Origin: Xylanibacter ruminicola 23
Lineage (GTDB): Bacteria; Bacteroidota; Bacteroidia; Bacteroidales; Bacteroidaceae
NCBI RefSeq assembly: GCF_000025925.1
Contig: NC_014033.1
Span: 1,140,001 to 1,172,000 of the forward strand
Length of the DNA: 32,000 nucleotides
Reading direction: 5' to 3'
The translations under genes were made by a program, and so were the position numbers. Positions within the stretch are counted from its first letter, which is position 1. Every line of letters begins with the position of its first letter. Shown one piece after another: positions 1-32,000 of the stretch. The notes beneath the pieces were generated by a model. The model was not told the DNA's origin. It was given only the letters and a program-made list of their open reading frames with translations, and made no database searches.

Positions 1-308
1 AAATTATAGGTTGCAATCAGGAGAATGCAGCTTATCCATCAGGCTTATGTGCCGAGCGTACCGCCTTGTTTGCAGCCGGCGCTCAGTATCCCGATCAGCC
101 CGTACGTATGCTGGCCATTGCCGCTCGTGGTACTCATGGCGATCTGGAAGAAGAACCCGTTGGTCCTTGTGGCTCATGCCGTCAGGTCATCATCGAATCT
201 GAGACCCGTGCCAAAGCCCCCATACGCATTCTGCTTTACGGAAAGAAGTACGTATATGTGATTGATGGCGTAAGAGAGCTGATGCCGCTCACTTTCTCAG
301 AGTTTTAA
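1..308 (+). CDS. cdd: cytidine deaminase, 3' part (N-terminus lies left of the window)
   Basis: The frame is open from nt 3 to TAA at 306-308. The translation ..GCNQENAAYPSGLCAERTALF...PCGSCRQVIIE.. carries the CAE and PCxxC zinc-ligand motifs of cytidine deaminases. The M at 66 in the ORF track is internal. Confidence 0.85.
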   Translation, partial: IIGCNQENAAYPSGLCAERTALFAAGAQYPDQPVRMLAIAARGTHGDLEEEPVGPCGSCRQVIIESETRAKAPIRILLYGKKYVYVIDGVRELMPLTFSEF

Positions 309-1633
309 CGATAACATCCCAATCCCGCCGCTGTAGATAAAGCATCGAGGTGGAAATCGTAGTCAAGGTTGTCTTCATCAATCTTGATGAAATGGGCTTT
401 TCCTTGAATCTCATCATTGGGCGATTCCCAGATGATATCGTTGAAATGGGCTGTATCGTCAATCTTTGGTGTTCGCAGCAGACTATGGGCAAACGTATAG
501 TTAAACGCTGCACTATCTTTGGCCTGTTCGCCTATCAGCACATCATCGTCGTAACCTGTGATGATGGTTCCCTCGCACATTATATTATATAAAGGTGATG
601 TTTGGTTGGTAAAACGCAAGGCAGCCCCGCGCCCACCTGTAAAGGGATAGAATTGCGCCAAGGTGCAATACACTATTTCTACCATTCCACCGTTAATATT
701 CAGGCAGTCGCCCATCGCATTCGTCAGCTGACAGTTCTCCAAGCGCACGTGCGCATTGGTTAACTTTACGCCGTCGCCCTGACAATTATGTACCACACAT
801 TGCTGCATTTTAAGGCGATAACTTACGCTGTCGATGGCTGTAGAATCGCAAATCAAACCTTGATTAGAATTACGTATCTGTGTGGTGTTCAATACGTTAT
901 TGTTTGATGTGTTATAGAATCTGATACCCTTCCACTGACCAGGCACGCGATCGTATGGCAGATACGAGAACATACGATCCAGACGGTCGCCACGCATGGT
1001 GCAGTTGTCGGTATGCAGTGTTCCATATATCTCCATCCCAGCGTCGGCATGGAAGTAAAGTGTGGTGTTACGGATGGTGAGGTGTGCTCCTTCCTTTACG
1101 ATGAAATCTTCGTAAATCACCAAGGGCTTATCTGATTCTATCACCGAGTCGCGCTCAATCACAGGCTGCTCGCACTTGATGGCATCCCAAGCCCATGCCT
1201 TCAAACAAACGCTCTGTTCGGTACCGCTCTCCATTAAAAACACCAATTCATCGGTAATCTCTTTGGGCGCAGTCTGATAGGTTTCATACGGCGTTATCTC
1301 TACAACCACCAGAACGCTGTCGTTCTTACGAATCTCTACATCGTTGGTTTGCGAACCATTGTTGTTGTCCAGATACATGCCATCCACATTTACGCGAAAG
1401 CCGGTCTGGTTGCCGCGTTTCAAGCGTACGCTTTGCAGTTTTACGCCATTGTCATTGCGGTTGTTTACCCAGAAGGTATAGGTAGAAGACGCCGTACGAC
1501 TGAATACGGTATCGAGTTTGATAGTGTCCGAAGGAAAATCGAGGCGCAAGCCTGTACTGGTCGAGAACGAGTCGTCATCGGCGCAGGCCACCAGGCCTAA
1601 TATCAGTGGTATAAAAAAGAAAATCCGTTTCAT
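305..1633 (-). CDS. lipoprotein with parallel beta-helix-like repeats, function unknown
   Basis: 442-aa ORF. MKRIFFFIPLILGLVAC is a signal peptide plus lipobox Cys. The C-terminal two thirds has short N/G/T/C-rich repeats (VHNCQGDGVKLTNAHVRLENCQLTNAMGDCLNINGG) typical of right-handed beta-helix proteins (inference). Confidence 0.8.
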   Translation of the reverse strand: MKRIFFFIPLILGLVACADDDSFSTSTGLRLDFPSDTIKLDTVFSRTASSTYTFWVNNRNDNGVKLQSVRLKRGNQTGFRVNVDGMYLDNNNGSQTNDVEIRKNDSVLVVVEITPYETYQTAPKEITDELVFLMESGTEQSVCLKAWAWDAIKCEQPVIERDSVIESDKPLVIYEDFIVKEGAHLTIRNTTLYFHADAGMEIYGTLHTDNCTMRGDRLDRMFSYLPYDRVPGQWKGIRFYNTSNNNVLNTTQIRNSNQGLICDSTAIDSVSYRLKMQQCVVHNCQGDGVKLTNAHVRLENCQLTNAMGDCLNINGGMVEIVYCTLAQFYPFTGGRGAALRFTNQTSPLYNIMCEGTIITGYDDDVLIGEQAKDSAAFNYTFAHSLLRTPKIDDTAHFNDIIWESPNDEIQGKAHFIKIDEDNLDYDFHLDALSTAAGLGCYR

Positions 1634-1674
1634 CTTAATGATAAAACGGATTATTCTTTAATTTATTGTGTAGA

Positions 1675-2232
1675 TTACTTGCCAAAATAGCGTTTCAGCA
1701 GTCCTGCAAAGCCTGCACCATGACGGGCCTCGTCCTTAGCCATTTCGTGAACGGTGTCGTGGATAGCATCGAATCCGGCAGCCTTAGCGTTCTTGGCAAT
1801 ACGGAACTTATCCTCGCAAGCACCAGCCTCGGCAGCAGCGCGCTTCTCCAGATTGGTCTTGGTGTCCCATACGCACTCGCCCAGCAGCTCAGCAAAACGT
1901 GAAGCGTGATCAGCCTCCTCGAAAGCATAACGCTTAAATGCCTCTGCAATCTCAGGATAACCCTCGCGGTCGGCCTGACGAGCCATAGCCAGATACATAC
2001 CTACTTCGCCGCACTCCCCGTTAAAGTGTGCACGCAGATCGTTAATCATTTCTTCTGATACCCCCTCGGGCTTACCATCGCCAATACGATGAACGGTAGC
2101 ATAAGTTACGTCGCCATCGTCCTTCAGCTCAGAGAACTTAGAGGCAGGAGCCTTACAGATTGGACACTTCTCGGGAGGATTCTCGCCTTCGTAGATGTAA
2201 CCACAAACAGCGCAAATAAATTTCTTTGTCAT
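1675..2232 (-). CDS. rbr: rubrerythrin with N-terminal rubredoxin-like domain (reverse domain order)
   Basis: I moved the start to ATG 2230-2232 ([23 protein letters not shown], i.e. CxxC..CxxC). Ferritin-like diiron helices follow ([19 protein letters not shown]). The upstream 21 codons of the track ORF run into the promoter. Confidence 0.85.
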
Positions 2233-2292
2233 AATTGTAATTTGTTTAGTTATTAATACATGATATTTTGTTAGTACAATATTCTTCTGCTG

Positions 2293-2300
2293 CAAATATA
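2293..2300 (-). promoter_or_regulatory. Bacteroidetes -7 promoter box TAtaTTTG for rubrerythrin
   Basis: Plus-strand caaatata is tatatttg on the minus strand. It matches TAnnTTTG and lies 61 nt upstream of ATG 2232. Confidence 0.45.
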
Positions 2301-2303
2301 CGC

Positions 2304-2343
2304 ATAAAAAATAAATCCCGCAAGTATTTTGCAGGATTTATTT
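2304..2343 (-). terminator. intrinsic terminator downstream of the SGNH esterase gene
   Basis: Inverted repeat 2309-2323 / 2329-2343 (aaataaatcccgcaa / ttgcaggatttattt; 15 bp, 1 mismatch, 5-nt loop). A T-run follows on the minus strand. Confidence 0.6.
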
Positions 2344-2363
2344 TAAAATGTTGCGCAATTATG

Positions 2364-3185
2364 TTATTTCTTACGATATTTACTCAGTATGGGAACCTCT
2401 TGACAGAGTGCATCGGCCAGCAGATTGGCTACCACTCTGGCGCCATATATATTATAATGTGTATTGTCCTGCTTGCCCTTTGGCTCCGATGGCTCTTCGC
2501 CAGGTCGATACCACATGTGCAGCTTCTTCGACGCCTCGGTTCCCAAACCCTGCTCCAGGTTGTGGGTAATGGTGTTGGCATCTACAAAGTGGCAGTTCAT
2601 ACGGGTGGCCACATCCTTTGGTGCCACACGATACAGGCCGTGGGTATCGTAAAGCGTGTCGCCCTCAATCATTTTTACGCCATCCTTAAAGGTAGATGTG
2701 CGCAGCTTCTCGTCGTCGTCGTTCTTAGGTGCTACCACAAAAAAGTTGCGGCGCACCACCGGGTTCATCAGTACGGGAATGCCGCCACGTTCACGGGTTT
2801 CGCGCACGTATTTGGCCAGATTGTAGTCGAACGTAGAACCTGGGTCGGTATGGCGGTCGGCTTTGGGCTTCTCGTCGTTATGTCCGAACTGGATAATCAC
2901 ATAGTCGCCTGGTTTGATACGCTCCAGCACCTTGTCCCAGCGACCTTCGTCGATGAAACTCTTCGAGCTGCGACCGTTCACAGCGTGGTTGTCTACCACA
3001 ATGTAATCGGCATCAAAGCACTCCTGCAGCATCATGGCCCACCCGCGCTCCTGCTTACCACCGGTTGTGTCCTTGTTGGCAGCTGTCGAGTCGCCAATCA
3101 CAAAAATGGTGGTATGCTTGTCGGGAGTCATCGCCGTAAAGAGCAACAATCCGCCCAAAAAGAATAAAAAGGTAAGTTTCTTCAT
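2364..3185 (-). CDS. secreted SGNH/GDSL hydrolase (rhamnogalacturonan acetylesterase-like)
   Basis: N-terminal signal peptide. SGNH blocks are FVIGDSTAAN (I), VNGRSSKSF (II), QFGHNDE (III) and DNTHYN (V). Confidence 0.8.
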   Translation of the reverse strand: MKKLTFLFFLGGLLLFTAMTPDKHTTIFVIGDSTAANKDTTGGKQERGWAMMLQECFDADYIVVDNHAVNGRSSKSFIDEGRWDKVLERIKPGDYVIIQFGHNDEKPKADRHTDPGSTFDYNLAKYVRETRERGGIPVLMNPVVRRNFFVVAPKNDDDEKLRTSTFKDGVKMIEGDTLYDTHGLYRVAPKDVATRMNCHFVDANTITHNLEQGLGTEASKKLHMWYRPGEEPSEPKGKQDNTHYNIYGARVVANLLADALCQEVPILSKYRKK

Positions 3186-3206
3186 TGTTTTAATTGTTTT
3201 AGTAGA

Positions 3207-3235
3207 AATCCCCCTCCAACGTGCGGAGGGGGATT
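3207..3235 (-). terminator. hairpin terminator downstream of hisS
   Basis: Perfect 11-bp GC-rich stem aatccccctcc / ggagggggatt with a 7-nt loop, 19 nt after the hisS stop. The T-tract after it on the minus strand is short (tttct). Confidence 0.55.
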
Positions 3236-3253
3236 GGATAGTTATATCAACGA

Positions 3254-4612
3254 TTACGCAAGAATCGTTTTGATAATCTCGTCGATGGTGATCAGGCTCT
3301 GCTCACCAGTCTCCATGTTCTTCAGTGTCAGCTTGTCGGCAGCCATCTCGTTCTCACCAGCCAGTGCTACGAATGGAATCTGCTTAGCGTTAGCATACGA
3401 CATCTGCTTCTTCATCTTGGTCGAATCAGGGAATATCTCTGTGTGGATGCCAGCCTCGCGAGCCTTAGCAACCGATGGCAGACAGTAAGCTGTCTCCTTT
3501 TCGCCAAAGTTGATAAACAGCAGCTGGGTGCCGTTGGTAGCATCCTTTGGATAGCAGTCGAGTGCGTTCAACACGTCGAAGATACGGTCTACACCAAAGC
3601 TGATACCTACACCCGAGATACCAGGCATACCGAAGATACCAGTCAGGTTGTCGTAACGACCACCACCTGTGATCGAACCAATCTGTACGTCGAGTGCCTT
3701 CACCTCGAAGATGGCACCTGTGTAGTAGTTCAAACCACGAGCCAGTGTCAGGTCGAGCTGAATCTCGTTCTTCAGTCCGAGTGTCTTCAGTGTGTCGAGG
3801 ATAAAGCGTGTTTCCTCAACGCCCTTCAGTCCAGTCTCGCTGGTAGCCAGCACCTCGGCAATGGTGTTCAGCTTCTCGTCGTTGGTGCCCTCGAGCGAGA
3901 TGATAGGCTGCAGCTTCTCAATCTGCTCGTCACTCAGGCCGTCCTCGCGCAGCTCCTGGTTCACGTTATCGAGTCCGATCTTATCCAGCTTGTCGATAGC
4001 AACGGTGATATCTACAATCTTCTCGGCAGCACCGATTACCTCGGCTATACCAGTCAGAATCTTGCGGTTGTTGATCTTGATCTGAACACGTACGCCGAAA
4101 CGGCTGAATACGGTATCTACAATCTGCATCAGCTCCACCTCGTTCAGCAACGAGTCGGAACCTACGATGTCGCCATCAAACTGCCAGAACTCACGGTAGC
4201 GCCCCTTCTGTGGGCGGTCGGCGCGCCAAACGGGCTGCATCTGGTAGCGCTTAAAAGGCAACTGCAGTTCTTCGCGATGCATCACCACGTAGCGGGCAAA
4301 AGGTACGGTAAGGTCGTAACGCAAACCCTTTTCGCAGAGTTTGGCTGCCAGTCGCAGCGAGTTACGCTCAGCTAGTTCCTCGGGTGTAACCTTCGAGAGG
4401 TAGTCGCCCGAGTTCAGCACCTTAAACAGCAGTTTGTCGCCCTCTTCGCCGTATTTACCCATCAGTGTGCCGAGGGTTTCCATAGCGGGGGTCTCTATCT
4501 GCTGAAAGCCGTAGAGCTGATACACCTGTTTGATGGTATCAAAAATATAATTGCGCTTCGCCATCTCCATTGGCGAGAAATCGCGCGTGCCTTTAGGAAT
4601 ACTTGGTTTCAT
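3254..4612 (-). CDS. hisS: histidine--tRNA ligase
   Basis: 452 aa. [31 protein letters not shown], ..[27 protein letters not shown].. and ..GGGRYDNL.. are class II HisRS signature regions. Confidence 0.95.
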
Positions 4613-4620
4613 ATTTTATT

Positions 4621-4648
4621 AAACATTAAACATTAAACATTAAACATT
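4621..4648 (-). repeat. heptanucleotide array A: (AAACATT)4 on plus, (AATGTTT)4 on minus
   Basis: Four perfect 7-nt units between the hisS start (4612) and the four-helix-bundle ORF. The array supplies that ORF's TAA stop (4640-4642). Confidence 0.9.
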
Positions 4649-4999
4649 GTTTTGCTTTGTGGTATTCACAATCTTAACTAATGTTCCTGTAATTCTTCCA
4701 AGATCATCCGACATCGAATCGTACTGTTCTTGGCTTATATACTTAGTTTCATACAGAAGATCAAGCCAGTACTTTGTTTCGCTGGCTTCTTTTAATGATA
4801 TGCTCATCTTGCTGACAAAGTCCATACGGCTTTGAGCAAACACACTTTCGCTGATATTAGCTCCAATACTTGTGCCGCTTCTAAGTATCTGCTTAGAAAG
4901 TACAAACTCTTTTTGCATATCCGAAAGATATTTATAGAGTCGTATAATTCTTATAGCAAACGACTTGGAATCGATGAGTATCTGATTATCAGCCTTCAT
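4640..4999 (-). CDS. four-helix-bundle protein (23S rRNA intervening-sequence protein / Avd-like family)
   Basis: 119 aa. FAIRIIRLYKYL..LRSGTSIGANISE..SLKEASETKYWLDLL matches my memory of the TIGR02436-type four-helix-bundle family. Confidence 0.8.
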   Translation of the reverse strand: MKADNQILIDSKSFAIRIIRLYKYLSDMQKEFVLSKQILRSGTSIGANISESVFAQSRMDFVSKMSISLKEASETKYWLDLLYETKYISQEQYDSMSDDLGRITGTLVKIVNTTKQNNV

Positions 5000-5013
5000 A
5001 ACAATGTATAACG

Positions 5014-5078
5014 TTTAATGTCTAATGCGCTTATATAATGTTTAATTTTTAATCTTTAATCTTTAATGTTTAATGTCT
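5014..5078 (+). repeat. heptanucleotide array B: (TTTAATN)5 at 5041-5075 plus degenerate units from 5014
   Basis: Units read tttaatt tttaatc tttaatc tttaatg tttaatg. The array is inverted relative to array A and overlaps the last codons and TAA stop of purA (5070-5072). Confidence 0.9.
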
Positions 5079-6341
5079 TACAATTGTTTGATCGCGGTCG
5101 GGGCCGATAGAGATAATCTTGATAGGAGTCTCTAACTGGGCCTCGAGGAATTTGATGTAATCGTTGAACTCTTTGGGGAACTGATCCTCGCTGGTAAACT
5201 GGGTCATGTCGGTCTTCCAGCCTGGCAGCTCCTGATATACGGGCTCGATACCATCCTCGATGTTGTATGGGAAGTAATCGATCTCCTGTCCGTTCTGCTT
5301 GTAAGCCACGCAAGCCTTGATGGTGTCGAAACCATCCAGCACGTCGCTCTTCATCATAATCAGCTGGGTAACACCGTTCACCATGATAGAGTACTTCAGG
5401 GCTACCAGGTCGATCCAACCGCAACGACGCTCACGACCGGTAACAGCACCGTACTCGTGACCCAGGTCGCGAATCTTCTTGCCTGTCTCGTCGAACAGCT
5501 CTGTGGGGAATGGACCAGCACCTACACGTGTGCAGTAAGCCTTCATGATACCGTAAACGTCGCCAATCTTGTTGGGACCGATACCCAGACCAGTGCAAGC
5601 ACCAGCGCAGATGGTGTTAGATGATGTAACGAAAGGATACGAACCAAAGTCGACGTCGAGCATAGTACCCTGAGCACCCTCACACAGCACGCTCTTACCG
5701 CTCTTCAGCAGGTTGTTCAGCTCGTGCTCTGAATCTACGATGGGAAACTGGCGCAGGTACTCGATACCCTCCAGCCACTTCTTTTCTACCTCGGTGATGT
5801 CGTACTCAAAGTTGAGCGACTTCAGGATAGCCTCATGGCGAGCCTTTGCCTTAGCGTACTTCTCCTCAAAGTTCTCAAGGATATCACCAACGCGCAAACC
5901 TGTGCGGCTTACCTTGTCGGTATAAGTAGGACCGATACCCTTACCGGTAGTACCTACCTTATCCTTACCCTTCTGAGCCTCGTATGCAGCATCCAGCACA
6001 CGGTGGGTAGGCATGATAAGATGGGCTTTCTTTGAGATGTGCAGACGGCTACGCAGCTCGTGTCCGCTTGCCTCGAGTGCCTTGGCCTCTTCCATAAACA
6101 AGTCTGGAGCCAGCACTACACCATTACCGATAATGTTTACCTTGTCGCCCTGGAAAATACCTGAAGGGATTGAGCGAAGCACATACTTCTGACCCTCAAA
6201 CTCCAGTGTATGACCAGCGTTAGGACCACCCTGAAAACGGGCAACCACATCGTACTTAGGGGTCAGCACGTCGACCACCTTACCTTTTCCTTCGTCGCCC
6301 CACTGCAAGCCCAGCAGGACATCAACTTTACCTTTGTTCAT
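5070..6341 (-). CDS. purA: adenylosuccinate synthase
   Basis: 423 aa. It carries LGLQWGDEGKGKVVD (P-loop), GTTGKGIGPTY and the GAVTGRERRCGWIDL motif. Confidence 0.95.
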   Translation of the reverse strand: MNKGKVDVLLGLQWGDEGKGKVVDVLTPKYDVVARFQGGPNAGHTLEFEGQKYVLRSIPSGIFQGDKVNIIGNGVVLAPDLFMEEAKALEASGHELRSRLHISKKAHLIMPTHRVLDAAYEAQKGKDKVGTTGKGIGPTYTDKVSRTGLRVGDILENFEEKYAKAKARHEAILKSLNFEYDITEVEKKWLEGIEYLRQFPIVDSEHELNNLLKSGKSVLCEGAQGTMLDVDFGSYPFVTSSNTICAGACTGLGIGPNKIGDVYGIMKAYCTRVGAGPFPTELFDETGKKIRDLGHEYGAVTGRERRCGWIDLVALKYSIMVNGVTQLIMMKSDVLDGFDTIKACVAYKQNGQEIDYFPYNIEDGIEPVYQELPGWKTDMTQFTSEDQFPKEFNDYIKFLEAQLETPIKIISIGPDRDQTIVRH

Positions 6342-6847
6342 TTTTCAGTTTTATTCTTGTTGTTACTCTTTTTTGTCGTGGTTGTTGTCTTCTTGCGCTT
6401 TGTCATCTTAGTCTGACAGGTACTGCACACGCCGTAAACATACAGCGTAAAGCCGTCTTTTCTGAATCGTTTCAGATGCATATTCTCCACAGCAGCTTTG
6501 ATCTCAGGCGATTTAACCTCAGTAACCTTACCGCACATGGTGCAAATCTGATGACAATGACTTTGGTTATCGTAGCAGGCCTCGTATTTGGTCGTACCTT
6601 GAAAACGGTGCCTAACTACCAGTCGGAGCGACATAAACAGATTCAGCGTATTATATAAGGTAGCCCTGCTAACGGGGAAATCCATCTCCTGTGCCAGTCG
6701 GGCTTTCAGGTCGTCGAGTGTAAAGTGCCCGTTGATGCTGTAGATGGCTCTGAGGATGGTGTATCGCTCAGGTGTCTTGCGATGATTGTTCATCTCAAGA
6801 TAGTTGTCCAAAAGCCTTTCTACGGCCACAATCACACTTTCTTTCAT
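6338..6847 (-). CDS. Fur-family transcriptional regulator with Lys/Thr-rich C-terminal tail
   Basis: 169 aa. A winged-helix N-terminal part is followed by HCHQICTMCGKV..GVCSTCQ (two CxxC pairs). The 4-nt ATGA overlap with the purA start suggests co-translation. Confidence 0.8.
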   Translation of the reverse strand: MKESVIVAVERLLDNYLEMNNHRKTPERYTILRAIYSINGHFTLDDLKARLAQEMDFPVSRATLYNTLNLFMSLRLVVRHRFQGTTKYEACYDNQSHCHQICTMCGKVTEVKSPEIKAAVENMHLKRFRKDGFTLYVYGVCSTCQTKMTKRKKTTTTTKKSNNKNKTEK

Positions 6848-6870
6848 CTGAATCTATCAAGAAAACCGCA

Positions 6871-6878
6871 CAAAGGTA
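6871..6878 (-). promoter_or_regulatory. -7 promoter box TAccTTTG for the fur-like/purA operon
   Basis: Plus-strand caaaggta is tacctttg on the minus strand, 24 nt upstream of ATG 6847. Confidence 0.5.
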
Positions 6879-6909
6879 CGCATTTTCGGGCAGATAAAAG
6901 AAACTTTAT

Positions 6910-7554
6910 TTAAAAAAATTCTAAATTAGCCCTTTTTAATGCACTTTTTGCAAGACGTTCGTATACTAATCCAAGTTCTGCAAATCTAATCATGGCATTC
7001 ATGGCTGCTTTCTTCACCATCAAGCTGTCGCCTTCGAGGGCGGCCAATGCCTGATCGATAAACTCGTTGATGCCACGCTCGTTGGGCTCCTGTTTATTCA
7101 TAAACAGACGCGACAGAATATGGAATCCGCACAGCTGATACAGCTCCTTATCCGATGCCATCCAGGTGTAAGCCTTGTCGGCAGCATAAGGCAGATACTG
7201 ATATAAATTAAATGAAGCTTGCTCTGCAATCTCCTGACTATCAGTTTGTTCCATCCAAATATCTACTACTTCAGGCAGCATCTTGTCGGCTGGCATCAGC
7301 ATGGTGGCCAATATCTTGCATTCGCGCACGTTCTCCTTCCACAACGCTATTGCTAAGTCATATTGATTAAACATTAAACATGAAACATTAAACATTTGTT
7401 TCAGTTCTTCTGCTTTATCTCTTAGCCTGGGAAGGGTGGCACCCCAGTTCAGTTTGTAGTTGGCGCCTTTATTGCGCATAGAAGCAGCAACCATTCCGTC
7501 CATCATCAGGCGGAATGATTGCTTAATCTCTTTTATCTGTTGGTTTAAATCCAT
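6910..7554 (-). CDS. DNA alkylation repair (AlkD-like HEAT-repeat) family protein carrying an in-frame heptamer-array insert
   Basis: 214 aa, all-helical. ..MRNKGANYKLNWGATLPRL.. and ..LAIALWKENVRECKILATMLMP.. resemble Bacteroidetes DNA alkylation repair proteins (from memory). Residues QMFNVSCLMFN are encoded by array C. Confidence 0.65.
   Translation of the reverse strand: MDLNQQIKEIKQSFRLMMDGMVAASMRNKGANYKLNWGATLPRLRDKAEELKQMFNVSCLMFNQYDLAIALWKENVRECKILATMLMPADKMLPEVVDIWMEQTDSQEIAEQASFNLYQYLPYAADKAYTWMASDKELYQLCGFHILSRLFMNKQEPNERGINEFIDQALAALEGDSLMVKKAAMNAMIRFAELGLVYERLAKSALKRANLEFF
7369..7396 (-). repeat. heptanucleotide array C: (AAACATK)4 inside the AlkD-like ORF
   Basis: Units read aaacatt aaacatg aaacatt aaacatt, in the same orientation as array A. 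Translated on the minus strand it gives MFNVSCLMFN. Confidence 0.9.
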
Positions 7555-7567
7555 TAATCTTAAAGTA

Positions 7568-7630
7568 TAATGTTTAATCTTTAATGTTTAATCTTTAATG
7601 TTTAATGTTTAATGTTTAATGTTTAATGTT
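7568..7630 (+). repeat. heptanucleotide array D: (TAATSTT)9
   Basis: Nine contiguous 7-nt units (taatgtt/taatctt) fill the gap between the M49 peptidase stop (7634-7636) and the AlkD-like start (7554). The array is inverted relative to array C. Confidence 0.9.
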
Positions 7631-7633
7631 TCA

Positions 7634-9583
7634 TCAAATCAGCGTTCCGTACTCCGCGCTGTAGCGCAGCATCTGGTGGGCATAACTTTCGCTGTAGCTT
7701 ACCGTAATGTCGCTTATTTCGCCGTTTTCATCGTAAACGGGCATCAGCTGCGGATTGATAAAGCCCTTGTAAGGTGCCAGGTTCAGCTTCTTGTATCTGT
7801 CTAATACTTCAGCGTGCAGCTCGGCATCTACCTTTACGGCATAACGCTCCACCAGATCGCGGGCAGCCTCGTAGTCACCCTCGCTCTTAATACGCTGAAT
7901 CTCAGCCAGCAAGCGGGCAATCAGCGAGCGCAGTTCGGCATAATCGCTGATCTCAACGTAGGTTTTACCCTCGCGCTTCACCAGCTTGATTACGTCGCCG
8001 TTCTCGTAGCACCAGTGGGCTATCAGTGCGCGGTTACGCATGTGCGCCTCCTCCAGCTGGTTGCCTGGGGTAATACGTATCAGCTGTGTCATCAAGCCAT
8101 TCATCATATACGTATAATACTGCGATTTGTACGCCTCTTCATCGGGTACCAAGCCTAACTCTACCAGCTTCTTGTCGGCTATATAATACAGTCCGAATAG
8201 GTCGGCTCTCGCCTCCTCTATCGTGCTGCTGTAAGCCTTCAGCGCATCGGGATCAACGCCAGGCAACAACTGTCCGCTACCATGACCCAGGCACTCGTGC
8301 AGATCGGTATGCAGGTCGTCGCACACGTCGCCGTATTTCTCAATCAGGTGCAGCGTCTCTTCGTCGCTTACAAACTCCTCCTTGAAACCGCTGCCCTTCG
8401 AAGCCTTGTTATACGCATCGGTAATATTGCTGATGGTAATGCTCTTACTGCCGTAAGCAGCACGAATCCAGTCGGCGTTTGGCAGGTTAATGCCGATGGC
8501 CGTAGCAGGATATTCGTCGCCCCCCAGCATAGCGGCACAAATCACGTTGGCCGATACACCTTTTACTACAGGCTTGCGGAAACGCGAATCTACTGGCGAG
8601 TGATCCTCGAACCACTGGGCGTTCTGGCTGATGGTCTGTGTGCGATGAGTGGCCTCTTCGTCGATATACTCCACCAAGCCTTCCCACGAACCTTTCAGTC
8701 CTAATGGGTCGCCATACACCTCGATGAATCCGTTGATAAAGTCGATTTTCGACTCTTTATCCTGCAGCCATTCTATACAATAGTGATTAAAGAACTGCAA
8801 GTCGCCTGTCAGATAATACATAATCAATAAAGTAATGCTTGATTTCTGCTTATCATTCTCGGCCACATCGTAGGCTTTTCTTAACCAATATATAATATGG
8901 CGGATGGTGTTGCCATACTTGCCGTCGGCTTTCCATACCTGCTCCTTTACTTCGCCGTTCTCCTTTACCAAGGTAGAGTTCAAACCGTACGAAGGTGGTG
9001 TGTCGTGCATTTTGTTCTGCTGCTTCTGCTGCTCGTAAAAAGCTTCGGCTTCGGCCTGTGTCACACCATCGTAGAAGTTCATGGCCGATGTCAGCAGCAA
9101 ATCCTCGCCGTCGGCCTGATTCACACGTTTGGGCATTACCTCTTCGTCGAAGATCAAAGGGAAGAGTTCGTCGCACATCTCGTCGATGGTTTCGCCCGAT
9201 TTCAGTGGCAGCTTGCATGCTTCAACCTGATGCAGTGCCTCGCGCAGATACTCGGCCGAGAATCCTGGCTTGAACTTTTCGCAACCATAGTGGTGGTGAA
9301 TACCACTTGAGAACCACACACGCTTCAGATACACCTCAAGCGCCTTGAAGTCATCGTTATCGTGCGGCATATTCATATCAACATATACAACCTCCAACAT
9401 CTTGCGGATGCGGAGGTTGTATTTACCAAACTGATCAAATGTAATGTCTCGTCCGAACAGTGTCGCTTTCGACAGGTAGTAAACTAACTTTTTCTGCTGT
9501 AACGATAGCTTTTCAAACCCGTTCAAACGATAACGGAGCATTTGCAGATCTGCAAAACGCTCGTCTTGATAGTTAAATCCCAC
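7634..9583 (-). CDS. M49 (dipeptidyl-peptidase III-like) family zinc peptidase
   Basis: 649 aa. HECLGH (HExxGH) and EEARAD (EExRAE/D) are the M49 zinc-binding motifs. The apparent start is GTG at 9581-9583, 2 nt after the upstream stop. The next ATG (9541) would remove the N-terminal FNYQDERFADL segment. Confidence 0.8.
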   Translation of the reverse strand: MGFNYQDERFADLQMLRYRLNGFEKLSLQQKKLVYYLSKATLFGRDITFDQFGKYNLRIRKMLEVVYVDMNMPHDNDDFKALEVYLKRVWFSSGIHHHYGCEKFKPGFSAEYLREALHQVEACKLPLKSGETIDEMCDELFPLIFDEEVMPKRVNQADGEDLLLTSAMNFYDGVTQAEAEAFYEQQKQQNKMHDTPPSYGLNSTLVKENGEVKEQVWKADGKYGNTIRHIIYWLRKAYDVAENDKQKSSITLLIMYYLTGDLQFFNHYCIEWLQDKESKIDFINGFIEVYGDPLGLKGSWEGLVEYIDEEATHRTQTISQNAQWFEDHSPVDSRFRKPVVKGVSANVICAAMLGGDEYPATAIGINLPNADWIRAAYGSKSITISNITDAYNKASKGSGFKEEFVSDEETLHLIEKYGDVCDDLHTDLHECLGHGSGQLLPGVDPDALKAYSSTIEEARADLFGLYYIADKKLVELGLVPDEEAYKSQYYTYMMNGLMTQLIRITPGNQLEEAHMRNRALIAHWCYENGDVIKLVKREGKTYVEISDYAELRSLIARLLAEIQRIKSEGDYEAARDLVERYAVKVDAELHAEVLDRYKKLNLAPYKGFINPQLMPVYDENGEISDITVSYSESYAHQMLRYSAEYGTLI

Positions 9584-9585
9584 GC

Positions 9586-10059
9586 TTATTTTGCATTTTT
9601 GGGTTTGCGACCACGTTTTACGTTTGTTGCCTTCATGGTTGGGTGCTGCTCCAGGTGCTGCAGACGGTAGTCGCGTGGAGTCATACCCATCACGCGATAG
9701 AACGAAGCGTAGAACGACTGGCGGTTAGCAAAACCTACCATATCACTCACCTCCTCCATGCGCAAATCCTGATAGCGCTTGTCAACCAGAATACTCATAG
9801 CCTCGTCGATTCTATACTTATTTACAAACGAAGTATAGTTCATGTGGAAACGAACGTTTACCACAGCCGAGATGTAACGTGTGTTTGTGCCTAAATCCTC
9901 GGCAAGCTTCTTTGCCGAATAATCCTTGTCGCGATACTTCTTCTGCATGACGATGATGTTCATGATTTTTTCCTGCATCTCGTCCATCATTTTGGGACTT
10001 ACCAAACTTCTGTAAGCCGCTGCCTTCTCTTTCTTTTCAATAATGTTGTACTTTGCCAT
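9586..10059 (-). CDS. AraC-family HTH domain protein
   Basis: 157 aa. KKLAEDLGTNTRYISAVV.. and ..VGFANRQSFYASFYRVMGMTPRDYR are the two AraC-type HTH units. No sensor domain is evident. Confidence 0.8.
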   Translation of the reverse strand: MAKYNIIEKKEKAAAYRSLVSPKMMDEMQEKIMNIIVMQKKYRDKDYSAKKLAEDLGTNTRYISAVVNVRFHMNYTSFVNKYRIDEAMSILVDKRYQDLRMEEVSDMVGFANRQSFYASFYRVMGMTPRDYRLQHLEQHPTMKATNVKRGRKPKNAK

Positions 10060-10091
10060 TTGCTTTTTTGACCTTTATTTTTAACGATGTG

Positions 10092-10099
10092 CAAAGATA
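10092..10099 (-). promoter_or_regulatory. -7 promoter box TAtcTTTG for the AraC-like/M49 operon
   Basis: Plus-strand caaagata is tatctttg on the minus strand, 33 nt upstream of ATG 10059. Confidence 0.45.
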
Positions 10100-10153
10100 A
10101 AAACTTTTTTTCATTTAACAAAGACAAATACCGAAAATTTGCAAAAAAAGTAT

Positions 10154-10161
10154 TACCTTTG
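10154..10161 (+). promoter_or_regulatory. -7 promoter box TAccTTTG for recQ
   Basis: tacctttg lies 19 nt upstream of ATG 10180, divergent from the AraC-like promoter. Confidence 0.5.
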
Positions 10162-10179
10162 CCGAAAAATTGAAAAAAT

Positions 10180-12003
10180 ATGGATATTTTTGGCATTTTA
10201 CGACAATATTTCGGCTATTCTTCCTTCCGTCAGAACCAAGAAGAAATCATCCGCCACGTGATTGCGGGCAATGATGCGTTGGTGCTCATGCCTACGGGTG
10301 GAGGTAAAAGTATTTGCTATCAGATTCCCGCTTTGGCGCTGCCTGGCATTACCATCGTTATCTCGCCGCTCATCAGCTTGATGAAGGATCAGGTCGAGAC
10401 GCTGCGTTCGAATGGTATCGAGGCCGAAGCCCTGAACAGTGGAAACGACCCCACGCTGGATACCGTGATTCGTCGCAAATGCTTAGCCGGACAGATAAAA
10501 CTGCTGTATATATCACCCGAGAAACTGCTGGCCGAGATGGATTATTTTATGCAGCATCTGCAGATATCGCTCTTTGCCATCGACGAGGCCCACTGCATCA
10601 GTCATTGGGGTCATGATTTCCGTCCCGAATATACCCAGTTGGGTGTGCTGCGCGAAAAATTTCCCAATGTGCCCATGATGGCATTAACGGCCACCGCCGA
10701 TAAGATTACCCGCCAAGATATTCTTACGCAACTTAAACTAAGGAACGCGCGCGAGTTTGTGTCAAGCTTCGATCGCCCCAACCTTAGTTTGTCGGTAAAA
10801 AGAGGCTACAAATCGGCCGAGAAAATGCACTTTATTCTCAACTTCATCAAGGCGCGCCCCAACGATGCAGGCATCATCTACTGTCTCAGTCGTAAAACCA
10901 CCGAGAAGGTAGCTGCCGACCTGCGTAAAAAAGGTATCAACGCCGCTGCCTATCATGCCGGTTTGTCGTCGTTAGAGCGCAGTCAGACGCAAGAGCAGTT
11001 CAAGAACGATCAGCTGCTGGTGGTATGCGCCACCATCGCCTTTGGTATGGGTATCGATAAGAGCAACGTGCGCTGGGTAATCCATTACAACATGCCCAAA
11101 AGCATCGAGAGTTTTTATCAGGAGATTGGTCGTGCCGGTCGCGATGGTGCCCCCGCCGATACCGTGCTGTTCTACTCGCTGGCCGATATCATCCAACTTA
11201 CTGAGTTTGCTCGTCAGAGTGGTCAGCAGGATGTGAATATGGACAAGCTGAAACGCATGCAGGAGTATGCCGAATCCAACGTGTGCCGCCGCCGCATACT
11301 GTTGAACTATTTTAGTGAGCAGACCGACCACGACTGCGGCAACTGCGATGTGTGCGACAACCCACCCCAGCGCTTTGACGGCACCCGTTATGTGCAGATG
11401 GCCCTGAGCGCCGCCAAACGTGCCAACGAGGATATCCGCATTTCAACCATCATCGAGATTCTGAAAGGTATGCGCTCGCCTGCTGTGATGCGCCAGGGGT
11501 TCGACCGCCTGAAAACCTTTGGTGTGGGACATGACCTGAGCCTGACCGACTGGCAGGACTATCTGTTGCAGATGCTGCAGATGGGCTTTATCGAGATAGC
11601 CTATAACGATGGCAACAAGGTAAAGGTAACCGCCATTGGCGACGATGTGCTTTACGGTCGAAAACCCGCCCAGTTGTGTGTGGTAGATCATAGCGCCAAA
11701 GAGGCACCTAAGAAGAAACCCAAGTTGCGTTTGGAGATACCCACCATCACCATCCCCGGATTGCCCCCAACCACCGGTATCGAGGATCCCAAACTGTTCG
11801 AAGCCCTCCGTCAGCTGCGCAAGCAGTGTGCCGAAGAAGAAGGCTTTCCTCCATACATCGTTTTCAGCGATAAGGTGCTCCATTCATTGGCCACCATCAA
11901 GCCCACCTCGCTGGCTCAGTTTGGCAACATCCAGGGCATCGGCGAGCACAAAAAAGGCAAGTATGGCGAACGTTTTGTATCGCTCATCCAAAAGTACGTT
12001 TAA
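10180..12003 (+). CDS. recQ: ATP-dependent DNA helicase RecQ
   Basis: 607 aa. It has MPTGGGKS, FAIDEAHCISHWGHDFRPEY (DEAH), the Zn-binding CRRRILLNYF..CGNCDVC, and a C-terminal HRDC (LFEALRQLRKQCAEEEGFPPYIVFSD). Confidence 0.95.
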   Translation: MDIFGILRQYFGYSSFRQNQEEIIRHVIAGNDALVLMPTGGGKSICYQIPALALPGITIVISPLISLMKDQVETLRSNGIEAEALNSGNDPTLDTVIRRKCLAGQIKLLYISPEKLLAEMDYFMQHLQISLFAIDEAHCISHWGHDFRPEYTQLGVLREKFPNVPMMALTATADKITRQDILTQLKLRNAREFVSSFDRPNLSLSVKRGYKSAEKMHFILNFIKARPNDAGIIYCLSRKTTEKVAADLRKKGINAAAYHAGLSSLERSQTQEQFKNDQLLVVCATIAFGMGIDKSNVRWVIHYNMPKSIESFYQEIGRAGRDGAPADTVLFYSLADIIQLTEFARQSGQQDVNMDKLKRMQEYAESNVCRRRILLNYFSEQTDHDCGNCDVCDNPPQRFDGTRYVQMALSAAKRANEDIRISTIIEILKGMRSPAVMRQGFDRLKTFGVGHDLSLTDWQDYLLQMLQMGFIEIAYNDGNKVKVTAIGDDVLYGRKPAQLCVVDHSAKEAPKKKPKLRLEIPTITIPGLPPTTGIEDPKLFEALRQLRKQCAEEEGFPPYIVFSDKVLHSLATIKPTSLAQFGNIQGIGEHKKGKYGERFVSLIQKYV

Positions 12004-12122
12004 GGGCGTTTTTTACACCTTATTTATAATAAAAGCAACAAAGAAACTAAAAAAAGGGGCATAAAGTGCCTAATTTTTGCTAAAAACGAGCACAAATTCG
12101 CATTTTTGTGCAAAAATATTAG

Positions 12123-12130
12123 TACCTTTG
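12123..12130 (+). promoter_or_regulatory. -7 promoter box TAccTTTG for the glycogen-synthase-like operon
   Basis: tacctttg lies 21 nt upstream of ATG 12151. Confidence 0.5.
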
Positions 12131-12150
12131 CATGGTAAAATCATCCAAAG

Positions 12151-12966
12151 ATGGCTAAAAAGAAGATACTATTTATCAATCAGGAGATCACTCCTTACGT
12201 CCCCGACAATGCATTGTCACTCATGGGAAAGAACCTTCCAAAGGTTATGCAGGAACGCAGTCACGAGATTCGTACCTTCATGCCAAAGTGGGGTAATATT
12301 AATGAGCGTCGTGGTCAGTTACACGAAGTCATCCGACTTTCGGGTATGAACCTTATCATTAACGACACCGATCACCCTCTTATCATCAAGGTTGCCTCAA
12401 TCCAGTCTGCTCGTGTGCAGGTGTATTTCATCGATAACGACGATTACTTTGGTAAGCGCCTGATAGAGCGCGACGAGCAAGGTGTAGAGTACGACGATAA
12501 TGGCGAGCGTGCTATTTTCTTTGCACGTGGTGTACTCGAAACCGTTAAGAAGCTGCGCTGGGTGCCCGATATCATTCACTGTCAGGGTTGGATGGCTGGC
12601 GTAGTGCCTTTCTATGTAAAGACCGCCTATCGCGACGAGCCTTCGTTTGCCGAGACCAAGGTTGTAACCTCGCTTTACAATAAGAGCATCGAGAAGGATT
12701 TCGGTTCTGATTTCAAGCAGTTCATGGAGTTCCGCGATGCCAAGCCCGAGTTGCTTACCGATTATAAGGATACATTCGACTTCGACGAGTTAGGTAAGTT
12801 GGCAATCGACTATAGCGATGGTGTTATCCAGGCTGTGCCCGATGCAAGCAAGGTGCTTTGCGATTATGCAGCAGCCAAGAACAAGCCACTGCTCGGTTAT
12901 CAGGAGGACTTTGGCGATGCCTACGAGGCATTCTATGAGTCGCTGTATGCCGACGAGGCCAAGTAA
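12151..12966 (+). CDS. short glycogen/starch synthase-like protein (N-terminal GT5-type half only)
   Basis: 271 aa. KILFINQEITPYVP.. and ..PDIIHCQGWMAG resemble the starch-synthase catalytic N-domain. No C-terminal GT1 half is encoded. Confidence 0.7.
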   Translation: MAKKKILFINQEITPYVPDNALSLMGKNLPKVMQERSHEIRTFMPKWGNINERRGQLHEVIRLSGMNLIINDTDHPLIIKVASIQSARVQVYFIDNDDYFGKRLIERDEQGVEYDDNGERAIFFARGVLETVKKLRWVPDIIHCQGWMAGVVPFYVKTAYRDEPSFAETKVVTSLYNKSIEKDFGSDFKQFMEFRDAKPELLTDYKDTFDFDELGKLAIDYSDGVIQAVPDASKVLCDYAAAKNKPLLGYQEDFGDAYEAFYESLYADEAK

Positions 12967-12993
12967 GAGAAATAAAGTCCAAAACAACGATAC

Positions 12994-14454
12994 ATGAAAC
13001 TTAGATTGTTTACAGCGATTGCAATCACCGCAATGGCGATGGCGTCTTGTAGCGAGGATACCGAAACTATCGGCTCGTCGATTACCAACGAGAGCGATAA
13101 GATGGTGTTCTCTACTGGTGTGTACCAGGCTACCTCACGTTCCATCATGGCCGATTCGGTATATTCAAAAACCTTTGATTGCTATTTCGGAAAGGTAAAG
13201 GATCCTGAGACCAACTCGTACGTAAAGAACGAGTTTATGGCTCAGTTTAATATGCTCGAAGGCTTTTCACTGCCCGATAAGAGCACCATTCTTAGCGAGA
13301 GCGATGGTGATATCGCTGCCGACTCGTGCGAAATCTGGCTCATCTTCGACCGTAGCAAGTGCTATGGCGACTCGCTCACACCACTCAAGGTAAAGGTTAA
13401 GGAGCTGGCTGTGCCCGTCGAGGATGGTTCGTACTACAGCAATTTCGACCCCGTTGTCGAGGGCTATGTACGTAAGGATGGCATCAACAAGAGTTCGTCG
13501 TTCGCACTCTCAAACCTGCACTTCTCCGATAGTCTTCGCAGCACATCAGGTTACGCCGAGTTTGCAAGCATTTCGCTCAACGATCCTTATACCGATAAGG
13601 ACGGCAATACCTATAATAACTTTGGCACCTATCTCATGCGCCAGTATTATTCTAACCCTGAGAAGTTCAAGAATGCCTACACCTTTATCCACACATTGGT
13701 TCCTGGCTTCAACTTCGAGGTGTCGGATGGTCTGGGTGTGATGGCCAATATCAGTCAGATCGACCTGGTTTCGCAGTTCCGCTATAAGGAGGAAGATTCT
13801 ACTTACACAGCCTCTATCTATCTGTCGTCGACTCCCGAGGTATTGCAGACTTCACATATCGAGAACGATAAGGCAGCGCTTAACCGCCTGGTAGCCGACA
13901 ACAGCTGCACTTACCTCAAGTCGCCTGCTGGCATCTTTACCGAGGTAACACTGCCTGTTGACGATATCTCGCTGGCTCATGCCAACGACTCACTGCTGTC
14001 GGTAAGCGTTACTTTCGAGCGCGAGAACAGTGGTGTACAGAACACCAAGTACCCCATCGGCACCCCACAGAATATTCTGATGGTGCAGAAGGATAGCCTG
14101 TACTCGTTCTTCGAGAATAAGACCATGTACGATTACACCACATCATTTATGGCCACACTCAGCTCCAATGCTTACACCTTTAGTAATATTGGTAACCTGA
14201 TTACACAGATGGCACGCCAGAAGGCCGAGGGCCTGAAGAGCGATGCTGCCTGGGAGGCCAAGCACCCCGATTGGAACAAGGTGGTACTGGTACCAGTTGC
14301 TACCACCAGCAAGACATCTTACGATAGCTACGGCTATAGCACCACAGTTATCTCGGATGTTCACAACCAGCTCGGACTCTCAAGTACCAAGCTTGTAGGT
14401 GGTGCTAACTCGCCTATCGAGGTAAAGGTAATCTATGCCAAATTTAAGCAGTAA
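12994..14454 (+). CDS. lipoprotein, DUF4270-like by context
   Basis: 486 aa. MKLRLFTAIAITAMAMASCSED is a lipoprotein signal. A DUF4270 protein follows the short glycogen synthase gene in Bacteroides genomes as I recall. The family assignment is not verifiable here. Confidence 0.6.
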   Translation: MKLRLFTAIAITAMAMASCSEDTETIGSSITNESDKMVFSTGVYQATSRSIMADSVYSKTFDCYFGKVKDPETNSYVKNEFMAQFNMLEGFSLPDKSTILSESDGDIAADSCEIWLIFDRSKCYGDSLTPLKVKVKELAVPVEDGSYYSNFDPVVEGYVRKDGINKSSSFALSNLHFSDSLRSTSGYAEFASISLNDPYTDKDGNTYNNFGTYLMRQYYSNPEKFKNAYTFIHTLVPGFNFEVSDGLGVMANISQIDLVSQFRYKEEDSTYTASIYLSSTPEVLQTSHIENDKAALNRLVADNSCTYLKSPAGIFTEVTLPVDDISLAHANDSLLSVSVTFERENSGVQNTKYPIGTPQNILMVQKDSLYSFFENKTMYDYTTSFMATLSSNAYTFSNIGNLITQMARQKAEGLKSDAAWEAKHPDWNKVVLVPVATTSKTSYDSYGYSTTVISDVHNQLGLSSTKLVGGANSPIEVKVIYAKFKQ

Positions 14455-14460
14455 ACAGAT

Positions 14461-14592
14461 ATGGCCGACGGATTTTTAGAGAAGCATCACGAGGATTACG
14501 AAGCCCGCAAGGCGGCTTGGATCCGGAAGAAGAAGCATCTGCCGAAAGCCGGTAAAAGACAAATAGAGCGACCCGATGACGAGTCGCTCTAA
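14461..14592 (+). CDS. small conserved-looking basic protein (43 aa), below the ORF-track cutoff
   Basis: ATG 14461 to TAA 14590-14592 gives MADGFLEKHHEDYEARKAAWIRKKKHLPKAGKRQIERPDDESL. It starts 6 nt after the upstream stop and ends inside a terminator hairpin. It resembles small Bacteroidales proteins I recall, but that memory is not firm. Confidence 0.4.
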   Translation: MADGFLEKHHEDYEARKAAWIRKKKHLPKAGKRQIERPDDESL

Positions 14593-14598
14593 TTTTTT
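14565..14598 (+). terminator. bidirectional intrinsic terminator between the convergent lipoprotein operon and the uvrD-like gene
   Basis: 8-bp stem agagcgac / gtcgctct (14565-14572 / 14583-14590) followed by TTTTTT at 14593-14598. Confidence 0.6.
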
Positions 14599-14614
14599 AT
14601 GCTTGGCGTAAGCC

Positions 14615-17044
14615 TTAACCTATCACCTTGAACTTAGCAAATTTCAGCAGCAGCTGCTTGGTGCCCGCATTGGTAAATTCTACCGTTGCCTTGGTGTTCT
14701 CACCCGTACCCTCTATACGTACCACCGTACCCACACCAAAGCGCATGTGCTCTATACGTGCCCCCTCGCGCAGGTCGCTTGCACTCGGGTCGCTCGCCAT
14801 GGGTCGTGGTGCCACCGCGTTATACACACGCTTAAAGTTGGCACCAAACGGGTTCACGGGCTTTTCTGGCTGTCGTGGAGCCACCGCTCTCGGCTTCGGG
14901 TCGGCCTTAAACTGCGTGGCCACCGGGCGTGGGTTCTGCATCCACTCCGGGCCCTCGCTCTCATACCTGCTGCTTCGGCTGTAACCACCTGTGGTACCAG
15001 TGCCGTAAGCCCCGCCATCGTAGCGGTTGTAAGCCTTACGCTGGGGCGCACCAAAGCTGCCTGCCCCACCCGCCTCGCTGTGTACCTGCAGCAGTTCTGG
15101 GTCGATATCACGTATAAAGCGCGATGGTGTGTCGTACTCCATACGTCCGTAGCGGAATCGGTTCTGTGCACAGGTCAATATACAGTGCTTCTCCGCTCGT
15201 GTAATCGCCACGTACAGCAGGCGTCGCTCCTCCTCCAGTTCGCGCATCGAATTGGTACACATCGGACTTGGGAAGATGTTTTCCTCCAGTCCCACCACAA
15301 ACACCGTTGGGAACTCCAGTCCCTTGGCAGCGTGTACCGTCATCAGCACCACCTTATCGTTGCTGTCGCCATCGTCGCTGTCCAGATCCGTCAGCAGTGC
15401 CACCTCCTGCAGGAAATCAGGCAGATACACCTCGTCGCCCATATCCTCCTCGCGTCGACTCTCCACAAAGTCCTGTATACCACCTAAGAACTCCTCCAGG
15501 TTCTCCTGTCGCGATATGTCCTCAGGGTTGCGTCCGCTGTAGATGTCCTTGCTGATGCCCGAGTTCATAATGATATCGTGGCCCAGCGTGTAGGCATCCT
15601 CCGTTTGCAGGCGCTCTATCCAGCCCTCTATCAGCTGGCGGAAGTTCTGTATCTTCGTCATCGTGCCCTTGCTCACGTCCATCGGGAACAGCACTGGGTC
15701 CTTTATTACCCGCCACAAGCTTACCCCGTAAGCCTGCGCCGTTTGTATGATTTTGCCCACCGTGGTGTCGCCAATGCCGCGCGCCGGGTAGTTGATAATG
15801 CGCTTAAAGGCCTCCTCGTCATCCGGGTTCGCTATCAGGCGGAAGTAGGCTATCACATCCTTTATTTCCTTACGCTGGTAAAAGCTCAGTCCGCCGTAAA
15901 TGCGGTATGGTATGCCGTCTTTGCGCATCTGCTCCTCAAAGCTTCGGCTTTGCGAGTTAGTGCGGTACAGTATCGCAAAGTCGCTCCAGTTGCAGTTGTC
16001 CTGTCGTTTCAGCTTCTTAATGTCCTGAGTCACTATCAGTGCCTCCTCACGGTCGCTGTAGGCAGGCTTCAGCTGCAGTTTTTCTCCATGCTCGTTTTTC
16101 GAGAACACGTTCTTCGGTATCTGTCGCTCGTTGCGTCGTATCAGCGAGTTTGCTGCCTGTACTATCAGCTGTGTCGATCGGTAGTTCTGCTCCAGCTTAA
16201 ACAGCTTGGCATTGTTATACTGGCTTTGGAAATTCAGAATGTTATCAATGTTGGCACCACGAAAGCTGTAGATACTCTGCGCATCATCGCCCACCACGCA
16301 CACCTTCTGTCGCTCCTTGGTAAGCTGATACACAATCGATTGCTGCGCGTAGTTCGTGTCCTGATACTCATCCACCAGCACAAACCCGAATTTCTCTACG
16401 TATTTCTGTCTTACCTCCTCGTTCTTCTCAAACAGCACCCATGTCTGCACCAACAGGTCGTCAAAGTCCATCGCATTCGCCTGTCGGCAACGCTCCGCAT
16501 ACCTTATATATATATTGGCCACCTGCGGGCGCTTCTGTGTGGCATCATCCGCAGCCCAGGCACTCTGTTGGTACGCCTGCGGCAACAGCAAGTGGTTTTT
16601 GGCCAGCGATATACGGTCGGCCACCGATGATGGCTTGTACACCTTGTCATCCAGTCCCATCTCTTTAATGATGGTCTTCACCAGCGATCGTGCATCCGTT
16701 TGGTCGTAAATCGTAAAGTTCGCGTTGTAACCTATCTTATCCGCTTCGACCCTCAGTATGCGTGCAAACACACTGTGGAAGGTACCCATCTGCAGGTAGC
16801 GAGCCTGCTCCTCGCCTACCAGCCGTCCTATACGGTCCTTCATCTCACGTGCCGCCTTGTTGGTAAATGTCAGCGCCAGTATCTGCCAGGGCTTCATCCC
16901 CTGTTCCAGCAGCCAGGCAATCTTATACGTCAGCACACGTGTTTTACCCGATCCTGCACCAGCAATCACCAGACTCGCGCCGTCGCAGTACTCCACTGCA
17001 ACGCGCTGACTGTCATTTAGTTCGCGTAGTATATCGATGTTCAT
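14615..17044 (-). CDS. UvrD/PcrA/Rep-family ATP-dependent DNA helicase with low-complexity linker and C-terminal Tudor-like domain
   Basis: 809 aa. It has AGAGSGKT, VDEYQDTN and MTVHAAKGLEFP. A G/Y/S/P-rich linker precedes the C-terminal GARIEHMRFGVGTVV..VEF module. Confidence 0.9.
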   Translation of the reverse strand: MNIDILRELNDSQRVAVEYCDGASLVIAGAGSGKTRVLTYKIAWLLEQGMKPWQILALTFTNKAAREMKDRIGRLVGEEQARYLQMGTFHSVFARILRVEADKIGYNANFTIYDQTDARSLVKTIIKEMGLDDKVYKPSSVADRISLAKNHLLLPQAYQQSAWAADDATQKRPQVANIYIRYAERCRQANAMDFDDLLVQTWVLFEKNEEVRQKYVEKFGFVLVDEYQDTNYAQQSIVYQLTKERQKVCVVGDDAQSIYSFRGANIDNILNFQSQYNNAKLFKLEQNYRSTQLIVQAANSLIRRNERQIPKNVFSKNEHGEKLQLKPAYSDREEALIVTQDIKKLKRQDNCNWSDFAILYRTNSQSRSFEEQMRKDGIPYRIYGGLSFYQRKEIKDVIAYFRLIANPDDEEAFKRIINYPARGIGDTTVGKIIQTAQAYGVSLWRVIKDPVLFPMDVSKGTMTKIQNFRQLIEGWIERLQTEDAYTLGHDIIMNSGISKDIYSGRNPEDISRQENLEEFLGGIQDFVESRREEDMGDEVYLPDFLQEVALLTDLDSDDGDSNDKVVLMTVHAAKGLEFPTVFVVGLEENIFPSPMCTNSMRELEEERRLLYVAITRAEKHCILTCAQNRFRYGRMEYDTPSRFIRDIDPELLQVHSEAGGAGSFGAPQRKAYNRYDGGAYGTGTTGGYSRSSRYESEGPEWMQNPRPVATQFKADPKPRAVAPRQPEKPVNPFGANFKRVYNAVAPRPMASDPSASDLREGARIEHMRFGVGTVVRIEGTGENTKATVEFTNAGTKQLLLKFAKFKVIG

Positions 17045-17070
17045 TCTTATCCTTTCTTGTATTGCAGATG

Positions 17071-17078
17071 CAAAGATA
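17071..17078 (-). promoter_or_regulatory. -7 promoter box TAtcTTTG for the uvrD-like gene
   Basis: Plus-strand caaagata is tatctttg on the minus strand, 27 nt upstream of ATG 17044. Confidence 0.45.
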
Positions 17079-17080
17079 CG

Positions 17081-17120
17081 AAAAAAGCCGAAAGCAAAAA
17101 AACTTTCGGCTCTATTTTTT
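17081..17120 (-). terminator. strong intrinsic terminator after the M15 peptidase gene, at the core/accessory boundary
   Basis: 9-bp stem agccgaaag / ctttcggct (17086-17094 / 17103-17111) with an 8-nt loop. T-runs follow on both strands. Confidence 0.7.
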
Positions 17121-17571
17121 ACGCATTTATGAATAACACCTTATGTCGGTTATCTTTCGGCCTCACCGCAAAGTGTACCCAGATGGCGCCATAGCGATTC
17201 TTTTCTATCAGCAATTCATCAAACTCCTGTGCCGATTCCTTGGCGTAATCAATCAGTATCGCCGCATAGCAGATGGCCTGCTCATACCCCGAGGTTCGAA
17301 TATCCACCGCACATCCCGTTAAGTGATTACTGGTGGGTGCTCCACCAACCTTACGATTTAACTGCGGCGATCGATAACCTGAGTTAATGATAATAGGTTG
17401 TGAGGCTTTCTCTCGCAAAACCTCCAGCCAAGTACAGAGGTTGGCAAGGTTCGCAATCGCCTCATGACTAGGAATGTTATACACTTCAGGATATTTGCTC
17501 CTAGTGAACTCCCCCAACACGAAATGTTGGGAGAGATTTGCTTTACTGTTCAATTGTACTATAGCTTCCAT
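17119..17571 (-). CDS. peptidase M15 family (D-Ala-D-Ala carboxypeptidase / endolysin-like)
   Basis: 150 aa. SGYRSPQLNRKVGGAPTSNHLTGCAVDI..IWVHFAV is the Hx6D..H zinc site of Peptidase_M15_3-type enzymes. Confidence 0.8.
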   Translation of the reverse strand: MEAIVQLNSKANLSQHFVLGEFTRSKYPEVYNIPSHEAIANLANLCTWLEVLREKASQPIIINSGYRSPQLNRKVGGAPTSNHLTGCAVDIRTSGYEQAICYAAILIDYAKESAQEFDELLIEKNRYGAIWVHFAVRPKDNRHKVLFINA

Positions 17572-17606
17572 AATGTTTAATGTTTAATATTTAATGTTTA
17601 ACGTTT
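17572..17606 (+). repeat. heptanucleotide array E: (AATRTTT)5
   Basis: Units read aatgttt aatgttt aatattt aatgttt aacgttt. The array starts directly after the M15 start codon (17571) and contains the TAA stop of the upstream 789-aa ORF (17598-17600). Confidence 0.85.
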
Positions 17607-19967
17607 CCTAAACTTTTCGCTCTTAACAAAACTGAAATCTGAAATCTGAAACACATACTTTCTGCTTTTCCAGATTCTTATCATTTTGATGGCCCTACTT
17701 GCATCCATGCCTTGCTTTTGGCGCATGCGCTTTGCATCGTCTAATGTAAACTCATCTGGCAACAGCTCCAGCAGATTTCGAGGGCCACGGGTTCCCATGC
17801 GCTCGCCTTCTTGGTTGGCTCTTTCAATATCTTCACCAAAGAACTGCATTTTGCACCATAGATCGTACTGCAGGCTCCAACGGACAAAATCTTCAATCGT
17901 CTTTTCCCATTGGCAGCCATTGGCCACATACAGCACACAGGCCTTTAACCAAGCTATTACGATGGCACGATGCGACAGGTTCCAATACGTTTCATCCTGC
18001 GACAATCGGGCAAATTCAGCGCACTCCTCCTGTAGCTTTTTAGCCAGTTTGAATGCCTGCGGACAATCCACCACGCCATGAGCCGACACAAGGTTGTCGA
18101 TATACGTTTTCAGTTCAGCATCAAACGCCTCGTCGTATTTGCCGTAAATGGGCTGCTCTGCTCCAATCTCCATCTCTGGGATGGTACAGAAATTGATTCG
18201 GCTGATAGGACCATCAGTAAGTACTCGACTGAAGAAGCGACGACCTTTTTGGATAGTAGTACAGGCGTTCCAGTTGAATCTACACTTAGGTCTGGCTGTT
18301 ACACTCTGGGTACCGATACGTGTTTGTCCGAACTCAGCACCAGGGTCGAAAGCCAAGCACATCAGTTGGAAATGCTGCTTGCCAGTCTGACCTTTCAGCT
18401 GCTCAAACAAGTCAATCTCGTTCAGCTTTACATACACAAAGTGGCCTTCAGCCTCGTCCATACGGGTAACCAATGCGGGCTTGGTCATATCGGGATCAAT
18501 CTCTTGTATCACCAGTCCTTCTGGTCGCACCTGTTTATCCTTATTAGCACCCTTCTTTTGGCAATCCTTTTTCCACTCGGCCTCTCTTCGGGTGTTCTCG
18601 GCATCGCGGGCTTTAATATCGGCCATGATATGACGGATAGGCTCATCTATACAGCCTTTACCTGCGCCCGTATGCGCCATCAAGCAGTTCATCAGCGTGG
18701 CCTCATGCTTCACGTAATCGGTGTACTCAAACTCTACCTCTTTCAAGTGTGTGCCAAGCGATGGAAACACCGCATGCGCCACCGCAGCTTTGTATTGGTT
18801 GGGGGTATTCTTGGTAAGTAGTTTAATCAGTTTCGGCAGTTTTGCTGGCATCTCAGGAGGAATAGGAGCAGAACGATCACTCACTTCTGCTTCTTTATCA
18901 TCCCCCAGTCTCCTACTCTTCGTAAATATTGCCTCTTCATCCTTATTCAGTTTTCGTTCAGGATTGTAATACTTGGCATAAAAATCACTCAGGCATTTCT
19001 GTACATTCGCATCGGCCCAATGTTCGGGCATCAGTTCCGCCAAAGCTCCGTTTGCCTCCTCCTTACTTAATAACTGGTTACAGCCACTCAGGAATATCTT
19101 CACCGCATTATGCCTACCACCAATATCCGTAAAGTCCGATTTCTCCAGTCCCTTAGCCTTCAGCACCGCCTCCATCACAAACCTCACCCTCTCATCAATT
19201 GGTTTATTTTGCAACGGACTACAGGACTTTGCTGTGACCAGGGACTGGTCCCTGTCGCAGGATGTGACTGGGCCCTGTCCCTCGTCACGGCTCTCGCGGC
19301 TATTCTCGCGGCCATCATCCGTTGCTAAATCATCTTCCCAAGGCTTATAGTGCTTCCTCGCCTTTTTAGCCCCAGCCGGCACCTGCTCCTCACCTTTACG
19401 CTCACGGTTTTTCAATCGGACGTATTCCGCCTCGCACTCCTCAACCGTCATGGGTTCATCAAACAGCTCGTCGTTGAGAAAAAGTAAATCATTTTCATCA
19501 CCACTTGTTGAGTAAACCACCCTTTGCAAATCATGCACATTAGTATCCATCTCAATCTGCAGAATGGTCGCAATGCGCACCTGGTTCTCAAGAATAGTAT
19601 AGCCAGGCTGGCGCTTACAAACCAAATGATATCCTCCACTCGCACTCTTCTCCAGCAGCATCAAGCCTATCTCATCTTTCTTGGCCAGTATCTGCTGTGC
19701 CATTGCCGCACTTTGGTCGGCATCATAGCAATCCACATCGTGAAAAAAGTAGCTACCAATGCTCTTGCAACCAGCCAAAGCCGAGCTATTCAGTACACCG
19801 ATATTGTAGGCAAACTGCACCAATTGCGCCTTAGCTTTCTCATCGCCTTTGCGCGCTTTGACTAAGTTCTCCAGATTCTCCTTGGTGTTTCTGAGCGCCA
19901 AGAAATCTTCACGATTCTTTACCAGATAAGCAAACTTCTTACCCTTATTAACTATGCGGTAAATCAT
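17598..19967 (-). CDS. putative primase/helicase-like replication protein (VirE/BT4734-like N-domain plus DUF3987-like C-region)
   Basis: 789 aa. The N-domain has FFHDVDCYD (DxD) and SGGYHLVCK (sxH), as in archaeo-eukaryotic primase-polymerase folds. An acidic/low-complexity linker follows. The C-region has MAHTGAGKGC. The family names are from memory. Confidence 0.55.
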   Translation of the reverse strand: MIYRIVNKGKKFAYLVKNREDFLALRNTKENLENLVKARKGDEKAKAQLVQFAYNIGVLNSSALAGCKSIGSYFFHDVDCYDADQSAAMAQQILAKKDEIGLMLLEKSASGGYHLVCKRQPGYTILENQVRIATILQIEMDTNVHDLQRVVYSTSGDENDLLFLNDELFDEPMTVEECEAEYVRLKNRERKGEEQVPAGAKKARKHYKPWEDDLATDDGRENSRESRDEGQGPVTSCDRDQSLVTAKSCSPLQNKPIDERVRFVMEAVLKAKGLEKSDFTDIGGRHNAVKIFLSGCNQLLSKEEANGALAELMPEHWADANVQKCLSDFYAKYYNPERKLNKDEEAIFTKSRRLGDDKEAEVSDRSAPIPPEMPAKLPKLIKLLTKNTPNQYKAAVAHAVFPSLGTHLKEVEFEYTDYVKHEATLMNCLMAHTGAGKGCIDEPIRHIMADIKARDAENTRREAEWKKDCQKKGANKDKQVRPEGLVIQEIDPDMTKPALVTRMDEAEGHFVYVKLNEIDLFEQLKGQTGKQHFQLMCLAFDPGAEFGQTRIGTQSVTARPKCRFNWNACTTIQKGRRFFSRVLTDGPISRINFCTIPEMEIGAEQPIYGKYDEAFDAELKTYIDNLVSAHGVVDCPQAFKLAKKLQEECAEFARLSQDETYWNLSHRAIVIAWLKACVLYVANGCQWEKTIEDFVRWSLQYDLWCKMQFFGEDIERANQEGERMGTRGPRNLLELLPDEFTLDDAKRMRQKQGMDASRAIKMIRIWKSRKYVFQISDFSFVKSEKFRKR

Positions 19968-20335
19968 TTACTAAATCCTTTCTTTTGCAGGTGTTTAATG
20001 ATGGGGCAAATACCCTTTCGCAGGATGGTTGGTAACTGGGCGCGCAGTTCGTTAGGTACCACAAATGTTACGCGATCGTTGCCATCAGCACCAAACGACA
20101 AACTGGCGTAATCTCCTTTAAATTCAGGCTTATGGCGTAATCGTTTGGTTCTCACAAACTCAAATGATCCGTTGGTCAACAATTGACCTAATCCACGACC
20201 ACGAAAAGCCTCCACTTGTCCTATACTCGGATTATCTGGCAGGAACTGCACATAATCCATTTCCAAATCACTCTTTGTAACGGCCATCATGCCGTTAACA
20301 GTTACGGTCTTGTTTAATTTGTTACTTGTTTTCAT
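19964..20335 (-). CDS. hypothetical protein
   Basis: I placed the start at ATG 20333-20335 (MKTSNKLNK..), because the track start at 20407 is a GTG in the upstream spacer. An ATGA overlap joins it to the downstream 789-aa ORF. Confidence 0.55.
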   Translation of the reverse strand: MKTSNKLNKTVTVNGMMAVTKSDLEMDYVQFLPDNPSIGQVEAFRGRGLGQLLTNGSFEFVRTKRLRHKPEFKGDYASLSFGADGNDRVTFVVPNELRAQLPTILRKGICPIIKHLQKKGFSK

Positions 20336-20490
20336 TTTGTTTTTGAGTTTTAAAGCGAGAAGAAGTTTCGGATTCCTTGGCCATTTACTCGAGAATATCC
20401 TCCTCACGTCAACTCAAATAACTAGTAAAATATGAAATAAGGAATGTTTTAATCTTTTAATCGTTTCTTTAGTACGCTTGCCTAAGCAAG

Positions 20491-20539
20491 AATCTTTAAT
20501 GTTTAATCTTTAATGTTTAATGTTCAACGTTTAATCTTG
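20491..20539 (+). repeat. heptanucleotide array F: (AATSTTT)7, partly degenerate
   Basis: Units read aatcttt aatgttt aatcttt aatgttt aatgttc aacgttt aatcttg. The array overlaps the last codons and TGA stop of the DUF3127-like ORF (20524-20526). Confidence 0.85.
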
Positions 20540-20805
20540 CAAATCTCGTTCGCAACAACGTCCATAAACGCTTGTCCATTGTACTCGCGAGTTTGGAATC
20601 GCAAATCAGCAACCACCAGTTCGTTCTCAGCAAACTCTATGGTGGCCAGGTTACCAAGTGTTGTAACCACATAGCTGTTAGCATATTTGCCACCAAGTTC
20701 CTGTAACACTAAGGTTCGCTTGTTCAGCACACCATTCTCACTTTTCTCACTCTGCACGGTAGTCATCACTCCGCACTTTTTTACTCTTAAAATCATTGTG
20801 TTCAT
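20524..20805 (-). CDS. DUF3127-like small OB-fold-type protein
   Basis: I placed the start at ATG 20803-20805 (MNTMILRVKK..). The C-terminal ..ADLRFQTREYNGQAFMDVVANEI resembles the ..RE(W/Y)NG(R/K).. signature I recall for DUF3127. Confidence 0.5.
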   Translation of the reverse strand: MNTMILRVKKCGVMTTVQSEKSENGVLNKRTLVLQELGGKYANSYVVTTLGNLATIEFAENELVVADLRFQTREYNGQAFMDVVANEICKIKR

Positions 20806-20863
20806 AATTCTTTTACTTTTTAAGTTGTTAAACAAATTGTTACATTTTATCATTTTTACATTT

Positions 20864-21025
20864 TTAAAATTCCAAATAAATGCTTCCGTATTTAGCTTGG
20901 AACTCTTTTCTGATTTCCTCGATACTTTTTCGAGTAATGCGATATCCGCGATCATACGCTTGCTGCTCCTCAGCTCTCACGTTAGCCAGATACAGCAGAT
21001 ATTCTTTTCGTTTAATCCCAGCCAT
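20864..21025 (-). CDS. possible 53-aa hypothetical protein (not in the ORF track)
   Basis: ATG 21023-21025 to TAA 20864-20866 gives MAGIKRKEYLLYLANVRAEEQQAYDRGYRITRKSIEEIRKEFQAKYGSIYLEF. It overlaps the Rha ORF stop by 14 nt. It has a helical, protein-like composition but no homology evidence. Confidence 0.3.
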   Translation of the reverse strand: MAGIKRKEYLLYLANVRAEEQQAYDRGYRITRKSIEEIRKEFQAKYGSIYLEF

Positions 21026-21719
21026 GACCGTTTTCAATCAGGTTAGTTATAAAATCGCGACCTTTCTCAGTCCAAACCAGATAGGTTTCGTATTTCAGCT
21101 TGCCTTTCAGCGAGTAACTCACATTCAATCGATCGGCCGTCAGCCCTAACCCTTCGTACTTGGGTAGTAGTCGGTACTGTCCGCATCGCCATCGTTGAAT
21201 CTTCATGTCAACCAGAAACGAGTTCAGGTCGTGCGCTGTCATGTTGTAAACGGCAGCAATCTCCGAAACCGTCAAGCAGCCGTCGCTCTCCTCGTTCACC
21301 TCATCCAGCTGCTCGCCTACTATCTCTTCCGACTCGTGCAGCACCTCTTGCTTGGTGGTAAGCAATCGCATCGACTGGTGTTGTGCCAGTCGTTCCATTT
21401 CCAACTGTTCCCATCGCAGCACCAACTTTGCTCGCATCTCATCGTCATACTTAGTGGCGACATAGAGACACTCGGTTTTGGTGAGCGAATAGCATGGCTT
21501 TAAACGTCCACGCAAATCCTTATACTCAATGAGTCCAAACTTGGACCCATTAACTTTTTCCCACGCAGGCTCCATACTTCTAATGTCGCGCAATACGTGA
21601 TTGTGTTGTTTCCCGCAAATCTCCGCTATTTCCAGCGACGTCATGTGCTGCTGGTTATACTGAGCATGCATGCGGGTTGTAAAACTTGAAGTTGTTTTTG
21701 AAATTGTAATTGTATTCAT
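21012..21719 (-). CDS. Rha-family phage regulatory protein with C-terminal KilAC/antirepressor-like domain
   Basis: 235 aa. MTSLEIAEICGKQHNHVLRDIRSM is the Phage_pRha signature. The C-terminal LTVSEIAAVYNMTAHDLNSFLVDMKIQ..YEGLGL is ANT/KilAC-like. Confidence 0.75.
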   Translation of the reverse strand: MNTITISKTTSSFTTRMHAQYNQQHMTSLEIAEICGKQHNHVLRDIRSMEPAWEKVNGSKFGLIEYKDLRGRLKPCYSLTKTECLYVATKYDDEMRAKLVLRWEQLEMERLAQHQSMRLLTTKQEVLHESEEIVGEQLDEVNEESDGCLTVSEIAAVYNMTAHDLNSFLVDMKIQRWRCGQYRLLPKYEGLGLTADRLNVSYSLKGKLKYETYLVWTEKGRDFITNLIENGHGWD

Positions 21720-21859
21720 AATCTTTAAAATTTTAAATTGTTATTGTTTAATAATGTACGTGCGCCTCTGTGCGCACATGTGCGTATATATACGCCATTT
21801 TATCGCCCTCCGCCGTTCGGAAGGTGAATGTTGTACCAGCATGTCAAAGATCACGTCGG

Positions 21860-21867
21860 CAAAGGTA
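21860..21867 (-). promoter_or_regulatory. -7 promoter box TAccTTTG upstream of the Rha gene
   Basis: Plus-strand caaaggta is tacctttg on the minus strand, 141 nt upstream of ATG 21719 and adjacent to the repeat cluster. Confidence 0.4.
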
Positions 21868-21870
21868 GAG

Positions 21871-22021
21871 TTCAACTATTCAACTCAAAAATTAATTTCA
21901 GTTGAGTTTTCAGTTGAACGGACAAAAATGCCCGCAAACGCCTTTGTTTACAGGCACGAAAAAAACAAAAAAAAATTCTACCAACATTCCAGTTGAATGC
22001 CAGTAGAACTTTTCAGTTGAA
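21871..22021. promoter_or_regulatory. cluster of AGTTGAA / TTCAACT iteron-like repeats
   Basis: ttcaact occurs at 21871-21877 and 21879-21885. tttcagttga occurs at 21896-21905, 21908-21917 and 22011-22020. ttccagttgaa occurs at 21987-21997, and a degenerate copy at 22000-22009. Confidence 0.5.
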
Positions 22022-22035
22022 TTTTAAGGCTTAAA

Positions 22036-23337
22036 TCAGTCTTTCACATAGTTGACAATCCAGTCAGCAATATCCCCTTTCTTACCCCTACCCATATACA
22101 CGGCAAAGGTTTTACTATCTGTGTTATCATCGCCCACGATAGCCGATGCAATACCCAAGTCGCTGCCTTGTATTACGCCAGCCCTTTTCAGACCATACAC
22201 TACAGCAGCCTTCAGTTGGGGCCGCTTGCTGGCTATTTGCCATTCGTCAGCTATAACGCTACCTATCTTCGATTTCATCAGACTGCTCACCAGCTCATCA
22301 CGCCACATGGTAGAATATTTCTCCTTATCAACCGAAACCGCATCAAACCAATCCTGCTGCAGCATTCGGCTGATGGTATTATAAGGTGCAAACAGGGTTG
22401 TATTCTCCAACGTTCCTGTTTGTGTAGGTTGTAGCACATTTACAAGTTCTGGGTTCAATCGGGCCATCTCCTTGTGTATCAGGTACAGCTTCATGTCGAG
22501 TTCAAAGATGGCTTGCAGCTGCGTATCGCTAAAGTCGTAGTAATGATTTTGGATGTATTTCCCGTATTTCTTGTAGTCGATAATAAGTATGGTGTCGTTC
22601 CAATGTATAAACTGCCGCCACTGGGCACATGCTACACAAAAATCGTCACTCATCACAAAATCATAAGGCAGAAATCCCTTCAGATAGTCGAGCCTAACCT
22701 CGTTCAATTCTTTCTGCGACGGCACAGGCGCAAAATTCATAATACCTTTTGTTAGCGATTCGGCTACCACTTTGGCCTGCAGTTCTCTCAGTTTGTCGAT
22801 GGTTACACACAGGTTCTCGTACCGCCATTTCTCAAATCTCTTCGATATCGCATCGCCGCTGTAGTTCTGCTTTTTGGCAAAATAGAATTTCTCAAACATG
22901 GCAGAATCGCAATGCATCAACGCTTTCTCAGCCTCAGCCAATAGCGTTTTCAGGTCTTCGATGTAGCATTTCAGACTCTCGTAAAAGCTTTCACCTTCCA
23001 TGTCGCTACAGATTCTTTCACACCACAGCCAGAACAATTCTTCGCGACGCAACCCTGACGAGATGCTGAACGCCTCCATGCACTTACCACGTTTCAGGTC
23101 TTCGATATACCCCGGTAGTAACTTCACGGCACCCTTCAGTTGTCGCATAAAGAACCGAGCAACAAAGGCTCTAATTCTACTGTTTTCAATAGATACCACA
23201 CAATATTGGCTGGCTATTTCCCTGGCAAGGTTGAGGTAATTTTTTAAACTTGGCAGGTAGTCAAGGGGCGCTCCGCAGCCAGCAGCCGAAGCTGCCCCAA
23301 GTTGAGCTCTTTCAAGCTCATTGTTGATAGTTTCCAT
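22036..23337 (-). CDS. hypothetical protein (433 aa), no recognisable motifs
   Basis: Long uninterrupted ORF with normal amino-acid composition and its own upstream TAnnTTTG box. I recognise no catalytic or binding motif. Confidence 0.7.
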   Translation of the reverse strand: METINNELERAQLGAASAAGCGAPLDYLPSLKNYLNLAREIASQYCVVSIENSRIRAFVARFFMRQLKGAVKLLPGYIEDLKRGKCMEAFSISSGLRREELFWLWCERICSDMEGESFYESLKCYIEDLKTLLAEAEKALMHCDSAMFEKFYFAKKQNYSGDAISKRFEKWRYENLCVTIDKLRELQAKVVAESLTKGIMNFAPVPSQKELNEVRLDYLKGFLPYDFVMSDDFCVACAQWRQFIHWNDTILIIDYKKYGKYIQNHYYDFSDTQLQAIFELDMKLYLIHKEMARLNPELVNVLQPTQTGTLENTTLFAPYNTISRMLQQDWFDAVSVDKEKYSTMWRDELVSSLMKSKIGSVIADEWQIASKRPQLKAAVVYGLKRAGVIQGSDLGIASAIVGDDNTDSKTFAVYMGRGKKGDIADWIVNYVKD

Positions 23338-23385
23338 CGTTTTTCAAATTAATTTAATGTTGTTTATTAGTTAAAAAATCGGCTG

Positions 23386-23393
23386 CAAATATA
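23386..23393 (-). promoter_or_regulatory. -7 promoter box TAtaTTTG for the 433-aa ORF
   Basis: Plus-strand caaatata is tatatttg on the minus strand, 49 nt upstream of ATG 23337. Confidence 0.45.
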
Positions 23394-23716
23394 ATACTTC
23401 TCCAGTAATCAAAAGCAAAAATATTAATCTTTTTTATTCGCGAGCGCCACTAAATTTTTAGCGTATTTCCTTGGTTTTTCCAATAGATTCACTATATTAC
23501 AACAGTTACCTGCTGCGAGTCGCAGCACCCCACCAAAAACCGCCCACATTTTGTAAATAAAACGTAGAAAAACCCCTCCACAAAAAATTTTTCACCCAAA
23601 TCCCAAATTGCAAACTCCGACCTTACAAAATCGCCCTAAAATTCAAACAAGGTGGTCGCATTTTGCAGTAACTTTAGGATATTTTTTAGTTTTTCTATCA
23701 AAAAAATGCTTTTTTA

Positions 23717-23747
23717 TTTGGAAATTCAGAAAATAGTTGTAAATTTG
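23717..23747 (+). promoter_or_regulatory. complete Bacteroidetes-type promoter (-33 TTTG, 19-nt spacer, -7 TAAATTTG) for the Abi gene
   Basis: tttg is at 23717-23720 and taaatttg at 23740-23747, 70 nt upstream of ATG 23817. Confidence 0.55.
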
Positions 23748-23756
23748 CAACCAACA

Positions 23757-23806
23757 AGCTTACCCCGCTTCCCGTAGAACAGCGCGCTTAGGGTGAGCCT
23801 TTTTTA
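23757..23806 (+). terminator. terminator-like hairpin plus U-run in the Abi leader (possible attenuator or tiny RNA)
   Basis: agcttaccc (23757-23765) pairs with gggtgagc (23791-23798): 8 bp including one G-T. An inner cgct/agcg stem is present. TTTTTT at 23800-23805 lies 11 nt before the ATG. Confidence 0.35.
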
Positions 23807-23816
23807 TTATTTAATC

Positions 23817-24713
23817 ATGAACAAAGTACCATATCCCAAACATATTCAGACGTTTGCTAATCAAATTAGCATTCTTAAGCAGCGTGGTTTGTCTATAAAC
23901 GACGAAGAGGAAACAGAAAAATGGCTCCGTAAAGTCAGTTACTATCGCATGAGCGGTTACTGGTATCCACTTTTGGAAGATAGACAGAATCACATCTTTA
24001 AACCAGGTAGCACTTTTGAGCAGGCAAAGATGCTTTATGAATTCGATAGCCATCTGCGTCGTATAGTGCTCTCTGCTATTGAGCGTATCGAAATTGCTAT
24101 TCGCACCCAAATGGCCTACGTTATGTCTCAAGCTCATGATGGTTACTGGTTTACTGATGTCGATCTATTTACAAATTCGTCACAGCATGCCAAGACGCTT
24201 GCCAGTATTCACGATGAGTTTCACCGTAGTGACGAACAGTTTGTAAAGTCGTTCAGACGAAAATACAGCAATCCATTGCCTCCCAGTTGGATAACACTCG
24301 AAATCACATCATTTGGAACAATGTCTATCCTTTATCAGAATCTTAAACCTGGACGTTCTAAGCGTGATGTGGCAGCCGCCTTTGGAGTTAGCGATACAGT
24401 ATTCGTCTCATGGCTCCACACTTTGGTTTACGTCCGTAACATCTGTGCCCATCACGCACGCCTTTGGAACAGAACTTTGGGTGTGCGCCCCCTGATGCCA
24501 CGTCAACCTCGTAACACCTTTATTCCGCAACCAGCCTCAGGAACACAACGTACCTATTTCGTACTTGCCATCATCCGCTATTGGCTCAACCTTATCGAGC
24601 CATCCAACAAGTTGCCACAAGATCTTATTCAACTTTTTTCTCTCTATCCAAGTGTTTACCCCGGTGCTCTCGGATTCCCCCAATCTTGGCAGCAGGAAGC
24701 TTTGTGGAAGTAG
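23817..24713 (+). CDS. Abi_2 (AbiD/AbiF-like) abortive-infection family protein
   Basis: I placed the start at ATG 23817 (MNKVPYPK..), because the track start 23793 is a GTG inside the leader hairpin. VSYYRMSGYWYPL.., LYEFDSHLRRIVL..IERIEIAIRT and VRNICAHHARLWNR are Abi_2 family hallmarks. Confidence 0.85.
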   Translation: MNKVPYPKHIQTFANQISILKQRGLSINDEEETEKWLRKVSYYRMSGYWYPLLEDRQNHIFKPGSTFEQAKMLYEFDSHLRRIVLSAIERIEIAIRTQMAYVMSQAHDGYWFTDVDLFTNSSQHAKTLASIHDEFHRSDEQFVKSFRRKYSNPLPPSWITLEITSFGTMSILYQNLKPGRSKRDVAAAFGVSDTVFVSWLHTLVYVRNICAHHARLWNRTLGVRPLMPRQPRNTFIPQPASGTQRTYFVLAIIRYWLNLIEPSNKLPQDLIQLFSLYPSVYPGALGFPQSWQQEALWK

Positions 24714-24839
24714 TTGACTAATAATAGCTGCCGTTTCATTATAGAATCAAAATAATGCAGTTAATACAAATAATCTCCGAGAAAACAAACTTTTCTCCAA
24801 TAGTTTCATTTAATGACAATCATCATTCGATCAATAAGT

Positions 24840-26084
24840 TCACTCAAAAGCCTTAATGACCTCTTCGTATTTCTTTATCCAGTAGGCCCCTCGTTGTTCC
24901 TGAAGACTCAACAATAACGACTTATTAAACACCTTGCCTTTCGTTTCATCCAAAGGTTTTTCTAAATGGATAAGCCAATATGTATTGTCGCGTGTGGGTT
25001 TATAGTCAGAAGTATGTGATGCCATTTCTGCAACTTGCTCTCGAGTTCTAACCTGCGGTTTCAAACCTGATATACGGCATAGTTGTGCTTTCTTCGAATC
25101 CTTTCCCAGAAACGCCAATACATATTCTGCACCAAGCAACTTTGGCATTGATAACACCTTACTAATGGGCAATATATAGTTTTTTGATTTTTCAAACCAC
25201 TCCCATTGCTCATCAGAACCAATTCGGCCAACAAGCACATGATGAGGTTGTTCTGCTTGGATTGCACCATTGAAGTCAACCAGCACCATTTCTTTATATG
25301 CCTGGCAAATCTCTTTATTTTCTAATTCCTCACGACGTTTAGCAGCAAGTTCAAGAAAAGATTTTTCTATATCAATGCCCAGATACTTTCTACCAAGTAA
25401 CGATGCAGCGACGCCTGTTGTACCACTTCCATTAAATGGATCTAACACCCAGTCACCTTCTTTTGTGGATGCCATAATGATTCGAGCCAATAAACTCAAA
25501 GGCTTCTGTGTAGGATGCTTTCCACACGATTTTTCCCATTTTGATACAGCTGGCATTCGCCACACATCAGTCATCTGTTTGCCGTCGTTCAACTGTCGCA
25601 TCAGTTCATAGTTGTAACGATGCTGTGCCTTTTTCGATTTCTTGGCCCAAATAATGTACTCTGCAGAATGCTTGAATACTCGATGAGAAACGTTATCAGG
25701 TGGATCTGTCTTATTCCACGTCACCACATTAAGAATCTTAAACCCCAGTTCAGATAACTGCTCCGCTACAGAAAAGATGTTATGGTGTGTACCGCTAATC
25801 CAAATGGTACCATTATCCTTCAACTTATCTTTACAGGCTGATAACCATTTGTGATTAAACTCATCGATATATTCTGACGAAGGCGCTTTGTCCCACGCAC
25901 CTTTATCCACGCATACGACCTTACCATTACTTACACTAATACCACCATTACTCAGAAAGTAAGGAGGATCGGCAAATATCATATCAAACTTAAAGTCGAA
26001 CGCATTAAGCACCGACACACAATCACCCTCAACGAGGGTAAAATCTTTATTGGTTGAACGGTAATATGGTATGATTGTAGTCAT
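24840..26084 (-). CDS. beta-class DNA methyltransferase (DPPY, probably N6-adenine) with ~140-aa C-terminal extension of unknown function
   Basis: 414 aa. Motif IV FADPPY (aa ~38) precedes motif I DPFNGSGTT (aa ~215), which is beta-class order. KHPTQKPLSLL is typical of the N4/N6 MTase family. Residues ~270-414 have no motif I recognise. Confidence 0.9.
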   Translation of the reverse strand: MTTIIPYYRSTNKDFTLVEGDCVSVLNAFDFKFDMIFADPPYFLSNGGISVSNGKVVCVDKGAWDKAPSSEYIDEFNHKWLSACKDKLKDNGTIWISGTHHNIFSVAEQLSELGFKILNVVTWNKTDPPDNVSHRVFKHSAEYIIWAKKSKKAQHRYNYELMRQLNDGKQMTDVWRMPAVSKWEKSCGKHPTQKPLSLLARIIMASTKEGDWVLDPFNGSGTTGVAASLLGRKYLGIDIEKSFLELAAKRREELENKEICQAYKEMVLVDFNGAIQAEQPHHVLVGRIGSDEQWEWFEKSKNYILPISKVLSMPKLLGAEYVLAFLGKDSKKAQLCRISGLKPQVRTREQVAEMASHTSDYKPTRDNTYWLIHLEKPLDETKGKVFNKSLLLSLQEQRGAYWIKKYEEVIKAFE

Positions 26085-27502
26085 TATTGTTTTGATATTA
26101 TTTCTGATAGTTTGCTATTAATCTCCTCATCGCTTCGTTTGAATATAGTCGCAAGAACTTCTACAGAACATTGTTTCTCTTCATACAAAGTCTTCAGCAA
26201 TTCCAAATCCTTTTCAGACCATTGGTTATTGTTCTTACCAATTTCCCTATGAGAACCAACTATAAGCTGCATTTCGTCTGTTCCTTCAGAGAAATTACGT
26301 TCTTTCTGCACTCCCATTGGTGATTGTCCAGAACCGCTTCTACGAGTTGTAATATGTGAATCACCTTTGAAACACTTTTCCCAATCACGTTCTGAATTAG
26401 GAAGACCAAATTGAAAATGCAAACCGACATTATCCAAGATTAGGCAAATACTTTTTCCTGCAGTTGGACGCAACCCACGCCCCACCTGTTGTAAATACTT
26501 TACTAGCGATTTTGTAGGGCGAGCTAATTGTATAAACTCAATATCAGGACAATCAAATCCTTCCGAGAAAATATCCACATTAACAATTATATCTATCAAT
26601 CCCTTTTTGAATCGGTCAACATAGAGTTTGCGTTCATCTTTAGGAGTTTTGCTATCTATTCGCACAATATTTATACCTGCTTCACGATATTCCTGGCAGA
26701 TATGGTCACTATGTTTTCTGCTAATAGAATAGATAATACCTTTCTTGCCCTTGGCATATTTAAGATAGCTATCCAATAATTGTGCTCGGATTCGAGTCGT
26801 GTCTATTTTTTTCTCCAGCGCAGAAATTTTATAATCACCTTCTACATCAAATTCAGTGATAGAATTTATCTCCTTTTGGATTTCGCTGTTTATACTAATT
26901 GAGTAATAATCATATGGTGCTAACCATCCCGCATCAATAAAACTTTGTATAGATTGTGAAATGATGATTCTATCAAATACTCTTTCAAAGCCACCATTAT
27001 TCATTCGCCAAGGAGTAGCGGTAACGCCTAATTTCTTGGCATTTGGATACATATCCCAAAGTTTTTTATAAGAATTGGCTACGCAATGATGAGCCTCATC
27101 TACGATAATATAGTTGACATTCAAGTCACCGGCAACATCTAAATTGTTACGATGTGTAATAGTTTGTACTGATGCCACTTGTACAGGGTATCTCAAATCG
27201 CGTTGCTTTCCTCCTGCAATTATGCCATGTGAAACTTTGTATCGTTCCAAATTCTCACTAATTTGATCAATCAGTTCTATGCGATGTGCAATGATCAGAA
27301 TCTTAACATCCTCATCATTTTGTACACCCCAAGTTTTTATATCACTGATGATAGATGAGAACAGACGAGTTTTACCGGTACCAGTTGGCATCTGAAACAT
27401 AACTGCGTCACACTCGTCCCATGCTAAGAAGATAGCCTCCTTTGCTTGTTGCTGATAGGGACGCAGCGAATTATCTATTCTCGAAATATCCTTGTAGTTC
27501 AT
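26084..27502 (-). CDS. SF2 DEAD/DEAH-box helicase (ResIII / COG1061-like) with C-terminal Myb/SANT-like tail
   Basis: 472 aa. It has LRPYQ, MPTGTGKT, VDEAHH, VTATP and QQVGRGLR. The tail is WSEKDLELLKTLYEEKQCSVEVLATIFKRSDEEINSKL. A 1-nt TAATG overlap joins it to the downstream MTase. Confidence 0.9.
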   Translation of the reverse strand: MNYKDISRIDNSLRPYQQQAKEAIFLAWDECDAVMFQMPTGTGKTRLFSSIISDIKTWGVQNDEDVKILIIAHRIELIDQISENLERYKVSHGIIAGGKQRDLRYPVQVASVQTITHRNNLDVAGDLNVNYIIVDEAHHCVANSYKKLWDMYPNAKKLGVTATPWRMNNGGFERVFDRIIISQSIQSFIDAGWLAPYDYYSISINSEIQKEINSITEFDVEGDYKISALEKKIDTTRIRAQLLDSYLKYAKGKKGIIYSISRKHSDHICQEYREAGINIVRIDSKTPKDERKLYVDRFKKGLIDIIVNVDIFSEGFDCPDIEFIQLARPTKSLVKYLQQVGRGLRPTAGKSICLILDNVGLHFQFGLPNSERDWEKCFKGDSHITTRRSGSGQSPMGVQKERNFSEGTDEMQLIVGSHREIGKNNNQWSEKDLELLKTLYEEKQCSVEVLATIFKRSDEEINSKLSEIISKQ

Positions 27503-29796
27503 TCTGCATCAATGAAGTTAGCCAAATGAGTATTGATGAGTTCCAAACGATTCAAATCTGAACGTGTTAATGCAGAAGATTTCTTTCCCTTCGGCTCGCT
27601 AATTAGCGTCATCCAATTAAGTTTGTCTTTCTTGGATTTGAATGCAAGCCCGATGTTAATAGCGAATACTTCTTCGAACTCCTGATAGCTAAAATTTTTA
27701 TCAATCACGTCGCGGTATTCGGATACCTCCAAGTAATCTTTCCAATCATATTCAGACAGGTCGAAATCATCGTTGTCACCATATTCCTTTATTATTCTAC
27801 CTTCAACAGAATTCTTTAGAACAGCCACGTTGTTCAACCATTTAGCACCATACACCATTTCTAACCTAGCAAAGAGAAGCGTTCTAAGCTGTTTTCTTAT
27901 ATCAGCTTTACGATCTGCGCCTTCTTGCTGTAAAGATTGGTCTTGTGTTTCTTTCCATTCTACCAATTCTTCTGGTGCATATTCGGGGAACTTTTTATTG
28001 ATTATATTCTGATAAGAACGAAGCCAAAAAGTATCGGCACCTTGTCCCAACACTCCTTTAATAATACGATTATCTTCATCAGAAAGATTGTTGAGACTAT
28101 TAGCCAAATGTTGAATGTACGGTTCTATTGCTGCGATTCTATCAGGAATAGACGATTGTGGATTTATTGCGTTTATCTTGATAAGATATGTATGCAGAGA
28201 TCCTAATAGTGCAATAAATGCAAAAGTGGCACGGTTAGAGAAAAGGTAGTCTTGTTTCACTTCTTCAGTCATAATAGAGTCAGCTATAGCATAGCCTCCA
28301 TCAATGAACTTTGTGATTCTTGCACGAGAATCCTTCATCGCCTTATCTATATCCGTCTCGTTTGTATTGTAAATGCAGACATCCGTATCACCTGTCCATT
28401 GAGTTGATGTCGCTTTAGGTATTAACCCAGATCGACCTAATGCTGTGTCAAACGGTTTGAATGCCAACAATGAGGAGTCCTCTCCTACTGAAATCTTATT
28501 ATATAGAACATGATTTGAATTGGCAGCCAACGCTTTTATGCAGGATGAACGTAATGCTTTCATTCTAGAGTCCAAACGGGATGATTTCCAATAAAGATCT
28601 TCTTCTAAGTCTAAGCGAAGACTCGGACTTACAGCTTTCTGGTTCTCGTTAATCTCCATAAATATTTTTAACTGTTCTTCCGATTCCATACTTTCAAAAG
28701 CCACCACGGGAATTGTGCTATCCTCTTTATGCAGAGACTGGGCATATCCATATACACGATGCTGACCATCAATGATATAGGCAATACCATAGGCGTTTGG
28801 AATGCGGAGGAATCCAAATTCAGATTGAGAGTCTTTCTGAGCCTTAATGGGGGTAAACTTTACTTTCAAATCCTCCTTTACGGCACTAAAATTGATAATA
28901 ATGGAATTTGGGAAATAACCACCACCATCAATAAACTTAGTAATACCTTTCAGACGTGAAGGTACAAGAAGGCGCTGATAGGTCGGTGCCATCGAATCGT
29001 TAACACGTGTTCTATGTAACACAAATCCTATTTTTAGCAATGTACTGGGTTCTATGGAGAATATATAATAGTTACGTTCTCCCATTTTACCTCTCAATAC
29101 AGGTATCTTTATAACCTCATCGTTGATCAGTTCATCCTTAAACATCAAACCATAGAACTGGTAGATAACAGATTCCTTGTATGACTTGATAAGGTTATTG
29201 ATGTAATTAAAAGAATTATCATTCAGATGGAATATTCCTGCATTAGCCATACGAGCTATATCTTCATCGTTTACGCGATAATTGCGTGATGCGAACAGAA
29301 ATTTTACACGTTTATCTTTTCCATATATTTGTTGCAATGTTTTAGCAACGCCATCCATATACAACTCCATTTTGTTGAGTTCCGTTTTAAAACTATGGCT
29401 TACTGCTGTTTGAGCAGCCTTACATTCTACAACAAATATAGCATCATCTCCTACGGCAACAACATCAAGTTGCAGAGTATCTTCTTTGTTAGCCCCCCAT
29501 TGAACCACGAGTTTTTCGTCACCATTTAAGATGCGGAATCCAAGTTTATAGAACATACACCACACATCATCTTCAAACTGCACACCATGATCCTTTTTGC
29601 GAGTCATCGTTGTTTTGCGGGCAGAAGAACGCACTACAGAATAACCCATCTTCTCGTAGTCTTCAACTTCATTGTGAGGCCTACTGATAGTATCAAACTC
29701 TGTGTTCTTTGCCTTGAATTTAATTTTCAAAGCATCTTCCTCGCACATCATATGCGACTTGATTTTTTCCACTTGTAGTTCTGTCAGATGTTCCAT
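27499..29796 (-). CDS. PD-(D/E)xK nuclease-like domain fused to a DGQHR (DndB-like, ParB/Srx-fold) domain
   Basis: 765 aa. The N-domain has FEDDV..LQLDVVAVGDDAIFVVECK (ECK encoded at 29419-29427). The central domain has YYIFSIEPSTLLKIGFV, FPNSIIIN, IIDGQHR (encoded at 28756-28770) and FMEINENQKAV. A long helical C-terminal region follows. An ATGA overlap joins it to the helicase gene. Confidence 0.85.
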   Translation of the reverse strand: MEHLTELQVEKIKSHMMCEEDALKIKFKAKNTEFDTISRPHNEVEDYEKMGYSVVRSSARKTTMTRKKDHGVQFEDDVWCMFYKLGFRILNGDEKLVVQWGANKEDTLQLDVVAVGDDAIFVVECKAAQTAVSHSFKTELNKMELYMDGVAKTLQQIYGKDKRVKFLFASRNYRVNDEDIARMANAGIFHLNDNSFNYINNLIKSYKESVIYQFYGLMFKDELINDEVIKIPVLRGKMGERNYYIFSIEPSTLLKIGFVLHRTRVNDSMAPTYQRLLVPSRLKGITKFIDGGGYFPNSIIINFSAVKEDLKVKFTPIKAQKDSQSEFGFLRIPNAYGIAYIIDGQHRVYGYAQSLHKEDSTIPVVAFESMESEEQLKIFMEINENQKAVSPSLRLDLEEDLYWKSSRLDSRMKALRSSCIKALAANSNHVLYNKISVGEDSSLLAFKPFDTALGRSGLIPKATSTQWTGDTDVCIYNTNETDIDKAMKDSRARITKFIDGGYAIADSIMTEEVKQDYLFSNRATFAFIALLGSLHTYLIKINAINPQSSIPDRIAAIEPYIQHLANSLNNLSDEDNRIIKGVLGQGADTFWLRSYQNIINKKFPEYAPEELVEWKETQDQSLQQEGADRKADIRKQLRTLLFARLEMVYGAKWLNNVAVLKNSVEGRIIKEYGDNDDFDLSEYDWKDYLEVSEYRDVIDKNFSYQEFEEVFAINIGLAFKSKKDKLNWMTLISEPKGKKSSALTRSDLNRLELINTHLANFIDAE

Positions 29797-29800
29797 ATCA

Positions 29801-30247
29801 TTAATATTTTGTATTCATTTCTTCAATAATCCTCCTACACCATTTCACAATATTATCAGATCTCCTCTCATATACAGTCTCACTATATCCGGGGTAGTAT
29901 TCTTTTGTTAGTTCCAATGCAAATGTCGAATGGTCTTCGTTAGGAAGTACATAGATTCTTGCAAAAATTTGTCCCATCAACTCATCTGATATTATTCTCG
30001 CATATATGCGTTCTGATATCTCTGCGGGATTGTTAGTAAATATATCTACAGCAAGAGTAGTTTTGCTCCAATCGTCATTAATTAGGTCAAGATATTTACA
30101 AGCATTTGTGTAGTAATCAGCTTGACGGAGTGTAAAACCGCAATAATCAGCCAGTTCCTGCTTACTACATCCAGGATGCATATAGATATACATAAAGGTA
30201 TCTACCACCAAATCCAAATTATTTGCTTGAATTAAAACCTTTCCCAT
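29801..30247 (-). CDS. hypothetical 148-aa protein, possibly winged-helix (inference only)
   Basis: The ORF is packed 3 nt after the Dam stop and 4 nt before the DGQHR start. The segment CSKQELADYCGFTLRQADYYTNACKYLDLI looks HTH-like. No catalytic motifs are evident. Confidence 0.7.
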   Translation of the reverse strand: MGKVLIQANNLDLVVDTFMYIYMHPGCSKQELADYCGFTLRQADYYTNACKYLDLINDDWSKTTLAVDIFTNNPAEISERIYARIISDELMGQIFARIYVLPNEDHSTFALELTKEYYPGYSETVYERRSDNIVKWCRRIIEEMNTKY

Positions 30248-30250
30248 AGC

Positions 30251-31177
30251 TTAATACCTTCTGATGACGACTTCGGTTTGCTTCTTTCGTTTTTCAGGAT
30301 CTGCATTGATGAATCTCGTAGCGAGTACCCGATTAAGATTATACCCTTCGTATAGGTTTTCAAAATACGAATCTCCATTATCAGTTTTACTATCAGAATT
30401 ACTTAACATTATCAGGCAATTCCGATTATAAAGCCTATCGCAGAACACTTTCAATTCTTTCTGTTGTCTGTCATCAAACGGCTCGTTCGTATATTCCTTA
30501 AAAGACGATGTTTCGTTCAAAGGACGATAAGGAGGATCGAAATATACAAAGTTTGAATTATTTCTGCTGAGGTTATGACTTACTTGTTTATAATCTCCTG
30601 GCTTGCGAATCACCAAATCAACAGAATTAAGAAGCTGGTGATCGGCCATTATCAGTTCTTCGTTGCAGATGACGGGCTTCCTGTAACGTCCGTATGGAAC
30701 ATTGAATCTCCCTGCCGCGTTTACTCTGTGTAGCCCGTTAAAACATGTATGATTTAAGAATATGAATAACGCAGCCCTTTCGTCAGGATGTATTCCTTCG
30801 CTATTATACTGATCGCGATAGAAATAATACAAATCTCTTCTTTCTAGGAAATCCACTCTAAAGTAGTTATCTTCAATATTCCTCAATCTATCAATAAGTG
30901 TTTGAGGCTCGTTGGTAACCAATTGATAACAACGGATAAGATCTGCATTGATATCATTGATAACGGCCCGCTTGATACACTTATGGCGTTGCAGCATGTG
31001 AAATAGCATTGCGCCACCACCAACGAAGGGTTCTATGTAAGTTACATTTTCAAGATCGTCGAAATCAGTTGGGAGTAGTGCTTCCAACTGCTGAAGGAGA
31101 TTTCCTTTTCCGCCTGCCCATTTTACGAAAGGCTTGGGCGTGATGGCCTTTTTCTTTACTACCGTGTTTTGAGGCAT
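30251..31177 (-). CDS. Dam-family (alpha-class, D12) N6-adenine DNA methyltransferase
   Basis: 308 aa. It has KPFVKWAGGKGNLL, EPFVGGGAM (motif I) and FVYFDPPY (motif IV), in alpha-class order. Confidence 0.9.
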   Translation of the reverse strand: MPQNTVVKKKAITPKPFVKWAGGKGNLLQQLEALLPTDFDDLENVTYIEPFVGGGAMLFHMLQRHKCIKRAVINDINADLIRCYQLVTNEPQTLIDRLRNIEDNYFRVDFLERRDLYYFYRDQYNSEGIHPDERAALFIFLNHTCFNGLHRVNAAGRFNVPYGRYRKPVICNEELIMADHQLLNSVDLVIRKPGDYKQVSHNLSRNNSNFVYFDPPYRPLNETSSFKEYTNEPFDDRQQKELKVFCDRLYNRNCLIMLSNSDSKTDNGDSYFENLYEGYNLNRVLATRFINADPEKRKKQTEVVIRRY

Positions 31178-31556
31178 CGGTCAGTTTATGTTCTGACTGA
31201 TACCCGTTAGTCAGAGGGTTCATAGCTATTCAACGACAATATATACGAAAAAAACGGGGTATCCTCATCTGCCGTTCCCCATTTAGGCCGTCGGAAGCCC
31301 TCTCAAAAGAACAACAGAGTCTGAATACCCACGCTGGCCAATATACAATGCACCCAAAAGTGTGCGTGAGGGTATTAGCTACCCTCGCAGCACACTCCGG
31401 GATGTATATACAACCCGTCAGCATCCATCTCCGCTTTTGTCTTGATTTGAGATTTGAATTTCCGACGTTCAAATGGTCAAAACAAAGCATCAATGACGCT
31501 TAATCCGTAATGTCGTGTCTCAACCCACTATCCCGAAGGCGTGAGTACTGACGTTG
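31178..31556 (-). ncRNA. candidate structured non-coding leader or ncRNA upstream of the Dam-led operon
   Basis: There is no credible ORF, and the 87-aa track ORF is Cys/Trp/Arg-rich. The region is GC-richer than its flanks. A hairpin at 31360-31395 has 6+7 bp and a ttagc loop. A 7-bp hairpin at 31192-31215 sits 15 nt before the ATG. A weak GC stem plus a 7-U run lies at 31248-31280. Confidence 0.3.
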
Positions 31557-31564
31557 CAAAAGTA
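31557..31564 (-). promoter_or_regulatory. -7 promoter box TActTTTG pointing into the leader and Dam operon
   Basis: Plus-strand caaaagta is tacttttg on the minus strand, 380 nt upstream of the Dam ATG. No good -33 TTTG lies at the canonical spacing. Confidence 0.35.
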
Positions 31565-31647
31565 CAAAAAGTTTATGAGATTCCATCCAATTAAACAGAA
31601 AATATGCAATTTAATATGAATTTTGCTTTAAAAAGTGTGTCTATACA

Positions 31648-32000
31648 TTACCAAATACTCCCATCTACCATTTTCAGACCTTCGTACAAGTTCACGACCT
31701 GCTTGTAGTTTAGAAACTTGACTCGATTTTCGATAGGTGAAAACATGGATACGTGCAACTTGTCTTCATATTCTTTCTTACGGCTTGAATCTGCTACAAT
31801 GAAGAAACCGGCATTGAAATCCTGAAGCTCGTAAAACTTGGTTAATGAGTTCTTGATGTCAGTTGTATGTTCAACCTCGTAAAAATCGGATGGCATATTG
31901 CGTTCGTTAAACCAAATAACATCTATCGTACGTGCTCTACGCTTCAAATCATCATAAGTAAAGTCAGGTAGTTCAGTGGTATCCGTTATCTCTCCTAGCC
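31648..32000 (-). CDS. C-terminal part of a PD-(D/E)xK-like nuclease candidate (N-terminus beyond the window edge)
   Basis: The frame stays open upstream of the track start (a TTG at 31945-31947) to nt 32000: ..LGEITDTTELPDFTYDDLKRRARTIDVIWFNE..FYEVEHTTDIKNSL. D..EVEH resembles restriction-endonuclease-fold cores. The family is not identified. Confidence 0.55.
   Translation of the reverse strand, partial: LGEITDTTELPDFTYDDLKRRARTIDVIWFNERNMPSDFYEVEHTTDIKNSLTKFYELQDFNAGFFIVADSSRKKEYEDKLHVSMFSPIENRVKFLNYKQVVNLYEGLKMVDGSIW

What the first reader, a model, noticed from the sequence alone, without database searches (positions are those of the whole stretch)
24840..31177. Five-gene Dam / small protein / nuclease-DGQHR / SF2 helicase / beta-MTase operon: candidate undescribed modification-linked defence system
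Seen: five minus-strand ORFs run head to tail from 31177 to 24840. Their junctions are 3 nt (30248-30250), 4 nt (29797-29800), a 4-nt ATGA overlap (27499-27502) and a 1-nt TAATG overlap (26084). This is one translationally coupled operon. Its DNA is visibly more AT-rich than the housekeeping half of the window. It sits between an Abi_2 gene and another nuclease-like ORF. Motifs read directly from the translations are as follows. (1) An alpha-class Dam MTase (FVKWAGGK..FVYFDPPY). (2) A 148-aa protein without catalytic motifs. (3) An E..D..ECK nuclease signature fused to FPNSIIIN..IIDGQHR..FMEINENQKAV. (4) An SF2 helicase (RPYQ, PTGTGKT, DEAHH, TATP, QQVGRGLR). (5) A beta-class MTase (FADPPY before DPFNGSGTT) with an extra domain. 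Established: DGQHR domains are known from DndB of dnd phosphorothioation clusters and from DndB/ParB-like proteins of dpd 7-deazaguanine clusters. The related DGQQR motif occurs in DUF262 of GmrSD. None of the obligate partners of those or other named multi-gene systems is present here. Specifically, there is no dndACDE/dndFGH, sspABCD, tgt-like dpdA, hsdS/hsdR, PglZ/BrxC, or DUF1998/PLD of DISARM. Inference: the two MTases mark self DNA, and the nuclease-DGQHR protein plus the helicase form an ATP-dependent effector.
Basis: partly seen in the sequence, partly recalled or inferred. Interest (0 to 1): 0.9.

Follow-up and report, generated by a model that had tools for sequence, protein, structure and literature searches.

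The report
Dam-linked DGQHR nuclease restriction cassette
The five genes are real, but the conserved unit is a widespread, uncharacterised pair (a GATC-type Dam methylase plus a large nuclease with a ParB-like DGQHR domain); in this rumen Prevotella it carries an added helicase, a small DNA-binding protein and a second methylase, and most likely acts as an unusual restriction-modification system.

Summary
Observation confirmed. Five head-to-tail minus-strand ORFs, their junctions, motifs and low GC are as described. The window is from Xylanibacter (Prevotella) ruminicola 23.

Interpretation partly supported. The five genes are not one obligate unit. In 80 loci from many phyla, only a Dam-family methylase is broadly conserved next to the nuclease-DGQHR gene. 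It lies directly upstream on the same strand in 65 of 72 testable loci.

- The helicase occurs in one Bacteroidales-centred clade (21 of 69 testable loci).
- DUF7226 and the beta-methylase are patchier.

In five loci the DGQHR gene sits inside a classical dpnM / DpnII endonuclease / dpnA-type cassette. The window's beta-methylase is 57-59% identical to DpnA-type partners.

Best reading: a DpnII-style GATC restriction-modification cassette. Its endonuclease is replaced by a PD-(D/E)xK + ParB-fold (DGQHR) protein with a helical tail. Catalytic residues are kept in 66 of 69 members. In this lineage a coupled SF2 helicase assists.

The helicase clade has lost an RNxxxH (HEPN-like) motif that most two-gene versions keep.

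No named system matches in PADLOC, NCBIfam, Pfam or the literature searched. It is a new variant of a known kind. No function has been shown experimentally.

The parts
31178..31647 (-). Upstream region. It holds a Bacteroides-type -7 box (TAcTTTTG, about 31555), then a roughly 330-nt structured leader ending in a hairpin and T-run, and a second hairpin just before the Dam ATG. Tentative regulatory leader or small RNA.
   Evidence: Sequence read directly. The fold of 31225-31560(-) gives MFE -125.8 kcal/mol, z = -5.98, with 0 of 100 shuffles as stable. The region is 74-80% conserved upstream of Dam in L012, L013 and L014. No Rfam family matches. Only 1 compensatory pair was found with 4 sequences, so the structure is not proven.
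30251..31177 (-). Alpha-class Dam-family N6-adenine DNA methyltransferase (DpnM-like); presumed GATC self-marking enzyme.
   Evidence: PF02086 8e-53; TIGR00571 dam at 253 bits against a cut-off of 115; PADLOC MTase_II 2.5e-85. A Dam gene lies directly upstream of the DGQHR gene in 65 of 72 testable loci. All 51 partners tested match TIGR00571.
29801..30247 (-). DUF7226 protein (148 aa): N-terminal winged-helix plus a helical extension. Accessory DNA-binding or controller-type subunit.
   Evidence: PF23871 1.5e-13. AF2 model has pLDDT 94. Foldseek matches are weak overall; the best local match is the CggR DNA-binding domain (probability 0.99, TM 0.58 over 70 residues), with weaker MarR and MntR matches. 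It is present between Dam and the DGQHR gene in only a subset of loci.
27499..29796 (-). Core effector (765 aa). N-terminal PD-(D/E)xK nuclease (about aa 60-205, nt 29182-29619; E75, D111, E124, K126). ParB-fold DGQHR domain (about aa 230-441, nt 28474-29109). C-terminal helical domain (about aa 483-765, nt 27502-28350), which in this clade lacks the RNxxxH motif.
   Evidence: TIGR03187 at 119 bits (cut-off 59); DndB PF14072 1.6e-18; weak NERD and Card1 hits. AF2 pLDDT is 80. The nuclease domain matches Cdn1, Card1, AF1548 and EndoMS (probability 0.97-1.0, weak E-values). The E-D-E-K tetrad is intact in 66 of 69 members and DGQHR in 69 of 69. There are 407 clusters (at 50% identity) with E<=1e-30.
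26084..27502 (-). SF2 DEAH helicase (472 aa) with no nuclease domain; its start overlaps the DGQHR stop (ATGA). Clade-specific ATP-dependent partner.
   Evidence: ResIII 2e-29, Helicase_C 5e-18. Best PADLOC hits are the helicase regions of mREase_IV and PbeA; RadD scores 150 bits against a cut-off of 720. It is found in 21 of 69 loci with downstream sequence, and all of these fall in one clade of the DGQHR tree. The two helicase relatives whose contigs were looked up (66-72% identity, of 120 listed) lie in the same cassette.
24840..26084 (-). Beta-class N6-adenine methyltransferase of the DpnA/LlaDCHIB type (aa 1-260), plus a 155-aa C-terminal extension with no assigned family (nt 24843-25307).
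   Evidence: PF01555 4.5e-59. It is 59% identical over 258 aa to the beta-methylase of a Dam-DpnII-DGQHR-methylase cassette (L069). It is 57% identical to the second methylase of L. lactis pSRQ700, whose gene order is Dam, methylase, type II REase. The closest solved structure is CcrM, 2.9e-58. The extension has no Pfam hit and is absent from the 290-aa version in L093.
23793..24713 (+). AbiD/Abi_2 (a HEPN family) abortive-infection gene, convergent with the operon. It is a neighbour in the defence island, not a conserved member of the cassette.
   Evidence: PF07751 3e-60; PADLOC AbiD 1.4e-74. An Abi_2 gene is also adjacent in L075 and L080, but it is absent from the closest five-gene relatives.

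Best explanation
This is a restriction-modification cassette built on the DpnII/LlaDCHI (GATC) plan, with an unconventional endonuclease.

Proposed mechanism (inferred unless marked otherwise):
1. The alpha-class Dam and the DpnA-type beta-methylase put N6-methyladenine on the host's own GATC sites. By analogy with DpnA, the beta enzyme would cover incoming single-stranded DNA.
2. The 765-aa protein is the restriction component. Its PD-(D/E)xK domain cuts DNA that lacks the mark.
3. Its ParB-fold DGQHR domain acts as an NTP-binding switch or sensor, like the DUF262 domain of GmrSD, BrxU and SspE.
4. In the Bacteroidales clade a translationally coupled SF2 helicase supplies ATP-driven translocation or remodelling, much as the N protein does for CglI/NgoAVII or the Res motor for Type III enzymes.
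5. DUF7226, a winged-helix protein, is a controller or DNA-recognition accessory.

The ancestral and far more common form is only Dam plus the nuclease-DGQHR protein. Its tail carries an RNxxxH (HEPN-like) motif. The helicase-bearing clade, including this window, has lost that motif.

Shown here: the genes, the domains, conservation of the catalytic residues, the conserved Dam pairing, and the embedding in DpnII cassettes.

Inferred: GATC specificity, protection by methylation, DNA cleavage, NTP dependence, and the roles of the helicase and DUF7226.
For: - Dam lies immediately upstream on the same strand in 65 of 72 testable loci from at least 8 phyla. Most gaps are -34 to +77 nt.
- All 51 Dam partners tested match TIGR00571. 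The Dam lineage differs among close DGQHR relatives: about 100 bits to the window's Dam in L016, L017 and L019 against 278-579 bits in most other members of that clade. This suggests selection for the activity rather than simple co-inheritance.
- The two-gene cassette is inserted between unrelated housekeeping genes, such as the methylmalonyl-CoA mutase gene in L045; the two solo copies follow tyrS (L048) and folD (L065). This is typical of mobile Type II R-M units.
- The E-D-E-K nuclease tetrad is intact in 66 of 69 members and DGQHR in 69 of 69. The nuclease fold is supported by AF2 and Foldseek.
- Decay is asymmetric. The nuclease gene is split while Dam is intact in L047, L066, L078 and L094. 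It is also split in L057 and L060, where no adjacent Dam could be assessed. No locus has a split Dam beside an intact nuclease.
- In five loci the order is Dam, DpnII endonuclease (PF04556, 9e-96), DGQHR, beta-methylase. The window's beta-methylase is 57-59% identical to DpnA-type enzymes.
- GATC is depleted in the window (observed/expected 0.44, second lowest 4-mer palindrome) and in the flanks of related loci (median 0.60).
- The neighbours are defence genes: AbiD, AbiH, AbiC-like, Fic/RhuM, SLFN-like and T5orf172.
- DndB-like ParB-fold proteins bind ATP and GTP (bioRxiv 10.1101/2025.10.10.680097).
Against: - No experiment supports the reading. Methylation, cleavage and phage or plasmid restriction are all untested.
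- Where a DpnII endonuclease is already present, a second GATC endonuclease would be redundant. The DGQHR protein may therefore do something else.
- Nothing identifies a sequence-reading or methyl-reading element in the 765-aa protein.
- The DGQHR core was poorly modelled (pLDDT below 50 at residues 261-297, 344-354 and 382-389).
- Two loci have the nuclease gene with no adjacent Dam (L048, L065).
- GATC depletion is absent from high-GC Actinomycetota loci, and no control set without the cassette was analysed.
- DndB itself is a regulator, not a nuclease.
- The 80 loci were retrieved with one peptide pattern. Neighbour calling used a crude ORF caller on many metagenome-assembled genomes.
Confidence: 0.6

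Rival explanations
1. The DGQHR protein is a regulator or helper of methylation rather than a restriction enzyme. Like DndB or DpdB, it would use NTP binding to control expression or DNA loading of the Dam methylase. Any restriction would come from other nucleases, such as DpnII where present.
For: DndB is a transcriptional regulator of dnd genes and DpdB is an ATPase that assists base insertion (reviews read). Five loci already carry a DpnII endonuclease next to the DGQHR gene. A winged-helix protein (DUF7226) accompanies it in some loci.
Against: The PD-(D/E)xK catalytic tetrad is conserved in 66 of 69 members down to about 25-30% identity. Most cassettes are two-gene and contain no other nuclease. 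The nuclease gene, not Dam, is the one found broken. The DndB and DpdB equivalog models score far below their cut-offs.
Confidence: 0.12
2. It is a modification-dependent (Type IV-like) or modification-sensing nuclease in the manner of GmrSD, BrxU or SspE. It would attack DNA carrying foreign hypermodified bases, or be licensed by sensing the host's own m6A mark. Dam would supply the signal rather than simple protection.
For: The DGQHR domain is related to the DUF262 (DGQQR) NTPase domain of GmrSD-type enzymes (PMC4619093). COG1479-type ParB domains fused to PD-(D/E)xK, HNH or HEPN nucleases are linked to diverse DNA-modification systems (PMC3632139). From my own knowledge, SspE is stimulated by the host's phosphorothioate mark. 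Distant relatives sit beside a different putative modification module of radical SAM, short DGQHR protein and GHKL ATPase.
Against: Known Type IV enzymes are not tightly and translationally coupled to a methylase. Here coupling holds in 65 of 72 loci. There are no PADLOC hits to GmrSD, BrxU or SspE models. Embedding in DpnII cassettes and the decay pattern fit classical protection by methylation.
Confidence: 0.13
3. The pair is mainly an addiction or abortive-infection module. The HEPN-like tail (or, in this clade, the helicase-nuclease pair) kills or arrests the cell when methylation falters or when phage interferes. DNA restriction of invaders would be secondary.
For: An RNxxxH motif is invariant in the C-terminal domain of most two-gene members, and several sub-threshold hits fall on HEPN families. 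HEPN domains fused to R-M components and DndB are noted in PMC3632139. From my own knowledge, the HEPN anticodon nuclease PrrC is held in check by the EcoprrI R-M enzyme. HEPN genes neighbour motif-less loci: the window, L075, L080 and L090.
Against: The window protein lacks the motif altogether. The HEPN assignment is not significant: Pfam hits are below gathering scores, hhalign against Abi_2 gives probability 5%, and the best PDB hit, HepS, has E = 1.2. This reading does not exclude the R-M reading, since Type II R-M units are themselves addictive.
Confidence: 0.1

Closest known systems
DpnII / LlaDCHI / MboI-type GATC restriction-modification cassettes (dpnM, dpnA, dpnB)
   Same: An alpha-class Dam-family methylase plus a beta-class DpnA-type methylase in one operon. 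The window's beta enzyme is 57% identical to the second methylase of L. lactis pSRQ700. In five related loci the DGQHR gene lies inside a complete Dam-DpnII-methylase cassette. It is a small mobile cassette found in defence islands.
   Different: The window has no DpnII-family (PF04556) endonuclease. In its place are a 765-aa PD-(D/E)xK + DGQHR protein, an SF2 helicase and DUF7226. The beta-methylase carries an extra 155-aa domain. GATC specificity is inferred, not measured.
GmrSD / BrxU / SspE (ParB-fold DUF262 NTPase fused to a nuclease)
   Same: One polypeptide combines a ParB/Srx-fold NTP-binding domain (QR, DGQxR and FxxxN motifs; PMC4619093) with an endonuclease domain. All are linked to DNA-modification status and to defence islands.
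   Different: Those enzymes have DGQQR (DUF262) and a C-terminal HNH (DUF1524) nuclease, and they have no cognate methylase of their own. Here the motif is DGQHR, the nuclease is an N-terminal PD-(D/E)xK domain, and a Dam gene is almost always coupled. There are no PADLOC hits to their models.
DndB (dnd phosphorothioation) and DpdB (dpd 7-deazaguanine)
   Same: They share the DGQHR domain (TIGR03187 passed; PF14072 hit). DndB is described as ParB + HEPN (PMC3632139), which matches the domain order of the last two-thirds of this family.
   Different: The equivalog models fail by a wide margin: DndB 39 bits against 328, DpdB 58 against 300, DGQHR_dnd_1 75 against 450. No dndACDE, dpdA or other partners are present in the window. 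The added N-terminal nuclease is absent from DndB and DpdB. The partner here is an ordinary adenine methylase.
ATP-dependent restriction with a separate or fused SF2 motor: CglI/NgoAVII (R + N proteins), Type III Res, Type ISP, SauUSI
   Same: The window variant pairs a nuclease subunit with a DEAH SF2 helicase in an operon with methylases. The helicase's best PADLOC hits are the motor regions of Type IV mREase models and PbeA.
   Different: The helicase has no nuclease domain, so it is not a Res or SauUSI-type fusion. The nuclease subunit is unrelated to the PLD/B3 R proteins of CglI/NgoAVII (from my own knowledge). The helicase is dispensable for most of the family: 48 of 69 loci lack it.

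Membership tests
DGQHR domain superfamily (TIGR03187 / PF14072) | Score above the curated cut-off, with invariant QR, DGQHR and FxxxN motifs | tested here: met
   TIGR03187 scores 118.9 bits against a cut-off of 58.85. Y273-Q274-R275, D343-R347, F379 and N383 are invariant in 45 diverse members.
Dnd phosphorothioation system (DndB) | DndB equivalog score, and dndACDE (with or without dndFGH) neighbours | tested here: not met
   TIGR03233 scores 39 bits against a cut-off of 328. No Dnd proteins were found among the window ORFs scanned with Pfam (the operon and its flanks also with PADLOC and NCBIfam), nor among the conserved neighbours in 80 loci.
Dpd 7-deazaguanine system (DpdB) | DpdB equivalog score, with a dpdA (TGT-like) gene and dpdC-K neighbours | tested here: not met
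   NF041060 scores 57.8 bits against a cut-off of 300. The helicase matches only the C-terminal part of DpdF models, weakly. There is no TGT-like gene in the window.
GmrSD / BrxU / SspE Type IV-like enzymes | DUF262 (DGQQR) domain with a C-terminal DUF1524 HNH nuclease, and no cognate methylase | tested here: not met
   There are no Pfam or PADLOC hits to these models. The motif is DGQHR, the nuclease is an N-terminal PD-(D/E)xK domain, and a Dam gene is coupled in 65 of 72 loci.
DpnII-type GATC R-M cassette | Dam-family alpha methylase (DpnM-like) | tested here: met
   TIGR00571 scores 253 bits against a cut-off of 115.
DpnII-type GATC R-M cassette | Second, beta-class DpnA-type methylase | tested here: met
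   It is 57% identical to the second methylase of pSRQ700 (gene order Dam, methylase, type II REase) and 59% identical to the beta-methylase in the Dam-DpnII cassette of L069.
DpnII-type GATC R-M cassette | DpnII-family endonuclease (PF04556) | tested here: not met
   No window ORF matches PF04556. The gene is present in related loci L062, L066 (truncated), L069, L074 and L085.
DpnII-type GATC R-M cassette | m6A methylation of GATC, and cleavage of unmethylated GATC | not testable with these tools
   The only evidence is indirect: GATC observed/expected is 0.44 in the window and has a median of 0.60 in the flanks of related loci.
Restriction-modification system (generic) | A methylase and a nuclease with intact catalytic residues, inherited as a unit | tested here: met
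   Dam is adjacent in 65 of 72 loci. E-D-E-K is intact in 66 of 69 members. The nuclease gene is split beside an intact Dam in four loci (L047, L066, L078, L094) and never the reverse.
Type III R-M | Res subunit with the SF2 motor fused to a PD-(D/E)xK nuclease, and a Mod subunit carrying the target-recognition domain | tested here: not met
   The helicase is 472 aa with no nuclease domain. The beta-methylase hits MTase_III only weakly (1e-13) against 1e-95 for MTase_II.
Type I R-M | HsdS specificity subunit, HsdM and HsdR | tested here: not met
   There is no HsdS or HsdM. REase_I models match only the helicase core.
BREX / DISARM / MADS / PD-Lambda-5 | PglZ and BrxC; DrmA/B with DUF1998 and PLD; the mad gene set; PD-Lambda-5_A | tested here: not met
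   Only generic methylase or helicase-core hits were found: BrxHI 6.5e-6, mad2 3.6e-14 and PD-Lambda-5_B 3e-14. No signature proteins were detected.
HEPN domain (C-terminal tail of the family) | Rx4-6H motif in a helical domain, with significant similarity to a HEPN family | tested here: inconclusive
   R140, N141 and H145 are invariant in 23 motif-bearing tails. The motif is present in 37 of 47 helicase-less members and 0 of 22 in the helicase clade; it is deleted in the window protein. All Pfam hits are below gathering scores; the best is HEPN_Swt1 at 24.8 bits against 27.5. hhalign against Abi_2 gives probability 5%. The best PDB hit, HepS, has E = 1.2.

The most novel reading that the evidence does not exclude
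Dam + nuclease-DGQHR is a previously unrecognised, phylum-spanning class of restriction system. In it a ParB-fold NTP switch, rather than a conventional recognition domain, reads the methylation state of DNA and gates a PD-(D/E)xK DNase. In the ancestral form it would also gate a HEPN-type RNase, coupling restriction to abortive infection. In gut and rumen Bacteroidales the HEPN site would have been exchanged for an ATP-driven SF2 helicase. This would give a natural example of effector-module swapping within one defence family.
Probability: 0.3. Interest if true: 0.8.

Novelty: new variant of a known kind. Interest (0 to 1): 0.6.

Why it matters
- **Size of the family.** It is large and uncharacterised. 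There are 407 clusters (at 50% identity) with E<=1e-30. One gut Bacteroidales variant alone appears in 355 assembly blocks. Current annotation calls these proteins only 'DGQHR domain-containing protein' or, wrongly, 'DndB'.
- **New effector architecture.** If it is a restriction enzyme, it adds a ParB-fold NTP-binding domain to the repertoire of methylation-protected (Type I-III-like) restriction. So far that domain is known only from modification-dependent or phosphorothioate-sensing nucleases.
- **Practical use.** Prevotella and other Bacteroidales are hard to manipulate genetically. A GATC-directed barrier of this kind would predict that DNA from dam+ E. coli is protected and DNA from dam- donors or PCR products is not.
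- **Evolution of defence modules.** The contrast between the RNxxxH motif and the helicase gives a testable case of modular evolution in defence systems.

Tried and rejected
- **Rfam.** The whole window at gathering thresholds and the Dam leader at E<=1 gave nothing meaningful.
- **tRNA/tmRNA scan.** No genes found.
- **PDB sequence search.** The 765-aa protein gave no informative hit.
- **Foldseek with the whole 765-aa model.** Only the nuclease domain gave interpretable hits. The confident C-terminal helical domain had no match.
- **DUF7226.** tblastn against plasmids found nothing. The homologue search returned only stand-alone proteins of about 148 aa, so fusions gave no clue. The weak PADLOC hit to the C-terminus of a REase_II model could not be followed further.
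- **Phage collection.** Only short matches restricted to the DGQHR domain, so the family is not typically phage-borne.
- **Helicase homologue search.** The listing stopped at 65% identity. The two relatives looked up lie in the same cassette, so no independent context was learned.
- **Literature.** Searches for DGQHR, DUF7226, DndB-like, PF14072, DpnII+DndB and P. ruminicola 23 restriction found no description of the gene set. The 2005 paper on P. ruminicola 23 restriction systems is not held.
- **HEPN tests.** hhalign of the C-terminal profile against Abi_2 was negative. A profile search against PDB gave only HepS at E = 1.2.
- **Rejected readings.** Membership in Dnd, Dpd, GmrSD, Type I, Type III, BREX, DISARM, MADS or PD-Lambda-5 was considered and rejected (see the membership tests). 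The idea that all five genes form one obligate system was also rejected.

Full report
**1. What is in the window**

The operon has 36-41% GC, against 45-56% in the left half of the window.

Profile searches confirm every domain call.
- Dam-family alpha methylase: PF02086 8e-53; TIGR00571 253 bits, cut-off 115.
- A 148-aa DUF7226 protein.
- A 765-aa protein that passes the DGQHR domain model (TIGR03187, 119 bits, cut-off 59) and has weak NERD and Card1 nuclease hits at its N-terminus.
- A 472-aa SF2 helicase (ResIII + Helicase_C) without a nuclease domain.
- A beta-class N6_N4 methylase (4.5e-59) with an unassigned 155-aa C-terminal extension.

An AbiD/Abi_2 gene lies convergently downstream. 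An ORF with a weak REase-like hit runs off the right edge.

The proteins are identical to entries from Xylanibacter (Prevotella) ruminicola 23, where they are annotated only generically. The left half of the window is housekeeping: hisS, purA, fur, recQ, uvrD, and M49 peptidase, DUF4270 and Glyco_transf_5 genes. Positions 17.1-23.3 kb are phage-like or island DNA. No Dnd, Dpd, BREX, DISARM or Type I partner is present anywhere.

**2. The conserved unit is smaller than five genes**

The nuclease-DGQHR protein belongs to a large family.
- The indexed search found at least 3160 relatives.
- The exhaustive search found 407 clusters (at 50% identity) with E<=1e-30. The full architecture of about 765 aa is kept down to about 25% identity.

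I scanned one genome per species with a diverse alignment. They come from Bacteroidota, Actinomycetota, Bacillota (including Listeria portnoyi and Paenibacillus macerans), Pseudomonadota, Acidobacteriota, Patescibacteria and Campylobacterota.

I called ORFs in these loci, searched them with the window's proteins and clustered all neighbours. The recurrent neighbour families were:

| Neighbour | Loci (of 80) |
|---|---|
| Dam | 66 |
| SF2 helicase | 22 |
| Beta-methylase | 9 |
| DUF7226 | 6 |
| DpnII endonuclease family | 5 |

- **Dam adjacency.** Of 72 loci with at least 1 kb of upstream sequence, 65 have Dam on the same strand directly upstream. Most gaps are -34 to +77 nt. Larger gaps are explained by DUF7226 or DpnII lying in between.
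- **Exceptions.** Several of the seven exceptions are artefacts or variants: an overlapping call in L088, a divergent Dam in L081 and broken genes in L057 and L078. Only L048 and L065 are clean solo copies.
- **Dam family.** All 51 Dam partners tested match TIGR00571.
- **Helicase.** It occurs in 21 of 69 loci with downstream sequence, and all of these fall in one clade of the DGQHR tree (mostly Bacteroidales).
- **Five-gene order.** The full order recurs in close relatives (L008/L009, L012-L014). It also recurs at about 66% helicase identity in L093, there with a short beta-methylase.
- **Other variants in the same clade.** Some have Dam-DUF7226-DGQHR-helicase. Others have Dam-DGQHR-helicase followed by an HNH_2 protein.
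- **Insertion sites.** The two-gene cassette is found between unrelated housekeeping genes.

**3. Link to classical GATC restriction-modification**

In L062, L066, L069, L074 and L085 a gene between Dam (or the beta-methylase, in L062) and the DGQHR gene is a DpnII endonuclease (PF04556, 9.4e-96). Except in L062, where it lies upstream, a beta-methylase follows the DGQHR gene. In those loci the DGQHR gene therefore sits inside a dpnM/dpnB/dpnA-type cassette.

The catalytic part of the window's beta-methylase is 59% identical to the L069 enzyme. It is 57% identical to the second methylase of Lactococcus lactis pSRQ700, whose three genes are Dam, methylase and type II endonuclease. From my own knowledge this is the GATC-specific LlaDCHI system, a DpnII relative.

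Among solved structures the beta-methylase is closest to CcrM. Sequence alone therefore does not fix its specificity.

GATC is depleted in the window: 72 observed against 165 expected, ratio 0.44, second lowest after CTAG. It is also the second most depleted 4-mer palindrome in the flanks of 59 related loci (median 0.60). The ratio is about 1.0 in high-GC Actinomycetota, and I had no matched controls.

**4. Anatomy of the effector**

- **Catalytic and binding motifs.** Across 69 full-length members the PD-(D/E)xK tetrad E75-D111-E124-K126 is intact in 66 and DGQHR in all. Y273-Q274-R275, R281, H261, F379, N383 and Q386 are invariant in a 45-member alignment with 23-58% identity to the window protein.
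- **Structure.** An AlphaFold2 model (pLDDT 80) gives a confident N-terminal nuclease domain. Its best PDB matches are PD-(D/E)xK enzymes (Cdn1, Card1, AF1548, EndoMS, Hjc; probabilities up to 1.0 but weak E-values). The DGQHR core is poorly modelled. The C-terminal domain is confident and all-helical, with no PDB match.
- **RNxxxH motif.** In that tail, most helicase-less members carry W..(F)NSYRNxxAHEG, with R, N and H invariant. The motif is present in 37 of 47 helicase-less members and in none of the 22 members of the helicase clade. In the window protein the segment is deleted.
- **Is the tail HEPN?** Eight tails all give sub-threshold hits to HEPN-clan families at that position; the best is HEPN_Swt1, E = 2.8e-5, 24.8 bits against a gathering score of 27.5. 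The only PDB hit of the tail profile is the protein HepS, a HEPN protein to my knowledge, at E = 1.2. hhalign against a shallow Abi_2 profile is negative. Makarova et al. describe DndB as ParB + HEPN (PMC3632139). The HEPN reading is therefore plausible but unproven.
- **HEPN genes nearby.** Some motif-less loci have a HEPN gene next door: Abi_2 in the window, L075 and L080, and a HEPN_Swt1-SNF2 helicase fusion in L090. The window's closest relatives lack AbiD, so this is a weak pattern.
- **DUF7226.** It models at pLDDT 94 as a winged-helix domain plus a helical extension, with weak PDB support.

**5. Most likely mechanism**

The evidence points to restriction-modification logic with m6A, probably at GATC, as the self-mark and the PD-(D/E)xK domain as the restricting nuclease. 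It rests on:
- tight and near-universal coupling to a Dam-family methylase;
- replacement of one Dam lineage by another within the family;
- insertion as a small cassette between housekeeping genes;
- conserved catalytic residues;
- repeated decay of the nuclease gene beside an intact methylase (L047, L066, L078, L094) and never the reverse;
- defence-island neighbours.

The DGQHR domain most likely binds NTP. DndB-like proteins bind ATP and GTP (bioRxiv 10.1101/2025.10.10.680097). It would gate or relocate the enzyme, as DUF262 does in GmrSD-type nucleases. In the window's clade the helicase start overlaps the nuclease stop, which suggests a stoichiometric nuclease-motor complex. All biochemical steps are inferred. 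I put this reading at about 0.6.

Rivals:
- a DndB-like regulatory or helper role, favoured by the co-occurrence with DpnII;
- a modification-sensing, SspE-like or Type IV-like nuclease;
- a primarily abortive or addictive module that uses the HEPN-like site.

**6. Comparison with known systems, and novelty**

The DndB and DpdB equivalog models fail by large margins, and GmrSD, BrxU and SspE models do not hit. Type I, Type III, BREX, DISARM, MADS and PD-Lambda-5 signature proteins are absent. The cassette meets two of the three gene-content features of DpnII-type systems (both methylases) but lacks the DpnII endonuclease. No paper found describes a Dam-DGQHR-nuclease pairing. REBASE could not be consulted.

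I classify it as a new variant of a known kind: restriction-modification with a new endonuclease architecture and clade-specific accessories.

**7. Caveats**

- The 80 loci were retrieved through one peptide pattern around DGQHR and ranked by similarity, so more distant contexts are under-sampled.
- Relatives at 26-31% identity on alphaproteobacterial plasmids sit beside a different module.
- Many loci are metagenome-assembled genomes, so split genes may be assembly errors.
- My ORF calling was mechanical.
- The link between helicase gain and motif loss rests on essentially one evolutionary event.

Noticed in passing
window 31178-31647 (minus strand): The 470-bp gap upstream of Dam has a Bacteroides-type -7 box, then a leader of about 330 nt that folds far better than shuffles (z = -5.98). 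It ends in a hairpin and T-run, with another hairpin at the Dam start. It is 74-80% conserved in L012-L014, matches no Rfam family, and shows only one compensatory pair with four sequences. It may be an attenuator or small RNA controlling the operon.
   Followed up: partly
C-terminal domain of the family; window protein about aa 728-741 (nt about 27574-27615); loci L034-L091: A HEPN-like RNxxxH motif (W..FNSYRNxxAHEG) is invariant in most two-gene Dam-DGQHR systems. It is deleted or degenerate in the whole helicase-bearing clade (37 of 47 against 0 of 22). This suggests the helicase replaced an ancestral second catalytic site.
   Followed up: partly
L010 (Novosphingobium pNL1, NC_009426.1) and L011 (Agrobacterium sp. 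S7/73 plasmid): Relatives at 26-31% identity with the same nuclease-DGQHR architecture are not next to Dam. They sit beside a module with no curated family name: a short DGQHR protein, a radical SAM enzyme and a GHKL (HSP90-like) ATPase, plus a PIN-like + GHKL pair. This may be a different DNA-modification-linked system.
   Followed up: partly
L090 (Eubacteriales MAG) 7525-9135 and 12374-15937: Here the Dam-DGQHR pair (HEPN motif lost) is flanked by a NERD + SF1-helicase protein upstream and a 1187-aa HEPN_Swt1 + SNF2 helicase fusion downstream. This looks like an independent recruitment of helicase and HEPN functions in trans.
   Followed up: no
window 24843-25307 (aa 260-414 of the beta-methylase): The beta-methylase carries a 155-aa C-terminal extension with no Pfam hit. 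It is conserved in close relatives (414-419 aa) but absent from the 290-296-aa versions in L093 and the Flavobacteriia cassettes. Its function is unknown.
   Followed up: partly
window 31648-32000 (minus strand, runs off the edge): This is the C-terminal 116 aa of an ORF with a weak PADLOC REase_II hit (PDLC03534, 2e-6) and no Pfam hit. It may be part of a neighbouring restriction gene lying outside the window.
   Followed up: partly
window 17119-23337: A low-GC, phage-like block lies next to the cassette: an M15 peptidase, a 789-aa protein and a 147-aa protein without hits, a DUF3127 protein, a Rha/ANT antirepressor, and a 433-aa protein (22036-23337) with no Pfam, PADLOC or NCBIfam hit. No integrase or tRNA is in the window, so the island boundaries are unresolved.
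   Followed up: partly
L001, L016, L017 (e.g. L001:12762-13601): In one sub-branch of the helicase clade a 279-aa HNH_2 endonuclease-like protein directly follows the helicase, in place of DUF7226 and the beta-methylase.
   Followed up: no
whole window and flanks of L012-L091: GATC is strongly under-represented: observed/expected 0.44 in the window and a median of 0.60 in 59 loci, second only to CTAG. It is not depleted in high-GC Actinomycetota hosts. No control genomes were analysed.
   Followed up: partly

Follow-up and report, generated by a model that had tools for sequence, protein, structure and literature searches.

ParB-like domains of the COG1479/DUF262/DGQHR type fused to HNH, PD-(D/E)xK and HEPN nucleases have been described (Makarova 2013, PMC3632139), and Table 1 of Anantharaman et al. 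2013 (PMC3710099) includes a fusion of ParB with a Swt1-like HEPN domain, Saro_3948, as 'mostly active'. GmrSD, BrxU and SspE are single-polypeptide defence proteins in which a helical domain and a C-terminal HNH/DUF1524 nuclease accompany an NTPase motif of the ParB/Srx fold, DGQQR or DGQHR; in SspE and GmrSD, the DUF262 domain works as an NTPase (reviewed in PMC12065111). The DGQHR family is recognised by a QR pair, the DGQHR pentapeptide and FxxxN (PMC4619093). Among its members, DpdB is a DNA-stimulated ATPase (PMC10164549), ATP and GTP are bound by a DndB-like protein (bioRxiv 10.1101/2025.10.10.680097), and DndB has been described as a negative regulator of dnd operon transcription that is modulated by ATP (PMC4507180; PMC10853773). 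Menshen NsnA is built from an N-terminal sensor domain, DUF262 and NsnA-C; in some of these proteins an REase fold precedes the ParB-like DUF262 domain, with a helical domain after it (PMC12065111).

Here, we analysed a window of 32,000 nucleotides from Xylanibacter ruminicola 23, this being the whole stretch of DNA under study. It contains an operon with a gene for such a fusion protein:

24840..26084, minus strand, beta-class N6/N4 methyltransferase, CcrM-like, 414 aa (Pfam N6_N4_Mtase, 4.5e-59)
26084..27502, minus strand, SF2 helicase (ResIII and Helicase_C, RadD-like), 472 aa (Pfam, PADLOC)
27499..29796, minus strand, fusion gene, a single open reading frame with ATG start, 765 aa (ORF listing of the window)
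29801..30247, minus strand, DUF7226 protein, 148 aa, between methylase and fusion gene (PF23871, 1.5e-13)
30251..31177, minus strand, Dam-family (D12 class) N6-adenine DNA methyltransferase, 308 aa (Pfam, TIGR00571, DpnM)

ParB fusions to PD-(D/E)xK and HEPN nucleases are already known from genomic surveys. The original prediction, which presented the protein as a different solution, overstated its novelty, as the fusions in PMC3632139, PMC3710099 and PMC12065111 precede it.

Domain architecture of the fusion protein

The open reading frame and the coordinates of the ECK and DGQHR motifs in the original prediction agreed exactly with our remapping. By scripted mapping, FEDDVWCMFYKLGF corresponds to residues 74-87 and LQLDVVAVGDDAIFVVECK to residues 108-126. 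The protein comprises four parts, namely a predicted DNA-cutting domain, a predicted ParB-like nucleotide switch, a helical linker and, judged from its homologues, a decayed HEPN domain. The predicted regions and motifs are:

29596..29796, minus strand, residues 1-67, small N-terminal alpha/beta region ahead of the nuclease core (AF2, conservation)
29137..29595, minus strand, residues 68-220, predicted PD-(D/E)xK nuclease domain, NERD/Card1/Hjc-like (Foldseek, weak Pfam matches, conservation)
29572-29574, minus strand, predicted catalytic E75
29464-29466, minus strand, predicted catalytic D111
29419-29427, minus strand, predicted catalytic E124-C-K126 (ECK, residues 124-126)
28462..29130, minus strand, residues 223-445, DGQHR domain, DndB/DpdB-type, ParB-like (TIGR03187, Pfam DndB, PADLOC DpdB, invariant motifs)
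28972-28977, minus strand, QR motif, residues 274-275
28756-28770, minus strand, DGQHR motif, residues 343-347
28648-28662, minus strand, FxxxN motif, residues 379-383
27940..28461, minus strand, residues 446-619, helical middle domain (AF2 secondary structure)
27502..27939, minus strand, residues 620-765, putative degenerate Swt1-like HEPN domain (homologue profile matches, column alignment)

The AF2 model of the protein reached a pLDDT of 82.9. In residues 1-67 (pLDDT 77-90) the modelled elements are H6-13, H20-30, E34-40, H41-49, E53-57 and E61-67, and G51 and K68 are nearly invariant in an alignment of 61 diverse homologues (A2). Clustered at 50% identity, the full-length members of the family form over 100 clusters and come from four phyla.

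The N-terminal nuclease domain

The predicted restriction-endonuclease fold was supported by Foldseek of the AF2 model. The top PDB matches, with probability 1.00, were PD-(D/E)xK nucleases: Cdn1 (9u49), VC1899 (1xmx), AF1548 (1y88, rmsd 2.3 Å over 113 columns) and Card1 (6xl1); the model resembles Hjc as well. Its core elements (H70-85, E107-115, E119-134, H137-158 and E163-175) follow the canonical alpha-beta-beta-beta-alpha-beta order of the superfamily. The proposed E / D / ExK arrangement falls on the expected elements, i.e. helix 1, strand 2 and strand 3, with E75 on helix 70-85, D111 beside strand 112-115 and E124-x-K126 on strand 119-134. These residues, as well as D76, are invariant in 34 homologues of 63-95% identity (alignment A1). 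On the level of profiles, the window protein gave weak Pfam matches to Card1_endonuc and NERD in this domain; relatives reach 5e-5 for Card1_endonuc/NERD and 1e-5 for Hjc.

The D-ExK motif is intact in 53 of 59 full-length sequences (58 genome loci and the window) and in 97 of 119 representatives; the triad is lost in 22 representatives (about 18%) and in 17/61 sequences of A2. Model, conservation and the DGQHR profile scores given below set these features of the protein apart from chance resemblance.

The DGQHR domain

Profile searches substantiated the DGQHR region. TIGR03187 was matched with 118.9 bits against a cutoff of 58.85 (E 3e-34) and Pfam DndB (PF14072) with 67.4 bits against 29.1 (1.6e-18), and the PADLOC DpdB model was matched at 1e-16. 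A fold other than PD-(D/E)xK and a failure of the DGQHR profiles had been named as grounds for giving up the original prediction; both checks were run, and both returned the predicted families.

Residues H261, Y273, Q274, R275, F295, D343-R347, F379, N383 and Q386 are invariant in 61/61 diverse homologues, and the motifs of the domain are kept in 118/119 representatives. Because they are kept more strictly than the PD-(D/E)xK triad, the cutter is not the universal core of the family. Regarding structure, Foldseek against BFVD retrieved DndB-like proteins and GmrSD-N proteins at E 1e-7 to 1e-3. In the PDB, residues 225-765 gave only a weak ParB match (probability 0.66); at the level of the fold, the case for a ParB-like domain is made by sequence profiles and predicted viral structures. 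By analogy with its NTP-binding relatives, the domain is predicted to be an NTP-binding switch.

The C-terminal region and the alternation of predicted nuclease centres

About 350 C-terminal residues had been described as helical and unassigned. The helical character held: in the AF2 model, residues 446-619 are mostly helical at pLDDT 85-97, and residues 447-765 are helical with the exception of one short predicted hairpin at about 461-468. For the end of this tail, homologues indicate a degenerate HEPN domain, which the original prediction had missed. Residues 447-765 of the window protein gave no Pfam or PDB match for their own sequence. The middle domain is possibly the equivalent of the helical domain after the ParB core in DndB, GmrSD, SspE and NsnA; BFVD alignments to DndB-like proteins of 281-310 aa span 370-390 columns, which makes this equivalence no more than suggestive.

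In the case of the last approximately 130 residues, PF18731 (HEPN_Swt1) was matched by 15/61 homologues (best 1.2e-7), among them P0164, whose residues 628-748 scored 27.8 bits against a GA of 27.5. The window protein itself gave no HEPN profile match at E <= 0.1; its C-terminal region aligns column for column with those of the matching homologues, which points to a HEPN domain that is degenerate in the window protein. In relatives, the Rx4-6H motif sits about 8 residues past the conserved W728; it is absent from the window protein, which reads WMTLISEPKGKKSSA there. Rx4-6H is present in 72/119 representatives. It occurs in none of 32 helicase-linked sequences (31 loci and the window), i.e. 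the helicase clade is without it throughout, versus 16 of 27 helicase-less loci.

Of the two predicted nuclease centres, PD-(D/E)xK and HEPN Rx4-6H, 118/119 representatives keep one or both. Where the PD motif has decayed, 21 of 22 representatives keep HEPN (Fisher p 8e-5, phylogeny uncorrected), and in the three loci in which both centres have decayed, all three operons carry a NERD-helicase. That decay of the PD motif nearly always comes with a preserved HEPN motif or a separately encoded nuclease suggests that a dedicated nuclease centre is needed.

Operon partners

The constant partner of the fusion gene is a methylase rather than the helicase, which the original prediction had missed. A D12 methylase lies directly upstream in 59 of the 60 loci with upstream sequence, and only in locus L040 is it absent. 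This linkage of a methyltransferase to a nuclease-bearing gene, the generic sign of restriction-modification, spans Bacteroidota, Pseudomonadota, Bacillota and Actinomycetota, down to 29% identity. In many distant loci, methylase and fusion gene are the entire module, e.g. in L044, where a metabolic gene flanks them.

The methylase in the window matches Pfam MethyltransfD12 (8e-53) and TIGR00571 (253 bits), with DpnM (2dpm, 1.3e-53) as its best PDB sequence match. DPPY is conserved in all partner methylases, and the residues with which EcoDam contacts GATC (N120, R124 and P134) are conserved in all alignable ones, so that the partner is probably GATC-specific. In the window, GATC occurs 72 times against 165 expected (0.44), the second-lowest 4-mer palindrome; in the pooled loci the ratio is 0.66. 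This depletion is circumstantial and could also stem from other GATC systems in these lineages.

The remaining partners are less constant. The helicase (Pfam ResIII 2e-29, Helicase_C 5e-18; helicase regions of PADLOC mREase_IV and PbeA at about 1e-31) is confined to relatives with at least 46% identity and absent in 27/59 full-length sequences. The CcrM-like methylase, with CcrM (6pbd, 2.9e-58) as best PDB sequence match, was found in the closest relatives only (L001-L003, L005 and L007). The DUF7226 protein, which matches positions 278-423 of 426 in PADLOC REase_II PDLC03513 (1e-7), is encoded in 16/67 loci and is a sporadic accessory component.

Comparison with known systems

Like GmrSD, BrxU and SspE, the fusion protein combines a ParB-like domain, helices and a nuclease, and GmrSD-N proteins were among its BFVD structural matches. 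Unlike their C-terminal HNH/DUF1524 domains, its nuclease is N-terminal and of the PD-(D/E)xK type; in the Pfam scan neither PF03235 (DUF262) nor PF07510 (DUF1524 HNH) was matched by the window protein, and GmrSD_N was matched weakly by 1/61 relatives. SspE is likewise paired with a DNA-modification module, which is phosphorothioation there and a Dam methylase here, whereas GmrSD, which is modification-dependent, lacks a methylase partner. With DndB and DpdB, the protein shares the domain family (TIGR03187, PF14072) and the QR, DGQHR and FxxxN motifs. However, the profile match is limited to their N-terminal half (positions 1-160/338 and 2-205/352), and DndB and DpdB have no PD-(D/E)xK domain. 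DndB proper was rejected with 39.1 bits for TIGR03233 against a cutoff of 328 and with no dnd product among the proteins of the window that were scanned; the same applies to DpdB, with 57.8 bits for NF041060 against 300 and no DpdA-like gene in the operon.

The Saro_3948 family is probably identical with the family described here. A candidate match to Saro_3948 is the homologue on pNL1 of Novosphingobium aromaticivorans (L068), a protein of 769 aa that has ECR and IRQYTAH motifs and aligns with residues 48-614 of the window protein (74% of the query) at 26% identity; its close Agrobacterium counterpart (L069) shows 27% identity over residues 43-711. The survey entry gives ParB and HEPN only; an N-terminal PD-(D/E)xK domain, Dam linkage, a helicase clade and alternating motif loss were not found described there, and the HEPN motif is lost in the window protein. 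The NsnA proteins with an N-terminal REase-fold domain have a similar order of domains, but their REase domains are without the PD-(D/E)xK motif. Menshen (NsnABC) itself was rejected: NsnB (ABC ATPase) and NsnC are absent from the operon, which consists of methylases, DUF7226 and the SF2 helicase, and the PADLOC Menshen model was not among the listed matches of the operon proteins.

Type III and ATP-dependent Type II systems likewise pair methylase protection with a PD-(D/E)xK nuclease and an SF2 helicase; in the clade of the window protein, the helicase gene overlaps that of the nuclease. CglI/NgoAVII-type systems consist of R and a helicase N protein, and Type III Res unites helicase and PD-(D/E)xK. 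Here, nuclease and helicase are separate proteins, with a ParB-like NTPase between the nuclease and C-terminal domains, and the fusion protein matched none of the PADLOC REase models. DpnII and MboI are small NTP-independent enzymes. The likeness to them lies in the partner methylase, which is closest to DpnM and keeps the GATC-contact residues, and in the local depletion of GATC; the differences are that none of the PADLOC Type II REase models scanned resembles the fusion protein and that the second methylase is CcrM-like, not DpnA-like.

Proposed mechanism and alternatives

Since the fusion gene nearly always adjoins a Dam-type methylase, it most likely encodes the hitherto uncharacterised subunit that cuts DNA in a widespread phage defence of restriction-modification-like type. 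The explanation that we favour, with reasonable confidence, is that the fusion protein is the NTP-gated restriction (effector) subunit of this module and that the upstream Dam-family methylase, probably GATC-specific, is its self-protecting partner. The earlier view of the protein as the likely effector of the operon fits the comparative data, in which the methylase is nearly constant and a decayed PD motif is offset by HEPN in cis or by an operon NERD-helicase. The methylase would mark host DNA; unmarked DNA would be engaged by the fusion protein, with the DGQHR domain as an NTP-binding and NTP-hydrolysing switch over DNA engagement or dimerisation, and would then be cut by the N-terminal domain. 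The data show the domain architecture, the conservation, the gene linkage and how motifs have been lost; methylation sensitivity, NTP gating, the GATC target and the role of the helicase are what we infer in this scheme. In the Bacteroidales clade, an ancestral C-terminal HEPN RNase centre may have been lost and a translationally coupled SF2 helicase gained, giving a split translocase and nuclease arrangement like that of Type I/III enzymes. A simple GATC model leaves the second, CcrM-like methylase unexplained.

A more far-reaching version, possible yet doubtful, is that two genes combine restriction with abortive infection: Dam methylation status would set a ParB-like NTP switch, which in one protein would govern a PD-(D/E)xK DNase and a HEPN RNase as alternative effector centres. 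Lineages would keep either or both, and the Bacteroidales clade would have dropped the RNase arm and gained helicase-driven DNA cleavage. If true, a restriction enzyme would here be controlled by a ParB-fold molecular switch, an arrangement that is mechanistically undescribed so far.

The stricter conservation of the DGQHR motifs raises the question of whether the real effector or sensor core is this domain, working through hydrolysis or depletion of NTP or through ParB-type DNA nicking. The PD-(D/E)xK domain would then mainly bind DNA or read modifications, the role proposed for the inactive REase domains of Menshen NsnA. NsnA-type DUF262 proteins indeed carry catalytically dead REase domains, predicted to be sensors (PMC12065111), and PMC10853773 refers to nuclease and NTPase activities of ParB/Srx proteins. 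We consider this unlikely, given that four catalytic residues are invariant over 63-95% identity in the clade, that D-ExK is intact in most full-length sequences, and that where the PD motif has decayed, HEPN is nearly always preserved or another gene supplies a nuclease. No GATC sequence-recognition domain was identified in the fusion protein, which would suit an SspE-like sensor that reads the Dam mark on host DNA instead of just recognising sites without methylation; the mark would control the NTPase cycle, and nicking or cutting would be non-specific and away from any recognition site, with the helicase of this clade giving movement. The order of ParB-like NTPase, helical domain and nuclease parallels SspE/GmrSD (PMC12065111, PMC13251355), but a DGQHR domain is not known to read m6A and the nuclease differs in position and fold, so that we give this reading an equally small chance. 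Least probable is a DndB-like regulator that binds DNA and controls expression or activity of the adjacent methylase without restricting foreign DNA. DndB itself is described as regulating its operon and cluster members are named 'DndB' in database records; however, the DndB and DpdB equivalog scores are far under cutoff (39 vs 328, 58 vs 300), no dnd or dpd genes were seen among the scanned proteins of the window, and a regulator would need neither an invariant PD-(D/E)xK triad, an (ancestral) HEPN RNase motif nor a helicase partner.

Genomic setting

Neighbouring genes of the operon are separated by 3-4 nt or share 1-4 nt: the helicase gene begins within the last 4 nt of the fusion gene, and the CcrM-like methylase gene shares 1 nt with the helicase stop. 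The operon lies within a low-GC island (38% vs 45%), adjoining AbiD.

Gene and operon

The fusion protein is encoded by one minus-strand ORF of 765 aa at 27499-29796 (ORF listing), in which scripted mapping placed FEDDVWCMFYKLGF at residues 74-87 and LQLDVVAVGDDAIFVVECK at residues 108-126. The same mapping located ECK at nt 29419-29427 and DGQHR at nt 28756-28770, in agreement with the original prediction, whose fusion protein is a real feature that had been read correctly. The whole operon lies on the minus strand, with an AbiD gene immediately downstream on the opposite strand.

Genes of the operon and the adjoining AbiD gene
30251-31177 (-): Dam-family D12 methylase
29801-30247 (-): DUF7226 protein, 148 aa, between methylase and fusion gene
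27499-29796 (-): fusion protein, 765 aa
26084-27502 (-): SF2 helicase, 4-nt overlap with the fusion gene
24840-26084 (-): CcrM-like beta-class methylase, its start overlapping the helicase stop by 1 nt
23793-24713 (+): AbiD / Abi_2 (HEPN-family) abortive-infection gene (Pfam 3e-60, PADLOC AbiD 1e-74)

Because the AbiD gene adjoins the operon, the region looks like a small defence island. The G+C content of the fusion gene and operon is 38%, compared with 45% for the window. The second methylase, which carries a C-terminal extension of ~160 aa, is probably of the GANTC type because it scores 200 bits to CcrM (6pbd); a DpnA-like enzyme following the two-methylase logic of DpnII was rejected, as DpnA reached 103 bits. 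The match of the DUF7226 protein to the PADLOC Type II REase model PDLC03513 (1e-7) is confined to the last 145 model positions, and no mention of DUF7226 was found in the literature.

Nuclease domain

At the sequence level, the N-terminus of the window protein gave weak Pfam matches (Card1_endonuc 0.0023, NERD 0.0056), while its relatives matched better (Hjc to 1e-5, NERD and Card1 to about 5e-5). With PADLOC v2 at E <= 0.1, two weak CARF_PDDEXK matches fell on this region, and apart from these and DpdB the fusion protein had no match to an REase model or to that of any other named system. When the PDB was searched by sequence, neither the protein itself nor a profile built from 61 sequences gave more than noise.

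To describe the fold, an AlphaFold2 model was built from 34 homologues (pLDDT 82.9). In this model, E75 sits on helix 70-85, strands 107-109 and 112-115 flank D111, and E124-x-K126 lies on strand 119-134, followed by helix 137-158 and strand 163-175. In Foldseek searches against the PDB, the top matches at probability 1.00 were all PD-(D/E)xK nucleases, namely Cdn1, VC1899, AF1548 (rmsd 2.3 A over 113 columns) and Card1, followed by Can2, MspJI, Hjc and McrC. The nuclease fold proposed from the E / D / ExK arrangement is thus upheld as a predicted PD-(D/E)xK fold, with E75, D111 and E124-x-K126 on its core elements.

DGQHR domain and C-terminal half

The DGQHR domain was borne out by curated profiles: NCBIfam TIGR03187 scored 118.9 bits (cutoff 58.85) over residues 233-441, Pfam DndB matched residues 231-395 at 1.6e-18, and PADLOC DpdB matched the region at 1e-16. 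DGQHR itself was found in 118 of 119 full-length representatives, and H261, Y273, Q274, R275, F295, D343-R347, F379, N383 and Q386 are invariant among 61 diverse members, of which 45 have E75, 56 have D111, 50 have E124 and 46 have K126. Compared with predicted viral structures, the part comprising the DGQHR domain and the helices matched DndB-like and GmrSD-N proteins (E 1e-7 to 1e-3).

The remainder had been described as helical and unassigned. This still holds for residues 446-619, which have no family match, and no longer for the last ~145 residues. By profile comparison of homologues, these are probably a HEPN domain whose catalytic motif is lost in this clade (the Bacteroidales relatives with a linked SF2 helicase, window protein included), because homologues match the Swt1-like HEPN profile and the motif is replaced here. 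In detail, 15 of the 61 diverse homologues matched Swt1-like HEPN (best 1.2e-7) and three matched Abi_2; the HEPN match spans about 628-759 in those homologues, and one of them reached the gathering score. Most distant relatives carry RNxxxH (HEPN Rx4-6H) ~8 residues past the conserved W728, where the window protein has WMTLISEPKGKKSSA. Residues 225-765 were also modelled on their own (pLDDT 82.7), and in Foldseek against the PDB this model gave nothing significant, the best match being ParB 7bnr at probability 0.66.

Motif loss across relatives

The state of both nuclease centres was compared in the 119 full-length representatives.

PD-(D/E)xK and HEPN Rx4-6H motifs in 119 full-length representatives
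PD-(D/E)xK intact, HEPN intact: 51/119
PD-(D/E)xK intact, HEPN lost: 46/119
PD-(D/E)xK lost, HEPN intact: 21/119
PD-(D/E)xK lost, HEPN lost: 1/119

Fisher's test on this table gave p = 8e-5, uncorrected for phylogeny. Although they represent few independent evolutionary events, the motif losses consistently point to a need to keep at least one nuclease centre. Relatives in which the HEPN motif is intact include those from Pontibacter (L036) and Methylotenera (L038). Among 59 full-length sequences (58 genome loci and the window), the HEPN motif was absent from all 32 that are linked to a helicase and present in 16 of the 27 loci that lack one, which suggests that the helicase was acquired in a lineage whose RNase centre was lost. 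Such alternating retention of DNase and RNase centres offers a testable natural experiment on the exchange of defence effectors.

Both centres are decayed in three loci from Ruminococcus and Bacilli (L058, L059, L061), where a NERD-helicase and a large DEAD helicase share the operon. In each, the fusion lacking both motifs sits in a five-gene operon, which in L059 (251-10286) consists of a 1131-aa DEAD helicase, a 637-aa protein, a 529-aa NERD nuclease plus helicase, a D12 methylase and the fusion. In the case of Myroides guanonis (L047), the PD motif is decayed (V/D/DCL) and the HEPN motif intact; a 157-aa ORF ~750 bp downstream (11078-11551, +) shows a borderline GIY-YIG match of 22.6 bits, equal to the cutoff.

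Methylase linkage and gene neighbourhood

A D12 methylase lies directly upstream of the fusion homologue in 59 of the 60 loci with upstream sequence, the exception being L040. Over 67 loci, the SF2 helicase is confined to relatives with at least 46% identity, DUF7226 is sporadic (16 loci) and the second, CcrM-like methylase occurs in the five nearest loci only. In distant lineages the module consists of methylase and fusion alone, as in L044, where a metabolic gene adjoins. No conserved controller (C) protein precedes the methylase in these loci, as the small ORFs located there were mutually unrelated.

All partner methylases keep DPPY and the counterparts of EcoDam N120, R124 and P134, with L/I at 122 and K/R at 9, positions that contact GATC in the crystal structures of EcoDam and T4 Dam. 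Among solved structures, the closest relative of the Dam-family methylase is DpnM, which methylates GATC. GATC occurs 72 times in the window where 165 are expected, with only CTAG lower, and its observed/expected ratio over the pooled loci is 0.66; this depletion is circumstantial evidence for a GATC target. Among the window's palindromes the ratios were 0.21 for CTAG, 0.44 for GATC and 0.51 for CCGG, all others being at least 0.71, and the low ratio of CCGG may reflect a further restriction system of the lineage. PD-lambda-5, whose methylase model matched the Dam gene, was rejected since its A-component model misses the fusion protein; its paper describes a compact prophage RM+Abi system.

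Distant full-length homologues (26-27% identity) lie on pNL1 of N. aromaticivorans (L068, 5863-13722) and on an Agrobacterium plasmid (L069, 5890-12594). There, ECR or ECT replaces ECK, the HEPN motif IRQYTAH was read in the L068 protein only, and the neighbours are a short DGQHR protein, a radical SAM protein and a GHKL-type ATPase, with no adjoining Dam methylase. A different DNA-modification module may be paired with the same effector type in these plasmids.

Possible mechanism

Most likely, the methylase and the fusion protein form a restriction-modification-like module. The Dam-type methylase would mark self DNA, and unmarked DNA would be attacked by the PD-(D/E)xK domain. The DGQHR domain may act as an NTP-dependent switch, as suggested by comparison with the DNA-stimulated ATPase DpdB (PMC10164549), with a DndB-like protein that binds ATP and GTP (bioRxiv 10.1101/2025.10.10.680097) and with the DUF262 domains of SspE and GmrSD, which are NTPases (PMC12065111). 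In this clade, the helicase would provide translocation as in Type I/III enzymes. For this system we observed the architecture, the gene linkage and the conservation, and from these we infer that it is methylation-sensitive, gated by NTP and directed at GATC.

Three other readings remain. The ParB-like domain might itself be the effector, with the REase domain serving as a reader; in Menshen NsnA, inactive REase-fold domains likewise precede a ParB-like domain (DUF262) (PMC12065111). An SspE-like mark-sensing mode and a DndB-like regulator are the other two. The fusion protein falls far below cutoff with each of the equivalog models (DndB, DpdB, Dnd-associated DGQHR protein), and therefore, as judged from these profiles, it is a DGQHR-domain protein and neither DndB nor DpdB.

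Regarding precedent, the joining of COG1479/DUF262/DGQHR ParB-like domains to HNH, PD-(D/E)xK and HEPN nucleases was remarked on generically by Makarova et al. 2013 (PMC3632139), and Anantharaman et al. 2013 (PMC3710099) listed a ParB and Swt1-like HEPN fusion as 'Saro_3948, mostly active'. The pNL1 homologue, with ECR and IRQYTAH, probably belongs to the Saro_3948 family. In the literature we found no account of the link to Dam methylases, of the clade with a helicase or of the alternation in which nuclease centre is lost, and no report of an experiment with a family member. If the protein is a Dam-protected restriction enzyme, it would represent a new class of restriction subunit in which a ParB-like NTPase is joined to a PD-(D/E)xK nuclease, and the ParB-fold switch would reach beyond chromosome segregation and GmrSD/SspE enzymes. 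The genetic tractability of Prevotella and Bacteroidales would then also be affected, since they would restrict DNA prepared in dam-negative hosts.

Family size and wider window

A word-indexed search gave more than 3160 matches, the best 120 nearly all full-length. When 50%-identity representatives were searched exhaustively, 1676 matched at E <= 1e-3, of which 407 reached E <= 1e-30; full-length proteins of 740-800 aa account for more than 100 of the matches. The 67 genome loci cover Bacteroidota, Pseudomonadota, Bacillota and Actinomycetota, and Bacteroidales of rumen and gut have relatives in abundance. One member, WP_013063457.1 from Xylanibacter (Prevotella) ruminicola 23, is 93% identical to the window protein. 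In plasmid and phage collections a close relative was absent, and the distant ones were annotated 'DGQHR domain-containing protein'. Databases name the family only in this way or, wrongly, 'DndB'.

Phage-like genes lie beside the island at 17119-23337.

Phage-like genes beside the island
21012-21719: Rha/ANT antirepressor
20524-20955: DUF3127
17119-17571: M15 peptidase

Three further ORFs in this stretch (789, 433 and 147 aa) had no match in a Pfam search, and no tRNA genes are present in the 32,000-nt window. From about 20 kb onward, G+C drops to about 36-45%, compared with 44-56% upstream. A 99-aa ORF close to the edge of the window (31648-31947, -), located upstream of the Dam gene, contains 'FYEVEHTTDIK' and could be a piece of another defence gene.
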